A stretch of DNA of 64,000 nucleotides, taken from the NCBI GenBank assembly GCA_030390025.1, contig CM059431.1:151156001-151220000 (forward strand), read 5' to 3'. Position numbers and translations under genes: made by a program. Every line of letters begins with the position of its first letter. Position 1 is the stretch's first letter. Shown here piece after piece: positions 1 through 64,000 of the stretch. Origin of the DNA: Squalus acanthias (taxonomy: Eukaryota). The notes under the pieces are model-generated. The model worked only from the letters and a program-made list of their open reading frames with translations, had not been told where the DNA came from and searched no databases.

Positions 1-974
1 TCCCCGTGAATCTTTTCTCTGGGTCTCCTTTCCCTGTGTCTCTTTCCCTTGGGTCTCTTTTCCCGTGGGTCTGATTTCCCTAGATCTCTTTCCCCAGGAT
101 CACTTTCCCCTTGGTCTCTTACCCCTGGGTCTCTTTTTCCTCTGGGTCCCTTTCCTCTATGTCTCTGTATCCCTGGATCTCTTTCCCCTGGATCTCCTTT
201 CCTCTGGGTCTCTTTCCACTGTGACTATTTTCCCTGGGTTTCTTTCCCCTCGGTCTGTTTCCCCAGGGTATCTTTCCCCATTCTCTCTTACCCCTGGGTC
301 TCCTTTCCCCTGGATCTTTTTACCCATGGTCTCTTTCCACCGTTACTCTTTTCCACTGTGTTTCTTTGCCCTTCGTCTGTTTTTCCCGGGACTCTTTAAC
401 CCTTGGTCACATTCTCCCGATTTCTTTCTTCTGGGTCTCTTTCCTCTGGGTCTCTTTCCGCTGGGTTTCTATCCCCTGGTTATATTTATCCCTGGGTCTC
501 GTTTCACTTGGTCTCTTTCCCCTGGGTCTCTTTCCCCTAGGTCTCTTTGCCCTGGTTTCTTTCCCCTGGATCTCTGTCCCCTGGGTCCCTTTCCACTGGG
601 TCTCTTTCCCCTGTGTCTCTGTCCCCTGGGTCCTTTTTCCCCTGGGTCTCTTTCCCCTGGGTCTGTTTCACCTGGGTCCCTTTTCCCCTGGGTCTCTTTC
701 CTCTGGGACTCTTTCTACTAGGTCTCTTTTCCCCTGTCTCCCTTCCCCGGCTTTAGTTTCCACTGTGTCACTTTCCTCTGGGTTTAATTTCCCCATGGAT
801 CTCTTTCCCCAGGGTCTATTTTCCCTGGGTCTCCCTTCACCTGGGACTGTTTCCCCTGGGTCTCTATTCCCCTTTGTCACTTTTCCGCCGGGTCTCTTTT
901 CCACTGTGTCCCTTTTCCCCGGGACTATTTTCCCCTGGGTTTCTTTCCCCTGGGTCTCTTATCCCTGGGTCTCT

Positions 975-1350
975 TTCCCCCGGTTCTCTTTCCCCCGGTG
1001 TGATTTTCCCCTGGGTCTCTTTTCCAAGGGTTTCTTTTCCCAGGGTCTCACTCCCCGGGACTATTTTCCCTGGGTCTCTTTCCACTGGGTCTCTATTCCC
1101 GTGGGTCTCTTTCCCCCAGTTCTCTTTCCCCCGGTGTGATTTTCCCCTGGGTCTCTTTTCCAAGGGTTTCTTTTCCCAGGGTCTCATTCCCCGGGACTAT
1201 TTTCCCTGGGTCTCTTTCCACTGGGTCTCTATTCCCCTGGGTCTCTTTCCCCCGGTTCTCTTTACCCCGGTGTGATTTACCCCTGGGTCTCTTTTCCCAG
1301 GGTATCTTTTCCCAGGGTCTCATTCCCCGGGACTATTTTCCCTGGGTCTC
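975..1350. repeat. Near-perfect 136-bp tandem repeat (~2.7 copies) within the satellite
   Basis: Landmark GGTGTGATTT occurs at 997, 1133 and 1269, a spacing of exactly 136, with near-identical intervening sequence. Confidence 0.9.
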
Positions 1351-1699
1351 TTTCCCCTGGGTCTCTTTTTCCTGGATCTCTTTCCCTAGGGACTCGTTGC
1401 CCTGGGTCTCTTTTCCCTGGATCTATTTTGCCCTGGATCTCTTTTCCCCTGGGACTCTTTACCCCTGGGTCTCTTTTCCCTAGGTCTCTTTCCCCTGGGT
1501 CTCTTCCCCTGGGACTCTTTACCCCTGGGTCTCTTTTCCCTAGGTCTATTTGCCCTGGGTCTCTTTCCCCTGGGTCTATTTTCCACTGAGTCTCTTTCCC
1601 CCTGGGTTTCTTATCCCATTGCTCTCCTTCCCCTGGGTCTCCTACCCCTGGGTCTATTTCCCCTCGATCTCTTGTCACTGGTTCTCCTTTCCCCATGGT

Positions 1700-4600
1700 C
1701 TGTTTTCCCCTCGGTCACTTTTCTACTGGGTCTCTTTTCCCCTGGGTCTCTTTCCCCCTGGTTCTTTTGCCTGTGATTTCTCCCCTGAGTCTTTCCAGTG
1801 GGACATTTTACCTGTGACTCTTCCCCTGGCTCTCTTTCCCCCAAGGATTTTTCACCTGGGTCGCTTTTTCCCCTGGGACTTTTCCCCTGGGTCTTTTCCC
1901 CTTGGAATATTCCCCTGGGAATTTTCCCCTGGTAGTGTTCCCCTGTGTCTTTACCCCTGGGATTATTCCCCTGGGATTATTCCCTTGGGACTTTTCTCCT
2001 GGTTATCTTTTCCCCTGGGCCTCTTCTCCCCTGGTTATTTCGCATGTGCCTTGTCCCTGAGTCTTTACCCCTCTATCTTTTCCCCTGTGACCGTTACGCT
2101 GGAACTTTACCCCTCAGTCTTACCCCTGTGTCTATTCTCCTGGGTCTTTTCCCTGGGACATTTTCCCGTGTTTCCCCAGGTCCTCTTTTACCTGGTCTTC
2201 TACCCTGGGTCTCTTTTCTCTGGTACGTTCCCTGTTTCTTCTCCCCGGGGTCGTTCCACTGGGTCTTTTCCCTGAGACTTTTCCACTGACTGTCTTGTCC
2301 CCTGGGACTTTTGACTGGGTCTATTTTCCCCTTGGCCTCTCCACTCAGTCTTTTTCCCATGACTCTTCCCCTGGTTCTCTTTCCCCCTGGGATTTTACAC
2401 TTCGGTCTTTTCCCCATGGTCTGTTTTTCCTGGGTGTTTTTCATTGATTCGTTTCCCCTGTGTCTCTTTTTCCCTGGGTCTCTTTTCCCCTGGGTCCCTT
2501 TTCCACTGGGTTTAATCCCCCGGGTCTCTTTTTCTCTGGCACTATTCCCCTGGGTCTCTTTCCCCCGAGTTTATTTTCCCCTGTGTCTTTTGCCCTGGAT
2601 CTCTTTCCCCCGGATCTCTTTTTCTCTGGGTCTTATGCCCTGGGTATCTTTGTCCCTGGAAATCATTCTCACTGGTTCTGTTCCCGTGGTTCTCTTTCCC
2701 ACGGGTCTCATTTCCCCAGGGTCTCTTCCCCTGGGAGTACTCCCCTGGGATTTTTCCCCTGAGACTATACACCTGGGACAATTGCCCAATGGCACTATTT
2801 TACTGGCACTGTTATCCTGCAGCCTTTGTCCTGGGCCTATTCCCCTGTGTCTTTACCCCTGGGACTATTCCCCTGGGAATATTCCCTTGGGACGTTTCCC
2901 CTGGGTCTATTTTACCCTGGGTCTCTTTGCCCCTGGGCCTCTTTTCCACGGTGTCTCTTTTCACCTAGGTCTATTTTACCCATGGTCACTTTTCCCCTGG
3001 GTCTTTCGCGTGTGTGCCTTGTCACTGTGTCTTTCCCCCTGGGTCTTTTCCCCTGGAACCGTTACTCCGAGACTTTTCCCATGTGTCTTGCACCTGTGTA
3101 TATTCCCCTGTGTTTTTTCCCCTGGGACATGTCCCCATGGTTCCCCCGGGCCCATTTTACTTGGTATTATCCCCTGGATCTCTATTGCCCTGGTTCATTC
3201 CCCTGTGTCTTCTCCCCTGGGACCTTCACTTGGTCATTTCCCCTGCCACTTTTCCACTGGCTCTCTTGTCCCCTGTGGCTTTTCACTGGGACTATTTTCC
3301 CCTTGATCGCTTGCCTTGGTCTTTTCCAATGTGCGTCTTCCCCCTGGCTCTCTTTCCCCCGGGGGTTTTTCACTTTGGTCTTTTCCCCTGGGTCTGTTTC
3401 CCCTGGGTGTTTTCCCCTCGTTCTTTTTCACTGGGTCTCTGTCCCCCCAGTCACTTTAGCCCTCGTTCTATTCCCCTGGATCTCTTTCCCCCGGGACTCT
3501 TATTCTCTGTGTCTATTCCCCTGGGACTCTTTTCCCCGGGTCTCTATTCCTCTGGGTCTATTCCCCCGGGTCCCTTTTCCTCTGGGTCTGTTATCCACTG
3601 GGACTATTCCACCCGATCTCTTTTCCTCTGGATCTTTTACCCTGGGTTTCTATACCATTGGGTCCCTTCCCCTTGGACTTTTCTCCTGGGAGTACTCCCC
3701 TGGGAACTTTCCTCTTGGTCTATTCCCCTGGAACTTTTACACTGGCGCTATTCCCCTGAAACTTTTCCACTGGGACTAATCCTTTTGGTCTATTCCCCTG
3801 GTTCTCTTTCCTCTGGGTGTTTTCCCCTGGGCCTTTTGCTTGCGGTTTCTTTCCCCTGGGTCTCTTTTCCCCTGTGTCTATTTCCCTGGGTTTCTTTCCC
3901 CCTAGGTCTCTCCCCTGGGACTCGTTGCCCCTGAGTATCTTTCCCTCCAAGGCTCTTCCATTTGGACATCTCTCCTGGCTCTCTTTCCCCCTGGTTCTTT
4001 TGCCTGTGACTTCTCCCCTGGGTATTTCTACTGCGATTTTCCCCTGTTACTCTTCCCCTGGCGCTCTTTCCCCCTTGGATTTTGTACCTGGATATTTTCC
4101 CCTGGGTAATTTCCCCTTGGTCGCGTTTCTCCTGGGACAATTCCTCTGGGACTTTTCCCCTGTGCCTCTTCCCCTGAGTCTTTTCTCCTGGGTCTTTTCC
4201 CCTGGACTATTCCACTGGGACATTTCCCCTTGGACTTTTCCCTTTGGAATATTCCCCTGGGACTTTTCAACCGGTACTATTCCATTGGTTCTTTACCCCT
4301 GGGGCTATTCCCCTGGGACTATCGCCTTGGGACATTTTCCCATGTTCTCTTTTCCCCCGGGCCTCTTTTCCTTGGGTCTCTTTTCCACATGGTCTATTTT
4401 CCCCAGGCTTCTTTTCCACGGGGTCTCTTTTCAACTGGGCCTCTTTTCCTCTGGGTCTATTCCCCCGGGTCTCTCTCCCACGTGTTATTTTTAACCTGGG
4501 TCTATTCACCTGAGTCTCTATTCTGCGGGTCTCTTTTCCTCTGGGTCTATTCCCCTGGGTCTCTTTTCCTCTCGGTCTGTTTTCCTATGGGTCTATTCCC

Positions 4601-7600
4601 CCGTGTCTCGTTTCCTCTGGGTCTTTTGCTCTGGGATTTTTCTCTGAGACTGCTCACCTGGGACTTTTCCCCGTGAACTGTTCCAATGAGACTTTACCTC
4701 TGGCACTATTCCCCTGGGTCTTTTCCCCTGTGACTATTCCCCTGGTTCTTCTCCTCTGGGAGTTTTCCTCTGGGACTTTTCCCCTGGGACTATTCCCCTG
4801 GGACATTTGCATTCGATATATTACGCTGGGGCTCGTTTCCACTTGGCCTCTTTTCCACTGGGTCTCTTTTCCACTGGGTCTCTTTGCCCCTGGGCCTCTT
4901 TTCCCCTGATTATCTTCCCCTGTGTCGTTTGCCAGTGCATTGTCAGCAGTAATTTTCCCCTGGGTCTTTGCCCCTGTGTCTATTCCACTTGAGCTTTTCC
5001 CCGGGGAAATTTACCCTGGGTTCGCCTAGTTCTCTCTTATTTTGTCTTCTCCCCTCGGTCTCTTTTCACCTGGTACTTTCCAAGTGCCTTCTCCCCTGTG
5101 TCATTCAAGTGGGACTTTTCCCCTGTGAGTCTTCCCCTGGCTCTCTTTCCGCCTGGGATTTTTCACCTTGGTTTTTTCCCCTGGGTCTGTTTCCCCTCGG
5201 TGTTTTTCCCTGCATACTTTTCCACTGTGTCACTTTTCCCCCAGATCTCTTTTCCTCTCGGTTCATTCCCCTGGTTCTCTTTTCCCCGGGTCGCTTTTCC
5301 TCCGGGTCTATTCCCTTCGGTCTCTTTGCACCTGGGACACCTTTCCCCTCGATCTATTCCATTGGTTCTCATTCCCAAGGGTCTCTTTCCCTCTGGGTCT
5401 ATTCCCCTAGGTCTCTTTCCCGCGTGTCTCTTTTCCTCTGGTTCATTCCCATGGGCCTCTTTTCCGCTGGGTCTGTTTTCCGCTGGGTCTAATCCTCCCG
5501 GGTCTCTTTTCCTCTGGGTCTTCTACCCTGTGCTTCTATCCCACTGGGTCTCTACCCCTTGGTCTTTTCTCCTGGGACTACACCACTGGAACTTTTCATC
5601 TTGAACTAGACCCCGGGGATATTACCCCTGGCACTATTCCTCTGGTTCTTTTCCCCTGGGACTTTTCCCCTGGGTTCCTACCCCTAGGGCATTTCCCCTG
5701 GGTGTTTTCCTCTGGGTTTCTTTCCACCGGTCTCTTTTCCGCTGAGTCTTTGAACCTGTGTTTCTTTCCCCCTGGGTCTCTTCCCTTGGTCTTTTCCACT
5801 CGATCGCTTTTCCTCTGGATCTCTTCCCCTGGGTCTGCCTTCTGGTTCTCGTTGCCCCTGAATCTCTTTTCCTCCAGGCCTCTTCCATTTGGTATTCTCT
5901 GCTGATTCTCTTTTCACCTGGCTCTTTTGTCTGTGACTTCTCCCTTGGGTATTTTCACTGGGATTTTTCCCCTGTGACTCTTCACCTGGGTCTCTTTCCC
6001 CCTGGGATTTTTCAGCTGGGTATTTTCCCCTGGATATATCCCCTAGGTCGCTTTTCTCCTGGGACTATTCCCCGGGACATTTCCTCTGTGTCTCTTCCCC
6101 TGGGTCTTTACCCCTGGCCTATTCCCCATGACTATTCCCTTGGGAAATTTCCCCATGGTCTCTTTTCCCCTGGGCCTATTTTCCATGGGTCCCTTTTAGC
6201 TGGGTCCCTTTTCCCCTGGGTCTCTTTTCCCCTGGGCTTCTTTTCCACATGGTCTCTTTTTCTCTGGCCTGTTTTCCCCTGGGCCTGCTTTCCCCTGGGT
6301 CTCTTTTCCTCTGGATCTTTTGCATGTGCCTTGTCCGTAGGTCTTTTCCCCTGGGTCTTTTCCCCTGGAACCGCTACCCTGTGACATTTCCCCTGAGTAC
6401 TACCCCTGTGTCTATTCCCCTGGATCTTTTCCTATGGAACTTTTGCCGTGGTTCCCCCGGGCCTCTTATACTGTATCTTCTCCACTGGGTCTCTTTTCCC
6501 CTAGTTGTTTCCCTGTGAATTCTGCCCTGGGTCGTTCCACTGGGTCTTTTCCCCTGCTCCTTTTCCACTGGCTCTCTTTTCCCCAGGGATTTTCTCTGGG
6601 TCGCTTTTCCCCTTGGTCTCTTCCCTTGGTCTTTTCCCATGTAACTCTTTCCCTGGCTTTCTTTCGCCCTGGGATTTTACACCTGGGTCCTCTACCCCGA
6701 GTCTCTATTCCCTTGGGTCTATTCCCTCTGATCTCTTTTCCTCTGGGTTGTTTATCCTGGGTTTCTATCCCACTGGGTCTCTTCCCCTGGGACATTTCCA
6801 ATGGGACTACTCGCTTGGGACTATTCCCCTAGGACTATTCCCTTGGGACTTTACCCCTGGCACCATTCCCCTGGGTTTTTTTTTGCACTGGAACATTTTC
6901 CCCTGGGACTTTACCCTTTGGAATATTCCCCTGGGACTTTTCAACATGTACTAATCCCCTGGGTCTTTACCCCTGTGCCTATTACCCTGGAACATTAGCG
7001 TTTGGACATTTCCCCGTGTTCTCATTGCCCCGGTCCTCTTTTCCTTGGATCTCTTTTCCCCATGGTCTATTTTCCCCTGGGCTTCTTTTCCATAGGGTCT
7101 CTTTTCCCCTGGGCCTCTTTTCCTCTGGGTCTATTCCCCCGGGTCTCTCTCCCCCGTGTCATTTTTAGCCTGGGTCTATTCCCCTGAGTCTCTTCCCTAG
7201 TGTCACTTTAGCTCTTGGTCTATTACCCTGGGACTCTTTTCCTCTGGGTCTGTTTTCCTATGGGTCTATTCCCCCGTATCTCGTTTCCTCTGGGTCTTTT
7301 ACTGTTGGATTTTTCTCTGAGACTGCTCACCTGGGACATTTCCCCGGAAACTGTTCCAATGGGACTTGCCCCTGGCACTATTCCCCTGGGTCTTTTCTCC
7401 TGTGACTATTCCCCTGTGTCTTTTCCACTGGGACTTTTCCTCTTGGACTTTTCCCCTGTGACTATTCCCCTGGGTCTTTTCCACTGGGACTTTTCCTCTG
7501 GAACTTTTCCCCTGGGACTAATCCCGTGGGACTTTTCCCCTGTGACTCATCACCTGAGTCTTCATCCTGGGACTTTTCCCCTGAGCTATTCCACTGGGAC

Positions 7601-10600
7601 ATCTCCCCTGGGACTTTTCCCCTTGCAATATTCCCCTGGGACTTTTCAACAGGTACTATTCCCCTGGGTCTTTACCCCTGGGCCTATTCACCTGGGACTA
7701 AACCGTTGGGATTTTTCCCATTGGTCTCTTTTCCCCCGGGCCTCTTTTCCTTGGGTCTCTTTTCCCCTGGGTCTCTTTTCCACTGGGCTTCTTTTCCACA
7801 GGTCTTCTTTTCCACAGGGCTTCTTTTCCCCATGGCCTCTTTTCCCCTGGATCTATTCCCCTGAGTCACTTTATCGCGGGTCTCTTTTCCTCTGGTTCTA
7901 CTCCACTGGGTCTGTTTTCCTCTGGGTCTGTTTTACTATGGGTCTATTCCCCCGTGTTCCTTTCCTCTGGGTCTTTTATCTGGGATTTTTCTCTGGGACT
8001 GCTCACCTGGGACTTTTCCCCTGGAACGATTCCAATGGGACATTACCCATGGCACTATTTCCCTGCGTCTTTTCCCCTTTGATTATACCCCTGGGTCTTT
8101 TCCACTGGGACTTTTCCTCTGGGACTTTTCCCCTGGGACTATTGCCCTGGGACTTTTCCTTGGAAATATTCCGCTGGGTCTCGTTTCCACTGGGCCGCTT
8201 TTCCCTGGGTCTATTTTCCCCGAGGTCTCTTTTCCCCTGGGCCTCTTTTCAACTGGGCCTCTTTTCCCCTGATACGCTTCCCCTGTGTCATTTGCGTGTG
8301 CCTTGTCAGAAGTTATTTTCCCCTGGGTCTGTTCCCCTGTGTCTATTCCCCTGGATCTTTTCCCTCGAGGACATTTCCCCTGGGTTCGGCCAGGTCTCTT
8401 TTAATTGGTCTTCTCCCCTCGGTCTCTTTTCCTCTGGTTCCTACCCAGTGTCTTCTCCCCTGGGTCATTCCACTGGGTCTGCTCCCCTGTGAGTCTTCCC
8501 CTGGCTCTCGTTCCCCCTGGGATTTTTCACCTGGATCATTTCCTCTGAGTCTGTTTCCCCTCGGTGTTTTTCCCTGCTTCTTTTCCTCTCGGTCTCTTTG
8601 CCCCTGATCTCATTTTCACTGGATTCATTCACCTGGATCTCTTTTCCCCGGGTCGCTTTTCCTCCGGGTCTATTCCCGTGGGTCTCTTTGCACCTGGGAC
8701 ACCTTTCCCCTCGGTATATTCCCCTGGGTCTCTTTCCCAAGATTTTGTTTTGCCCTGGGTATGTTCCCCTAGGTCTCTTTCCCGCGGGACTCAGTTATTC
8801 TGGTTCTATTCCCCTGGGTCTCAATTCTGCTGGGTCTGTTTTCTGCTGGGTCTATTCCACCGGGTCTCTTTTCCTCTGGGACTTCTACCCTGTGCTTCTA
8901 TCCCAATGGATCTCTACCCCTTGGAATTTTCTCCTGGGACTACTCCACTGGAACTTTTCATCTTGAACTAATCCCAGGGGATATTTCCCCATCACTATTC
9001 CCCTGGTTCTTTTCCCCTGGATCTTTTCTCCCTGGATTATTCCCCGGGACATTTCCCCTGTGTTTCTTCCCCTGGGTCTTTACCCCTGGCCTCTTCCCCT
9101 GGGACTATTCCCTTGGGACATTTCCCCATGGTCTCTTTTCCCCTTAACTATTTCCCCTGGCTTCCTTTTCGCTTGATCACTTTTCCCCTGTTTCACTTTT
9201 CCCCTGGGCTTCTTTTTCACAGGGTCTCTTTTTCCCTGCGCCTGTTTTCCCCATGGCCTGTTTTCAACTGGGTCTCTTTTCCCATGGGTCTCTTTTCCTC
9301 TGGGTCTTTTGCGTGTGCCTTGTCCGTAGGTCCTTTCACCTGGATCTTTTCACCTGGAACCATTACCCAGTGACCTTTCCCCCGAGTCTTACCCCTGTGT
9401 CTATTCCCCTGGATCTTTTCCTATGGAACTTTCGCCGTGGTTCCCCCTGGCCTCTTTTACTTGATCTTCTCCCCTGGGTCTATTTTCCCCTAGTTCTTTC
9501 CCTGTGTCTTCTGCCCTGGGTCGTTCCACTGGGTCTTTTCCACTGGTACTTTTCCACTGGTTCTCCTTTCCCCAGGAATTTTCACTGGGTCGCTTTTCCC
9601 CTTGGTCTCTTCCCTTGGTCTTTTCCCATTAATTATTTCCCTGGCTTTCTTTCGCCCTGGGATTTTACACCTGGGTCTTCTCCCCCGAGTCTCTATTCCC
9701 TTGGGTCTATTCCCTCGGCTCTCTTTTCCTCTGGGTTGTTTATCCTGGGTTTCTATCCCACTGGGTCTCTTCCCCTGGGACATTTCCAATGGGACTACTC
9801 GCCTGGGACTATTCCCCTGGGACTATTCCCTTGGGACTTTACCCCTGGCACCTTTCCCCTGGGTTTTTTTTCCACTGGAACATGTCCCCTGGGACTTTTC
9901 CCCTTGGAATATTCCCCTGGGACTTTTCAACATGTACTGTTCCCCTGGGTCTTTACCCCTTGGCCTATTCCCCTGGAACTTTAGACTTTGGACATTTCCC
10001 CATGTTCTCATTGCCCCGGGCCTCTTTTCCTTGGATCTCTTTTCCCCATGTTCTCTTTTCCCCCTGGGCTTCTTTTCCACAGGGTCTCTTTTCCCCTGGG
10101 CCTCTTTTCCTCTGGGTCTATTCCCCCGGGTCTCTCTCCCCCGTGTCATTTTTAGCCTGGGTCTATTTCCCGTGAGTCTCTTTCCCTAGTGTCACTTTAG
10201 CTCTTGGTCTATTACCCTGGGACTCTTTTCCTCTGGGTCTGTTTTCCTATGGGTCTATTCCCCCGTATCTCGTTTCCTCTGGGTCTTTTACTCTGGGATT
10301 TTTCTCTGTGACTGCTCAACTGGGACCTTTCCCCAGAAACTGTTCCAATGGGACTTGCCGCTGGCACTATTCCCCTGGGTCTTTTCTACTGTGACTATTA
10401 CCCTGTATCTTTTCCACTGGGACTTTTCCTCTTGGACTTTTCCCCTGGGACTATTGCCCTGGGTCTTTTCCACTGGGTATTTTCCTCTGGGACTTTTACT
10501 CTGGGACTATTCCCCTGGGACTTTTCCCCTGTGACTCTTCACCTGAGTCTTCATCCTGGGACTTTTCCCCTGAGCTATTCCACTGGGACATTTCCCCTGG

Positions 10601-13500
10601 GACTTTTCCCCTTGCAATATTCCCCTGGGACTTTTCAACAGGTACTATTCCCCTGGTTCTTTACCCCTGGGCCTATTCACCTGGGACTAATCCCTTGGGA
10701 CATTTCCCCATGGTCTCTTTTCCCCATGGCCTCTTTTCCTTGGGTCTATTCCCCTGAGTCACTTTATCGCGGGTCTCTTTTCCTCTGGGTCTATTCCACT
10801 GGGTCTCTTTTCCTCGGGGTCTGTTTTACTATGGGTCTATTCCCCCGTGTTTCTTTTCCTCTGGGTCTTTTAATCTGGGATTTTTCTCTGGGACTGCTCA
10901 CCTGGGACTTTTCCCCTGGAACCGTTCCAATGGGACATTACCCCTGGCACTTTTTCCCTGTGTCTTTTTCCCCTTTGATTATAACCCTGGGTCTTTTCCA
11001 CTGGGACTTTTCCTCTGGGACTTTTCCCCTGGGACTATTGCCCTGGGACATTTCCTTGGAAATATTCCGCTGGGTCTCGTTTCCACTGGGCGGCTTTTCC
11101 CTGGGTTTAATTTCCCCGAGGTCTCTTTTCCCCTGGGCCTCTTTTCAACTGGGTCTCTTTTCCCCTGGGCCCCTTTTCCCCTGATTCGCTTCCTCTGTGT
11201 CATTTGCGTGTGCCTTGTCAGAAGTTATTTACCCCTGGTCTGTTCCCCTGTGTCTATTCCACTGGGTCTTTTCCCCGGGGACATTTCCCCTGGGTTCGGC
11301 CAGGTCTCTTTTAATTGGTCTTCTCCCCTCGGTCTCTTTTCCCCTGGTTCTTTCCCAATGTCTTCTCCCCTGTGTCATTCCAGTGGGTCTGCTCCCCTGT
11401 GAGTCTTCTCCTGGCTCTCTTTCCCCCTGGGATTTTTCACCTGGATCATTTCCTCTGGGTCTGTTTCCCCTCGGTGTTTTTCCCTGCTTCTTTTCCTCTC
11501 GGTCTCTTTGCCCCTGATCTCATTTTCACTGGTTTCATTCCCCTGGATCTCTTTTCCCCGGGTCGCTTTTCCTCCGGGTCTATTCCCGTGGGTCTCTTTG
11601 CATCTGGGAAAACTTTCGCCTCGGTTTATTCCCCTGGGTCTCTTTCCCAAGGGTCTGTTTTGCCCTGCGTATGTTCCACTAGGTCTCTTTCCCGCGGGTC
11701 ACAATTATTCTGTGTCTATTCCCCTGGGTCTCATTTCCACTGGGTCTGTTTAGTGCTGGGTCTATTCCACGGGGTCTCTTTTCCTCTGGGTCTTCTACAC
11801 TGTGCTTCTATCCCAATGGTTCTCTACCCCTTGGACTATTCTCCTGGGACTTCTTCACTGGAACTTTTCATCATGAACTACTCCCAGGGGATATTTCCCC
11901 TGGCACTATTCCCCTGGGGGTATTCCTCTCTGTTTCTTTTCACCGGTCTCTTTTCCACTGGTTCTTTGACCCCTCGCTTCTTTCCCCCTGGGTCTCTTCC
12001 CTTGGTCTTTTCCACTCGATCGCTTTTCCTCTGGATCTCTTCCCCTGGGTCTGTCTTCTGGTTCTCGTTACCCCTGAATCTCTTTTCCTCCTGTCCTCTT
12101 CCATTTGGTCTTCTCTACTGAGTCTTTTTTCACCTGGCTCTTTTGCCGGTAACTTCTCCCTTGGGTATTTCCACTGGGACTTTTCCCCTGTGACTCTTCA
12201 CCTGGCTCTCGTTCCCCCTGGAATATTTCACCTGGGTCTTTTCCCCTTGGTATTTCCCCTAGGTCGCGTTTCTCCCTGCAGTATTCCCAGGGACATTTCC
12301 CCTGTGTCTCTTCCCCTGGGTCTTTACCCCTGCCTATTCCCCTGGGACTATTCCCTTGGGACATTTCCCCATGGTCTCTTTTCCCCTTAACTATTTCCCC
12401 TGGGTCCCTTTTCGCTTGATTCCTTTACCCCTGTTTCTCTTTTCCCCATGCCTTCTTTTTCACAGGGTCTCTTTTTCCCTGCGCTTGTTTTCCCCTGGGT
12501 CTCGAATCCTCTGGGTCTTTTGCGTGTGCCTTGTCCGTAGATCCTTTACCCTGGGTCTTTTCCCCTGGAACCGTTACCCAGGGACCTTTCACCTTAGTCT
12601 TACTCCTGTGTCTATTCCCCTGGATCTTTTCCTATGGAAATTTCGCCGTGGTTCCCCCGGGCCTCTTTTACTTGATCTTCTCCCTTGGGTCTCTTTCCCC
12701 CTAGTTCTTTCCCTGTGTCTTCTGCCCTGGGTCGTTCCACTGAGTCTTTTCCACTGGCTCTCTTTTCCCCATGGATTTTCACTGGGTCGCCTTTCCCCTC
12801 CGTCTCTTCCCTTGGTCTTTTCCCATGTAACTCTTTCCCTGGCTCTCTTTCGCCCTGGGATTTTACACCTGGGTCCTCTCCCCCGGGTCTCTATCCCCTT
12901 GGATCTAGTCCTTCGGATCTCTTTTCCTCTGGGTTGTTTATCTTGGGTTTCTATCCCACTGGGTCTCTTCCCCTGGGACATTTCCAATGGGACTATGCCA
13001 CTGGGACTGTTCCCCTGGGACTTTACCCCTGGCACCATTCTTCTAGGTTTTTTCCACTGTAACATTTCCCCTGGGACTTTACCCCTGGGGCTATTCCCTC
13101 GGTCTTTACTCCTGGGACTATTCCCTCGATCTTTACTCCTGCGACTATTCCCCTGGTACTGTTCATTGGGACTTTTCCACTGGGTCTCTTTTCCCCTGGG
13201 CCTCTTTTCCCTGGTTCTCTTTTCCCCTAGGTCTCTTTTCCCTGGGCCTGATTTCCACTGGGTCTCTTTTCCCCTGGGCCTGATTTCCACTGGGTCTCTT
13301 TTCCCCAGGATCTTTCAGGTGTTCCTTGTCCCTGGGTCTTTTCCCTTGGTCTTTTCTCCTGAGGATTACCCCTGTGTCTATTCACCTGGGTCTTTTCCCT
13401 GGGATATTTCGCCGTGGTTCCCCCGCCCTCTTTTATTTGTCTTCTCCACCGAGTCTCTTTTCCCTGGTTCTTTCCCTCTGTATTGCCCCCTGTGTCGTTA
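1700..13500. repeat. Higher-order repeat domain A, ~2.9-3.3 kb unit, about 3-4 diverged copies
   Basis: Rare landmarks recur: CCTTGTCCGTAG at 6329/9318/12529, CAACATGTAC at 6942/9928, CCTTGTCAGAAGTTATT at 8301/11213 (variant near 4938), TGAACTA at ~5602/8964/11874. Domain edges are approximate. Confidence 0.85.
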
Positions 13501-16500
13501 TACTGGGTCTTTTCCCCTGGTACTATTCCACTGGCTCTCTTGTCAACTCGCGCTTTGCACTGGGGTTCTTTCAACTTGGTCTATTCTCTTGCTCACTGCC
13601 CCTGTAAATTTTCACTGTCTCTCATTGCCCTTGGATTTTTCACCTGTTTATTTTCCCCCGGGTCTCTTTTCCACTGGGACTATTCCCCTGGGTCCGTTTC
13701 CCACAGGTCTGTTATCCTCTGGATCTATTCCCCTGGGTCACTTTCCCATGTGTCTCTTATCCTCTGGGTCTATCCCCCTGGCTCTCTTTCCCCCGGGTTC
13801 CTTCTCCCCCTTGTCTATTCCCCTGGGTCTCTTTCCCATGTGTCACTTATCCTCTGGGTCTATTACCCTGGGTCCCTTTTCCCCCTTGTCTATTCCTCTC
13901 GGTCTCTTTTCCTTTGGGTCTATTCCCCTGGGTCACTTTCCCCTGGGTCTCTTTACCTCTGGGTCTATTCCACTGGGTCTCTTTCCCCTGGGTCTCTTTT
14001 CATCTGAGTCTATTCCACTTGGTCTCTTTTCCTCTGGTTCTGTTTTCCTCTGGGTCGATTCCCCCGGGTTTCTTTTCCTTTGGGTCTTTTACCCTGGGTT
14101 TCTATCCCACTGGGTCTCTTCCCCTTGGACGTTTCTTCTGAGACTTTTCACTTGGCACTAATCCCCTGGATCTTTTCCCCTGGGACTATTCCCCTATATC
14201 TTTTCCCCTGGGTCTTTTACCCTAGGATCCACTGGTACTGTTTCCTGTGGGAGTTTTCCCCTGTGTCTATTTGCCCTGCGAATTTCCCCTGGACCTTTTC
14301 CATGGGAGTTTCCTTTGTGTCTATTCCCCTGTCTCTCCTTCCCCTGGGACTTTTCCATGGGACTTTTCCATTGGGTCTTTACAACTGGGTCTTATTCACC
14401 CTTTTTTTTCTTTACCCTGGACCTTTCCTCTTGAACTTTTCAACTGGGGCTTTTCCCCTGGCTCTTATTCCTCCTGGACTTTTCCCCTGGGACTTTTCCC
14501 CTGGTTCTTTTTCATTGGGTCTCATTCACCTGGACCTTTCTTCTCAGTCTTTTCCACTGGAACATTACCCCTGTCTCTCTTTCCATTGGGACTTACCCCT
14601 TTGTCATTCCCCCTGGGACTTTTCCCCTGGGTCTTTTCCCCTGTGTCTCTTTCCCCTGGCACATTTCGCCTGGACCTTTTCCTCTGGGACTTTCCCATGG
14701 GACCTTTCCCCTGGGACTACTTCACTTGGGACTTTTCCCTGGGACTTTTCCCCTGTGTCTTTTCCACTGGGTCTCATTCACCATTGCTCTCTATTCCTGG
14801 ACCTTTGCTCTTGGCCTTTTCCCCTGTGTCTTTTCCCCTGGGTATTTTCCACTTGGTCTTCTCCCCATGGAATTTGCCTCTGTGACTTTAACCCTGGATT
14901 TTCCCCTCGGCATTTTCCGCTGTGTTCCCCTGGGACTCTTTTCCCCTGGGGCTTTTGCCTGCGTGTTTTCGCTTGGGGCTTTTCCCCTTGATTTTTTCCC
15001 CTGTTTCGCTTTCCCCTGTGACTTTACCCTGCGTCTTTTCCCCTGGGATGTTTGCGCTGCGTGTAGTCACTTGGATCTTTACCACTGGTTCATTTCTCCA
15101 TGATACCTTTTCCACTGGGTCCCTTACCCTGGGTCTGCTTCACCCGGGAAAATTTCCCGTGTTCACTTTTTCCCTACAAATTTTCCCCTGGGTTCTTTCC
15201 CCTGTGTCTGTTTCACCACGGGACATTTCCCTTGTTGACTTTACCCTTCGATTTTTTCCCCTGTGAATCTATTTCCTAGTTCTTTCCGCTGGAATATTTC
15301 CCCTGTTTGTTTTCCTCGGGACTCTTCTGCTGGGTCTGTTTCACACTGGCAAATTTATCATGGATTTTTGCGCTGGGAATCTATTCCCTGGGTTTTTCCC
15401 CTGGAACATTTACCCTTGTTTTTTTACTCGTGTCTTTTCCCCAGGGACATTTCCCCTGGGTCTTTTTGCCTATGTTTTTCCCACTGGGACTTTTCCCTGT
15501 TGTCTCTTTTCCCCAGGGACATTTTTCCTGGGTCATTTCGCCTGGAATTTTTCAACTGAGACTTTTCCCCTGGGTCTCTTTTCGAATGGGTCTCTTTTCC
15601 CCTGGGTCTTTTCCCCTGGGTCTCTTTTCCCCTGTTTTCTCCCTTGGGACGCTTGCCATGTGACTTCTCCAATGCATATTTTTACCTGTGTCATTTCTCC
15701 TGCGGCTGTTTCACCCCGAGACATTTTCCTTGTTCACTTTACTCTTGGATTTTTTTCCCTGGGAATCTATTATCTAGGTCTTCCCCTGGAACATTTCCCC
15801 TTTCTCTTTTCTGCGGGTCTTTTCTCCTGGGACTTTTCACTGTTGTCTCTTTAACCCTGTGTCTTTTCCCCTGGGACATTTTCCCTGGATTTTTTCACCT
15901 GTGTTTTTTCTGCTGGGACTTATCCCTGTTGCCTCGTTTTGCCTGGGTTTTTTCCCATTGGGACTTATTCCCTGGGTCTCTTTTCCAATGGGTCTCCATT
16001 CCCATGGTACTCCTTTCCTCTGTCTTTTCCCCCAATACGCTTACCCTGATTGTTATCTATTGGATCTTTTCCAATGGTTCATTTCCCCATTAATTCTTTT
16101 CCCCTGGGTCTCTTTCTCCAGAGACTTTTCCCCTGGCTCTTTTTTCCTGTTTCTTGGCCCCTGTGACTTGCTCCTGGGTCTTTCCCGCGGGTCACTATTC
16201 CCCTGACTCTTTCCCATTTGTCATTCTCTACGTCATTTCCCCTGGGACTTTTCACCTGTGACTTTTACTCTGGGACTTTTTTCCCTTGGTCTCGTTCACC
16301 TGGGACTTTTCCCCTGGAAATTTTCCCCTGTGGCTTTCCTCTGGGTCTTTACCGCTGGGTCTGTTTCCCCTCGGACTTTTCCACCGGTACTTTTCACCTG
16401 GGTTTCTTTTGCACTGGGTCTCATTTCCCCTTGGACTTTTCCACTGTGAATTTTCCCCTGGATCTTTTCCGCTGGGTCTTTTCCCTTGTATCTTTCCCCC

Positions 16501-19500
16501 TGGGTCTTTTCCCCTGTAACTTTTCCACTTTGTCTTTTCCCCTGGGTTCACCTGGAACTCTTTTCCCCTGGGACTTTTACCCTGCATCTTTTCACTCGGG
16601 ACTTTTCCTATAGAAGTTGGCCCCTGGGTCTCTTTCCCATGGGACTTTAACCTGGATCTTTACCACTGGTTTATTTCCCCATGGTTCAATTTCCGCTTGG
16701 TCTTTTCCCTGGTTCTGCTTCACCCTGGGACATTTCCCTTTTTCAATTAAACGTTGATTTTTTTCCCTGGAATCGATTCCCTATTTGTTTCCCCTGGAAC
16801 ATTTCCTCTGGTTGTTTTCCTCGGGGCTTTACCCCAATGACATTTCCCCTGGGATTTTACCACTGTGACTTTTTCTTGTTGTGTCTTTACCTCTGTGGCT
16901 TTTCCCCTGGGACATTTCCCCTTGATGTATTTGTCTGTGATTATTCCACTGGGATTTTTCCCTGTTGTATCTTTTTACCTGGGTTTATTTCAACTGTAAC
17001 ATTTCCCCAAAACTCTTTTCCACTGGGTCTCTTTTACCCTGGGAGCTTTCCACTGGAGCTTTTCCCCTGCGTTCTTTTCCCCTACATCTTGTCCCCCATG
17101 TCTCTTACCCTGAGTGTTATCCTCTGGATCTTTTCCAAAGGTTCAATTCCCCATGATCTCTTTTCCTCTGAATCTCGTTTCTGCTGGGTCCGTTTTCCTG
17201 GTGCTTTTCTCCTGGATATTTTCCCCTGGGACGTTGCGCTTGCATCTTGTCCCCCGGATCTTTACCACTGGCTCATTTCTCCATTGTCCCTTTTCCCCCG
17301 GGACTTTTCCCCATGATCTTTTCGCCTGGGTTTCTTCCACTGGGACTTTTCCCGGTTATCCCTTTTACCCTGGGTCTTTTCCCCATGGACTTTTCCCCTG
17401 GGACATTTCCCCTGGGTATTTTTGCCTGGGAGTTTCCACTGGGACTTTTCCCTGTTGTCTCGTTTTGCCTGGGTTTTTTTCAACTGGGACATTTCCCTGT
17501 GGTCTATTTTCCACTGGGTCTCTTTTCCCCTACGTCTTATCCCCCATGTCTCTTACTCTGTGTGTTATCCCCTGGATCTTTTCCAATGGTTCTTTTCCCC
17601 ATGATCTCTTATCCCCTGAATCTCTTTTCTGCTGGGTCCTTTCTTCTGGTGCTTTTCCCCATGGCCTTTTCGCCTGGGTTTCTTCCCCTGGGACTTTTCC
17701 CTGTTTTCTCTTTTCCACTGGGTCTTTTCCCCTCCCTGGGACTTTACCCCTGGGACAATTCCCCTCGGTATTTTTGACTGGGTTTTTTCCGCCTGGTGAT
17801 TTCACTGTTGTCTCATATTGCCTGGGAGTTTTTCCACCTGGACATTTCCCCTGGGTCTCTTTTCCAATGGGTCTCCTTTCCCCTGGGACTCTTTCCCTGG
17901 GTCTTTTGCCCTGGGTCTCTTTTCGCCAACGTCTTGTCCCCCGTGTCTTTTAACCTGGGTGTTATCCCCTGGATCTTTTCGAATGGTTCATTTCCCCATA
18001 ATCCCTTTTCCACTCTATCTCTTTCCCCTGGGACTCTTTCTCCAGAGAGTTTTCCCCTGTGTCTTTTCCCCTGGGTTTTTTGCCTGTGTCTTGGCCCCTG
18101 CAAATTTCCCCAGGGTCTTTCCTGCCTGTCTATATTCCCCTGGCACTTTCCCATTTGTCGTCCTCTGGGTTATTTCCCCTTGGACTTTACACCTGGGACT
18201 TTTCCTCTGGGTTCCCCTGGGATTGGTTCCCTTGGGACTTTTCTGCTGTGACATTTCCCCTGTGTCTCTTTCCACTGGGACTTTTCCCCCTGGACCTTTT
18301 CCCCTGAGTCTTACCGCTGGGTCTTTTCCCCGGAGTCTCACCGCTGGGTCTTTTCCCCTGGGTTTCATTCCCCTGGGACTTTCCTCTTGGAATTTTACCC
18401 TGTGGCATTTCCGCTGGATCCTTTCCGCTGGATCCTTTCCCCTGGATCTTTTCCCCTGGATATTTCACCATCGGACTTTTCCCCTATGACTTTTCGCCTG
18501 GGCATTTCCCCTGGGTTCCCCTGGGACTCTTTTTCCTTGGAACTTTTGCCCTGCGTCTTTTCTCTCTGATATTTTCCCATAGATGTTTTCTCCTGAGTCT
18601 CTTTCCTCTCGGACTTTACCCTTGACTTTTACCACTGGTTCATTTCTCCATGGTTCCATTTCTGCAGCGTATCTTACATGGGTCTGTTTCACCCTGGGAC
18701 ATTTCCTTTATTTACTTTACCATTTGATTATTTCCCCTGGTTATCTATTCCCTTGGTCTTTAGCCTTGAACATTTCCCCTGGTTGTTTCCCCAGGGACTT
18801 TTCTCCAGGGACTTTTCCCCTGGGTATTTTCGCCCGGGATATTTCCACTGGGACTTTTCCCTGTTGTCTCGTTTCCTCTGGATCACTTTTCCCCTGGATC
18901 TTTTTCTCCTGGGAGTTGTCTCCTGGATATTTTGCCCTTGGTCATTTCCCCTGAATATTTTACCCTGGGACTTTCCCCTGGTTCTTTCCCACGGGACTCT
19001 ATTCCCCCTGGCTCTTTACCATTTGTCGTCCCCTGGGTCATTTCCCAATGGACTTTTCACCTTTTTGCTTTTTCCCCTGCCGCTGCGACTGTATCCCTTG
19101 GGACTTTTCCCCTGGGTCTATTCCCCTAGGTGTTTTGCCTTTGGTTTTCCTTAGGAATTTTTCCCCTCGGATACTTTTCCCTGGAAATTTTGTCCTGCAT
19201 CTTTTCTGTAGGAACTTTTCCCAAAGATATTTATCCCTTGGTTTGTATCCACTGGGACTTTACCCTGCATCATTACAACTGGTTCATTTCCCCAAGGTTC
19301 CCTTTCCGCTACGTCGTTTACCTGGGTCTGTTTCATCCTGGGACATTTAAATTATTCACTTCATCATTGGATTTTTCCCCTGGGAATCTATTCCGTTGGT
19401 CTTTACCCTGGAACATTTCCCCTGGTTGTTTTGCCAGGACATTTCCCCAGGGAGTTTTGCACTCGGTCCTGTCGCCTGGGATTTTTCCACTATGAATTTA

Positions 19501-21379
19501 CCCTACTGTATCGTTTTGCCTGTTTTTTTCCCCACTGGGTCTTTTCCCCTTGGTCTTTTTCCCTACCACTTGTCCCCCCGGGTCTCTTACCCTGATGTGT
19601 TAACGCCTGGATCTTTTCCAATGGTTCATTTCCCCATTATCTCTTTTCCCATGGGTCTTTTCCACTGGTTAATTTCCCCTAGGTAATTTCCCCTTGGATT
19701 TTCCCTTGGATCTTTTCCGCAGGTCACTATTCCACTGGCTCTTTACCATTTGGCATCTACTGTGTCATTTCCCCTGGGAATTTTCACCGTTATATTTTTT
19801 CCCCTGCATTCCCCTGGTACTTTTTTCCCTTGGGACTTTTCCCCTGGTTCTTTCCCCCTGGATCTTTTCCCCTGGGTGTTTTCACTGGGACTTTTACCCA
19901 TGGTCTATTTTCCCCTTGGTCTATTTTCCCCTGCGTCTTGTCCCCCATGTCTCTTAACCTGAGTGTTATCTCCTGGATCTTTTCCAATGATTCATTGCCC
20001 CACGATTTCTTTACCCCTGGGTCTCTTACCCCTGGGTCTTTGCCCCTGGGACTTTTGCACTGTGACTTTTCCTCTGTATATTTTCCCCTGGGTCTTTTCC
20101 CCTGGGTATTTTCCCCGGGTCTTTTCCGCTTGGATTCTTTTCCCCTGGGACTTTTACGCTCAATTTTTTCGCTTGGAACTGTTCCCCTAGATGGTTTCCC
20201 GTGGGTCTTATTGCACTGGGTCATTACGCTGGATCTTATCCATTGGTTTATTACCCCATGGTTCCATTTCCGCTGGATATATTCCCTGGGTCTCCTTCTC
20301 CCCTCGGTCTTTTCGCCTGGGGTGTTTCCTCTGGGACATGTCCCCAGGGTATTTTCACCTGGGATTTTTCCTCTGAGACTTTTCCCTGTTGTCTCGTTTT
20401 GCCTGTTTTTTTTTCCACTTGGAGCTTTCCCCGGGGTCTCTTTTCCACTCGGTCTCTTTTCACCGTGGGCATTACCCATGGAGATTTTCCCCTGCGTCTC
20501 TTTTCCCTGCGTCTTGTTCCCCGTGCTACTTTACCTATGTGTTATCCCTTGGATCTTTACCAATCATTAATTTCCCCATGATCTCTTTTCCCCTGTGTCT
20601 CTTTTCCGCTGGGTCCTTTCTCCTGGGACTTTTCCCCTGCGTCTTTTCCCCTGGAACGTTGCCCATGCATCTTGTCCCCTGGATCTTTACCACTGGTTTA
20701 TTTCCCGATTGTCCCTTTTCCGCTGGGTCCTTTCCCCTAGGTATGTTTCACTCTGGGACATTTCCCTTGTTCACTTTACTCTTGGATTTTTCCCCCTGGG
20801 ATTCTATTCCCTAGGTATTTCCCCGAGAACATCTCACCCACTTCTTTTCACCTCGGAATTTCCCCAGGGACTTTTCCCCTGTCTCCTTTCGCCTGGGACT
20901 TTTACCCTGGGACTTTTACCCTGGGTCTTTTCCCCTGGGTATTTTTTCTGGGTATTTCCCACTGTGGCTTTTCCCCTGGGTCTTTTCACCAAGTCTGTTC
21001 CACTGTGGCTTTCCGAAGATCTTTTCCCCTGTGTTCCCCTCGGACTCTTTTCCACTGGGGCTTTTCCCCAGGGTCTTTTACCCTGGGTTCACCTCGGACT
21101 CATTTCCCCTGGGACTTTTCCCCTGCATCTTTCCGCTTGGGACATTTCCACTCGATGTTTTCCCCTGGGTCTCCCCTGTGTCGTTTCCACTGGGGCTTTT
21201 CTCCTGTGTCTTTTCCCCTTGGGCTTTTACGCTGGGTCTTTACCCTTGGTCTTTCCCGTGGGTCTCTATACCCCTGGCTCTTTCCCATTTGTCTTCCCCT
21301 GGTATTGTTTCCCTTAGGACTTTTCCCCTGGGACCTTTCCCCTTGTTCTCTTTCCACTGTAACTTTTCCCATGGACTGT

Positions 21380-21650
21380 TTCCCCTGGGACTTTTCCATG
21401 GGTCTTTTCCCCTGGGACTTCTCCACTTGGTCTTATTCACCCTGTTTCTCTTTCTCCTGGGACATTTTCTCTAGGTCTTTTCCACTGGGGCTTTTCCACT
21501 GGCTCCTTTTCCCCTGGGACTTTTCCATGGGTCTTTTCCCCTGGGACTTTTCCACTTGGTCTTATTCACCCTGTTTCTCTTTCTCCTGGGACATTTTCTC
21601 TAGGTCTTTTCCACTGGGGCTTTTCCACTGGCTCCTTTTCCCCTGGGACA
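21380..21650. repeat. Recent 129-bp tandem duplication in the satellite
   Basis: CTTTTCCATGGG occurs at 21391 and 21520. The same 43-aa string appears twice in ORF 21005..21994. Confidence 0.9.
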
Positions 21651-24600
21651 GTGCCCCTGGGTCTTTCCCCCTGGGTCTTTTCACCTGCGTCTTTTACCAT
21701 ATGACTTTTCCCCTGGGATTTTCCCCCTGCTTCATTTCCCCTGCGTCTTTCGCCTTGGTTCCTCAAGGACTCTTTCACCATGGAATTTACGCTGCATCTT
21801 TTTGCTTGGCACTTTCCCCCTGGGATTCTTCGCCTGGACCATTTCCTCTAGGACTTTCCCTTGGGTCTTTTCGGCTGGATATTTACCACTGGGACTTTTC
21901 CTTGTTGTGTCTTTTAGCCAGTGGCTTTTTTTCTGTGACTTTTCCCATGGGACATTTCCCCTTGGTCTTTTCCCAATGCTCTCTTTTCCCCTGAGTCTCT
22001 TTTCCGCTGTGTCCTTTCTCCTGGGTCTTTTCCCCTGGGAATTTTCCCCTGCGTCTTGTCACCTTGGTCTTTAACACTGGTTCATTTCCCAATGGTCCCT
22101 TTTCCGCTGGGTCCTTTCCCCAGGGTCTGTTTCACCCTGGGACATGTCCCTTTTTCACATTACCCTTGGATTTGTTCCCCTGGGAATCTATTCCCTAGCT
22201 CATTCCCCTGGAACATTTCCCCCAGTTCATTTCCCCTGGGAGTTTTCCCTGGGTCTTTTCGCCTGTGCCTTTCCCACTGGGGCATTTCCCCGGGTATTTT
22301 ACCCTGGGTTTTTCCCCCTTGGTCTATTCCACTATTGATTTTTCTGGGTCTTTTCCCCTCAGTTCCCCTGGGACTCTTTTCCACTTGTTCATTTCCCCCA
22401 AGTATTTTCCCCTGGGTTCCCCTCTGATTCTTTTCAACTAGGTCATTTCCCCTGCATCTTTCCGCTTGGGACTTTTCCACTAGGAATTTTCCCCTGGTTC
22501 TCTCTCCCCTGTGTCTTTTCCACTTGGGCGTTTCCCCTGGTACTTTTCCCCTGTGACATTTCCCCTGGGTCTTTTCACCGTGGTACTTTACCCCTGGGTC
22601 TTCTCCCCTGTGAACTTTCCCTGGTAATTTTCACTGTGACATTTCCCCTGTGTCTTTGGTCTGGGACTTTTCCCTTGAGATATTTACCAATCGGCTTTTC
22701 CCCATGGAATTTTCCCCTGGAGCTTTTCAGCTCATCTTTTCCCCTGAAATATTTCCCCATGGCATTTTCCCAGTGGCTTTTCCCCTGGATCTTTTCCACT
22801 GGTTTGTTTCCCTGGGTCTTTTCCCCTGGGGCATTTCCTCTGGTTGTTTTCCACTGGTTTGTTTCCCTGGGTCTTTTCCCCTGGGGCATTTCCGCTGGTT
22901 GTTTTCCACTGATATATTTCCCCTGGGTCTTTTCTATGGGGAATTTTCCCCTTGGGATTTCCCTCTAGTTCTTTACCCTGAGACATTTCCCCTGGGTCAT
23001 TTCCCCGGGTCATTTCCCCGAAGTATTTACCCAAGGTCTTTTCCCCTGGGACATTTCCATGGGGTATTTTCCCCTACGAACTTTCCCATGGGCCTATACC
23101 CCTTGGTCTGTTCCCCTGTGACATTTACCCAGGGAGTATTCCCCTGGGTCTTTTCCCCTGGGTATCTTTCTTCTGGGACATTTCCCTGCGTTTTATTTCC
23201 CCCTGGGTCTTTTATCCTGGAACCTTTCCCCTGGATCTCTTCCACTGCCGCTTTTCCCCGGCTCTTCTCCACTCAGTCTCTTTCCCTCTTTGATTTCACC
23301 TGGGACTCTTCCCCTGGTTCTTCCTCCCTCGGATTCTTCCCCTGGGTCTTTTCCCCTTGTTCTTCTCCCCTGGATATATTCCCCTGGGACATTTCCCCTG
23401 GGCCTCTCCCCCTGGTTCTTTACCCTCGTTCTTCTCCCCTTGGATTTTTCCTTAAGTCTTTACCCTTGAGTCTCTTTCCCACTGGGTCTTTGCCCCTGTG
23501 AATTTTCCCTGGTTCTTTTCCCCTGAATCATTTATCCTGGGTCTATGCTCTGGGACATTTCCCCTGAGATATTTCCCCATGGTCTTTTCCCCATGGAATT
23601 TCCCCTATGGCTTTTCCTCTGGTTCTTTTCCCATGAAACATTTCACTGGGTATTTCCCCCTGGTACATTCCCCTGAGACTTTTCCCCTGTGTCTTTTCCA
23701 TTGGGATTTTCCCCAAGATGTCATCCACTGTTTAATTTCTTCTAATTCTTTTCCACTGAGACATTTCCCCAGGGAATTTTCCCCTGGGCCTTTCTCTCTG
23801 GGTCTTTTTCCTGGGACTTTTCCCCTTGATCTTTCCCCCTGGGTCTCTTTCCTCTGGACCATTTCCCCTAGGACTTTCTACTGGCTCTTTTTCCCTTTGT
23901 CTCTTTCTCCTGGGAATCTTCCACTGGGACTTTTCCCCTGGGACTTTTCCCCTGGATCTTTTCCAATGGGACTTTTCCCCTCGGTGTTTTCCCCTGTGTC
24001 TTTATCTCTGGGTCTCTTTCCCCTGGGTCTTTGCCCTGTACCATTTCCCCAAGGACTTTCTACTGGCTCTTTTCCACTGGGTCTCTTTTCCCCTGGGAAA
24101 CTTTTCACTCGGTCTATTCCCCTTGGGCTCTTTTGCCCTTGAACTTCTCCCCTGGGTATTTTCCCCTGGATCTCTTTTCCCCTTGGTCTCTTTTACGCTT
24201 GGTCTCTTTTTACCTCCGTCTTGTCCCCTGGGTCTTTTCCCCTGGGTCTTCTCCCCTTTGTCTCGTCCCCTGGGTCTTTTCCCCTGGGTCTTAGCCCTTG
24301 GGATCTTTCCTCTGGGCTTTTTCCTCTGGGTCTCTATTCCCCTGACTATTTCTCCTGTGCCTCTTTTCCCCGAGGTCTGCTCCCCTAGCCCTCTTCACCT
24401 GGTCTTTACCTGGGACTTTTCGACAGGGTCTTTTCCCCTGGGTATCTTTCCTCTGGGAATGTTCCCCTGTCTTTCTTACTCCCTGCGCCTTTTACCCTGC
24501 AACCTTTGCCCTGGATCTCTTCCACTGTTTCCTTTCCCCGGGTCTTCTCTGCTCAGTCTCTTCCCCTCAGTGATTTCCCCTGGTAATGTTCCCCTTGGTT

Positions 24601-26099
24601 TTATCCGCTCGGTCTCTACCCCTGGGTCTTTTACCCTTACTATTTCTCCTGGATCATCTCGCCTGGGACTTTTCCGATTGGCCTTTCCCCCTGGGTCTCT
24701 TCTCATTGGTTTTTAACCTAGGTCTTCTCCCCTTGGATATGTCCCCTAGCACTTTCCCCTGGGACTTTTACCCTGTGAATTTCCCGTGGTTCTTTTCCGC
24801 TGAGACATATCCCCTGGGTCTATGCTCTGGGACATTTCCCCTCAGATATTTCCCCATGGTCTTTTCCCCAGGAATTATTCCCCTCTGGCTTTTCCTCTGG
24901 TTCATTTCCTCTGATACATGTCCCCGGGTCTTTTCCCATGGGACATTCCCCTGACACATTTCCCCTGGGTCTTTTCCCTGGGAATTTTCCTCTGGTTCTT
25001 TTCCACTGCGACCATCCCCCTGACATATTTCCGCTGTGTCTTTTCCACTGGATATTTTCCCCGGGCTTTTCCTCTGGTTGTTTTCTACTGAGACATGTCC
25101 CCTGGCTCTTTTCCCCCGGGAAATTTCCCCTGGAGCTTTTCCTCTGGTTCTCTTGCCCGAGACATTTCCCATGAGACTTTACACTGGGTTTTTTCCCGTG
25201 GGTCTCTTTTCTCCTGGGTCTTTTCTCCTGCGACTTTTCCTCCGGGTCTTTTCCCATTGGTCTCTTTCCCTGAGTCTTTCCCTTGGGTCTTCCCCCCTGG
25301 GTATTTTCCCTTGTGTCTTTTCCCCTGGGTCTTTTCCACTGGGTCTCTTTTGCCCTGCGTCTTTTACCCCGTGTCTCTTAACGTGAGTGTTAGCCCCTGG
25401 ATCTTTTCCAATGGTTCATTTCCCCATGATTTATTTTCCCCTGGGCCTCTTGTCACCTGTGTTTCTTTCACCTAGGACTTTTCCCCTGTATCGTTTTCCC
25501 CGGATCTTTTCCCCTGGTTCTTTTCACCTGTGTATTGGCCCCTGGGTCTTTACTCCGGGTCTCTTTTCCGTGGTTCTTTTCACCTGAGACATTTCCCCTG
25601 GGTCATATCCCATGGGTCTCACTCTACCTGGGGCATTTCCCCTGGAAACTTTTCCCCTAGGTCTTTTCCCCTGTGTATCCTTCTCTGCGACGTTTCCCCT
25701 CGGTTTTTAACCCCCTGGGTGTTTTACCCTACAACGTTTGCCATGGATCTCTTCTACTGTCTCATTTCCACTGAGCCATCTCCTCTCAGTCTCTTCCTTA
25801 GGGTGATTTCCCCTGGGACTGTTCATCTGGGTCTTCTCACCTCGGACTCTACCCCAGGGTCTTTTTTTCCCCTTGTTCTTTTCCAAGTGATATTTTCCCC
25901 TCGGGATGTTCCCCTGGGACTATTCCCCTGGGTCTCTTCCCCTGGGTCTTTAACCTCGGTCTTCTCCACTTGGATTTTTTCCTGAGTCTTTTCCCCTGGG
26001 ACTTTTCCCCTGAGAAATTTCCACTGGGTCTTTTCCCCTGGGAAATTTCACCTGGAGGTTTTCCTTTGGTTCTTTTCCCCAAGAGATTCCCCCTGGGTC

Positions 26100-29000
26100 T
26101 TTCCCCTGTGTCTTTTCCCGTGGGTCTCTTTACCCCTGGGTCTTTTCCCCTGTTAATTTTCCCTGTTACTTTTCCACTGTGACATTTCCCCAGGTTCTTT
26201 GATCTGGGACTTTTCCCTTGAGATATTTACCAATCGTCTATTCCCAGTGAAATTTTCCCCTGGAGCTTTTCCCCTGAAATATTTCCCCATGTCATTTACG
26301 CTGTGGATTTTCCCCTGGATATTTTCCACTGGTTCCTATCCATTGGGTCTTTTCCCATGTGGCATTTCCTCTGGTTGTTTTCCATTGAGATATTTCCCCT
26401 AGGTTTTTCCCCGGGGAATTTTCACCTCGGTATTTTCCTCTAGTTCTTTACTCCGAGACATTTCCCCTGAGTCATTTCCCCGGGACATTTCCCCTGAGTC
26501 TTTACCCTTGGTCTTTTACCCTGGGACATTTCCCCTGGGTATTTTCCCCAGCGACTTTTCCCCTGGGGATATTCCCCTGGGTCTTTTCCCCTGTGACTTT
26601 TTCCCTGGGTGTATTCCCCTGGGTGATTTCCCCTGGGTCGTTTCCCCTTGGAATATTTACTCTGGGACTTTTCCCCTGAAATTATTCCATGTGCTCTTTT
26701 TCCCTGTCTCTTTTCCCCTCAGTCTCTTCCCCTAAGTAATTTCGACTGGGACTGTTCCCATTGTTCTTCTCCCCTCGATCTCTTCGCCTGGATCTTTTAA
26801 CCTTGTTCTTTCCCCATGGACCTGCTCCACTGGTGCTTTTCGCCTTGGACTTTCCACTGGGTCTCTTTTCGAATGGGTCTCTTTTTCCCTGGGTCTCTTT
26901 CTCCCTGTTTCTTCTCCCCACTGTCTCATCCCCAGGGTCTTTCCCTTGGATGCTTACCACTGGGTCTTTAACCTTTGTCTTCTACCGTTGGTCTTTTCCT
27001 CTGGGATTTCTCCCCTCAGCCTTTTCCCCGGATCTATTTTCTTCTAGGTTTCATTTTCCCTGTGTCTTGTCCCCTGTGTCCTTTCCCTGGGTTTCTTTCT
27101 CTCTGGGACTTTTCCACTGGGTTTTTAACCTCTCGGACTCTATTCCCCTGACTATTTCTCCTGTGCCTCTTCTCCCCTAGGTATTTTCCCGTCGCCCTGT
27201 TCCCCTGTTTCTTTTCTCCTGGGACTTTGCCACTGGATCTCTTTCCCTGGGATTATTCCCATGGGTCTCTTCCGCTGAGTATTTTCCCCTGGTTCTTTAC
27301 CACTTGGAAAATCCGCTGGGCCTCTTCCCCGGCTCTCTTTTCCCTGGTTCTTTTCGCTGAGACCTTTCCCCTGGATCTTTTCCCTGACTCTTTCCCCTGT
27401 GTCTTTTCCCCTGGGAGTATTTCCTCTGGGACGTTTCCCCTCGGTTCAATACTCCCTGGGTCTTTTACTCTGGAACCTTTGCCCTGGATCACTTCCACTG
27501 GCTCTTTTCTGCTTGGTTTTCTCCCCTCAATCTCTTCCCCTGAGTGATTTCCACTGGGACTGTTCCCCTTGGTCTTCTCCCCTCGTTCACTACCCCTGGG
27601 ACTTTTACCCGTGCTCTTTTCCCCTGAATCTTCTCTCCTGGGACTTTTCCCATGGGTCTTCACTCTGGGACTTTTCTCCTGAGATAATTCCTTTCAGTCT
27701 TTTCCCCATGGAATTTTCCCCTGGGGCTTTTCCTCTGGTTATTTTCCGTGAGATATTTTCCCTGGGTCTTCTCACTTGGGACTTTTCCTCTGAGATATTT
27801 CCCCTGGGTCTTTTCCCCTGGGAATTTTACCATGTGTCTTTTCCCCATGGAATTTTCCCCTGGGCCTTTCTCTCTCCTTCTTTTCCCCTGAGACATTTCC
27901 CCTGTGACTTTTGCCCTGGATCTCTTCTCCTGAGGCGTTTACCTCGGTCATTTACCCTGGGATATTGCTCCTGGGTCTCTTTCTACTCCGACTTTTCCCC
28001 TGGAACTTTTCCCCAAGGACTTTCCAATGTGTCTTTTCCACTGGGTCTCTTTCCCCTGGGAATTTTACACTGGGACTTTTCCCCTGTGTGTCTTTTCCAC
28101 TGGGTCTCTTTTCCCCTTGATCTTTTACACCGAGTCTTTTCCCCTGTCTTTCTTTCCCCTGGGAAATTTCCATTCTGTCTTTTCCCCTGTGTGTCTTGTC
28201 CATTAGATCGCTTTTACAATGGATCTTTTTGCCCGGCTTTTTCCCCTCGGTCTCTTTTCCCATGGATCTTTTCAAATGGATCATTTCCCCATGATTTATT
28301 TTCCCCATTGTCTTTTTTCTCCTGGGTCTTTTTCTCCAGGGACATTTCCCCTGGGTCTTTTTCCCTGGGACTTTTCCCCTGCAACTTTCCCATGGGTTTT
28401 TCACCCTGGGTCTCTTTTCCCCTAGGTCATTTCTGCGGTGACTTTTCCGCTGGTTCTTTTCAACCGAGACATTTCCCCTGGATCTTCACCCCTAGGACTT
28501 TTCCCCTGCGACTTTTCCACTGCGACTTATCCCCTTGGTCCTTTCCCATGGGACTTTTCCCCTGGGTGTTTTCCTTTTGTGGTTTCCCCTGGTTCTTTCC
28601 ACCTCGGTCATTACCCCTTGGTATCTTGCCTCTGGACCTTTTCCCCTTGGTTTTTTACCCCTGGGTCTTATACCCTGTAACTTTAGAATCGATCTCTGCC
28701 ACTGGCGCTTTTGCCCTGGGTCTTCTCCCCTCGGTCTATAACAAAGGTTATTTTCCTCTTGCTCATTTCGCATGGACCTGCTCCCTGGTACTTTTCCCCT
28801 CGGCCTCTTCCCCTGTGTCTTTTCTCATGGCTCTTTTCCTCATGTCTTCTCCAATGGATATTTTCCCCTGGGGATTTTCCCCTGGGCCTTTTCCCCTGTG
28901 TCGCTTCCCCTCGGTCTTTACCCTAGGTCTTCTCCTTTTGGATTTTTCCCCTGGGTCTTTTCCACTGGGTCTTTTCCCCTCGGTCGCTTTCCCTCTGGGT

Positions 29001-32000
29001 CTTTTCACCATTGAATTTCCCCTGGTCTATTCCCCCACAACATTTCCCCTGGGTCAGTTCCCCTGGGAATTTTCCCCTGAGATGTTCCCCCATGGAATTT
29101 TCCCCTGGGGGTTTTCCTCTGGGTGTTTTCCACTGAGACAGTTCTCCTGAGACTTTTCCCCTGAGATATTTCTCCTGGGTTATTTCCCCGGGAATGTTCA
29201 CCTCGATCGTTTTCGCTGTTTTGTTCCCCCTGAAACATTTCTCCTTGGACATTAGCCTGGGAATTTACTCCTGGAGCTTTTCCTCTGGATCTTTTCCCCT
29301 GAAAATTTCCCCATCTCATTTTCCCTGTGGATTTTCCCCCAGAATATTTTCCAGTGGTTCCTTTCCCCTGCGTCTTTTCCCCTGGGGCATTTCCTCTGGT
29401 TGTTTTCAATTGAGACATTTCCCCTGGGTTTTTCGCCGGCGAAATTTCACCTCGGTATTTTCCTCTAGTTCTTTACTCAGAGACATTTCCCCAGGGTCAT
29501 TTCCCCAGGACATTTCTTCTGAGTCTTTACCCAAGGTCTTTTTCCCTGGGACATTTCCCCTGGGTATTTTCCCCAGCAATTTTTCCCCTGGGGCTATTCC
29601 CTTGTGTCTTTTCCCCTGTGACTTTTTCCCTGGGAGTATTCCCCTGGGTCTTTTCCCTTGGGTCGTATCCCCTTGTTATCTTTACTCTGGGACTTTTCCC
29701 TTGAAACCCTTCCACGGGCTCTTTTTCCCTATCTCTTCTCCACTCAGTCTCTTCCCTGAGTAATTTCCCCTTGGACTGTTCTCCTCGGCCTTCTCCTCTC
29801 GGTCTCTTCGCCTGGATCCTTTAACCTTGTTCTTTTCCCATGGACCTTCTCCACTGCTGCTTTTCGCCTTGGACCTACCGCTGGGTCTCTTTTCGAATGG
29901 GTCTCTTTTCCCCTGGGTCTCTTTCTACCTGCTTCTTCTCCCCACTGTTTCTTCCACTGGGTCTTTTCCCTTAGATGCTTACTGCTGGGTCTATAACCTT
30001 TGTCTTCTACCGTTGGTCTTTTCCTCTGGGATTTCTCCCCTCAGCCTCTTCCACAGATCTATGTTCCCCTAGGTTTCATTTTCCCTGTATCTTGTTCTCA
30101 GTGTCGTTTTCCTGGGTCTCTTTATCTCTGGGTCGTTTCCCCTGTTACATTTCCCCGAGATCTCTTTCTCTTTGGGTCTTTTCCCCTGGGTATTTTCCCC
30201 TGTGTCTTCTCCCCTGGGTCTTTTCTCTTGGGCTTTTCCACTGGGTTTTTACCTCTCGGACTCTATTCCCCTGCCTATTTCTCCTGTGCCTCTTCTTCCC
30301 GAGGTATTCTCCCCTCGCCCTGTTCCCATTTGTCTTTTCTCCTGGGACTTTGCCACTGGATCTCTTTCCCTGGGTTTATTCCCATGGGTCTCTTCCCCTG
30401 AGTATTTTCGCCTGGTTCTTTACCCCTGGGACATTCCGCTGGGCCTCTTCCCCTGGGTCTCTTTTCCCTGGTTCTTTCCTCTGAGAATTCTCCCCTGGGT
30501 CTTTCCCTGGGTCTTTTCCCCTCTGTCTTTTCCCCTGGGTCTTTTCCGCTGGGTGTTTTTCCTCTGGGACGTTTCCCCTCGGTTTCATACTCCCTGGGTC
30601 TTTTACTCTGGAAACTTTGCTCTGGATCTCTTCCACTGGCTCTTTTCTCCTGGGTCTTCTCCCCTCAGTCTCTTCCCCTGATGATTTCCACTGGGACTGT
30701 ACCCCTTGGTCTTCTCCCCTCGGTCACTACGCCCTGGGTCTTTTACCCATGCTCTTTTCCTCTGGATCATCTCTCCTGTGACTTTTCCCCCGAGCTATTC
30801 CGCCTCGGTCTCTTCCGATTGATCTTTACGCTAGATCTTCTTCCCTTGGATTTTTCCCCTGGGACTTTACCATGGGACTTTTCCCCTGGGTCTCTTTGCC
30901 CCTGGGTCTTTTCCCCTGTCAATTTTCCCTCGATCTTTTCCCCTGAGACATTTCCCCCGGGTCTTTACTCTGGGACTTCTCCCCTGAGATATATCATTTC
31001 GGTCTTATCTCCATGGAATTTTCCCCTGGGGCTTTTCCTCTGGTTATTTTCCGTGAGATATTTCCCCTGGGTCTTCTCACTTGGGACTTTTTCTCTGCGA
31101 TATTTCCACTGGGGCTTTTCCCCTGGGAATTGTACCCTGTGTCTTTTCCCCTTGGATTTTTCCCCTGGGCCTTTTCATCTACTTCATTTCCCCTGACACA
31201 TTTCCCCTGTGACTTTTGCCCTGGATCTCTTTCTCCTTGGTCTTTCCTCCTGCGACTTTTCCCTGTGACTTTTCCCCTGGGTCTCTTCTCCTGAGGCATT
31301 TCCCTCGGTCTTTTACCCTGAGATATTTCTCCTGGGTCTCATTCTACTGCGACTTTTCCCCTGGAACTTTGCCCCAAGGACTTTCCAATGGGTCTTTTCC
31401 ACTGGGTCTCTTTCCCCTGGGAATTTTACACTGGGACATTTTCCCCTGGGTGTCTTTTCCATTCGGTCACTTTTCCCCTTGGTCTTTTACACTGAGTCTT
31501 TTCCCCTGTGTTTCTTTCCCCTGGGAAATTTCCATTGGGTCTTTTCCACTCTGTGTCTTGTCCACTGGGTCGCTTTTACAATGGGTCTTTTCGCCCGGGT
31601 TTTTCCCCTGAGTCTCTTTTCCCATGGATCTTTTCCAATGTATCATTTCCCCATGATTTATTTTCCCCATTGTCTTTTTTCTCCTGGGACTTTTGCTACA
31701 GGGACATGTCCCCTGGGTCTTTTTCCAGGGACTTTACCCCTGGAAGTTTCCCCTGGGTGTTTCACCCTGGGTCTCTTTTCCCCTGGGTCATTTCTGCGGT
31801 GACTTTTCCGCTGGTTCTTTTCAACTGAGACATTTCCCCTGGATCTTCACCCCTAGGACTTTTCCCCTACGTCTCTTCCACAGTGACTTATCCCCTGGGT
31901 CCTTTCCCATGGGACTTTTCCCCTGGTTGTTTTCCCCTTGTGGTTCTCCCCTGGTTCTTTTCACCTGGGTCATTACCCCTTGGTATTTTCCCTCTGGAAC

Positions 32001-35000
32001 TTTTGCCCTTGGTTTTTACCCCTGGGTCTTATACCCTGTAACTTTAGCTTTGGATCTCTTCCACTGGCGCTTTTGCCCTGGGTCTTCTCCCCTCGGTCTA
32101 TACCAAAGGTTATTTTCCTCTTGCTCATTTCGCCTGGAACTTCTCCCTGGGACTTTTCCCCTCGGCCTCTTCCCTTGTGTCTTTTCTCATGGCTCTTTAA
32201 CTCATGTCTTCTCCAATGGATATTTTCCCCTGGGGATTTTCTCCTGGGCCTTTTCCCCTCGGTCGCTTCCCCTCGGTCTTTACCCTAGGTCTTCTCCTTT
32301 TGGATTTTTCCCCTGGGTCTTTTCCACTGGGTGTTTTCCCCTGGGTCGCTTTCCCTCTGGGTCTTTTCACCATTGAATTTTCCCTGGTTCTTTTCCACTA
32401 AGACATTTAACTTTTTCTTAGACATGGGACTTTTCCCCTGAGACATTTCCCTACGGTTTTTTCCCTGGTCTATTCCCACACAACATTTCCCCTGGCTCTT
32501 TTCACCTGGGACTTTTCCCCTGAGATGTTCCCCCACGGAATTTTCCCCTGGGGGTTATCCTCTGGATCTTTTCCCCTGAGACATTTCTCCTGAAACTTTT
32601 CCTCTGAGATATTTCCCCTGGGTCATTTCCCTGGGAATGTTCCCCTGGATCGTTTTCGCTGTTTTGTTCCTCCTGAAACATTTCTCCTGGGTCTTTAGCC
32701 TGGGAATTTTCCCCTGGAGCGTTTCCTCTGGATCTTTTCCCCTGAAATATTTCCCCATGTCATTTTCCCTGTGTATTTTCCACCAGGATATTTTCCACTG
32801 GTTCCTTTCCACTGGGTCTTTTCCCCTGGGGCATTTCCTCTGGTTGTTTTCCATTGAGACATTTCCCCTGGGTTTTTCGCCGGGGAAATTTCACCTCGGT
32901 ATTTTCCTCTAGTTCTTTACTCAGAGACATTTCCCCAGGGTCATTTCCCCAGGACATTTCGTCTGAGTCTTTACCCAAGGTATTTTCCCCTGGAATGGCG
33001 GGATTGACCTATGAGGAGAGACTATGTAGTTTAGGGATGTACACACTGGAGTTTAGAAGATTGAGAGGGGACCTCATAGAAGTGTATAAAATTCGGACAG
33101 GTCTAGACAGACTAGATGCAGAAGGAATGTTTCCCTTGGCGGGTGAGAACAGAACTAGAGGACATAATTTAAGGATAAGGGCTAAACCATTTAGGACAGA
33201 AATGAGGGGGAATTTCTTCACTCAGAGGGTGGTGAACCTGTGGAACTCATTGCCACAGAGGGCAGTGTACGCCAGCTCATTAAATATATTTAAGAGGGAA
33301 TTAGATATATTTCTACAGGCAAAAGGGGTTAAGGGTTACGGAGAGAAGGCGGGGACGGGATACTGAATTGGAGGATCAGCCATGATCTCATTAAATGGCG
33401 GAGCAGGCTCGAAGGGCCGGATGGCCTACTCCTGCTCCTATCTTCTATGTATCTATGTATCTATGTAACTTTTCCCCTGGGGCTATTCCCTTGGGTCTTT
33501 TCCCCTGTGACTTTTTCCCTGGGAGTATTCCCCTGGGTCTATTCCCCTGGGTCGTTTCCCCTTGGTATCTTTACTCTGGGACTTTTCCCTTGAATCTCTT
33601 CCACGGGCTCTTTTTCCCTATCTCTTCTCCCCTCAGTCTCTTCCCTGAGTAATTTCCCCTGAGACTGTTCCCCTGGGCCTTCTCCCCTCGGTCTCTTCGC
33701 CTGGATCTTTTAACCTTGTTCTTTTCCCATGGAAATTCTCCACTGGTGCTTTTTGCCTTGGACTTTCCGCTGGGTCTCTTTTCGAATGGGTCTCTTTTCC
33801 CCTGGGTCTCTTTCTCCCTGGGTCTTCTCCCCTCTGCCACGTCCCCTGGGTCTTTTCCCCTGGGTATTTTCCACTGGGTCTTCTCCCCTGGGTCTTTTCT
33901 CCTGGGTATTTTCCACTGGGTCTTCTCCCCTGGGTCTTTTCCCCTGGGTATTTTCCACCGGGTCTTCTCCCCTGGGTTTCTTTCTCTCTGGGACTTTTCC
34001 ACTGTGTTTTTACCTCTCGGACTCTATTCCCCTGACTATTTCTCCTGTGCCTCTTCTCCCCGAGGTATTCTCCCCTCGCCCTGTTCCCCTGTGTCTTTTC
34101 CCCTGTGTCTTTGTGCCACTGGATCTCTTTCCGTCGGTTTATTCCCATGGGTCTCTTCCCCTGAGTATTTTCCCCTGGTTCTTTACCTCTGGGACATTCC
34201 ACTGGGCCTCTTCCCCTGGGTCTCTTTTCCCTGGTTCTTTCCCCCTAGAATTTTCCCCTGGGTCTTTCCCTGATTCTTTTCCCCTCTGTCTTTTCCCCTG
34301 GGTCTTTTTCCACTGGGTCTTTTTCCTCTGGGACGTTTCCCCTTGGTTTCATACTCCCTGGGTCTTTTACTCTGGAACCTTTGCCTGGATCTCTTCCACT
34401 GCCTCTTTTCTCCTGGGTCTTCTCCCCTCAGTCTCTTCCCCTGAGTGATTTCCACTGGGACTGTTCCCCTTGGTCTTCTCCCCTCGGTCACTACCCCTGG
34501 GTCTTTTACCTATTCTCTTTTCCCCTGGATCTTCTCTCCTGTGACTTTTCCCCTGGGCAATTCCCCCTCGGTCTCTTCCGATTGGTCTTTACCCTAGACC
34601 TTCTTCCCTTGGATTTTTCCCCTGGGACTTTACCATGGGCCTTTTCCCCTGGGTCTCTTTTCCCCTGGGTCTTTTCCCCTGTCAATTTTCCCTCGATCTT
34701 TTCCCCTGAGACATTTCCCCCGGGTCTTTACTCTGGGACTTCTCCCCTGAGATATATCCTTTCGGTCTTTTCCCCATGGAATTTCCCCCTGGGGCTTTTC
34801 CTCAAGTTATTTTCCGTGAGATATTTCCCCTGGGTCTTCTCAGTTGGGACTTTTTCTCTGCGATATTTCCACTGGGGCTTTTCCCCTGGGAATTTTACCC
34901 TGTGTATTTTCCCCTTGGATTTTTCCCCTGGGCCTTTTCCTCTGCTTCATTTCTCCTGCGACTTTTCCCTGTGACTTTTCCCCTGGGTCTCTTCTCCTGA

Positions 35001-38000
35001 GGCATTTCCCTCTGTCTTTTACCCTGAGATATTTCTCCTGGGTCTCATTCTACTGCGACTTTTCCCCTGGAACTTTTCCCCAAGGACTTTCCAATGGTTC
35101 TTTTCCACTGGGACATTTTCCCCAGGGAATTTTACACTGGGACATTTTCCCCTGGGTGTCGTTTCCACTCGGTCACTTTTCCCCTTGGTCTTTTACACCG
35201 AGTCTTTTCCCCTGCGTTTCTTTCCCCTGGGAAATTTCCATTGGGTCTTTTCCACTCTGTGTCTTGTCCACTGGGTCGCTTTTACAATGGGTCTTTTCGC
35301 CCGGGTTTTTCCCCTGAGTCTCTTTTCCCATGGATCTTTTCCAATGGAACATTTCCCAATGATTTATTTTCCCCATTGTCTTTTTTCTCCTGGGACTTTT
35401 GCTCCAGGGACATGTCCCCTTGGTCTTTTTCCAGGGACTTTACCCCTGGAACTTTCCCCTGGGTGTTTCACCCTGGGTCTCTTTTCCCCTGGGTCATTTC
35501 TGCGGTGACTTTTCCGCTGGTTCTTTTCAACTGAGACATTTCCCCTGCATCTTCACCCCTAGGACTTTTCCCCTCGGCCTCTTCCCTTGTGTCTTTTCTC
35601 ATGGCTCTTTTCCTCATGTCTTCTCCAATGGATATTTTCCCCTGGGGATTTTCTCCTGGGCCTTTTCCCCTCGGTCGCTTCCCCTCGGTCTTTACCCTAG
35701 GTCTTCTCCTTTTGGATTTTTCCCCTGGGTCTTTTCCACTGGGTCTTTTCCCCTGGGTCGCTTTCCCTCTGGGTCTTTTCACCATTGAATTTTCCCTGGT
35801 TCTTTTCCACTAAGAGATTTAACTATTTCTTAGACATGGGTCTTTTCCCCTGCGACATTTCCCCACGGTCTTTTCCCCTGGTCTATTCCCCCACAACATT
35901 GCTCCTGGCTCTTTTCCCCTGGGACTTTTCCCCTGAGATGTTTCCCAATGGAATTTTCCCCTGATCGTTTTCCTCTGGATCTTTTCCCCTGAGACATTTC
36001 TCCTGAGACTTTTCCCCTGAGGTATTTCCACTGGGTCATTTCCCTGGGAATGTTCCCCTGCATCGTTTTCGCTGTTTTGTTCCCCCTGATACATTTCTCC
36101 TGGGACTTTAGCCTAGGAATTTTCCCCTGGAGCTTTTCCTCTGGATCTTTTTCCCTGAAATGTTTCCCCATGTCATTTTCCCTGTGGATTTTCCCCAGGA
36201 TATTTTCCACTGGTTACTTTCCCCTGGGTCTTTTCCCCTGGGGCATTTCCTCTGGTTGTTTTCCGCCAGGGAAATTTCACCTCGGTATTTTCCTCTAGTT
36301 CTTTACTCCGAGACATTTCCCCAGGGTCATTTCCACAGGACATTTCCCCTGAGTCTTTACCCAATGTCTTTACCCCTGGGACATTTCCCCTGGGTATTTT
36401 CCGCAGCAACTTTTCCCCTGCGGCTCATCCCTTGGGTCTTTTCCCCTGTGTCGTTTCCCCTTGGTATCTTTACTCTGGGACTTTTCCCTTGAATCTCTTC
36501 CACAGGCTCTTTTTCCATATCTCTTCTCCCCTCAGTCTCTTCCCTGAGTAATTTCCCCTTGGACTGTTCCCCTGGGCCTTCTCCCCTCGGTCTCTTCGCC
36601 TGGTCTTTTAACCTTGTTCTTTTCCCATGGACCTTCTCCACTGGTGCTTTTCGCCTTGGACTTTCCGCTGGGTCTCTTTTCGAATGGGTCTCTTTTCCCC
36701 TTGGTCTCTTTCTCCCTGCTTCTTCTCCCCACTGTCTCTTCCCCTGGGTCTTTTCCCTTGGATGCTTACTGCTGGGTCTTTAACCTTTGTCTTCCACCGT
36801 TGGTCTTTTCCTCTGGGATTTCTCCCCTCAGCCTTTCCCCAGAGTCTATGTTCCCCTAGGTATCATTTTCCCTGTATCTTGTCCCCTGTGTCCTTTCCCT
36901 GGGTCTCTTTCTCTCTGGGTCTTTTCACCTGTTACATTTCCCCGAGATCTCTTTCTCTTTGGTTCTTTTCCACTGGAAATTATCCTCTGTGTCTCTTCAA
37001 CTGGCTCTTTTTCCCTGGGTCTTCTCCCCTCTGCCTCGTCCCCTGGGTCTTTTCCCCTGGGTCTTTTCCCCTGGGTTTTTTCCCCTGGGTCTTTTCCCCT
37101 GGGTCTTTTCCCTTGGGTATTTTCCCCTGGGTCTTCTCCCCTGGGTCTTTTCTCCTGGGCTTTTCCACTGGGTGTTTACCTCTCGGACTCTATTCCCCTG
37201 ACTATTTCTCCTGTACCTCTTCTCCCCGAGGTATTCTCCCCTCGCCATGTTCCACTGTGTCTTTTCTCCTGGGACTTTGCCACTGGATCTCTTTCCCTGG
37301 GTTTATTCCAACGGGTCTCTTCCCCTGAGTATTTTCCCCTGGTTCTTTACCCCTGGAACATTCCGCTGGGCCTCTTCCCCTGGGTCTCTTTTCCCTAGTT
37401 CTTTCCCCTGAGATTTCTCCCCTGGGTCTTTCCCTGGGTCTTTTCCCCTTTGTCTTTTCCCCTGGGTCTTTTCCCCTGGGTGTTTTTCCTCTGGGACGTT
37501 TCCCCTCGGTTCATACTCCCTGGGTCTTTTACTCTGGAACCTTTGCCCTGGATCTCTTCCACTGGCTCTTTTCTCCTGGGTCTTCTCCCCTCAGTCTCTT
37601 CCCCTGAGTGATTTCCACTGGGACTGTTCCCCTTGGTCTTCTCCCCTCGGTCACTACCCCTGGGTCTTTTACCAATGCTCTTTTCCCCTGGATCATCTCT
37701 CCTGTGACTTTTCCCCTGGGCTATTCCCCCTCAGTCTCTTCCGATTGGTCTTTACCCTAGATCTTCTTGCCTTGGATTTTTCCCCTGGGACTTTACCATG
37801 GGACTTTTCCCCTGGGTCTCTTTGCCCCTGGGTCTTTTCCCCTGTCAATTTTCCCTCGTTCTTTTCCCCTGAGACATTTCCCTGGGGCTTTACTCTGGGA
37901 CTTCTCCCCGGAGATATATCTTTTCGGTCTTTTCCCATGGAATTTTCCCCTGGGGCTTTTCCTCTGGTGATTTTCCGTGAGATATTTCCCCTGGGTCTTC

Positions 38001-39780
38001 TCACTTGGGACTTTTTCTCTGAGATATTTCCCCTGGGGCTTTTCCACTGGGAATTTTACCCTGTGTCTTTTCCCCTGGGATTTTTCCCCTGGGCCTTTCC
38101 CTCTGCTTCTTTTCCCCTGAGACATTTGCCCTGGATCTCTTTCTCCTTGGTCTTTTCTCCTGCGACTTTTCCCCTGGGTCTCTTTCCTGAGGCGTTTCCC
38201 TCGGTCTTTTACCCTGGGATATTTCTCCTGGGATTCTTTCTACTGCGACTTTTCCCCTGGAACTTTTCCCGAAGGACTTTCCAATGGCTTTTTCCTCTGG
38301 GTCTCTTTCCCCTGGGAATTTTACAATGGGACTTTTCCCATGGGTGTCTTTTCCATTCGGTCACTTTTCCCCTTGATCTTTTACACTGAGTCTTTTCCCC
38401 TGTGTTTCTTTCCCCTGGGAAATTTCCATTGGGTCTTTTCCACACTGTGTCTTGTCCAATGGGTCGCTTTTACAATGGGTCTTTTCACCCGGGTTTTTCC
38501 CCTGCGTCACTTTTCCCATCGATCTGTTCCAATGGATCATTTCCCCATGATTTATTTTCCCCATTGTCTTTTTTCTCCTGGGACTTTTGCTCCAGGGACA
38601 TGTCCCCTGGGTCTTATTCCCTGGGTCTTTACCCCTGGAACTTTCCCCTGGGTGTTTCACCCTGGGTCTCTTTTCCCCTGGGTCATTTCTGCGGTGACTT
38701 TTCCGCTTGTTCTTTTCAACTGAGACATTTCCACTGGATCTTCCCCCCTAGGACTTTTCCCCTGGGACTTTTCCACTGGGTCTTATCCCCTGGGTCCTTT
38801 CCCATGGGACTTTTCCCCTGGGTGTTGTCCCCTTGCGGTTTTCCCCTGGTTCTTTTCACCTGGGTCATTTCCCCTTGGTATCTTTCCTCTGGAATTTATC
38901 CCCTTGGTTTCTTAACCCTGGGCCTTATACACTGGAACTTTTGCCCTGGATCTGTTCCACTGGCGCTTTTGCCCTGGGTCTTATCCCGTCCGTCTATACC
39001 CAAGGTTCTTTTCCTCTTGCTCTTTTCGCTTGGACCTTCTCCATGGGACTATTCCCCCCGTGCTCTTCCCCTGTGTCTTTTGTCATGGCTCTTTTCCTCA
39101 TGTCTTCGCCAATGGATATTTAACCCTGGGGATTTTCCTCTGGGCCTTTCCCCCTGGGTCGCTTCCACTCGGTCATTACCCTAGGTCTTCTCCTTTTGGA
39201 TTTTTCCCCTAGGTCTTTTCCACTGCGTGTTTTCCACTGGGTCGCTTTCCCTCTGGGTCTTTTCACCTGTGAAATTTCCCTGGTTCTTTTCAACTAAGAC
39301 ATTTCACTTTTTCTTTGCCATGGGACTTTTCCCTGAGACATTTCCCCTTGATATTTCCCACTGGTCTATTCCCCCACAACATTTCCCTTGGCTCTTTTCC
39401 CCTGGCACTTTTCCCCTGAGATGTTTCCCCATGGAATTTTCCCCTGGGAGTTTTCCTCTGGGTCTTTTCCCCAGAGACATTTCTCCTAAGACATTTCCCC
39501 TGAGATATTTCCCCTGAGTCATTTCCCTGGGAATGTTCCCCTGGATCGTTTTCGCTGTTTTTTTTTCCCCTGAGACATTTCTCCCGGGTCTTTAGCCTGG
39601 GAATTTTCCCCTGGGGCTTTTCCACTTGTTCTTTTCCCCTGAGACATTTCCCCTGGGTCTTTTCCCCTGGGTCTCTATTCTCCTGGGTCTTTTCTCCTGC
39701 GACTTTTCCCGTGGGCATTTTCCCCTGGCTCTCTTCCACTGATTATTTCCTCTCAAATTTTCCCCTGGGACTTTTCCCCA
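26100..39780. repeat. Higher-order repeat domain B, ~3.2-3.5 kb unit, about 4 copies
   Basis: ATCGTTTTCGCTGTTTT occurs at 29206/32649/36062/39545. CGCTTTTACAATGG occurs at 28209/31571/35277/38465. TTTTCGAATGGGTCT occurs near 26866/29890/33779/36677. Confidence 0.9.
32989..33466 (+). mobile_element. 5'-truncated CR1 LINE (ORF2 C-terminus + 3' UTR) inserted in the satellite
   Basis: Open frame PGMAGLTYEERL...RRLRGDLIEVYK...RTRGHNL...FFTQRVVNLWNSLP...GYGEKAGTGY*, followed by the CR1 3' UTR (GGGCCGGATGGCCTACTCCTGCTCC) and a (CTATGTAT)n tail. Confidence 0.95.
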
Positions 39781-39837
39781 TGGTCTCTTAACCTGAGTCT
39801 TTCCCGTGGGTCATTTCCCCTGGGACTTTTCAGCTTT

Positions 39838-40235
39838 TAGAATCAGAGAACCATAGAAAGTTACAGCATGGAAGGAGGCCATTTCGGCCAATCGTGTCTG
39901 GGCCGGCCAGCAAAGAGCTATCCTTTCTAATCCCACTTCCCAGCACTTGGACCGTAGCCCTGCAGTTTAGATCATCCCAAGTGCACATCCAAGTACTTTG
40001 TAAATGTGGTGATTGTTCCTGCCACTACCATCCTTTCAGGCAGTGAGTTCCAGACCCCCACAACCTTCTGGGTGAGACATTTCCCCTCAAATCCCCTTTA
40101 AACATTCCACCATTTACTTCAAATCTGTGCACCCTGGAATTTGTTCCCTCTGTTAAAGGAAATAGTTCCTTTCTATCCACTTTATCTATGTCACTCATAA
40201 TTGTATACACCTCAATAAGTCTCCCCTCAGCCTCC
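39838..40235 (-). mobile_element. CR1 LINE, 3' part (tail and ORF2 end); continues at 44899-46040
   Basis: Reverse-complement tail (AGAATC...CATAGAAAGTTACAGC...GGAGGCCATTTCGGCC). The minus ORF 40025..40210 is CR1 ORF2 C-terminal-like (DKVDRKELFPL...SRVHRFEV). Confidence 0.9.
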
Positions 40236-40643
40236 CGGAGGAAGAGGACCTGTGTGGGAGTGGCAGCAGGACCTGAGAGAAGGCGGAGCGGTCATAAGTG
40301 CGGTTTCAACAGGGTGCTGTGCGTTGGAAGCTTAACGATCTCGCAGACCAGCGGCGGATTTCCAGAGCCACGTCATGATTCAAAGTGATGCGGGCAAGAG
40401 GAAGCAGCTGATTGGGTGAGTACGGCCAGGTGAGTATTTATACTACTCTATAGTTTGACAGTTAAGGTTAAGACTTTATAAAGTTTAGAAGGTCTTAACT
40501 TTTACGGTTATAGTTTCTAAGGTCTCTGTTGTGTAGCGGGGAGTGCTAGTCAACAAGGGACCCTTGAGTATATCATTTAATTGTAGTGTAATTAGTAGCA
40601 TTGATTTGATTTAATTTAATTTAAATTATTTCAAGGGTAAGTC

Positions 40644-41593
40644 ATGGCAGCACAGCTCGTCCCCATGGCATGCTCCTCCTGCACTATGTGCGAAATCAGG
40701 GACACTTCCTGTGCACCTGACGACCATGTGTGCAGGAAGCGTATCAAGCAGAAGCTACTGGCAGACCGCATTGCGGTGCTTCAGCTGCGAATGGATACAT
40801 ACTGGAGCATTCGCGATGCTGAGGACGTCGTGGATATCACGTTTAAGCAGTTGGTAACACCGCAGGTAAAAGCTGCACAGGCATAAAGGGAATGGGTGAC
40901 AGCCAGGCAGAGTAGTATGCGCAGGTAGGTAGTGCAGGGGTTCCCTGTGGCCATCCCCCACTCAAACAGATATATCGCTTTGGATATTGTTGTGGGAGAT
41001 GGCTTATCGGGGGAAGGCAGCTGCAGCCAACTTCCTGGCAACATGGGTGGTTCTGCTGCACAGGACGGGAGAAAAAAGAGCGGGAGAACTATAGTGATAG
41101 GGGATTCTATTGTAAGGGGAATAGATAGGCGTTTCTGCAGCCACAAATGAGACTTCAGGATGGTATGTTGCCTCCCTGGCGCAAGGTTAAAGGATGTATC
41201 GGAGCGGCTGCCGGGCATTCTGGAGGTGGAGGGTGAACAGCCAGTTGTCCTGGTGCATATAAGTAACACCGATAAAGGTAAAAACCGGGATGAGGTCCTA
41301 AAAGCGGAATATAGGGAGTTAGTAGGTAAATTAATAAATAGGAACTCAAAGGTAGTAATCTCAGGATTGTTACCAGTTCCACGTGCTAGTCAGAGTAGAA
41401 ATAGAAGGATATTTCAGATAAATACGTGGCTAGTGCAATGGTTCAAGGGGGAGGGTTTCAAATTCCTGGGACATTGGAACCGGTTCTGGGGGAGGTGGCA
41501 CCTGTACAAACTGGACGGTTTGCACCTGGGCGGGACTGGGCCGATTTCCTAGTGGGAGTGTTTGCTAGTGCTGTTGGGGAGGGTTTAAATTAA
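40644..41593 (+). pseudogene. CR1 ORF1p (zinc finger + coiled coil + SGNH/GDSL esterase), interrupted by stops and frameshifts
   Basis: ACSSC...VCRK, SNRY, IVIGDSIVRG, CLPGARLKDV, VLVHISNTD and DGLHL are spread over ORFs 40644..40886, 40932..41150 and 41160..41552. Confidence 0.9.
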
Positions 41594-41741
41594 ATGGAAG
41601 GGAGTTGGGAATCTGTGCAGGTAGACAGAGGAAAGGGAAGCAAGTATAGAAGCAAAAGACAGGAAGGAGAAAAGCAAAAGTGGCAATCAGAGAAATCAAG
41701 GGTGTAAATCAAACAGGGCCACAGTAATTAATAATTCTAAA

Positions 41742-44700
41742 ATGTCTAAGAGTGTTAAACAAACAAGCTTGAAGGCTTTGTGTCTTAATGTGAGGAGCAT
41801 TCGTAATAAGGTGGATGAATTCGCTGCCCAATTATATGTAATCGGATATGATATAATTGGGATTACGGAGACATGGCTCCAGGGTGAACAAGGCTGGGAA
41901 TTCAACATCCAAGGGTATTCAATATTCAGGAAAGACAGGCAAAAAGGAAAAGGAGGTGGGATAGCATTGCTGCTTAAAGAGGAGATTAACACAATAGTGA
42001 CATGAATCTTGTCATTCATGGGAAATGAATAATTACATAATACTGGGCGGCCTGCTGGTGGCGCTGTCCAGGGAGAGTATAAATACTCGGGCATGGGCCC
42101 AGCTTGCTCAGGACATTATTTAACAGAAACTAGGTGACAACATCCAGCTCACCATGTTGTAATCAGTTGATTAAAGCTTTGTTTAACGCTTAGACCAAGT
42201 GCCTAGTAGATTTCTTCCATCAAATAGTAAGGAAGGATATCAGCTTTGATGACGTGGAATCTGTCTGGGCAGAGCCGAGAAATACCAAGGGGCAGAAAAC
42301 GTTAGTGGGAGTTGTATACAAACCCCCAAACAGTAATGCTGAGTTCGAGGATGGCATTAAACGGTAAATTAGAAACGTGTGCAATAAGCGCACAGCCGTT
42401 ATCATGTGTGACTTTAATGTACATATAGATTGGGCTGACCAAATTAGTAACAATACTGTGCAGGACGAATTCCTTGAGTGGATACGGGATGGTTTCCTGG
42501 ACCAATATGTCGAGGAATCAATTAGAGATCATGCCATCTTCGACTGGGTATTATATAATGAGAAATGATTAATTAGCAATGTTGTTGTGCGAGGCCCCAT
42601 GGGGAAGAGCGATCATAATATGATAGAATTCTTCATTAAGGTGGAGGGTGAAGTAGTTGACTCAGAGACTAGTGTCGTGAATTTAAATAAAGAAACTACG
42701 ATGGCATGAGGCGCGAGTTGGCTAGGATGGATTGGGGAACATAACTTAAAAGGTTGATGGTTGATAGGCAATGGTAAACCTTTAAAGATCGCATGGATGA
42801 AATACAGAACTTGTCCATCCCAGTTTGGCATAACAATAAAACAAAAAGGTGACTCAAACGTGGCTAACAAAGGAAATTAGAGACAGCATAAGATCCAAGG
42901 AGAGGACATATAAATTGGCCAGAAAAATCAGCAAACCTGAGGATTGCGAGCAGGTTAGGATTCAGCAAATGAGGACAAAGGGATGGATTAAGAGGGGGGA
43001 AATGGAGTATGAGCGTAAGCCTGCAGGGAAACTAAAAACTGACAGTAAAAGCTCTTTAAAATTATGTGAATTGAAAAAGATTGGTGAAGTCAAGCGTAGG
43101 TCGTATGTAGTCACAATCAGGAGAATTTATAATGAGGAACAACGCAATGGCAGAGCAATTAAATACATACTTTGGTTCTGTCTTCACAAAGGAGAACACA
43201 AATAACCTCCCAGCGATGTCGGGGAACATAGGGTCTAATGAGACGCAGGAACTGAATGAAATCAGTATTTGTAGGGAAATGATGTTAGTGAAATTGACGG
43301 GATTGAAGGCCGATAAATCCCCAGGGCCTGATAATCTACATTCTAGGGCACTTAAGGAAATGGCCCGAGAAATAGTAGATGCATTGCTGGTCATCTTCCA
43401 AAATTCTATAGAGTCTGGAACTGTCCCAATGGTTTGGAGGGCAGCTAATGAAACCCCACTATTTAAAAAAGGTGGTAGAGAGAAAACGGGGAATTATAGA
43501 CCGGTAAGACTGACATCAGTAGTGGGGAAGTTGCTAGAGTCCATTATCAACGATGTAATAGCAGAGCACTTGGAAAACAGTGACAGGATCGGACAAAGTC
43601 AACATGGCTTTACAAAAGGTAAATCATGCCTGACTAATCTACTGAAATTATTAGAAGATGTAACTGGTAGAATAGATAAGGGAGAACGAGTGGATGTGGT
43701 GTATTTGGACTTTCAGAAGGCTTTCGATAAGGTCCAGCATAAGAGATTAGCGTGCAAAGTTAAAGCACATGGGATTGGGGATACGGTACTGACTTGGACA
43801 GAGAACTGGTTGGCAGACAGGAAGCAAAGAGTTGGAATAAATGGCTCGTTTTCCGAGGGGCAGAAAGTGACTGGTGGGGTACCACAGGAATCGGTGCTAG
43901 GACCCCAGTTATTCACAATATATATTAATGAGCTAGACGAGGAAACTAGGTGTAATATCACCAAGTTTGCAGACGACACAAAGCTGGGTGGGCGTGTGTG
44001 CTGTGAGGACGATGCAGAGAAACTCCAGTATGATTTGGACAAGTTGCCTGATTGGGCAGATGCATGGCAGATGCAGTATAATGTGAATGAATGCGAGGTT
44101 ATCCACTTTGGTGGCAAAAACTGGAAGGCAGATTATTATCTGAACGGCAATCGATTGTGAAATGGGGAAGTGCAACGAGACCTGGGTGTCCTTGTACACG
44201 AGTCGCTGAGGTAAACATGCAGGTGCAGCAGGCGGTTAAGAAGGCAAATGGTATGTTGGCCTTCATAACGAGAGGGTTCGAGTACAGGAGCAAGGATGTC
44301 TTGCTGCTGTGTACAGGGCCTTGGTGCGACCACATCTTGAATATTGTGTGCAGTTTTGGTCGTCTTATCTGAGGAAGGATGTTCTTGCCATGGAGGGAGT
44401 GCAGCGAAGATTCACCAGACTGATACCTGGGATCGCAGGAATGACGGATGAAGAGAGATTGGGTTGATTAGGTTTATATTCGCTCGAGTTTAGAAGAATG
44501 AGAGGGGATCTCATTGAAACTTATAAAATTCTAACAGTACTAGACGGACCAGATGCAGGAAGGATGATCCCGATGGTGGGGGAGTCCAGAACCAGGGGTC
44601 AGAGTGTAAGGATAAGGGGTAAGCAATTTTAGACTGAGAGAAGGAGGAATTTCTTCACCCAGAGAGTCGTGAACCTGTGGAATTCTCTACCACAGAAGGC

Positions 44701-44803
44701 AGTTGAGGCCAATTCATTAAATATATTCAAGAAGGAGTTAGATATATTTCTTAAGGCTAAAGGAATCAAGGGATATGGGGAGAAAGCAGGGACAGGGTAC
44801 TTA
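41742..44803 (+). pseudogene. CR1 ORF2p (APE endonuclease + reverse transcriptase), disrupted
   Basis: APE motifs LNVRSIRNK, GITETWL, RKDR...GGGIAL. RT motifs KSPGPD, NYRPVRLTS, LDFQKAFDKV, GVPQESVLGP, FADDTK. C-terminal VVNLWNSLP. Stops, frameshifts and a solo-LTR insertion break the frame. Confidence 0.95.
41998..42222 (+). mobile_element. 225-bp solo LTR with 5-bp target-site duplication
   Basis: TG...CA ends, with AATAG at 41993-41997 and 42223-42227. Removing it restores the CR1 frame (INTIVRKDIS). TATAAA at 42078 and ATTAAA at 42170. Confidence 0.88.
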
Positions 44804-44898
44804 ATTTGGATAATCAGCCATGATCTCATTGAATGGCGGAGCAGGCTTGAGGGGCCGAATGACCTACTCCAATTCCTATCTTCTATGTTTCTATGTTT

Positions 44899-46040
44899 CC
44901 TCTGTTCCAAGGAAAACAGACCCAGCCTATCCAGTCTTTCCCATAGCTCAGATTCTCAACTCCAGGTAACATCCTTGTAAATCTCCTCTGTACCCTCTCC
45001 AGTGCAATCACAACTTTCCTGTAATGTGGTGATCAGAACTGCACGCAGTACTCTAGCTGAGGCCTAACTAGTGTTTAATACATTTGAAGCATAAGCCCCC
45101 TGCTCTTGTATTCTATGCCACGGCTAATATAGGGCAAGCATTCCGTATGCCTTCTTAACCAACTTATCTACCTGGCCTGCTACCTTCAGGGATCAGTGGA
45201 CATGCACTCCAAGGTCCCTGTGTTCCTCTACGCTACTCTGTGTCCTACCATTTAATGTGCATTTCCTTTCCTTTTTAGCCCACCCCAAATGCATTACCAC
45301 ACACTTCTCCGGATTGAATTTAATTTGCCACTGTTCTGCCCACCTGACCAATTTATTGATATCTTCCTGCAGTCTACAATGTCCTTCTTCTGTGTCAACC
45401 ACACAGCCGATTTTAGTATAATCTGCAAACGTCTTAATCATAACCCCTATATTCAAGTCTTGATCATTGATATATACCACAAAAAGCAAGGGACCTACTA
45501 CTGAGCCCTGCTGAGCACCACTGGAAACAGCCTTCCAGTCACAAAAACACCCATCAACCAGTAACATCTGCTTCATGTCTCCGAGCCAGTTTTGAATCCA
45601 CCTTGACACTTTGCCCTGGGTCCCATGAACATTTAACTTCGTGACCAGTCTGCCATGTGGAACCTTATCAAACGCCTTGCTAAACTCCATATACACGACA
45701 TCAAACGCACTGCCCTCATCTAACCTCCTTGTTACCTCTCAAAAAATGAAATCAATTTGTCAGACACGACCTTCCCTTAACAAATCCGTGCTGACTATCA
45801 TTGATTAATGCGTAGCTTTCTAAATGAAGATTTATCCTGTCCTTCAGAATTGGTCCAATAATTTTCCCACCACCGAGGTTAGGCTGACTGGCCTGTAATT
45901 ACTTGGTCTATCCTTTTCTCCCTTTTTAAACAAGGGTCCCACATTAGCAGTCCTCCAGTACTCCGGCACCACACCTGAAGCCAGAGAGGTTTGAAAAATG
46001 TTGGTCAGGGCCTCTGCTATTTCCTCTTTAGCTTCGCTTA
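44899..46040 (-). mobile_element. CR1 LINE, RT-containing continuation of 39838-40235; cut at 46040 by the provirus
   Basis: Minus ORF 45193..45696 has YMEFSKAFDKVPHGRL, GAQQGSVVGPLLF, FADYTK and WQIKFNPEKC. Confidence 0.93.
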
Positions 46041-47059
46041 TGTAGCCGTCGGCGCAGACTCCATGGATTTTTTTAGATTGTGAACATATACCCTTGTTAA
46101 AAACTGGACAGGCTGTTTAGGGGAAAGCAGTGAAAAACCACTGAAGCTGAAGGTGGCTGACGTAACCATTTTGCATTCGTCTGGTAATGAACTGTCCTTG
46201 GGAACAATGGCCCGAGAGGCCCATTCCCAAGTCATGAATAACGAGGCTGGCGACTCAATGTTTCTGGAGAAGATGAGCTCGTTAATTCAATCGGCTGGGA
46301 GATGGAAACGAGATCTAAACCATCCAAACCTGGGAGGAAGCGTGTAATACATTTCCCAGAGGCCATGTGTCCATTAAAAGCAGAGACAGCTGTCTGTGTT
46401 TTGGGGGGGAGGGTATATCAGAGAGCAGTTTGGATAGCTCTCTCGCTCTCTCCTGCCGTCCACACAACGGAACGTCAAGAGAGCTGAGCCTTGCTCTTCC
46501 AACCGAGACGGACTTCGACTCAGACTGGGATTCGCATTCCACAAGGCCGGCATGGAACCAGGTAGCTGAGATGGACGGGTGGAAGATACTAGCAAGATCA
46601 AAAGGGCAATCTAGGTGAGTATTGCAATGCCTACACACCCACAAGATGACTTGGCTATGTGAGGGGTTGCATGTATGTACCTATCAAACCATAGGGGGAT
46701 TAGTGTTGGAAGGGTCCTGTGATAGTTTAGTTAAAGTGAGGGTTTTGTTTAGGCCATGGTAAGTCAGCACGGCAGGGGCTTGTTGGACAAGTCAGGATTG
46801 TACTGTTTTAAACTCTACTGTTGTGTTCACACCGCTCGTACTGTATGCGAGTGGTGTGGTTTTATCAACCTCAATAAACACTGCACTGGTGAGCTCGAAA
46901 ACGCTGTCCGTGTTCCAATCTGTCCTCAGTAACCTCTATCATCCAGAACTTGTAGTAAGGGTGTTTGCGTGCTCGCTATGGGCGAGCTGAAACCACTTAC
47001 AATAATTGGCGATTGCGGCAGGGGCGATTGGAAATTGGCCACCGCAGAAACCGGTTACA
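46041..47059 (+). repeat. Putative 5' LTR (~0.96-1.02 kb)
   Basis: Starts TGTAGCCG exactly where the CR1 homology stops. Ends CGGTTACA at 47059, an imperfect inverted repeat; an alternative end is CTTACA at 47001. AATAAA at 46873. No second LTR is available to confirm the ends. Confidence 0.7.
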
Positions 47060-47063
47060 GATT

Positions 47064-47081
47064 TGGCGACTGCGGCAGGAC
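47064..47081 (+). promoter_or_regulatory. Primer-binding site, tRNA-Arg(TCG)-type
   Basis: TGGCGACTGCGGCAGGAC matches 17/18 to the complement of the vertebrate tRNA-Arg(TCG) 3' end as recalled (TGGCGACCGCGGCAGGAC). It begins after a 4-nt spacer following the LTR-terminal CA. Confidence 0.75.
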
Positions 47082-47100
47082 GATAGGTTGTGGATTAGAT

Positions 47101-48775
47101 ATGAACAGTTTGGAGGGCAAGAGATCTGGAATAGAGGACAGAATTTCCTCCTGCATGTTTAAAAAGGTTAAACTATCCCAGCAATGGGTGCTGGGGATGT
47201 TGCGCTCTAAGAGTCCCCAAGATAGGACCGCAGAGTTGACAGGGAGCAAGGAACACAGGAAGTTCAAAGAGAAGGCGATTTGGCTCATGTGCTGTCCAAA
47301 GCAAGTTCAACTGCTCCGGCAGCAGGTTGATAAGCTCAAACACGAGCTGAAGGAGTCTGAAGACAAGTCAGACGCAAGGGGGATATTCGGGAGTAGATTA
47401 GTGGAGGGGTTGCGCGAGGAAAGACAGGTACGACGTGCGCAGGAATAGACCTCCCGTAATATGGGGGAATACCTGCGGCGCCAGGTAACGGAGGCCACGT
47501 TAAATGAGCAGTCCTTACGGAAGGAGAACGCAAGATTAACAACGAGAGCTTCCGGTTTGGAGGGTCAGCTAAGGGACATTAAAATAGCTCATAAGGGACC
47601 TAGAAGTAAGGGCTATGAAGACTCTGATCACGATCCCTGAGAAGAAAGGATTAAAAATTGACCCAAGCCTTGTCTGGGGCCATTGGCATGGTCAGTTTAA
47701 TGGCACCAGGGAAAACCCGGGTGGAGTGGGAAAAGGAGTGTCAGGAAGCCAATGATAAGGTTCAGGACAGGGAAGTTCCACCAGCGCCGGAAGCGCCACT
47801 GAGACCAATGTATCCTCTGTGGCAGCAAAAGTTTGGTACACCAACTTCAAACGGTGACGAGGGCCCGCTGCAGAGCGATTAATTGGTGCCCTTCACCACA
47901 CCGCAGTTGCAAGCCATGGTAGCAGAGTTCCCCAAACTAGAACAAGACGGGGATCCCTCAGTTCACTTTATGGAGGTCGAGCAGGTAGGGGTGATCAACG
48001 GGTGTAGCGAGGGCGAGACCCACAGGCTGATGCTGCTCTCTCTTGATGGGAAAATGTATCAGAGCCTGTCCGCAGCCACAAATGCGGGGCGAGGCACCAC
48101 ATAGGGGTTGAAAGAGGAGATCCTGAGAGCCATGGGGCCTACTCAGGGTAGTCCGTTGTCAGAAGTGGAATGGACTCTACAGTTGGCCGGCGAGGCACAA
48201 GCTGCATTTGCGGACAGGCTATGGCCGGTGTAAGCAAAGGCAACTAAAGGTGCGCCAGACCGCGCACAACTGATAGGGGTCCCCAGAAATCACTGGCTCA
48301 GGACAATGGTAGCAAACAGCCTGCCACGGATTAAAGCCAAGGCAGAAGCATGGTTTGACTCCGAGGAACTCGGGAACATGGAGGCAGGCGTGCTCTGGAA
48401 ATTGGGCTTAGCTTTTAGAGCCGGTTCTGGGGAGGAGGTCAACAAAAGGGGAGGGTACATGAGACGAAGGCCAGTAAGGGGGATAGGAAGGAATGGCATC
48501 AGGAAGGGGGTAACACCGACGAGTCTAAGATTTGCTTCAAGTGTGGGATGATGGGACACTGATGGCGGGATTACCCGGCAGAAAAGGGGGGGTCAGGCCG
48601 AAGGGGTCCTGCCGTGCGAAAACCCCAGGTCACTGAGGCGAAGGAGGCGACCAATGAACTGTTTGATGCTCCGGTGGCCACCCTTCGCACGGTGCTGGGG
48701 AAGGACAAAGGAAGGCTAGACGCTGCCGTGAGCAGCATAACGGCGACCGCACCCGCATGTCTTCCTTCCTCCTGA
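47101..48775 (+). pseudogene. gag: gag (coiled-coil N-terminus, retroviral-type capsid with MHR, CCHC knuckle), disrupted
   Basis: YPLWQQ...VPFTTPQLQAMVAEFPKLEQDGDP (capsid N-terminal-like). QLAGEAQAAFADRL at 48180 (MHR pattern QxxxExxxxFxxR). CFKCGMMGH*WRDY at 48533. Confidence 0.8.
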
Positions 48776-51700
48776 TTAGAACGCGCCCAGCCTGAGTACA
48801 AGTGTCCGCTCACTTATAATGAGTGGGACAGGCCCTGTGTTAAGATATTGGTGCAGACGGTGCAGGGGAGATATTTGATGGACACCGGATTTTCCAGCAC
48901 GGTGGTCCATTCGTTGGACCCGACCAATTCACAGTGGTCGAGCAAGGTCCCCTTTAGCCTAATGGGATTCACAGGGAACGAGCAGGCGGAAGCAATGTCC
49001 AAACCCCTGAGAATAGAGCGAGGGTCCCTCCACACCACGTGGAAGTGCGTGCTAATGAAATGGGAGCAACCAGGGTGAGGAATCCTCGGGGCTGATTTCA
49101 TGTTAGCCAACCTGGTCATTGTGGACCTGAGGAATCACTGCCTGAGGGGGCAGTGGTCTCGGACAAGACAGAGGAGGTGAAAGTGATCCCCAGAGATAAG
49201 GGAGGAGGGGGTGTGTATGCACCAGGAAACCCAAAGGGAGATACGACCTGGAACAGTTGGTTATTAGTATCACACCCAGTACCAGGTGAATGTACGGGAC
49301 AAGCTCGCCGCATTCGCCACCCATAAACACGATTGCGGCAGGGTGACCGGGGTAGAGGTCCGGGTGCAAGGGGACCCCATGTCATGGCCACAAAAGCAGT
49401 ATAGTTTCCCCCGGGAGGCAGAAGCCAACTTGGAGACGGCATTGGGATCCCTGGTAAAACAGGGGTTGTTGAGACGAATAGCCACCCACGTGAACTCACC
49501 ACTCTGGCCGCTGAAGAAACCCAACCAGTCCTGGAGAGCCACCGTGGACTATCGGGTCCTTAATAAGATCATCCCAGCTTCCGCGCACACAGTCGCAGTT
49601 GTCGCCGATCTGATAGGGAGCTTTCCAGCAACCGCAACCACATTCAAGGTGCTGGATATCTCCAAAGGGTTTTGGTCGATTCCCCTCAGACGGGAAGACC
49701 TATACAAGTTTGCATTCTCTTTTAAAGGGCAGCAGTATACTTGGACACGCCTTCACCAAGGGGTCGACAACAGTCTCTCAATATTCCACCAATGCATGGC
49801 AGATGCATTAAAAGTACTCAGCCGACCGCACCAGTTAATCCAGTACGTGGACGAACTGCTTTTGTTCTCCGCAGAGGGGGAGAACCACGGGCCACTACTG
49901 GACGAGCTGCTAAAGCTGTTGTAGGAGGCGGGGTTCAAGGTCAACCCCAAAGAAGCCCAGATCGACCAGGAGGATGTGAAATTCCTAGAGCTGAACGTAA
50001 GGGCTGGCGAAAGGGCCATAGACGAGGCTAGGAGGAAGGCAGTACAGGAGCTACTGGCCCCCAAGAAAGTGACTGGGGTAAGGTCTTTTCCGGGAATCAC
50101 AGGGTACTGCCGGGACTTCATAGAGTGTTACACAACCACGGCAGCCCCTCTGCTTCGGGTCCTCCGACAAGGAGTCGAGTGGGAGTGGGATCAGAACTGC
50201 CAGGAAGCGTTCACTCGCCTCAAAGGAGATTTACAGATGGCACCCGCATTGGGAGTCATTAACGGTGTGGAATAAATCTTCTTCGAAGTAGCAGCCAGCG
50301 GGGATAGCTTTAGCGTGGTGTTGCTCCAGGAGCGACATGGCAAGCTATGGCTCGTGGTATAAAAATCTAGGGTTCTCACCGAGTTAGAACGGGGATATTG
50401 CAACTGCGAGAGGCACCTCCTCGTCATGCATTGGGCCGTAAAACGCTCTCAGCTTTTTACGGGTTCATCCCCAATAGTACTCTTGACCCTACACATCCCA
50501 ACTCAGATGCTGTTGGATGGGAGAATCAAATATGGGAGAGTGAGCTGTTCCCGTATTGCTCGCTGGACATTGCTCTTCTCACTGTTGAACTTTAGAGTGC
50601 AGGGGTTGATCGAGCCAAAGCTAGCAGCCAACATGATTTTCCCAGGGACGGCACACACTTGTACGGTAGAAGGGGTTTGGGATGTAGATGAAGGATTCCG
50701 GGCCGGGATATACCCGACGGGTCGGGACATCTACATAGACGGGTCCAGTTCGGTCGTGAAAGGGGAGCGTCTCACCGGGTGCGGAATCTATGAAAGTACG
50801 GCTAAAATAGCGAAGGCCATTAAACTCCCCATCACCCTGAGCGCTCAGCACGCCGAACTGGCGGTGGTGGCGTACGTGGTCACCAACCCCGACGAGTTCC
50901 TCACCCCCTACACCATTTGCTCGGAGTCTATGTTCCCATGCAACTCATGCACGGAATACTTGGCAATCTGGGCCAGGCGCGGATTCAAGTCCACAGGTGG
51001 GAAGTCCCTAGCAACAGCATCGCTGCTAGGTAAAATTTTGGAGTCCACAGGCAGCCGGGGAGATCACTATATTCACAAAGTTAAAGCACATTCAAAGACA
51101 GAGCCCAAGTGGGAGGGCAACCAAAAGGCAGACGAGCTAGCCAATCAGTGCGCCAGGGAAGGAGCATTCTGGGATCCGTACAAAGCAGGTCCGGTAGCAG
51201 CAATCCGGGACAAGGGAGGCACAAAGGGGGTAGCTTTGGCCCCGGACTTAAAGCATGTCCAAGCCCAGGATCCCGTCCTTAAGGCAATCCTGGTAAAGAG
51301 AGACATTAGGTGTGTCCATAGAAGATCCGTTCGGGGCAGCGGACATTAGTATCAAAGAGGGGATGCGTTTCAAAGGGGATTGGTGGGTAGTCCCAGCGCA
51401 GCACCGAGAGGAGTTTATCCAGTTGGCCCATGCGGGTCCGGGAGCGGGACACCCAGGGTCGGAAACTACCTGGCAAACCTTAGAGGAGGCAGCGTAGTGG
51501 CCCCAGCTCCGGGAGGATGTCCGAGTTTTTTGTGCGCACTGTTTGGTGTGCGCCAACAATAAACCCGATCCACAGCACAGCAAAGCCCCCATAGGACACA
51601 CCAGGAGGGTGGATGGGCCGTGGTGGTCCCTGCAGGTCGAATTAATCGGACCACTACCCACCACTAAAGCAGGCAACAAGTACTGTTTAGTCCTGGTGGA

Positions 51701-52652
51701 CGTATTTTCCAAGTGCGTGGAAGCCTTCCCCTGCCGAGCAGCCTCGGCACTAGCAACAACTAGAATTCTGTTGAGGGAAGTGTTCTCCTGGTGGGGGCTG
51801 CCACAGGTCGTGGAGTCCGACCAAGGGAGCCATTTCACGGGGCAGGTGAGGCAGGCCACCTTAACACTCTTGGGAATACAAGGGAAGCGGCATGCGGCTC
51901 ACAACACACAGTCATCGGGGATTGTGGAGCGCATGAACTGGACACTGAAAGAAAGACTGAGGCAGGAGATAAGCCCGTTCCTGCAGAGATGGAACGAGGT
52001 CTTGCCTATAATCTTAATGGGTGTCCGGGCCAGCACCTCCAGAAGCACAGGGTAGTCCCCACACGAGCTTATGACCGGGAGGATTATGTGCACCCCAACC
52101 CATGTGTTGGCGTCGGTTCTCACCGAAGCGCAGGTCAGGGAGGTAAACCGGGACAGGTTTGTCCAGATTCTGTACGAGACATGGAAACGGATTCACTGGC
52201 AGGCAGCCAGTAACCTGAGAAGCCAGTACCAGAAAAATCAGCTGCTGTTAGAACCCCAGAGAACCCAAGATTGGGAGGAGGGAGACCAGGAAATGGTTCG
52301 TAATTACGCACGAGTAAGTGCGTTTGAGATGCGGTAGATGGGCCCTTATAATATCGTGGATAAAGCGAGCCACATGGTATATGCAGTAAAACTCCCGAAA
52401 CTCACGAAATAGATTCCTGTCAATCAGTGCAAGTTGTTTAATCCCGAGAAGTGGAAAACAAAGGCCAAGAGGCACCAGGGCACAGTCAAGAGCCTGGTGG
52501 ACGCGGGTCTTCCTCCCATGCTGTGTTTCGATGATGACCTGGAGGACAGGGCGGTAAGTAGCAGCAGTCGTGTCCCATGGCCTAGGGTGCCATGGACGCC
52601 TCCCTACTCACTGACTGTGAGCCACAAGAGACCCCGACGGGAGAGGTCTTAA
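48776..52652 (+). pseudogene. pol: pol: protease, RT, degenerate RNase H (tether), second RNase H, integrase with GPY/F
   Basis: PR: LMDTGFS. RT: NSPLWPLKKPNQSWRATVDYRVLN, LDISKGFWS, QYTWTRLHQG, YVDE. Tether at ~50276-50580. RH: IDGS...SAQHAEL...KVKAH...GNQKADELA. IN: H..GH...CxxC, VDVFSK, SDQGSHF, SSGIVER, GPY. Confidence 0.93.
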
Positions 52653-52801
52653 ATGTGGCGCTCGTTAATGCGTCAGGGAACACTGTAAATATTTTGTAAA
52701 TAACCAAAACCAGATCATTGGAGGAAAATTCTCTCACAGAACGGAACTGTTTTACTTTTGTTTTGGTAGGGAACCAAAGGAAATCGGAGGAACAAGGGGA
52801 T

Positions 52802-53242
52802 ATGGCCAATACATTTATCGTACTTCTATTACTAATGATGATCGGGAATGGCAGCATGGAAAGAGGAGACACCGAGGTATCCTTCCTCTACGGCTGCACA
52901 GAGGGAACGGGCCAACCGTGACACAGTGGGGTAGAACAGGGGACACGGCCGGGATGGACACTTACTTCCACGAGAGAAGGTGGGCAGGGTGGCTGTGATC
53001 GAACTTGACTCGATACTCCGTCAGCGAGGGTTTCACGTATGGAGAAGCTTCCATATCGTTTCCCAAACTGCAGGTCACAGGCACACGGGTTCGGGTGACC
53101 GAGGGGAAATGTGTCTGTCTAAGATGTGAGAGTTACATTCCCTTGGGACGGTACTAGTGGTTAAGGAAGTTGGGCCAGGCCAAGGGTAACCAATCCGCGG
53201 ACTGGGAGAAACTGGGGGACGTATATGTACCGATAGATTACA
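52802..53242 (+). pseudogene. Candidate env-like (secreted glycoprotein) 5' remnant
   Basis: MANTFIVLLLLMMIGNGS is signal-peptide-like. Pyrimidine tract + AG at 52746-52769. A shifted frame from 52954 has NLT and NQS sequons and CxCxxC. Env position after IN. No recognisable homology. Confidence 0.45.
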
Positions 53243-53396
53243 GTGTGTTTGAGATAGAATGTGATGAGAAGAGATGTCGAGCTGAAGCAATGAGCTGACG
53301 GAGCGTGTGTTCAGAGGGCGGCTCCAGGCAGGAAATGAAGGGAATGTAATTCCAAACCACAGCCACTCAGTGTCGCTGCTTCAGTGGCCTTTCAGC

Positions 53397-53468
53397 GCCC
53401 GGATAGCTCAATCGGTAGAGCGTCAGACTTTTAATCTGAGTTCCTGGGATCAATTCGCTGTTCGTTCA
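53397..53468 (+). pseudogene. tRNA-Lys(UUU) pseudogene, copy 1
   Basis: GCCCGGATAGCTCAATCGGTAGAGCGTCAGACTTTTAATCTGAG. The 5' half is near canonical; the T-loop (GGATCAA) and the 3' acceptor strand are degenerate. Confidence 0.9.
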
Positions 53469-53634
53469 CATCTTTAATACATGGAAACAGCAATTTAAAG
53501 CACCGACGTTAGATTATAATTTATAACAATAACCATTTTAAAATTAAAATATTTTTTGAGACAGCAGGAAAGATCAGCGTCAATTGCTCGTGTTTTATGG
53601 TTCTCTAGGAAAGTAAGATTTGAAAGAATGAAAG

Positions 53635-53838
53635 ATGAGATCATGGCTGATCTGTATCAGAACTGCATCCCCCGGCTTGCCGCCATATCCTTTATACCCT
53701 TGTCTAGCAGTAACTCAAATCGATCTCCGATTTAAAATGATTAATTGAACTGTTTTCTGTTGGAGAGAACTCCTCACTTCTACCACCCTTTGCATGAAGA
53801 AGTTTTTCCTAACTTCCCTCCTGAATGGCCTGGCTTTG
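53635..53838 (-). mobile_element. Old CR1 3' fragment
   Basis: GAGATCATGGCTGATCTG...CCATATCCTTTATACCC...ACCACCCTTTGCATGAAGAAG is the reverse complement of the CR1 ORF2 end and 3' UTR. Confidence 0.8.
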
Positions 53839-53956
53839 TCTAACTCGTGCCGACACTGTTCTGGTAATGGAAAATTAAAAAACTTCCCTTACTCCGATGT
53901 GCAGCAGTGCTCAGACAGAGTGAGACAATGGAAATCTGAGAATAATTTAAAAGTGT

Positions 53957-54190
53957 AAGATTAAGTTGATTTCTACTGCGCCTATCACGCTCACAGGACG
54001 TCTAATTAAATATTTTCCCAAATGTATTCATTGTTGTAATGTAGGAAACGTGGTAGTCAATTTGCACACAGCAAGATCTCACAAATACCAATGAGAAAAT
54101 TACCAGATCATCTGCCCGGCTTTGTGTTGTTTGTTAAGGGCGTAAATATTGGCCCAGGACACCGGGGAGAACTCCCCAGCTCTTCTCTAA
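53957..54190 (-). mobile_element. DeuSINE (SacSINE1-like), 3' part; continues at 54663-54706
   Basis: Reverse complement of the Deu-domain segments also seen in the + copy: TTGTAATGTAGGAAACG...AAATATTGGCCCAGGACACCGGGGAGAACTCCCC. Confidence 0.85.
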
Positions 54191-54207
54191 AGATGAGTAA
54201 CTTTACA

Positions 54208-54658
54208 GTGTCAGCCTTGTCTCAGTTGGTAGCGCACTCACTTTTGAATTAGCGAACTAGTCCTGGGTCCAAGTCTCACTTCATGGAAATTAAGCACCTA
54301 ATCTAGGCTGACAATCCAGTGAAGTACCAAGAGAGCGCTGCACTGTCCACAATTCCGTCTTTTGGATGAGATGTTAAACCGACGCCCCTTCTGCCCTCTC
54401 AGGTGGACATAAACAATATCACGGTCCCTCTTGGGAGATGAGCAGGGGTGTTCTCCCCTTTGTCCTGGCTCAATATTTACCCTACTAAAGAGATTGTTTG
54501 ATAATTATCGCATTGTTGTTTGGGGGATCTTGCTGTTCGAAATTTGGTTGCTGCGTTTCCTACATTACAGCAGTTCAACAGTACTTCATTGGTTGTAAGG
54601 CGCTTTGGGATATCCTGATGTCGTAAAAGGCGCTATATCAATGCAAATTATTTCTTTC
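54208..54658 (+). mobile_element. Full-length tRNA-derived DeuSINE (SacSINE1-like)
   Basis: Head GTGTCAGCC...CTCAGTTGGTAGC (A box) and GGGTCCAAGTC (B box-like). Core GGATGAGATGTTAAACCGA...CTCTCAGGTGGAC. Tail GCGCTTTGGGA...AAGGCGCTATATCAATGCAA. Confidence 0.88.
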
Positions 54659-54662
54659 TCCT

Positions 54663-54706
54663 AATAGTGCCATGGGATCTTCCACATCCACCTGAGAGGG
54701 CTGACC
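54663..54706 (-). mobile_element. Continuation of the antisense DeuSINE
   Basis: AATAGTGCCATGGGATCTTCCACATCCACCTGAGAGGGC is the next consensus segment after the break at ~54190. Confidence 0.8.
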
Positions 54707-55142
54707 TTAACGGAGTGAAAAATCGGCAGCGATGTGTAACGGGGCAGCCGTTTCGCTATCGCCCATTTCACACGATCGCAAGAAGTCAATATTACCGGAT
54801 TATCACTGCATTTAGTCTGAAACCAGTACCCGGGCTGGGAAATGCACCGCTGTGAATGATGGGCTCACTGACTAGACTCGCGCGGCAGTAGTGCCTTGGT
54901 GACACGCTGGAGAGTTCCTGGCACCCGCACTCTGTTAAATAGGATAACACACAGTGAGGGGGAAAGAGAGAACAAATCAGGCCTTTTTCAATATATTCGC
55001 AGGATGCTTCATTTATTGTAATGCAAAGTCAATCATCTTACATTATATCAGGACACTGAACGTTAGCAAACTATTGGCCAGTTGCCTTTAATAAATATCT
55101 ACTAAATGAGTCGCTTCCGATTATATTTTTTATACAGAGAAT

Positions 55143-55190
55143 TAGGGCCGAATGGCCTGTGTCTGTGTTGTAGACTCTCTGTAACTCGAT
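55143..55190 (+). mobile_element. Very short CR1/CR1-SINE 3' tail
   Basis: GGGCCGAATGGCCTGTGTCTGTGTTGTAGACTCT matches the CR1 terminal stem-loop and tail. Confidence 0.6.
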
Positions 55191-55765
55191 GATATGAAGT
55201 AAAGTTGGGAGCATGTTCCACTATATACAATCCACAATGCCCACCCAAACTAAATGAGTGGTTGTGAAACACTATTCAAAGTGATATGTCCAGATATCAG
55301 TAAGGTTTATTTCAAATATTGCCTGATCCGAAACTCCGAAAGCTGCAAGTGAGGAGTTGGAAAACAACATTTGATAGCGGAAAGGGAACTTTATAAAACA
55401 TGAGAGAAAGCAGTCAGAATGAAGAGTAAAACCGACTAACATCGACACATACAGAGAAAAACTTGTTTAAATCAATCAATCGATTTCCAATAGCTGCACT
55501 CAGATTGTAGCCAACAATGGAAGCAATCATTGACATTTCCCCTGAGCTGTGATCTGATTGGGCGGCGTTTCATATGCCGTCACGTGTTGAAAATTATTCA
55601 TATTTATATTCACATTTATATCGCTAGGGAACCTTCCCGGGGGAAATTCCTATTACACAATGATTTACATTAGTCATCCTCACATGAAGAAACAGATTCA
55701 GACACCATCTGGTGTTGTTTTGATATTATTAAATCGGTTAAACACTTTATATGCACTGTCTGAAT

Positions 55766-56018
55766 GTAGATCAAGGTGAGACTGAGTACAGTGAATGATA
55801 CAAAGAGAAACCAGCATAGGGAGATAGATAAAGGTGTGACTGAGTACAGTGAGTGAAGCACAGAGACACCAGCAGAGAGAGATACATAAAGGTGTGACTG
55901 ATTACTGTGATACAGAGAGACACCAGCAGAGGGAGATAGCTAAATCTGTGACAGATTACAGTGAGTGATACAGAGAGACCAGCAGCGGGAGGCAGATAAA
56001 GGTGAGACTGAGTACAGT
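55766..56018. repeat. Minisatellite, ~54-58 bp unit, ~4.3 copies
   Basis: AAGGTG(A/T)GACTGA recurs at 55773, 55831, 55889, ~55943 (diverged) and 55999. Confidence 0.9.
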
Positions 56019-56029
56019 TCTCTGTTTGT

Positions 56030-56190
56030 AAAGTCCAGTTGAGGCTGAACCAGTGTTTTATAAATGTTGAACATAATTTCCTGGCTTTGTACTCGATTCC
56101 TCTATTAATAAATCTAAGGATCCCATATGCTGTTTCAACAGCCTTCGCATCTTGTCCTGCCACTGGTAAAGATTTGTGTACATAAACTCC
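56030..56190 (-). mobile_element. CR1 ORF2 fragment (part of the tRNA repeat unit)
   Basis: Minus translation AGQDAKAVETAYGILRFINRGIEYK. Confidence 0.8.
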
Positions 56191-56195
56191 ATTTC

Positions 56196-56818
56196 GGCAC
56201 TTATCTCAAGAGGGCTGAAATATAAAGGGGTGGATGTTATGTTGCTGTGTTACAAAGATCTGGTTAGACCCCATTTAGATTACTGGATTGAGTTCTGGGA
56301 AACGCACCTCAGGAAGGACAAATTGGCCTAGGACAGGCTGCAGCGCACAGTTACCAGAATTATACCGGTGCTAAAAGGTTTACATTAGGAAGACAGTCTG
56401 TATAGACTAGGATGGTATTCATTTGAGTATAGAAAATGAAGGCGTGATCTAATTAACCTACTAAAGATGATGAAATTAGTTGATATTTTTGATAGAGAGA
56501 AACGATTTGCTCTGGTGGGGGAATGCAGACCAAGGGTCTTAACGTTGAAATGAGAGCTATGCCGTTCTGGTTTGATGTCAATACGCGCTCCTTTATAGAC
56601 TGGGAATTGGAAATCTCGAACACTCTGCCGCAAGAACCTGATGAGCCTGCGGCTCAATTGAACATTTCAAAACTGAAATTGGCAGATTTTTCTCACGCAA
56701 GGGTACTAAGGGTTCGGGAACTAAAGCGGGTACATGGAGTTAAGATGCAGATCAATCATGATTTGACTGAATGGTGGAACAGGCTTGAGGGTCTGAATGG
56801 CCTACTCCTGTTGCTATA
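56196..56818 (+). mobile_element. Old 5'-truncated CR1
   Basis: Degenerate ISRGLKYKG...LVRPHLDY frame. The 3' UTR is GAATGGTGGAACAGGCTTGAGGGTCTGAATGGCCTACTCCTG. Confidence 0.85.
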
Positions 56819-57123
56819 ATACTAGAAAAAGATTAGGTGCTGAGATTAAGCTGCAGGGAGTCGGATCTTGGAGAAGGGATGAGATTGAGGAGTAGCAGGT
56901 CAGATTGAAGGCAAAATTTCAGATTCAGGAGATATGGTCATTTAAGTTCGGAACAGACTCGCGGCTGTTAATGTGTTTGAGATAGAATGTGCTGAGAAGA
57001 GGTGTCGAGCTGAATCAATGGGGTGACGGTGCGTGTACTCAGAGGTTGACTATAGGCAGGAAGTGAAGGAAATGTAATTCTCTGAAACAGCCAATCAGTG
57101 TCGCTGTTTCGTTAATGTTCAGA

Positions 57124-57196
57124 GCCCTGATTGGTCAGACGGCAGAGCATCAAACTTTTAATCTGAGGGTCCAGGATTTAAGTCCCTGTTCGGGCG
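57124..57196 (+). pseudogene. tRNA-Lys(UUU) pseudogene, copy 2 (73 nt)
   Basis: GCCCTGA...CTTTTAATCTGAGGGTCCAGGATTTAAGTCCCTGTTCGGGCG. One mismatch in each of the four stems, T-loop TTC>TTT, and no T4 terminator directly downstream. Confidence 0.9.
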
Positions 57197-57861
57197 TTGC
57201 TTTAATCAAGGGAAACACTATTTGATTTGCACTTTAAAGCACCGATTTTCATTATAACCTATCACTAAAGTCGGTTTATATTGCAAAAAAGAATTGCTCG
57301 TGTTTTATGGCGCCATAAGGAAATAAGATTTGACAATCTTAAACAAAAGGAAAAGCCACAGCACGCACTTGAAACCAACACCATCATATTTAAAATGTGA
57401 TGCTGCACGAACTGAGATACCCAGGCTCACGCTTTCAATTTCACACAGCGACCTCGACTGGCTGACATGGAACATTACATCTTTCACCTTCCGCATTTCC
57501 CACTGCATTAATCCCGCGTGAACAACGCATTTCTCTCACACACCCTCATTCAATGGCTGCCACAAGCCTGAATCACAAATACAGTCCCACTCACCCACGT
57601 CTCACTCTTTATAAGCGCTACAATACAGTTCACAGCGCACAGTAACGGCTTCAGTTTGCATTAAGAAACAATTCAATCTGGTTCTGTAAAGTGTGCTGCC
57701 CGGAAGGGAGAGAAATGTTAAGAAAAAGCACAATATTTAACAGGTTCAAATGCTAAAAGCTGTACGAGGCCAAAAAACGATGTTAAATTTATTGATGATT
57801 ATTCATAATCAAAAAGCAAAGCATATGGAAATTGGGAAATGAAGATGTGGGACAGAGGCCA

Positions 57862-58523
57862 ATGGAATCATAGAATGATACAGTGCAAAAAGAGGCCACT
57901 CGGCCCATCGTGCTTCTGGCGATTCTTTGGTAGAGCAATGCAATTAATCCCACTCTCCTGCTCTTTTCCATTGCCCGGTAATTTATTTCCCTTCAAGTAT
58001 TTATCCAATACTCTTTTGAATTTTACTATTTAATCTGCTCTCACCACCCATTCAGGCCGTGCATTCCAGATCACAATAATTCGCAGTGTAAAAATATGTT
58101 TCCTCATGTCACTTCTGGTTCATTTGCAAATCACCATTAATCTGCGTCCTCTGGTTACCGACTCTCTGCCACTGGAGGCCGTCACCCTTTGTTTACTCTA
58201 TCAAAACCATTGGTGATTTTGAACACCTCTAGCGAATCTCCTCTTGACATTCTCTGCACTAAGGAGAACAATCCCAGCCTTTCCAGTCTAGTCTCATAAG
58301 TGAACACCCTCATCCAGAGTAGCATTCTAGTAAATCTCATCTGCACCCTCTACAAAGCCTTGATATCCTTCCTAAAGTGTGATGTCCAGAACAATAATTC
58401 AGCTGAGGCCGATCCAAAGATTTATAAAGGTTTAGCATATCTTCCTTGCTTTGTACTTTATTCCTCTATTAATAAAGCCAAGGATCCCATAGGATTTTAA
58501 CTACTTTCTCAACTTGTCCTGCC
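57862..58523 (-). mobile_element. Old CR1 3' part; resumes at 63605
   Basis: Reverse-complement tail GAATCATAGAATG...GAGGCCACTCGGCCCATCG, then ORF2 C-terminal sequence up to AACTTGTCCTGCC. Confidence 0.88.
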
Positions 58524-60117
58524 CTAGAGTCATCGATTCATAACGGGACAGAACGAGGCCATTCGGTCCATCGAGTCCGTGCCGGCTTTCTGTAGACCAA
58601 TCCAGTCAGTCCCATTCCCCCGCTCTTTCCCCGTAGCCCTACAAGTGTATTTCCCTCAAGTGCCTATTCAGTCTCCCCTTGAAAATATTGAGTGTCTCCG
58701 CTTCCACCAGTTCCGTCGGCCGCGAATTCCAGTTCATCACCACTCGCTGCTTAAACAAAAAGTACTCAGATCCCCTATAACTCTTTGCCAAAATCTTCAA
58801 TCTGTGTCCTCTAATCTTTGTACCAACAACTACTGGGAAAAGCCTTTCCCGGCGAGCTTATCCAAACCCGGCATAATCTTGTACACCTCTATCAAATCAC
58901 CCCTCAACGTCCTTTCATCTAATGAAAACAAATCCAACTTCTCAAACATCTCCTTGTAGCTTAGATCCCCCATCCCCTGAACATTTCTGGTAAATCTCCT
59001 CTGCCCCCTCTCAAGGGCGTTGACATCCTTCCTAAAGTGTGCTGACCAGAACTGGGTGCAATACTCCAGTTGTGGCCTAACCAGCGCTTTATAAAGATTC
59101 ATCATAACTTCTACTTTTGTACTCAATACCTCTATTTATGAGCCCCAAGATCCCATTTGCTTTTCTAACCACTCTCTCAATATGGCCTGCCACCTTCAGG
59201 ATCTATGCACTTTAACTCCCAGGTCCCTCTGTCCCTGCACACTCTTTAGAACTGTGCCATTCAGTGTATATTGCCTCTCCATGTTCCTTCTGCCGAAATG
59301 CATCACCTCACACTTCTCTGTATCAAATTCCATCTGCCACTTGTCTGCCCATTCTGCTAGCCTTTCTATGTCCTGTTGTAGTCGATTGGTATCATCATCA
59401 CTGTTTGCCACACCCCCAAGTTTGATGTCAGCTGCAAACGTAGAAATTCTACTTTGTATTCCAATATCCAGGTCATTTACAGATATCAAATAAAGCAGCG
59501 GCCCAAGCCCTGGCCCTCGGGGAACACCACTGTCTACAATCCTCCAGTCTTAAAAGCAGCCATTTACAACAACTCACTGTATTCTGTCCTTAAGCCAATT
59601 CCTTATACAAGCTGCTACTGACCCAGCTATTCCATCAACCTCAATTGTGTTAACCATCCTTCGAGTGGTACTTTGTCAAACGCCTTCCGAAAATCCATGC
59701 GGACAACATCAATTGCATCCCCTTCATCAATCCTTCCTGTTACTTTATCAAAAAATGCAATTGGATTAGTCAAACATCATCTGACTTTTACAAATTCGTG
59801 TTGGCTCTCCTTAATTAGATTAAACCTTTCCAAGTGCCCGTTAATTTTTTCCTTGATTATTGTTTCTAAATCTTCACCCACCACTGATGTTAAACTTACC
59901 GGCCTGTAGTTACTAGAATTGTCCTTAGACCCTTTAGTGAACAATGGTGTCACATTTGTCATGTTCCAATCCTCAGGCACACCAACCGCATCTAGGGAAG
60001 ATTGGAAAATGATGGCAATCCCTTCCGCTATCTCCTCCCCCAATTCCCTTAGCAATCTGGGATGCAAGCGATCTGGACTAGGCGATATAGCCACTCTAAG
60101 CATAACCAGACTTTGTA
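58524..60117 (-). mobile_element. 5'-truncated CR1 (RT to tail)
   Basis: Minus ORFs: SPSPDRLHPRLL, NYRPVSLTS, WQMEFDTEKC, YKALVRPQLEYC, RTLRGDLIEVYK. The tail is at 58524. Confidence 0.93.
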
Positions 60118-61840
60118 TTACTGCAACCATCTTCAGGCAGAAATGCCGAGTGGATGATCCATATCGGCTTACTCCTGAGGCCCCCACCATCACAGAAGCC
60201 AGTCTTCAGCCAATTCGAATCACTACACGTGATATCAAGAAAAGGCTGAGCGCACGGGATACAGCAATGGTTATGGGCCCCGACAACATCCCGGCTATCG
60301 TGCTGAAGACTTGTCCTCCAGAACTAGCCGCGCCTATGGCTAAGCAGTTCCAGTACAGCTACAACACTGGCATCTATTCGACAACGGGGAAAACTGCCCA
60401 GGTATGTCCTGCCCACAAAAAGCACGAGAAATCGAATCCAGCCAATAACCGCCCCATCAGTTCACTCTCAATCATCAGCAAAGTGAAGGAAGGTGTCATC
60501 GACAGTGCTATCAAGCGGCACTTACTCACCAATAATTGCTCACTGCTGCCCAGTTTGGGTTTCGCCAAGATCACTCGTCTCGCGACCTCATTACAGCCTT
60601 GGTCCAAATATGGACAAAGGAGCTGAATTCCAGAGGTGAGGTGAGAGTGACTGCCCTTGACATCAAGGCAGCATTTGACCGAGTGAGTCCTCAAGGAGTG
60701 CTAGTGAAGCTGAATGCACTGGGAATCGGGGGGGGGGGGGCTGGGGTGGTGGGTCTCTCCACTGGCTGGATTCATACCTAGCACAAAAGGAAGATGGTTG
60801 TGCTGGTTGAAGGTCAAGCATCACAATCCCAGCATATCGTTGCAGGAGTTCCTCAGGGCAGTGTCCTAAGCCCAAACATCTTCAGCTGCTTCATCAATGA
60901 CCTTCCCTCCAACATAAAGTCAGAAATGGGGCTGTTCTCTGATGACTGCACAGTGTTCAGTGCAATTCACAACTCCTCAGATAATAAAGCAGTCCATGAC
61001 CGCATGCAACAAGACCTGCACGACGTTCAGGCTTGGGCTGATAAGTGGCACGTAACATTCGCGCCACAGAAGTGCCAGGCAATGATTATCTCCAACAAGC
61101 GAGAGTCTAACCACTCCCCTTGAAATTCAACGGCATTTCCATCGCCGAATTCCCCAGCGTCAACATCCTGGGAGTCACCATTGCTCAGAAACTTAACTGC
61201 ACCAGCCACATAAATACTGTGGCCACAAGAGCAGGTCAGAGGCTAGTATTCTGCGGCGAGTGTCTCACCTCCTGACGCCACAAAGCCTTTCCACCATCTA
61301 CAAGGCACAAGTCAGGAGTGTGATGGAATACTCCCCACTTGCCTGGATGAGTGCAGCTCCAACAACACTCAAGAAGCTCGACACAATCCATGACAAAGCA
61401 GCCCGCTTGATTGGCACCCCATCCACCACCTCAAACATTCGCTCGCTCCACCACCGGCGCACCGTGGCAGCAGTGTGTACCATCTACAAGATGCACTGCA
61501 GCAACTTGCCAAGGCTTCTTCGGCAGCACCTCCCAAACACGCGACCTCGTCCACCTTGAAGAAAAAGGGCTACAGGCGCATGGGAACACCATTACCTCTA
61601 AATTCCACTCCAAGTCCCACACCATCCTTACTTAGAAGTATATCACCGATTCTTCATCGTCGCTGGGTCAAATTCCTCGAACCCCCTCCCTTACAGCACA
61701 GTGGGAGTACCTTCACATAACAGACTGCTGCGGATCAAGAAGGCGGCTCACCACCACCTTTTCAAGTGTAATTAGTGATGGGCAATAAATGCTGGCCATG
61801 CCAGTAACGCTCACATCCCATAAAAACTAATTTTAAAAAA
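60118..61840 (+). mobile_element. 5'-truncated non-LTR retrotransposon of a different family (RT to A-rich tail); clade uncertain
   Basis: GPDNIP, NNRPISSLS, QFGFRQDHS, LDIKAAFDRV, GVPQGSVLSP, FSDD, YKAQVRSVMEYSPLAW, SLHHRR. It ends GGGCAATAAATGCTGGCC...CACATCCC plus an A-rich run. Confidence 0.9.
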
Positions 61841-63604
61841 GAGGAGTGCTGGGGCCGATCATGGACCAAAAAAGGGACCTATGCATAGAGGCAATAGTTA
61901 TGGCTCAGGTACTAAATTAATATTTTCCATCTGCCTTCACCAACGATGAGGATGCTGCCATAGACCTAGAGAAGGGGGAGGTGGAAAAACTCTATTGTAT
62001 CAACATTGATAAAGAAGGGGTATTAGAAAGGCTGGCTGTACTTAAAGTAGATAAATTAACTGCAGCGTATGGGATTGATCCTAGGATGCAAAGGGAATTG
62101 CGGGCGGAAATCTTGGAGGTACTGGCCCTAATATTCCAATCCTCAATGGATACAAGGGTGTTGCCAAGAGGACTGGAAAACCGCAAAAGTTACACTGTTG
62201 TTCAAAAAAGGGTGCAAAGATAATCCCAGCAACTACAAGTCAGTCAGTTTAAACTTGGTGGTGGGAATCTTTCAGAAACAGTAATCAGGGACAAAATTAA
62301 ATGTCACTTGGATAGGTATGGATTAATTAAGGAAAGCCAGCACGGATTTGTTAAAGGCAAAAAATGTTTAACAAACTTGATCGAGATTTTTGATGAGGTA
62401 ACAGAGAGGATGGTTGCCGGTAATGCGGTTGACGCAGTGTAAATAGATTTCCAAAAGTACTTCGACAAAGTGTCACATAATAGGTTTGACAGCAAAGTTG
62501 AAGACCATGGAATAAAAGGTACAGTGGCAGCATGGATACGAATTGCTTAAGTGACAGGAAACAGAGAGTGGTTGTGAACGGCTGTTTTTCGGACTGGAAG
62601 AACGTATACAGTTGTGTTCCCCAGGGGTCGATGCAAAGACCACTGCTTTACTGGATATGTATTAATGACTTGGACGTGGGTGTACAGGGCACAATTTCAA
62701 AATTTGCAGATGAAACAAAACTTGGAAGTACAGTGAACAGTGAGGAGGAGATTGACAGACTTCAGGAAGATATAAAAAGGGTGATGAAATGGGTTGACCG
62801 GTGGCAGATGAAATTTAACGCAGAAAAGAGTGAAGTGATACATTTTGGTAGAAAGTAAGAGGAGACGACGTATAAACTAAACGGTCAAATCCTAACAGTG
62901 GTGCACGCACACAGAGACCTGGGGTATATGTGTACACATCGTTGAAGGTGGCAGGGCAGATTGAGAATGCAGTGTAAAAGGCTTACGGGATCCTGGGCTT
63001 CATAACTAGATGTATAGAGTACAAAAGTTTGGAAATTATGATGAGCCCTGGTTCGGCCACAACTGGAGTACTGTGTCCAATTCTGGGCACCATACTTTAG
63101 GAAGGATGTGAAGGCCTTAGAGACGGTACAGAAAATACGTGCAAGAATGTTTCCAGGAATGAGGGACTTCAGTTACGTTGATAGACTGGAGAAGCTGGGG
63201 TTGTTCTCCATGTAGCAGAGAAGATTGAGAGGAGATTTGATAGAGGTGTTCAAAATCATGAGGGGTCTGGACAGAGTAGATAGAGAGAACCTGTTCCCAT
63301 TGGCGGAAGAGTGGAGGACCAGAGTACAACGGTTTAAGGTGATTGGCAAAATAACCAAAATGCGACGTAAGATAAACATTTTTTATGCAGCGAGTGATTA
63401 AGATCTGGAATGCACTGCCTAGAAGTGCGTTGGAGGCAGACTCAATCTTATCTTTGAAAACGATGTTGGATAAGTAACTGTAAAAAGGCAGGGCTGCAGG
63501 GAAAGGGCAGGAGAGTGGGACTAGCTGAGAGTAGTCACGGGTTCGACGGGCCGAATGGCCATCTTCAGTGCTGCAACCATTCTATGACTCCATTCTTTGA
63601 TTCT
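61841..63604 (+). mobile_element. 5'-truncated CR1 (pre-RT to tail)
   Basis: LERLAVLKVDK, LSDRKQRVVVNG, VPQGS, FADETK, WQMKFNAEK. The 3' UTR is GGGCCGAATGGCC...ATTCTATGA...TTCT. Confidence 0.93.
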
Positions 63605-63647
63605 AACCTGTCCTGCCACCTTCAAAGATTTGTGTTCATAACCGCCC
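63605..63647 (-). mobile_element. Remainder of the CR1 broken at 58523
   Basis: AACCTGTCCTGCCACCTTCAAAGATTTGTG repeats the 13 bp at 58511-58523 and continues the same antisense CR1 sequence. Confidence 0.75.
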
Positions 63648-63961
63648 GGCGGTGAGATTAAGGAGAAGGGAGTCAGATTGGGAGCAAGGAATGAGATTGA
63701 GGAGTAGGGATCAGATTGAGTTGGGATCAGATTGAAGAAGAATGTTCAGATTCAGGAGTAAGGGTAATTTCAGTTCGGAGCAGACTCGAGGCAGGTTGAT
63801 GGCTCTTATTGTGATTGAGATGGAATGTGCTGAAAAAAGATGTCGAGCTGAAGCAATGGGATGACGGTGCGCGTGTTCAGGAAGCGGCTCCAGGCAGTAA
63901 GTGAAGAGAATGCAATTCCTCCCAAAGCCACTCAGTGTCGCTGCTTCGTTGGTACTTCAAA

Positions 63962-64000
63962 GCCCGGCTAGCATAGTCGACAGAGTGTCAGACTTTTAAT
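63962..64000 (+). pseudogene. tRNA-Lys(UUU) gene/pseudogene, copy 3 (cut by the window end)
   Basis: GCCCGGCTAGCATAGTCGACAGAGTGTCAGACTTTTAAT with a mutated D-arm/A box, and the same upstream flank as copies 1 and 2. Confidence 0.85.

Follow-up and report, generated by a model that had tools for sequence, protein, structure and literature searches.

The window, a stretch of 64,000 nucleotides from Squalus acanthias, holds the remains of an endogenous retrovirus on its + strand, and every part that an earlier note on this DNA had listed was located there. The provirus opens with a 5' LTR (TG...CA, 46041..47059) of 1019 nt. The earlier figure of about 1 kb was accordingly sound, although the end of the LTR, which had been put at about 47002, is moved here to 47059, because the 57 extra bases are present in the 3' LTRs of other copies. 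Both ends are fixed by genomic copies that have two LTRs. Thirty-nine further full or near-full matches to the LTR were found, at 83-91% identity (40 scored out of 675 candidates). The window copy itself has a single LTR and stops at 53241; the remainder of the provirus is absent from the window and from the next 20 kb.

The primer-binding site (47064..47081, + strand) starts 4 nt past the LTR and matches tRNA-Arg(TCG) at 17 of 18 positions. A duplicate resembling it lies within U5 (47007..47022, + strand), 57 nt upstream of the true site, and is carried by the 3' LTRs too. The search for the tRNA-Arg primer gave 424 pattern matches, with ARAGORN calling Arg tcg at both of the loci scanned. 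The 2,976 matches to the pattern of the binding site are, of course, not a copy number; all four that were checked lie in other elements.

Next comes gag (47101..48775, + strand), disrupted by stops and frameshifts. It encodes an N-terminal coiled coil that extends to about 47640, a capsid region, and a single CCHC knuckle. Within the capsid region, a motif resembling the major homology region (MHR; 48180..48218, + strand) was read by eye and fits the consensus QX3EX4-phi-X2R (PMC8278194, Table 2); Pfam gave no capsid match for this region, either in the window or in the other copies examined. The knuckle (48533..48574, + strand) is broken in the window copy (Pfam E 0.07-0.13), but two other copies show it plainly (E 1e-7). 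The capsid with MHR and CCHC described earlier is there, with the CCHC part spoiled in this copy. An in-frame TGA (48773..48775, + strand) separates gag from pro-pol; the junction pattern is matched in the window and in two other copies, and the TGA is likely a read-through site for Gag-Pol.

The pol region, all on the + strand, begins with an aspartic protease of the DTG type (48824..49102; Pfam RVP E 0.007, under the cut-off) and a reverse transcriptase (RT; 49367..50170; RVT_1 E 2e-23). The tether that follows (50186..50578) has the RNase H fold of Ty3/Gypsy type (RT_RNaseH_2 E 1e-12) and is without two catalytic aspartates across the copies compared. A second, retroviral RNase H lies at 50729..51154 (RNase_H E 2e-12). 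The two RNase H folds of the earlier description are therefore both present, and a degenerate tether, a second RNase H and an env together bear out that this is a true endogenous retrovirus. The integrase (51390..52415), in a frame different from that of the RT and RNase H in the window copy, has an H2C2 finger (Integrase_H2C2 E 6e-15), a core (rve E 2e-11) and a GPY/SH3 end seen at E 0.008, under the cut-off. The YVDE reported at the RT active site is indeed in the window, where its E is decay private to this copy; YVDD stands in six of ten fetched copies, those in which the site was located.

The family in this genome and elsewhere

The provirus belongs to a multicopy family whose members are 87-90% identical (40 scored out of 440 candidates). 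Two LTRs are present in seven of ten fetched copies, and a target duplication of 4 bp was found in three of the four copies in which both flanks were read. The two LTRs of a copy diverge by K2P 0.022-0.047.

The closest named proteins are also from sharks, Pristiophorus japonicus and Heptranchias perlo, where they are annotated as uncharacterized. They are 60-72% identical to the family in Env and 72-74% in a piece of RT; judged by these protein sequences, both sharks appear to carry the same family or a sister of it. Exons of a Mustelus transporter, compared as a host test with no comparator, gave 42-81% and do not decide the host. Scans of metagenomes returned 59 loci at 24-38% identity and no close relative. 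IMG/VR likewise held no close relative of the family, with zero matches to the FLERV motif.

The envelope and what it may mean

What remains of env in the window (52802..53241, + strand) is its 5' part, which comprises a signal peptide and the initial half of what is likely an Ig-like domain and breaks off where the provirus ends; the signal-peptide frame noted earlier in env position is this fragment. Other genomic copies carry the rest. Their full Env has a furin-type RYRR site and a hydrophobic C-terminal anchor, and about 200 nt separate the env stop from the 3' LTR. The marks of a gamma-type Env, ISD and CX6CC, were found in neither of two natural Env stretches.

The N-terminal part of Env is likely an Ig-like domain, to judge from a profile for which 40 of 41 PDB matches are Ig proteins. 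AlphaFold gave this part a pLDDT of 53 and an all-beta pattern; a Foldseek search of the model against PDB and BFVD returned nothing at E<=0.001. For the fusion part, language-model scores suggest that it is probably of F type. Here, the top matches in the ESM Atlas were Baculo_F and Fusion_gly (0.93, ten of ten in one clan), and the Env of snakehead retrovirus (SnRV) gave the same F-type result (0.95), with recognition values of 1738 and 1601 that fall below 2300 and flag these scores as weak. Neither Pfam nor PDB gave an F protein match to Env, the F of Mononegavirales (PF00523) included, and an AlphaFold model of the fusion part (8 rows) was unusable at pLDDT 30.

Direct comparison of the family's Env with that of SnRV gave mixed results. 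In a global alignment of the genomic Env with SnRV Env, whose ends were chosen by eye and which had no unrelated-fusogen control, 0 of 500 shuffles did as well; for two sawshark Env proteins the counts were 0/500 and 16/500. Local, pairwise and profile comparisons with SnRV Env were not significant. Profiles of the Ig and F parts built from sharks only did not raise SnRV Env above shuffles (80/1000 and 32/1000), a profile of the Ig start of a second shark Env family picked it weakly (13/1000), and a search with SnRV Env as the query found no homolog.

One idea we put forward tentatively, and think somewhat unlikely as a whole: that an Env type not recognised so far is common to SnRV and its relatives in sharks, in which an Ig part precedes a paramyxovirus-like F, that F is the ancestral retroviral Env, and that the Ig part is a captured host adhesion module. 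Were it true, F-type Env would be found in lokiretroviruses, in foamy viruses, and in one lineage on the orthoretrovirus side. The gamma-type Env would be a later replacement, as within sharks, where CmiERV lineage I has it and this family does not, and the captured module would serve in receptor binding. Our literature search met no statement that SnRV Env is F-type or bears Ig; Calcraft 2024, Hart 1996, Hayward 2015 and Viro3D Dataset EV6 may contain one.

The locus itself is, of course, an ordinary dead provirus, and cartilaginous-fish elements that cluster with SnRV are already in print. What stays unusual is the Env, which lacks the gamma-type CX6CC, likely has an Ig domain, and probably has an F-type fusion part. 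The family is of value for what it shows of how envelopes evolve: it adds to the class III retroviruses shark families whose Env is non-gamma and probably of F type. SnRV probably has the same type, and the matter is structurally solvable.

Placement among retroviruses

We consider it reasonably probable that the window holds a decayed, 3'-truncated class III provirus of the SnRV-like group, or clade Huo, of fishes, coelacanth and frogs, with an Env that is Ig-like and of predicted F type. In the arrangement of its genes, in its priming by tRNA-Arg and in its RT motifs, the family agrees with SnRV. Such a virus would have made Gag-Pol by read-through of the stop, primed reverse transcription with tRNA-Arg, and then integrated. 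It would have entered cells with a furin-cleaved Env, the Ig-like part binding a receptor and the F-like part fusing membranes. Entry into the germ line would have occurred tens of millions of years ago, followed by spread over hundreds of sites, in part through forms that had lost pol and were likely mobilised in trans. The window copy inserted into a CR1-type LINE and lost its 3' end afterwards. It encodes nothing functional at present.

The main tree was built from RT plus tether (49 rows x 411 columns), with reference sets that hold no fish foamy-like ERVs (FLERV, such as AciFLERV and AliFLERV; ERV-Spuma.0-Sca; CFEFV) and no ERV-L, Odin or alpha/beta/lenti sequences, nor CmiERV lineage I. 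The Loki rows were identified through short motifs in the alignment of Wang and Han. The window falls in an 11-row group with ERV proteins of coelacanth, bullfrog and Xenopus, supported at 97/97 (90/94 in a 31-row tree), which upholds the class III character, in the wide sense, claimed earlier. PMC4977317 describes the ERVs of the coelacanth as mainly SnRV-like. SnRV is a long branch in the RT trees. Free trees place it outside the window's group.

This arrangement is what one would expect if the coelacanth, frog, fish and shark elements were a separate deep class III lineage, lumped as "SnRV-like" while not forming one clade with SnRV; CmiERV lineage I would probably belong to it as well. We think this unlikely. 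SnRV stays outside in all three free trees, joining epsilon/gamma rows at 85/84 in the 49-row tree and at 96/98 in another, and the RT is 38% identical to SnRV as against 42-51% to coelacanth, frog and unnamed rows. However, a union of the window's group with SnRV is left unrejected by the AU test (p=0.077), the branch of SnRV is long, and SnRV and the family have in common the layouts of Gag and Env, the read-through and the tRNA-Arg.

Descent near the base of the foamy viruses, for example among cartilaginous-fish endogenous foamy viruses or FLERVs, strikes us as quite improbable. The best PDB match is foamy Pol (6e-48), slightly ahead of MLV (8e-46), and, for RT alone, the AU test tolerates a placement as sister of mammalian foamy viruses (p=0.39). 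PMC10699275 reports foamy-like ERVs in catshark, and PMC11468914 relates foamy Env to F. No free tree, however, joins the window to foamy viruses, the RNase H tree leaves it outside a Loki+foamy group (93/83, the rest of that tree being poorly supported), and by eye the RT shows neither the foamy NTPVYP nor the FLERV NSPIQAV motif. Foamy Gag is without MHR and Cys-His box, and foamy pol has its own start in another frame (PMC8278194), whereas this family has MHR, CCHC and an in-frame stop. The family differs from foamy viruses in its primer as well.

The earlier note favoured a lokiretrovirus, or a lineage near the transition from retrotransposon to retrovirus. A first cartilaginous-fish lokiretrovirus, or something between Loki/Gypsy and retroviruses, now seems very improbable. 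Lokiretroviruses (Wang and Han, 2021; PMC7947760) do share with the family the dual RNase H, which is common to all retroviruses and so not diagnostic, a coiled coil ("smc") ahead of the capsid, and an F-related Env with a furin site, the F type being only predicted in the family; in the integrase, Loki rows score 184-189 bits, near the 185-209 bits of the window's own group. Yet Loki forms its own group at 100/100, the window is nested in the Retroviridae without Loki at 100/99, and the AU test rejects the Loki placement (p=0.009). The nesting also speaks, indirectly, against the Odin retrotransposons, whose RT is sister to Loki plus retroviruses. The RT lacks the Loki signature RCPFG, the RNase H falls outside Loki, and Loki Env, by eye, is without the long N-terminal Ig-like extension. 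The env alone may have come from a Loki donor by recombination. The earlier statement that Loki was not reported from sharks is right: it was detected in none of three cartilaginous-fish genomes.

A Ty3/Gypsy retrotransposon with an additional RNase H is scarcely credible: a GPY module and a first RNase H fold of Gypsy type are outweighed by an env, by a Ty3 RT match of 2e-26 against 6e-48 for foamy Pol, by an RT that lies apart from all Gypsy rows at 100/100, and by a quick integrase tree that splits Gypsy off at 97 (1 of 17 Gypsy rows astray). That tree, poorly resolved, does not group the integrase, once called Gypsy-like, with Gypsy. Its reference set is without true CGIN1, whereas a Loki integrase would be sister to CGIN1/NYNRIN.

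Comparison with known systems

XtERV-S was considered as an identity and dropped. XtERV-S and ERV-L share with the family a class III pol, MHR and an in-frame TGA; they differ in having YIDD, no CCHC, a dUTPase, a 5-bp duplication, and a gamma-type env or none (PMC8278194).

Closer by host are ERVs of the elephant shark already described as clustering with SnRV, CmiERV lineage I (Han, 2015; PMC4422223). By eye, these share the RT motifs, a long coiled-coil Gag, CCHC and the in-frame stop, and their LTR divergence of 0.033 is similar to that of the family. They differ in a gamma-type env with LQNR..LD and CX6CC (by eye, supplement of PMC4422223). CmiERV lineage I and the family of the window are separate families. 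The primer site of the former, we take it, is Ser, unlike the Arg found here.

The nearest comparison is SnRV, which is grown in culture as a live fish virus and for which an infectious clone exists (PMC12193657), with the SnRV-like or clade Huo ERVs as the comparison group (PMC12193657, PMC6001957, PMC4977317). By eye, in the alignment of Wang and Han, the RT motifs are nearer the SnRV row than the Loki, foamy or FLERV rows. SnRV differs in a gag-pol stop that is TAG rather than TGA, in a longer Env and a longer cytoplasmic tail, and in a 3' accessory ORF, for which the family has no space. Its primer is presumably a different Arg isoacceptor from the family's tRNA-Arg(TCG). Both have a coiled-coil Gag with one CCHC, an in-frame gag-pol stop, a primer of tRNA-Arg type, the same RT motifs, a tether plus RNase H, and a long Env that is without CX6CC, has a likely Ig-like start, and shows predicted F-like features. 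The mixed character noted earlier, a class III RT together with MHR, CCHC, a coiled-coil Gag and an in-frame gag-pol stop, is the layout of SnRV itself and, by eye, that of CmiERV lineage I.

A dead provirus and its family

The element at 46041-53241 on the + strand of the window (genome 3.71 Gb) is a real class III endogenous retrovirus, dead but well preserved in outline. Here, single-frame translations with X at stops were read for domains by Pfam. On the + strand they give a gag that opens with a coiled coil and also has a motif of MHR type and a CCHC knuckle, here broken, followed by a protease (E 0.007), RT (2e-23), a first RNase H fold of Gypsy type (1e-12), a second RNase H (2e-12), an integrase finger (6e-15) and core (2e-11), a weak match to the GPY/SH3 end of integrase, and a signal peptide at the start of env. 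The parts list of an earlier note on this DNA, with its env-position signal peptide and LTR of about 1 kb, holds; the family LTR has 1019 nt, running from TG to CA, and a purine tract precedes the 3' LTR. Stops and frameshifts disrupt every gene of the window copy. Neither the final 2 kb of its env nor its 3' LTR occurs in the window or in the 20 kb that follow.

At the truncation point stands a repeated unit (53244-53470, 56972-57110, 63810-64000) that includes what we take to be tRNA-Lys-like sequence; ARAGORN called no tRNA genes in the window. Upstream of the element lie CR1-type LINE pieces and about 40 kb of satellite (window 1-40000), whose pyrimidine-rich 14-bp unit is arranged in higher-order repeats of about 3 kb.

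Searching the genome with the LTR gave at least 40 copies at 83-91% identity (40 of 675 candidates scored), and with the pol-env junction at least 40 at 87-90% (40 of 440 scored); both figures are minima and do not give the number of copies. Ten of the 40 junction copies were retrieved. LTR matches flank seven of the ten on both sides, one copy is of unbroken length (10,195 nt), and a 4-bp duplication is present in three of the four with both flanks read. LTR pairs differ by K2P of 0.022, 0.027, 0.035 and 0.047, which corresponds to 22-47 My at the rate of PMC10699275 and to 50-107 My at that of PMC4422223, these rates being uncertain. The window LTR is 89-92% alike to nine others, whereas those nine are 93-98% alike among themselves; thus, the window copy is older or has decayed faster. 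The YVDE motif of the earlier note is indeed there, but it is private to this copy (all six others with the site have YVDD), as are further changes at other catalytic positions.

Two copies, on C5 (loci L019-L020) and C11 (L029-L030), have an identical internal deletion from capsid to tether yet retain env, which suggests a non-autonomous subfamily spread in trans. Deletions in other copies differ from this one.

At window 47064 the primer-binding site matches the tRNA-Arg(TCG) of the host at its 3' end. Gag ends with a TGA that keeps the frame of pro-pol, both in the window copy and in the two others matching the junction pattern. LTR and primer site are 4 nt apart. A duplicate of their junction lies inside U5, 57 nt upstream of the true one (both within 47007-47081), and 3' LTRs have it too. 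The same primer site occurs in other LTR families of the genome (loci L116-L119), with 2,976 pattern matches genome-wide, and at C26:39-42 Mb (L121-L123) tRNA-Arg(TCG) genes stand in large tandem arrays (period 1,623 bp), one neighbour being tRNA-Ser(GCT).

Placement among retroviruses

Tree references were 150 best representatives, 12 homologs, and IMG/VR genomes found via short motifs. SnRV was recognised by its length of 10,688 nt (PMC12193657) and by the RT letters of its row in a published alignment (PMC7947760), whose motifs, rather than database names, served to label the Loki, foamy, WDSV and delta rows. From 192 RT extracts, sets of 72, 49 and 31 rows were picked by hand, without FLERV, ERV-L, Odin, CmiERV or alpha/beta/lenti references. 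An RT-plus-tether tree (the careful run, 411 columns) and an RT-alone tree were built.

The earlier note proposed trees of RT, RNase H and integrase. The two RT trees are concordant, and place the window in a group of 11 rows (97/97) that it shares with proteins of coelacanth, bullfrog and Xenopus and with unnamed ones. The RNase H tree has a Loki plus foamy group (93/83) that excludes the window, and lacks resolution elsewhere. A quick tree puts the integrase on the retrovirus side (97). The enzyme scores best, at about 205 bits, with ERV proteins of frogs named "NYNRIN-like", and no Gypsy match exceeds 120 bits; a Gypsy-like integrase is not supported. The first catalytic aspartate of the tether is missing in the window and in 7 of 10 copies with the site, a feature that marks retroviral tethers.

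The family is most likely SnRV-like in the broad published sense. Forcing SnRV into the window's group was not rejected (AU test, p=0.077, 31 rows); the free trees set SnRV beside epsilon/gamma rows, outside that group. Union with mammalian foamy viruses was not rejected either (p=0.39, 31 rows). The proposed place among lokiretroviruses is rejected for RT: forcing it gave p=0.009, and the window falls outside Loki (100/100). A transitional retrotransposon is not supported either, with the window nested within the rest of Retroviridae (100/99) and the Gypsy outgroup apart (100/100).

The nearest named proteins are from sharks, Pristiophorus for Env (60-72% identity) and Heptranchias for pieces of RT (72-74%). 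P0044, P0045, P0006 and P0012 are pol genes of ERVs that databases wrongly list as host genes, with entries such as "NYNRIN-like", "Gypsy retrotransposon integrase-like protein 1" and an RT joined to a transporter model.

The envelope

In other copies, Env begins with the signal peptide and a W/C-rich N-terminus of about 250 residues. A GLVLVP motif, an RYRR site and helical heptads follow, then a region rich in cysteines, and lastly a single membrane anchor with a short tail. CX6CC and ISD were sought in these copies and neither was found.

The N-terminus is likely an Ig domain, judging from its sequence matches. Those to Pfam Ig models are weak (E 0.007-0.011 for the family, 0.012 for a second family at C7:118.76 Mb, 0.09 for SnRV, V-set). 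A four-row profile that includes SnRV and the second family gave 41 PDB matches at E<=1, 40 of them Ig-superfamily by name (best 2e-5).

The fusion part is probably F-type, going by a language-model score. In the ESM Atlas it falls with Baculo_F and paramyxovirus F clusters at 0.93, and SnRV Env scores 0.95, with low recognition values in both cases; nothing came of local and profile comparisons, of Pfam and PDB searches, or of AlphaFold. Global alignment of family Env to SnRV Env, whose ends were set by eye, outscores 500 of 500 shuffles. The likely Ig plus probable F-type Env, and what it may say about the ancestral envelope of retroviruses, are the main interest of the family.

Relatives in the dogfish and elsewhere

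Two further families lie on C7, as the window does, and neither region has a DNA-level match to the window family. That at C7:118.76 Mb (L124-L125), interrupted by a Gypsy element, has the same Env layout, and its Env is homologous (E 2e-33 and 2e-11). The other, at C7:94.54 Mb (L128), is a third class III family with an open gag of 516 aa with two zinc knuckles, an open pro-RT of 458 aa, and an RT 49% identical to that of the window family.

The earlier note's statement that lokiretroviruses were not reported from sharks agrees with Wang and Han (PMC7947760), who give them in 0 of 3 chondrichthyan genomes. SnRV relatives belong to clade Huo, across all major vertebrate lineages (Xu 2018), and the major ERV type in coelacanth is SnRV-like (PMC4977317). 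Song 2023 (PMC10699275) has a foamy-like ERV in catshark. Elephant-shark CmiERV lineage I clusters with SnRV in Han 2015 (PMC4422223); it resembles the family, by eye, in RT type, coiled-coil Gag and CCHC, and has, unlike the family, a gamma-type env.

A coiled coil stands ahead of the capsid in SnRV (316-2193) and in the window (47101-47640), in a position resembling that of "smc", a region described as special to lokiretroviruses; by analogy, it may be a Gag feature common to all three. The "mixed character" remarked on earlier is a layout that SnRV itself has. SnRV likewise has an in-frame stop between gag and pol, TAG rather than the family's TGA (from its genome and PMC13517186).

What the first reader, a model, noticed from the sequence alone, without database searches (positions are those of the whole stretch)
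50276..51160. Dual RNase H: a still-readable Ty3-type domain lacking all three catalytic acids, then a cellular/retroviral-type RNase H
Seen: domain 1 is FFEVAASGDSFSVVLLQE...V*KSRVLTELERGYCNCERHLLVMHWAVK...LLTLH...RIARW. It aligns by eye to Ty3 RH (TDAS..GAVL.Q; SR.L...E..Y...E.ELLA; TDH; R..RW), with TDAS>VAAS, ExE>ERH and TDH>TLH. Domain 2 is IYIDGSS...SAQHAEL...ICSES...W..RGF...HKVKAH...GNQKADELA. Inference: a snapshot of the old RNase H decaying into the retroviral connection domain, much less eroded than in orthoretroviruses.
Basis: partly seen in the sequence, partly recalled or inferred. Interest (0 to 1): 0.75.

Follow-up and report, generated by a model that had tools for sequence, protein, structure and literature searches.

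The report
Retroviral tether domain: conserved, not decaying
This broken endogenous retrovirus has the usual retroviral layout, a catalytically dead RNase H 'tether' followed by a normal RNase H, and the tether is kept by strong purifying selection rather than decaying, with four conserved Cys/His residues that may form an unrecognised zinc site.

Summary
Observation confirmed. Pfam finds a Ty3-type RNase H-like domain, then RNase_H, inside a broken provirus. None of 45 sister copies examined keeps an acid at the three Ty3 catalytic columns.

This is the known tether/connection domain, already described with 32% identity to Ty3 RNase H in lokiretroviruses (PMC7947760). It is not a snapshot of decay. 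Its dN/dS is 0.05, against 0.07 for RT and 0.14 for the active RNase H, and it shares one old origin with other retroviral tethers.

'Less eroded' holds for the lineage, whose tether has diverged about half as fast relative to RT as gamma, epsilon and foamy tethers. But this copy scores below Moloney MLV on the Pfam model.

RT trees place the element among basal canonical retroviruses near snakehead retrovirus and foamy viruses, not lokiretroviruses.

New lead: a tether-specific C/H/HxC quartet in gamma, epsilon, snakehead-like and loki-type RTs, absent from foamy and Ty3/gypsy rows; a possible zinc site, untested. Earlier scan notes cover a similar Env elsewhere in this genome; none covers the tether.

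The parts
46041..47001 (+). 5' LTR (TG...CA); no 3' LTR in the window
   Evidence: Best other copies 82-91% identical over the whole length, lying upstream of pol hits and downstream of env hits elsewhere in G000; ends read; no second copy in 40000-64000
47007..47079 (+). Two tandem primer-binding-site-like motifs (47007-47022 and 47064-47079); tRNA type not determined
   Evidence: Read from the sequence; PBS role inferred from position and the TGG start
47104..48775 (+). gag region, broken by stops and frameshifts; weak C-terminal zinc knuckle
   Evidence: Three-frame translation; zf-CCHC E 0.05-0.09, below cut-off; gag identity inferred from position
48776..49150 (+). Retroviral aspartyl protease, one stop
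   Evidence: PF00077 E 2.3e-4, above the cut-off
49268..50278 (+). Reverse transcriptase polymerase and thumb; stops at 49922 and 50273
   Evidence: PF00078 E 1.1e-23; best PDB matches foamy and MLV RT, E about 1e-48 to 1e-45
50279..50662 (+). Tether/connection domain (dead Ty3-type RNase H fold) and its C-terminal linker; former acid columns at 50291, 50414 and 50489; stop at 50360
   Evidence: PF17917/PF17919; column mapping; fold; dN/dS
50405..50662 (+). Conserved Cys380, His409, His463, Cys465 quartet (codons at 50405, 50492, 50654, 50660): candidate structural zinc site, untested
   Evidence: 45, 43, 43 and 45 of 45 genomic copies; cross-lineage counts
50729..51154 (+). RNase H of RNase H1/retroviral type; acid columns at 50738, 50855, 50924 and 51131
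   Evidence: PF00075; PDB matches to foamy RNase H, human RNase H1 and XMRV RNase H
51342..52643 (+). Integrase (frameshifted from the RT frame, several stops)
   Evidence: PF17921 E 5e-15, PF00665 E 2e-11
52802..53241 (+). 5' stub of env (signal-peptide-like start, frameshifted); the provirus is cut off here
   Evidence: DNA match to 11 of 11 sister env loci ends at 53240-53245; 150 scored matches in G000

Best explanation
The stretch is the tether (connection) domain and RNase H of a broken, 3'-truncated endogenous retrovirus from a large family that falls among basal canonical retroviruses; its first RNase H fold lacks the catalytic acids in every copy examined and is likely kept as a structural spacer and nucleic-acid-binding part of RT, while the second fold likely did all the RNA cutting in the active virus. 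Shown: domain order, loss of the acids, purifying selection, one clade with other tethers, two RNase H-type folds in the model. Inferred from XMRV/MLV RT work: the polymerase-thumb-tether block holds the RNA/DNA hybrid and a flexible linker positions the RNase H downstream. The ancestor of lokiretroviruses and canonical retroviruses likely lost the catalytic centre once, long ago. This lineage has simply changed its tether slowly since. The tether also gained two cysteines that Ty3-type RNase H lacks; with two histidines they may bind a structural zinc that ties the linker to the old active-site face (inferred from conservation only).
For: Pfam order. 0 of 45 copies with an acid at the three columns, while domain 2 keeps its acids. 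dN/dS between subfamilies: tether 0.047, RT 0.072, RNase H 0.141. Cross-species identity among proteins found by an RT search, so not chosen on the tether: tether 53.6%, RT 57.4%, RNase H 41.6%, mean of 21 pairs. Tether tree: all 41 tethered rows form one group apart from Ty3/gypsy and caulimovirus RNase H (93/98), with the canonical side at 100/99. RT trees put the window inside canonical retroviruses at 100/99 under LG+G4 and LG+C20. Literature: tether degeneration predates the loki/canonical split (PMC7947760; PMC9040795). The XMRV connection contacts the hybrid and its RNase H is mobile (PMC3616737 passages).
Against: No biochemistry exists for this family. The 45 copies were picked by similarity to the tether, which lowers tether dN among them, and dS between subfamilies is near saturation (1.35-2.16), so the ratios are rough. 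Tether-tree support for the loki+canonical node is unstarred (93/98). The link to snakehead retrovirus is weak (93/50) and unresolved under the mixture model. The tether alone finds no PDB relative by single-sequence search and was not folded and searched alone. Three relatives keep a single acid (P0023 and P0031 the Glu, P0017 possibly the third Asp).
Confidence: 0.9

Rival explanations
1. One reading: the domain is an intermediate caught in the act of decaying from an active Ty3 RNase H into a connection domain.
For: It stays recognisably Ty3-like: 24% identity to six Ty3/gypsy RNase H rows, against 17% for gamma, 20.5% for epsilon and 16% for foamy. Intact relatives score 60.8-86.1 bits on PF17917 (11 of 11), the highest among canonical-side rows. 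Short tether branch.
Against: Purifying selection as strong as on RT; the same dead state in frog, coelacanth and loki-type rows; one clade with other tethers. Caulimovirus rows, which keep D-E-D, score only 42.7-42.9 bits and 19% identity, so likeness to Ty3 is not a measure of catalytic decay.
Confidence: 0.05
2. The element is a lokiretrovirus, which would extend that group to a cartilaginous-fish-type host (my starting reading).
For: Nearest named proteins are 'NYNRIN-like' Pols of frogs and coelacanth. Tether state and rate resemble loki. The integrase groups with loki-type and Ty3/gypsy rows apart from other retroviruses (97/94). A sister copy's Env piece resembles F-type fusion proteins (ESM Atlas 0.92-0.94, weak).
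Against: The five published loki RT rows seen (Aro, Pma, Cne, Lch, Str) carry a PFG(Y)-type motif; this family carries LPQG like snakehead retrovirus. Both RT trees separate four loki-motif proteins (99-100) from the canonical clade holding the window (100/99). The AU test rejects joining them (p 0.010). Wang and Han found 0 of 6 chondrichthyan genomes positive. RNase H tree: loki-motif rows are their own clade (100/98).
Confidence: 0.07
3. The element is a foamy-like (clade Tu) endogenous retrovirus.
For: Best PDB matches for the whole Pol and for the RNase H are foamy virus chains. The AU test does not reject grouping with foamy (p 0.21).
Against: The protease is PF00077-type, with no Spuma_A9PTase hit. 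There is a weak Gag zinc knuckle. The C/H/HxC quartet is present here and in 0 of 16 foamy rows. No tree groups it with foamy.
Confidence: 0.1

Closest known systems
[quoted passage not shown]
   Same: Dead RNase H fold between thumb and an acquired RNase H1-type domain; same Pfam models hit; aligns end to end with MLV and foamy RT
   Different: Diverged about half as fast relative to RT as gamma, epsilon and foamy tethers. Lacks the first acid, which 3 of 4 gamma rows keep
Lokiretroviruses (Wang and Han, PMC7947760) and Odin retrotransposons (PMC9040795)
   Same: Ty3-readable tether (32% and 27% to Ty3 RH in those papers), similar substitutions at the acid columns, similar integrase, possibly F-type Env
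   Different: RT motif and RT trees place this family on the canonical side; AU p 0.010 against joining loki-motif rows
Snakehead retrovirus and SnRV-like / clade Huo (class III) ERVs, including elephant shark CmiERV lineage I (PMC4422223, PMC6001957, PMC4977317)
   Same: LPQG-type RT; SnRV is the nearest labelled virus in the LG+G4 trees (98 SH-aLRT; 93/50); such ERVs are reported from shark, coelacanth, amphibians and zebrafish, the hosts of the nearest hits
   Different: Only 31% identical to SnRV over Pol. Grouping unsupported under the mixture model. SnRV's tether has a long branch and its integrase groups with foamy. CmiERV sequences were not compared
Ty3/gypsy (Metaviridae) RNase H, e.g. 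Ty3 RT PDB 4OL8
   Same: Fold and motifs of domain 1
   Different: Ty3 has one RNase H with D358/E401/D426/D469 and no second domain; here all four acids are absent and a second RNase H follows

Membership tests
Retroviral tether/connection domain | Ty3-type RNase H fold between RT thumb and a second RNase H | tested here: met
   Pfam order; AlphaFold2 secondary structure; whole-model alignment to foamy, MLV and HIV RT
Retroviral tether/connection domain | Catalytic acids lost across the family | tested here: met
   0 of 45 copies
Retroviral tether/connection domain | Common origin with other retroviral tethers | tested here: met
   Tether tree, 93/98 and 100/99; lenti, delta, alpha and beta rows left out as unalignable
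Retroviral tether/connection domain | No nuclease activity; structural role in RT | not testable with these tools
   Inferred from residues and from XMRV work
Canonical Retroviridae (ERV) | LTR-PBS-gag-PR-RT-tether-RH-IN-env order | tested here: met
   env is a 5' stub and the 3' LTR is missing in this copy
Canonical Retroviridae (ERV) | RT inside the canonical retrovirus clade | tested here: met
   100/99 in two models
Lokiretrovirus | RT in the loki clade, sister to canonical retroviruses | tested here: not met
   AU p 0.010. Loki stand-ins were four natural proteins labelled by motif match to published rows, not the published sequences
Lokiretrovirus | Dual RNase H with Ty3-readable tether | tested here: met
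Lokiretrovirus | Env related to paramyxo/pneumovirus F (PF00523) | tested here: inconclusive
   No PF00523 hit in 12 env pieces or genome-wide (control did not ring); single-sequence fold pLDDT 38; ESM Atlas F-type clusters 0.92-0.94 with low recognition score
Lokiretrovirus | Integrase close to CGIN1/NYNRIN | tested here: inconclusive
   Relatives are named NYNRIN-like; unresolved group with loki-type and Ty3/gypsy integrases; no CGIN1 row in the tree
SnRV-like / clade Huo ERVs | RT monophyletic with snakehead retrovirus | tested here: inconclusive
   93/50, polytomy; ERV-L, ERV4 and CmiERV references not available as labelled rows
Spumaretrovirinae / foamy-like | RT monophyletic with foamy viruses; A9 protease | tested here: inconclusive
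   Not grouped in any tree but AU p 0.21; protease hits PF00077, not PF03539
Structural CHHC zinc site | Four Cys/His ligands conserved together | tested here: met
   All four in 45 of 52 tethered non-foamy rows, 0 of 29 foamy, Ty3/gypsy and caulimovirus rows
Structural CHHC zinc site | Ligands meet in space and bind zinc | not testable with these tools
   No coordinates returned; the HxC stretch has pLDDT under 50 at 158-165

The most novel reading that the evidence does not exclude
When the old RNase H lost its Mg-binding acids, the tether gained a new structural metal site. Cys380, His409, His463 and Cys465 here (C409, H438, H493, C495 of Moloney MLV RT by my numbering) bind one zinc that clamps the tether-RNase H linker onto the dead active-site face. 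The site would be ancestral to lokiretroviruses and canonical retroviruses, lost in foamy viruses, and unnoticed in the most used laboratory RT because the XMRV crystal model ends at Pro487. This shark-type family would be a slowly evolving basal canonical lineage that keeps the ancestral tether and integrase and probably an F-type Env.
Probability: 0.35. Interest if true: 0.65.

Novelty: new member of a known kind. Interest (0 to 1): 0.35.

Why it matters
The flagged feature is textbook retroviral architecture and was already shown in Ty3-readable form, so on its own it is ordinary. Two things add value. First, the family is a canonical-side lineage whose tether has changed as little as the lokiretroviral one, which makes it a good reference for the retrotransposon-to-retrovirus transition. 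If its Env is truly F-type, it bears on Wang and Han's open scenarios for the origin of Env. Second, the tether-specific Cys/His quartet gives a cheap, direct test of whether the dead RNase H was re-purposed rather than merely kept, in an enzyme (M-MLV RT) used in every cDNA kit and prime editor.

Tried and rejected
Lokiretrovirus membership, my 80% starting reading: dropped after the motif comparison and trees.

Minus-strand reading of 50276-51160: stops throughout.

Tether alone against the PDB: only a chance hit at E 1.8.

Env typing: no PF00523 hit, no longer homologs, no PDB hit, unusable single-sequence model (pLDDT 38, not searched further). Only the Atlas lead remains.

Viral-contig search with the window RT alone found nothing; the alignment query found one locus, L043.

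The first quick RT tree mis-cut P0009 and skipped four rows without the anchor motif; it was redone. P0023, first labelled loki-type, fell in the window clade and was relabelled before the AU test. P0011 and P0085 were dropped from the tether tree for poor alignment. Lenti, delta, alpha and beta rows were left out of the tether alignments. Eight rows lacked an integrase piece and 16 lacked an RNase H piece. The RNase H tree is unresolved at depth, so the donor of domain 2 is not addressed.

Literature searches for a zinc site in the connection domain listed no paper on it. PMC3616737 has no occurrence of 'zinc' or 'Cys'. The 5DMQ paper (PMC4917968) and prime-editor cryo-EM papers were not read, and the library lacks most subscription journals, so the site may be in print.

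The host class was not tested; 'cartilaginous fish' comes from earlier AI notes. No complex prediction and no read mapping were run.

Full report
What is there. Window 46041-53241 (+) is one broken provirus: an LTR, two tandem PBS-like motifs, a frameshifted gag, protease, RT, the flagged stretch, integrase and a 5' stub of env, cut off at about 53241 where a tRNA-containing repeat unit begins. It is about 10% diverged from its nearest sisters at the DNA level. The family is large: a search with domain 1 scored 150 matches, all 70% identical or more, out of 6036 candidates in the 3.7 Gb genome. The host class was not tested; earlier AI notes call it a cartilaginous fish.

The observation. Pfam gives RT_RNaseH (PF17917, residues 338-437) and then RNase_H (PF00075, 488-629). 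AlphaFold2 gives two successive RNase H-type folds at mean pLDDT 86.4. The second matches XMRV, human and E. coli RNase H at Z 16-18.6; the first was not searched alone. The Ty3 acid columns, anchored through a Ty3/gypsy row that aligns to Ty3 itself (residue numbers from PMC5371799 passages), hold Ala, His and Leu in this copy. No acid occurs at these columns in 29 of 29 nearest and 16 of 16 more distant copies. The fourth acid is also missing. Domain 2 keeps its four acids in 24-28 of 29 and 16 of 16 copies. This copy itself is dead, with three stops in the Pol frame and private substitutions in the RT motif and at one RNase H acid.

Is it decaying? No. Between the two subfamilies (464 pairs) dN/dS is 0.047 for the tether, 0.072 for RT and 0.141 for the active RNase H. 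The copies were picked by tether similarity and dS is near saturation, so I checked an independent set: seven proteins found by an RT search, including frog and coelacanth Pols, have mean pairwise identities of 57.4% (RT), 53.6% (tether) and 41.6% (RNase H). In a tether tree all 41 tethered rows group apart from Ty3/gypsy and caulimovirus RNase H (93/98), and the branching roughly follows the RT tree. The catalytic loss is therefore old and shared, as Wang and Han concluded (PMC7947760, parts 1-3 of 4 read; PMC9040795, parts 1-2 of 4).

Is it less eroded than in orthoretroviruses? It depends on which. PF17917 is not hit by 3 delta, 3 lenti or 4 alpha/beta RTs. It is hit by 7 of 7 gamma (35.7-51.6 bits), 3 of 3 epsilon (57.9-61.4), snakehead retrovirus (47.6) and 5 of 5 foamy (22.4-32.0), against 37.3-40.6 for this copy. 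L066, identical to the Moloney MLV RT chain over the aligned length, scores 49.8, and 3 of 4 gamma rows even keep the first Asp. Intact members of the window's clade score 60.8-86.1 (11 of 11). Tree distance from the common node, tether over RT, is about 1.0 for this clade and 1.1 for loki-type rows, against 1.9-2.4 for gamma, epsilon, SnRV and foamy. So the lineage does keep the least altered tether on the canonical side among the rows tested, on a par with lokiretroviruses, whose tether was reported at 32% identity to Ty3 RNase H. Group labels for the IMG/VR rows rest on Pfam (foamy, lenti), a PDB match (MLV), a motif match to a published row (SnRV) and recalled motifs plus tree clustering (epsilon, delta, alpha/beta).

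Which virus group. I began at 80% lokiretrovirus because the nearest named hits are NYNRIN-like Pols of frogs and coelacanth. The five published loki RT rows I saw in the supplement carry a PFG-type motif, whereas this family and SnRV carry LPQG. With four natural loki-motif proteins as stand-ins, RT trees put the window inside canonical retroviruses at 100/99 under LG+G4 (62 rows) and LG+C20 (33 rows). The AU test rejects joining it to loki (p 0.010) but not to foamy (p 0.21). Grouping with SnRV is weak (93/50). SnRV-like ERVs are already reported from elephant shark (PMC4422223, part 1 of 2), coelacanth, amphibians and zebrafish (PMC4977317, PMC6001957, PMC4131045, passages), and class III ERVs are abundant in cartilaginous fish (PMC11089739 passages). 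The integrase falls with loki-type and Ty3/gypsy rows (97/94, unrooted), which fits a slowly evolving basal lineage. Env of a sister copy has weak Ig-domain hits (E 0.03-0.08 in 3 of 12 pieces) and an F-type resemblance in the ESM Atlas that the tool itself marks as weak. Earlier notes in this genome report an F-like Env with an Ig domain and name lokiretrovirus Env as closest. I could not confirm that they describe the same family; if they do, its RT is not lokiretroviral. Other papers seen as passages only: 10.1101/2023.10.26.564294, PMC12440569 (its supplements were unavailable, and may hold alignments that bear on placement), PMC8922424, 10.1101/2024.03.25.586437, PMC10435555, PMC4299795. 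PMC12193657 was seen as a listing abstract; it calls SnRV an unclassified orthoretrovirus.

Among 128 tether and linker columns in 52 tethered non-foamy rows (median conservation 38%), two cysteines are 98% conserved and occur in 0 of 7 Ty3/gypsy and 0 of 16 foamy rows; they are the only columns in the top twelve that Ty3/gypsy rows lack altogether. With the His after the third acid column and a His two residues before the second Cys they form a C...H...HxC set. It is complete in gamma 11 of 11, epsilon 3 of 3, SnRV 1 of 1, window clade 15 of 17 plus the window, loki-type 5 of 9 and unlabelled rows 9 of 10. It is complete in 0 of 16 foamy, 0 of 7 Ty3/gypsy and 0 of 6 caulimovirus rows. HxC occurs in 50 of 967 background windows of 40 residues. 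Three of the four loki-type rows without HxC have CxC or CxxC there, the His/Cys exchange typical of metal ligands (general knowledge). The first Cys lies three residues before the old Glu and the first His beside the old third Asp, so both flank the dead centre. In MLV RT these are C409, H438, H493 and C495, numbered by me from the 5DMQ chain using W406 and P487 as anchors. The XMRV structure was traced only to Pro487 and its paper does not mention zinc (PMC3616737 passages). Against: the HxC stretch has pLDDT under 50 in my model, no coordinates could be measured, alignment programs tend to line up cysteines, and five paper searches cannot show absence from print. I put the zinc site at about 35%.

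Verdict. The feature is real and correctly annotated, but it is the standard retroviral tether, already described in Ty3-readable form, and it is conserved rather than decaying. New member of a known kind; interest 0.35, raised by the slow-evolving basal lineage and the testable Cys/His quartet. The scan's notes hold no earlier finding on this tether.

Noticed in passing
window 1-39830: About 40 kb of a degenerate pyrimidine-rich satellite with a unit near 14-15 bases (Tandem Repeats Finder run on 1-12000; strong AT and GC skew to 40000).
   Followed up: partly
window 53244-53468, 56836-57333, 63648-64000: Three diverged copies (71-83%) of a repeat unit containing a tRNA-like gene (Rfam tRNA at 53397-53468 and 57124-57196; anticodon region reads as Lys by eye). 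The provirus is cut off exactly where the first unit begins.
   Followed up: partly
window 47007-47079: Two tandem PBS-like motifs 57 bases apart behind the LTR; primer tRNA not identified.
   Followed up: no
window about 40600-44900 (+) and 44900-46040 (-): Decayed CR1-like LINE fragments flank the LTR (family call from recall, not scanned).
   Followed up: no
L032-L034 env pieces; P0003 residues 1214-1291: Weak Ig-domain hits in the N-terminal part of Env in sister copies (E 0.03-0.08) and behind the Pol of a frog relative (E 0.012), suggesting the Ig-bearing Env is lineage-wide.
   Followed up: partly
P0023, P0031, P0017; gamma rows L045, L046, L057: Different tether lineages each keep a single different former catalytic acid; no tethered row keeps two.
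   Followed up: partly
PDB 8WUS chain E: By my numbering the RNase H-deleted M-MLV RT chain ends one residue after the candidate ligand C495, so the usual truncation keeps the whole Cys/His quartet.
   Followed up: no
P0026, P0041, P0048, P0111 and others: Unnamed proteins with the lokiretrovirus RT motif came up in the representative search and form their own clade in RT, tether, RNase H and integrase trees.
   Followed up: partly
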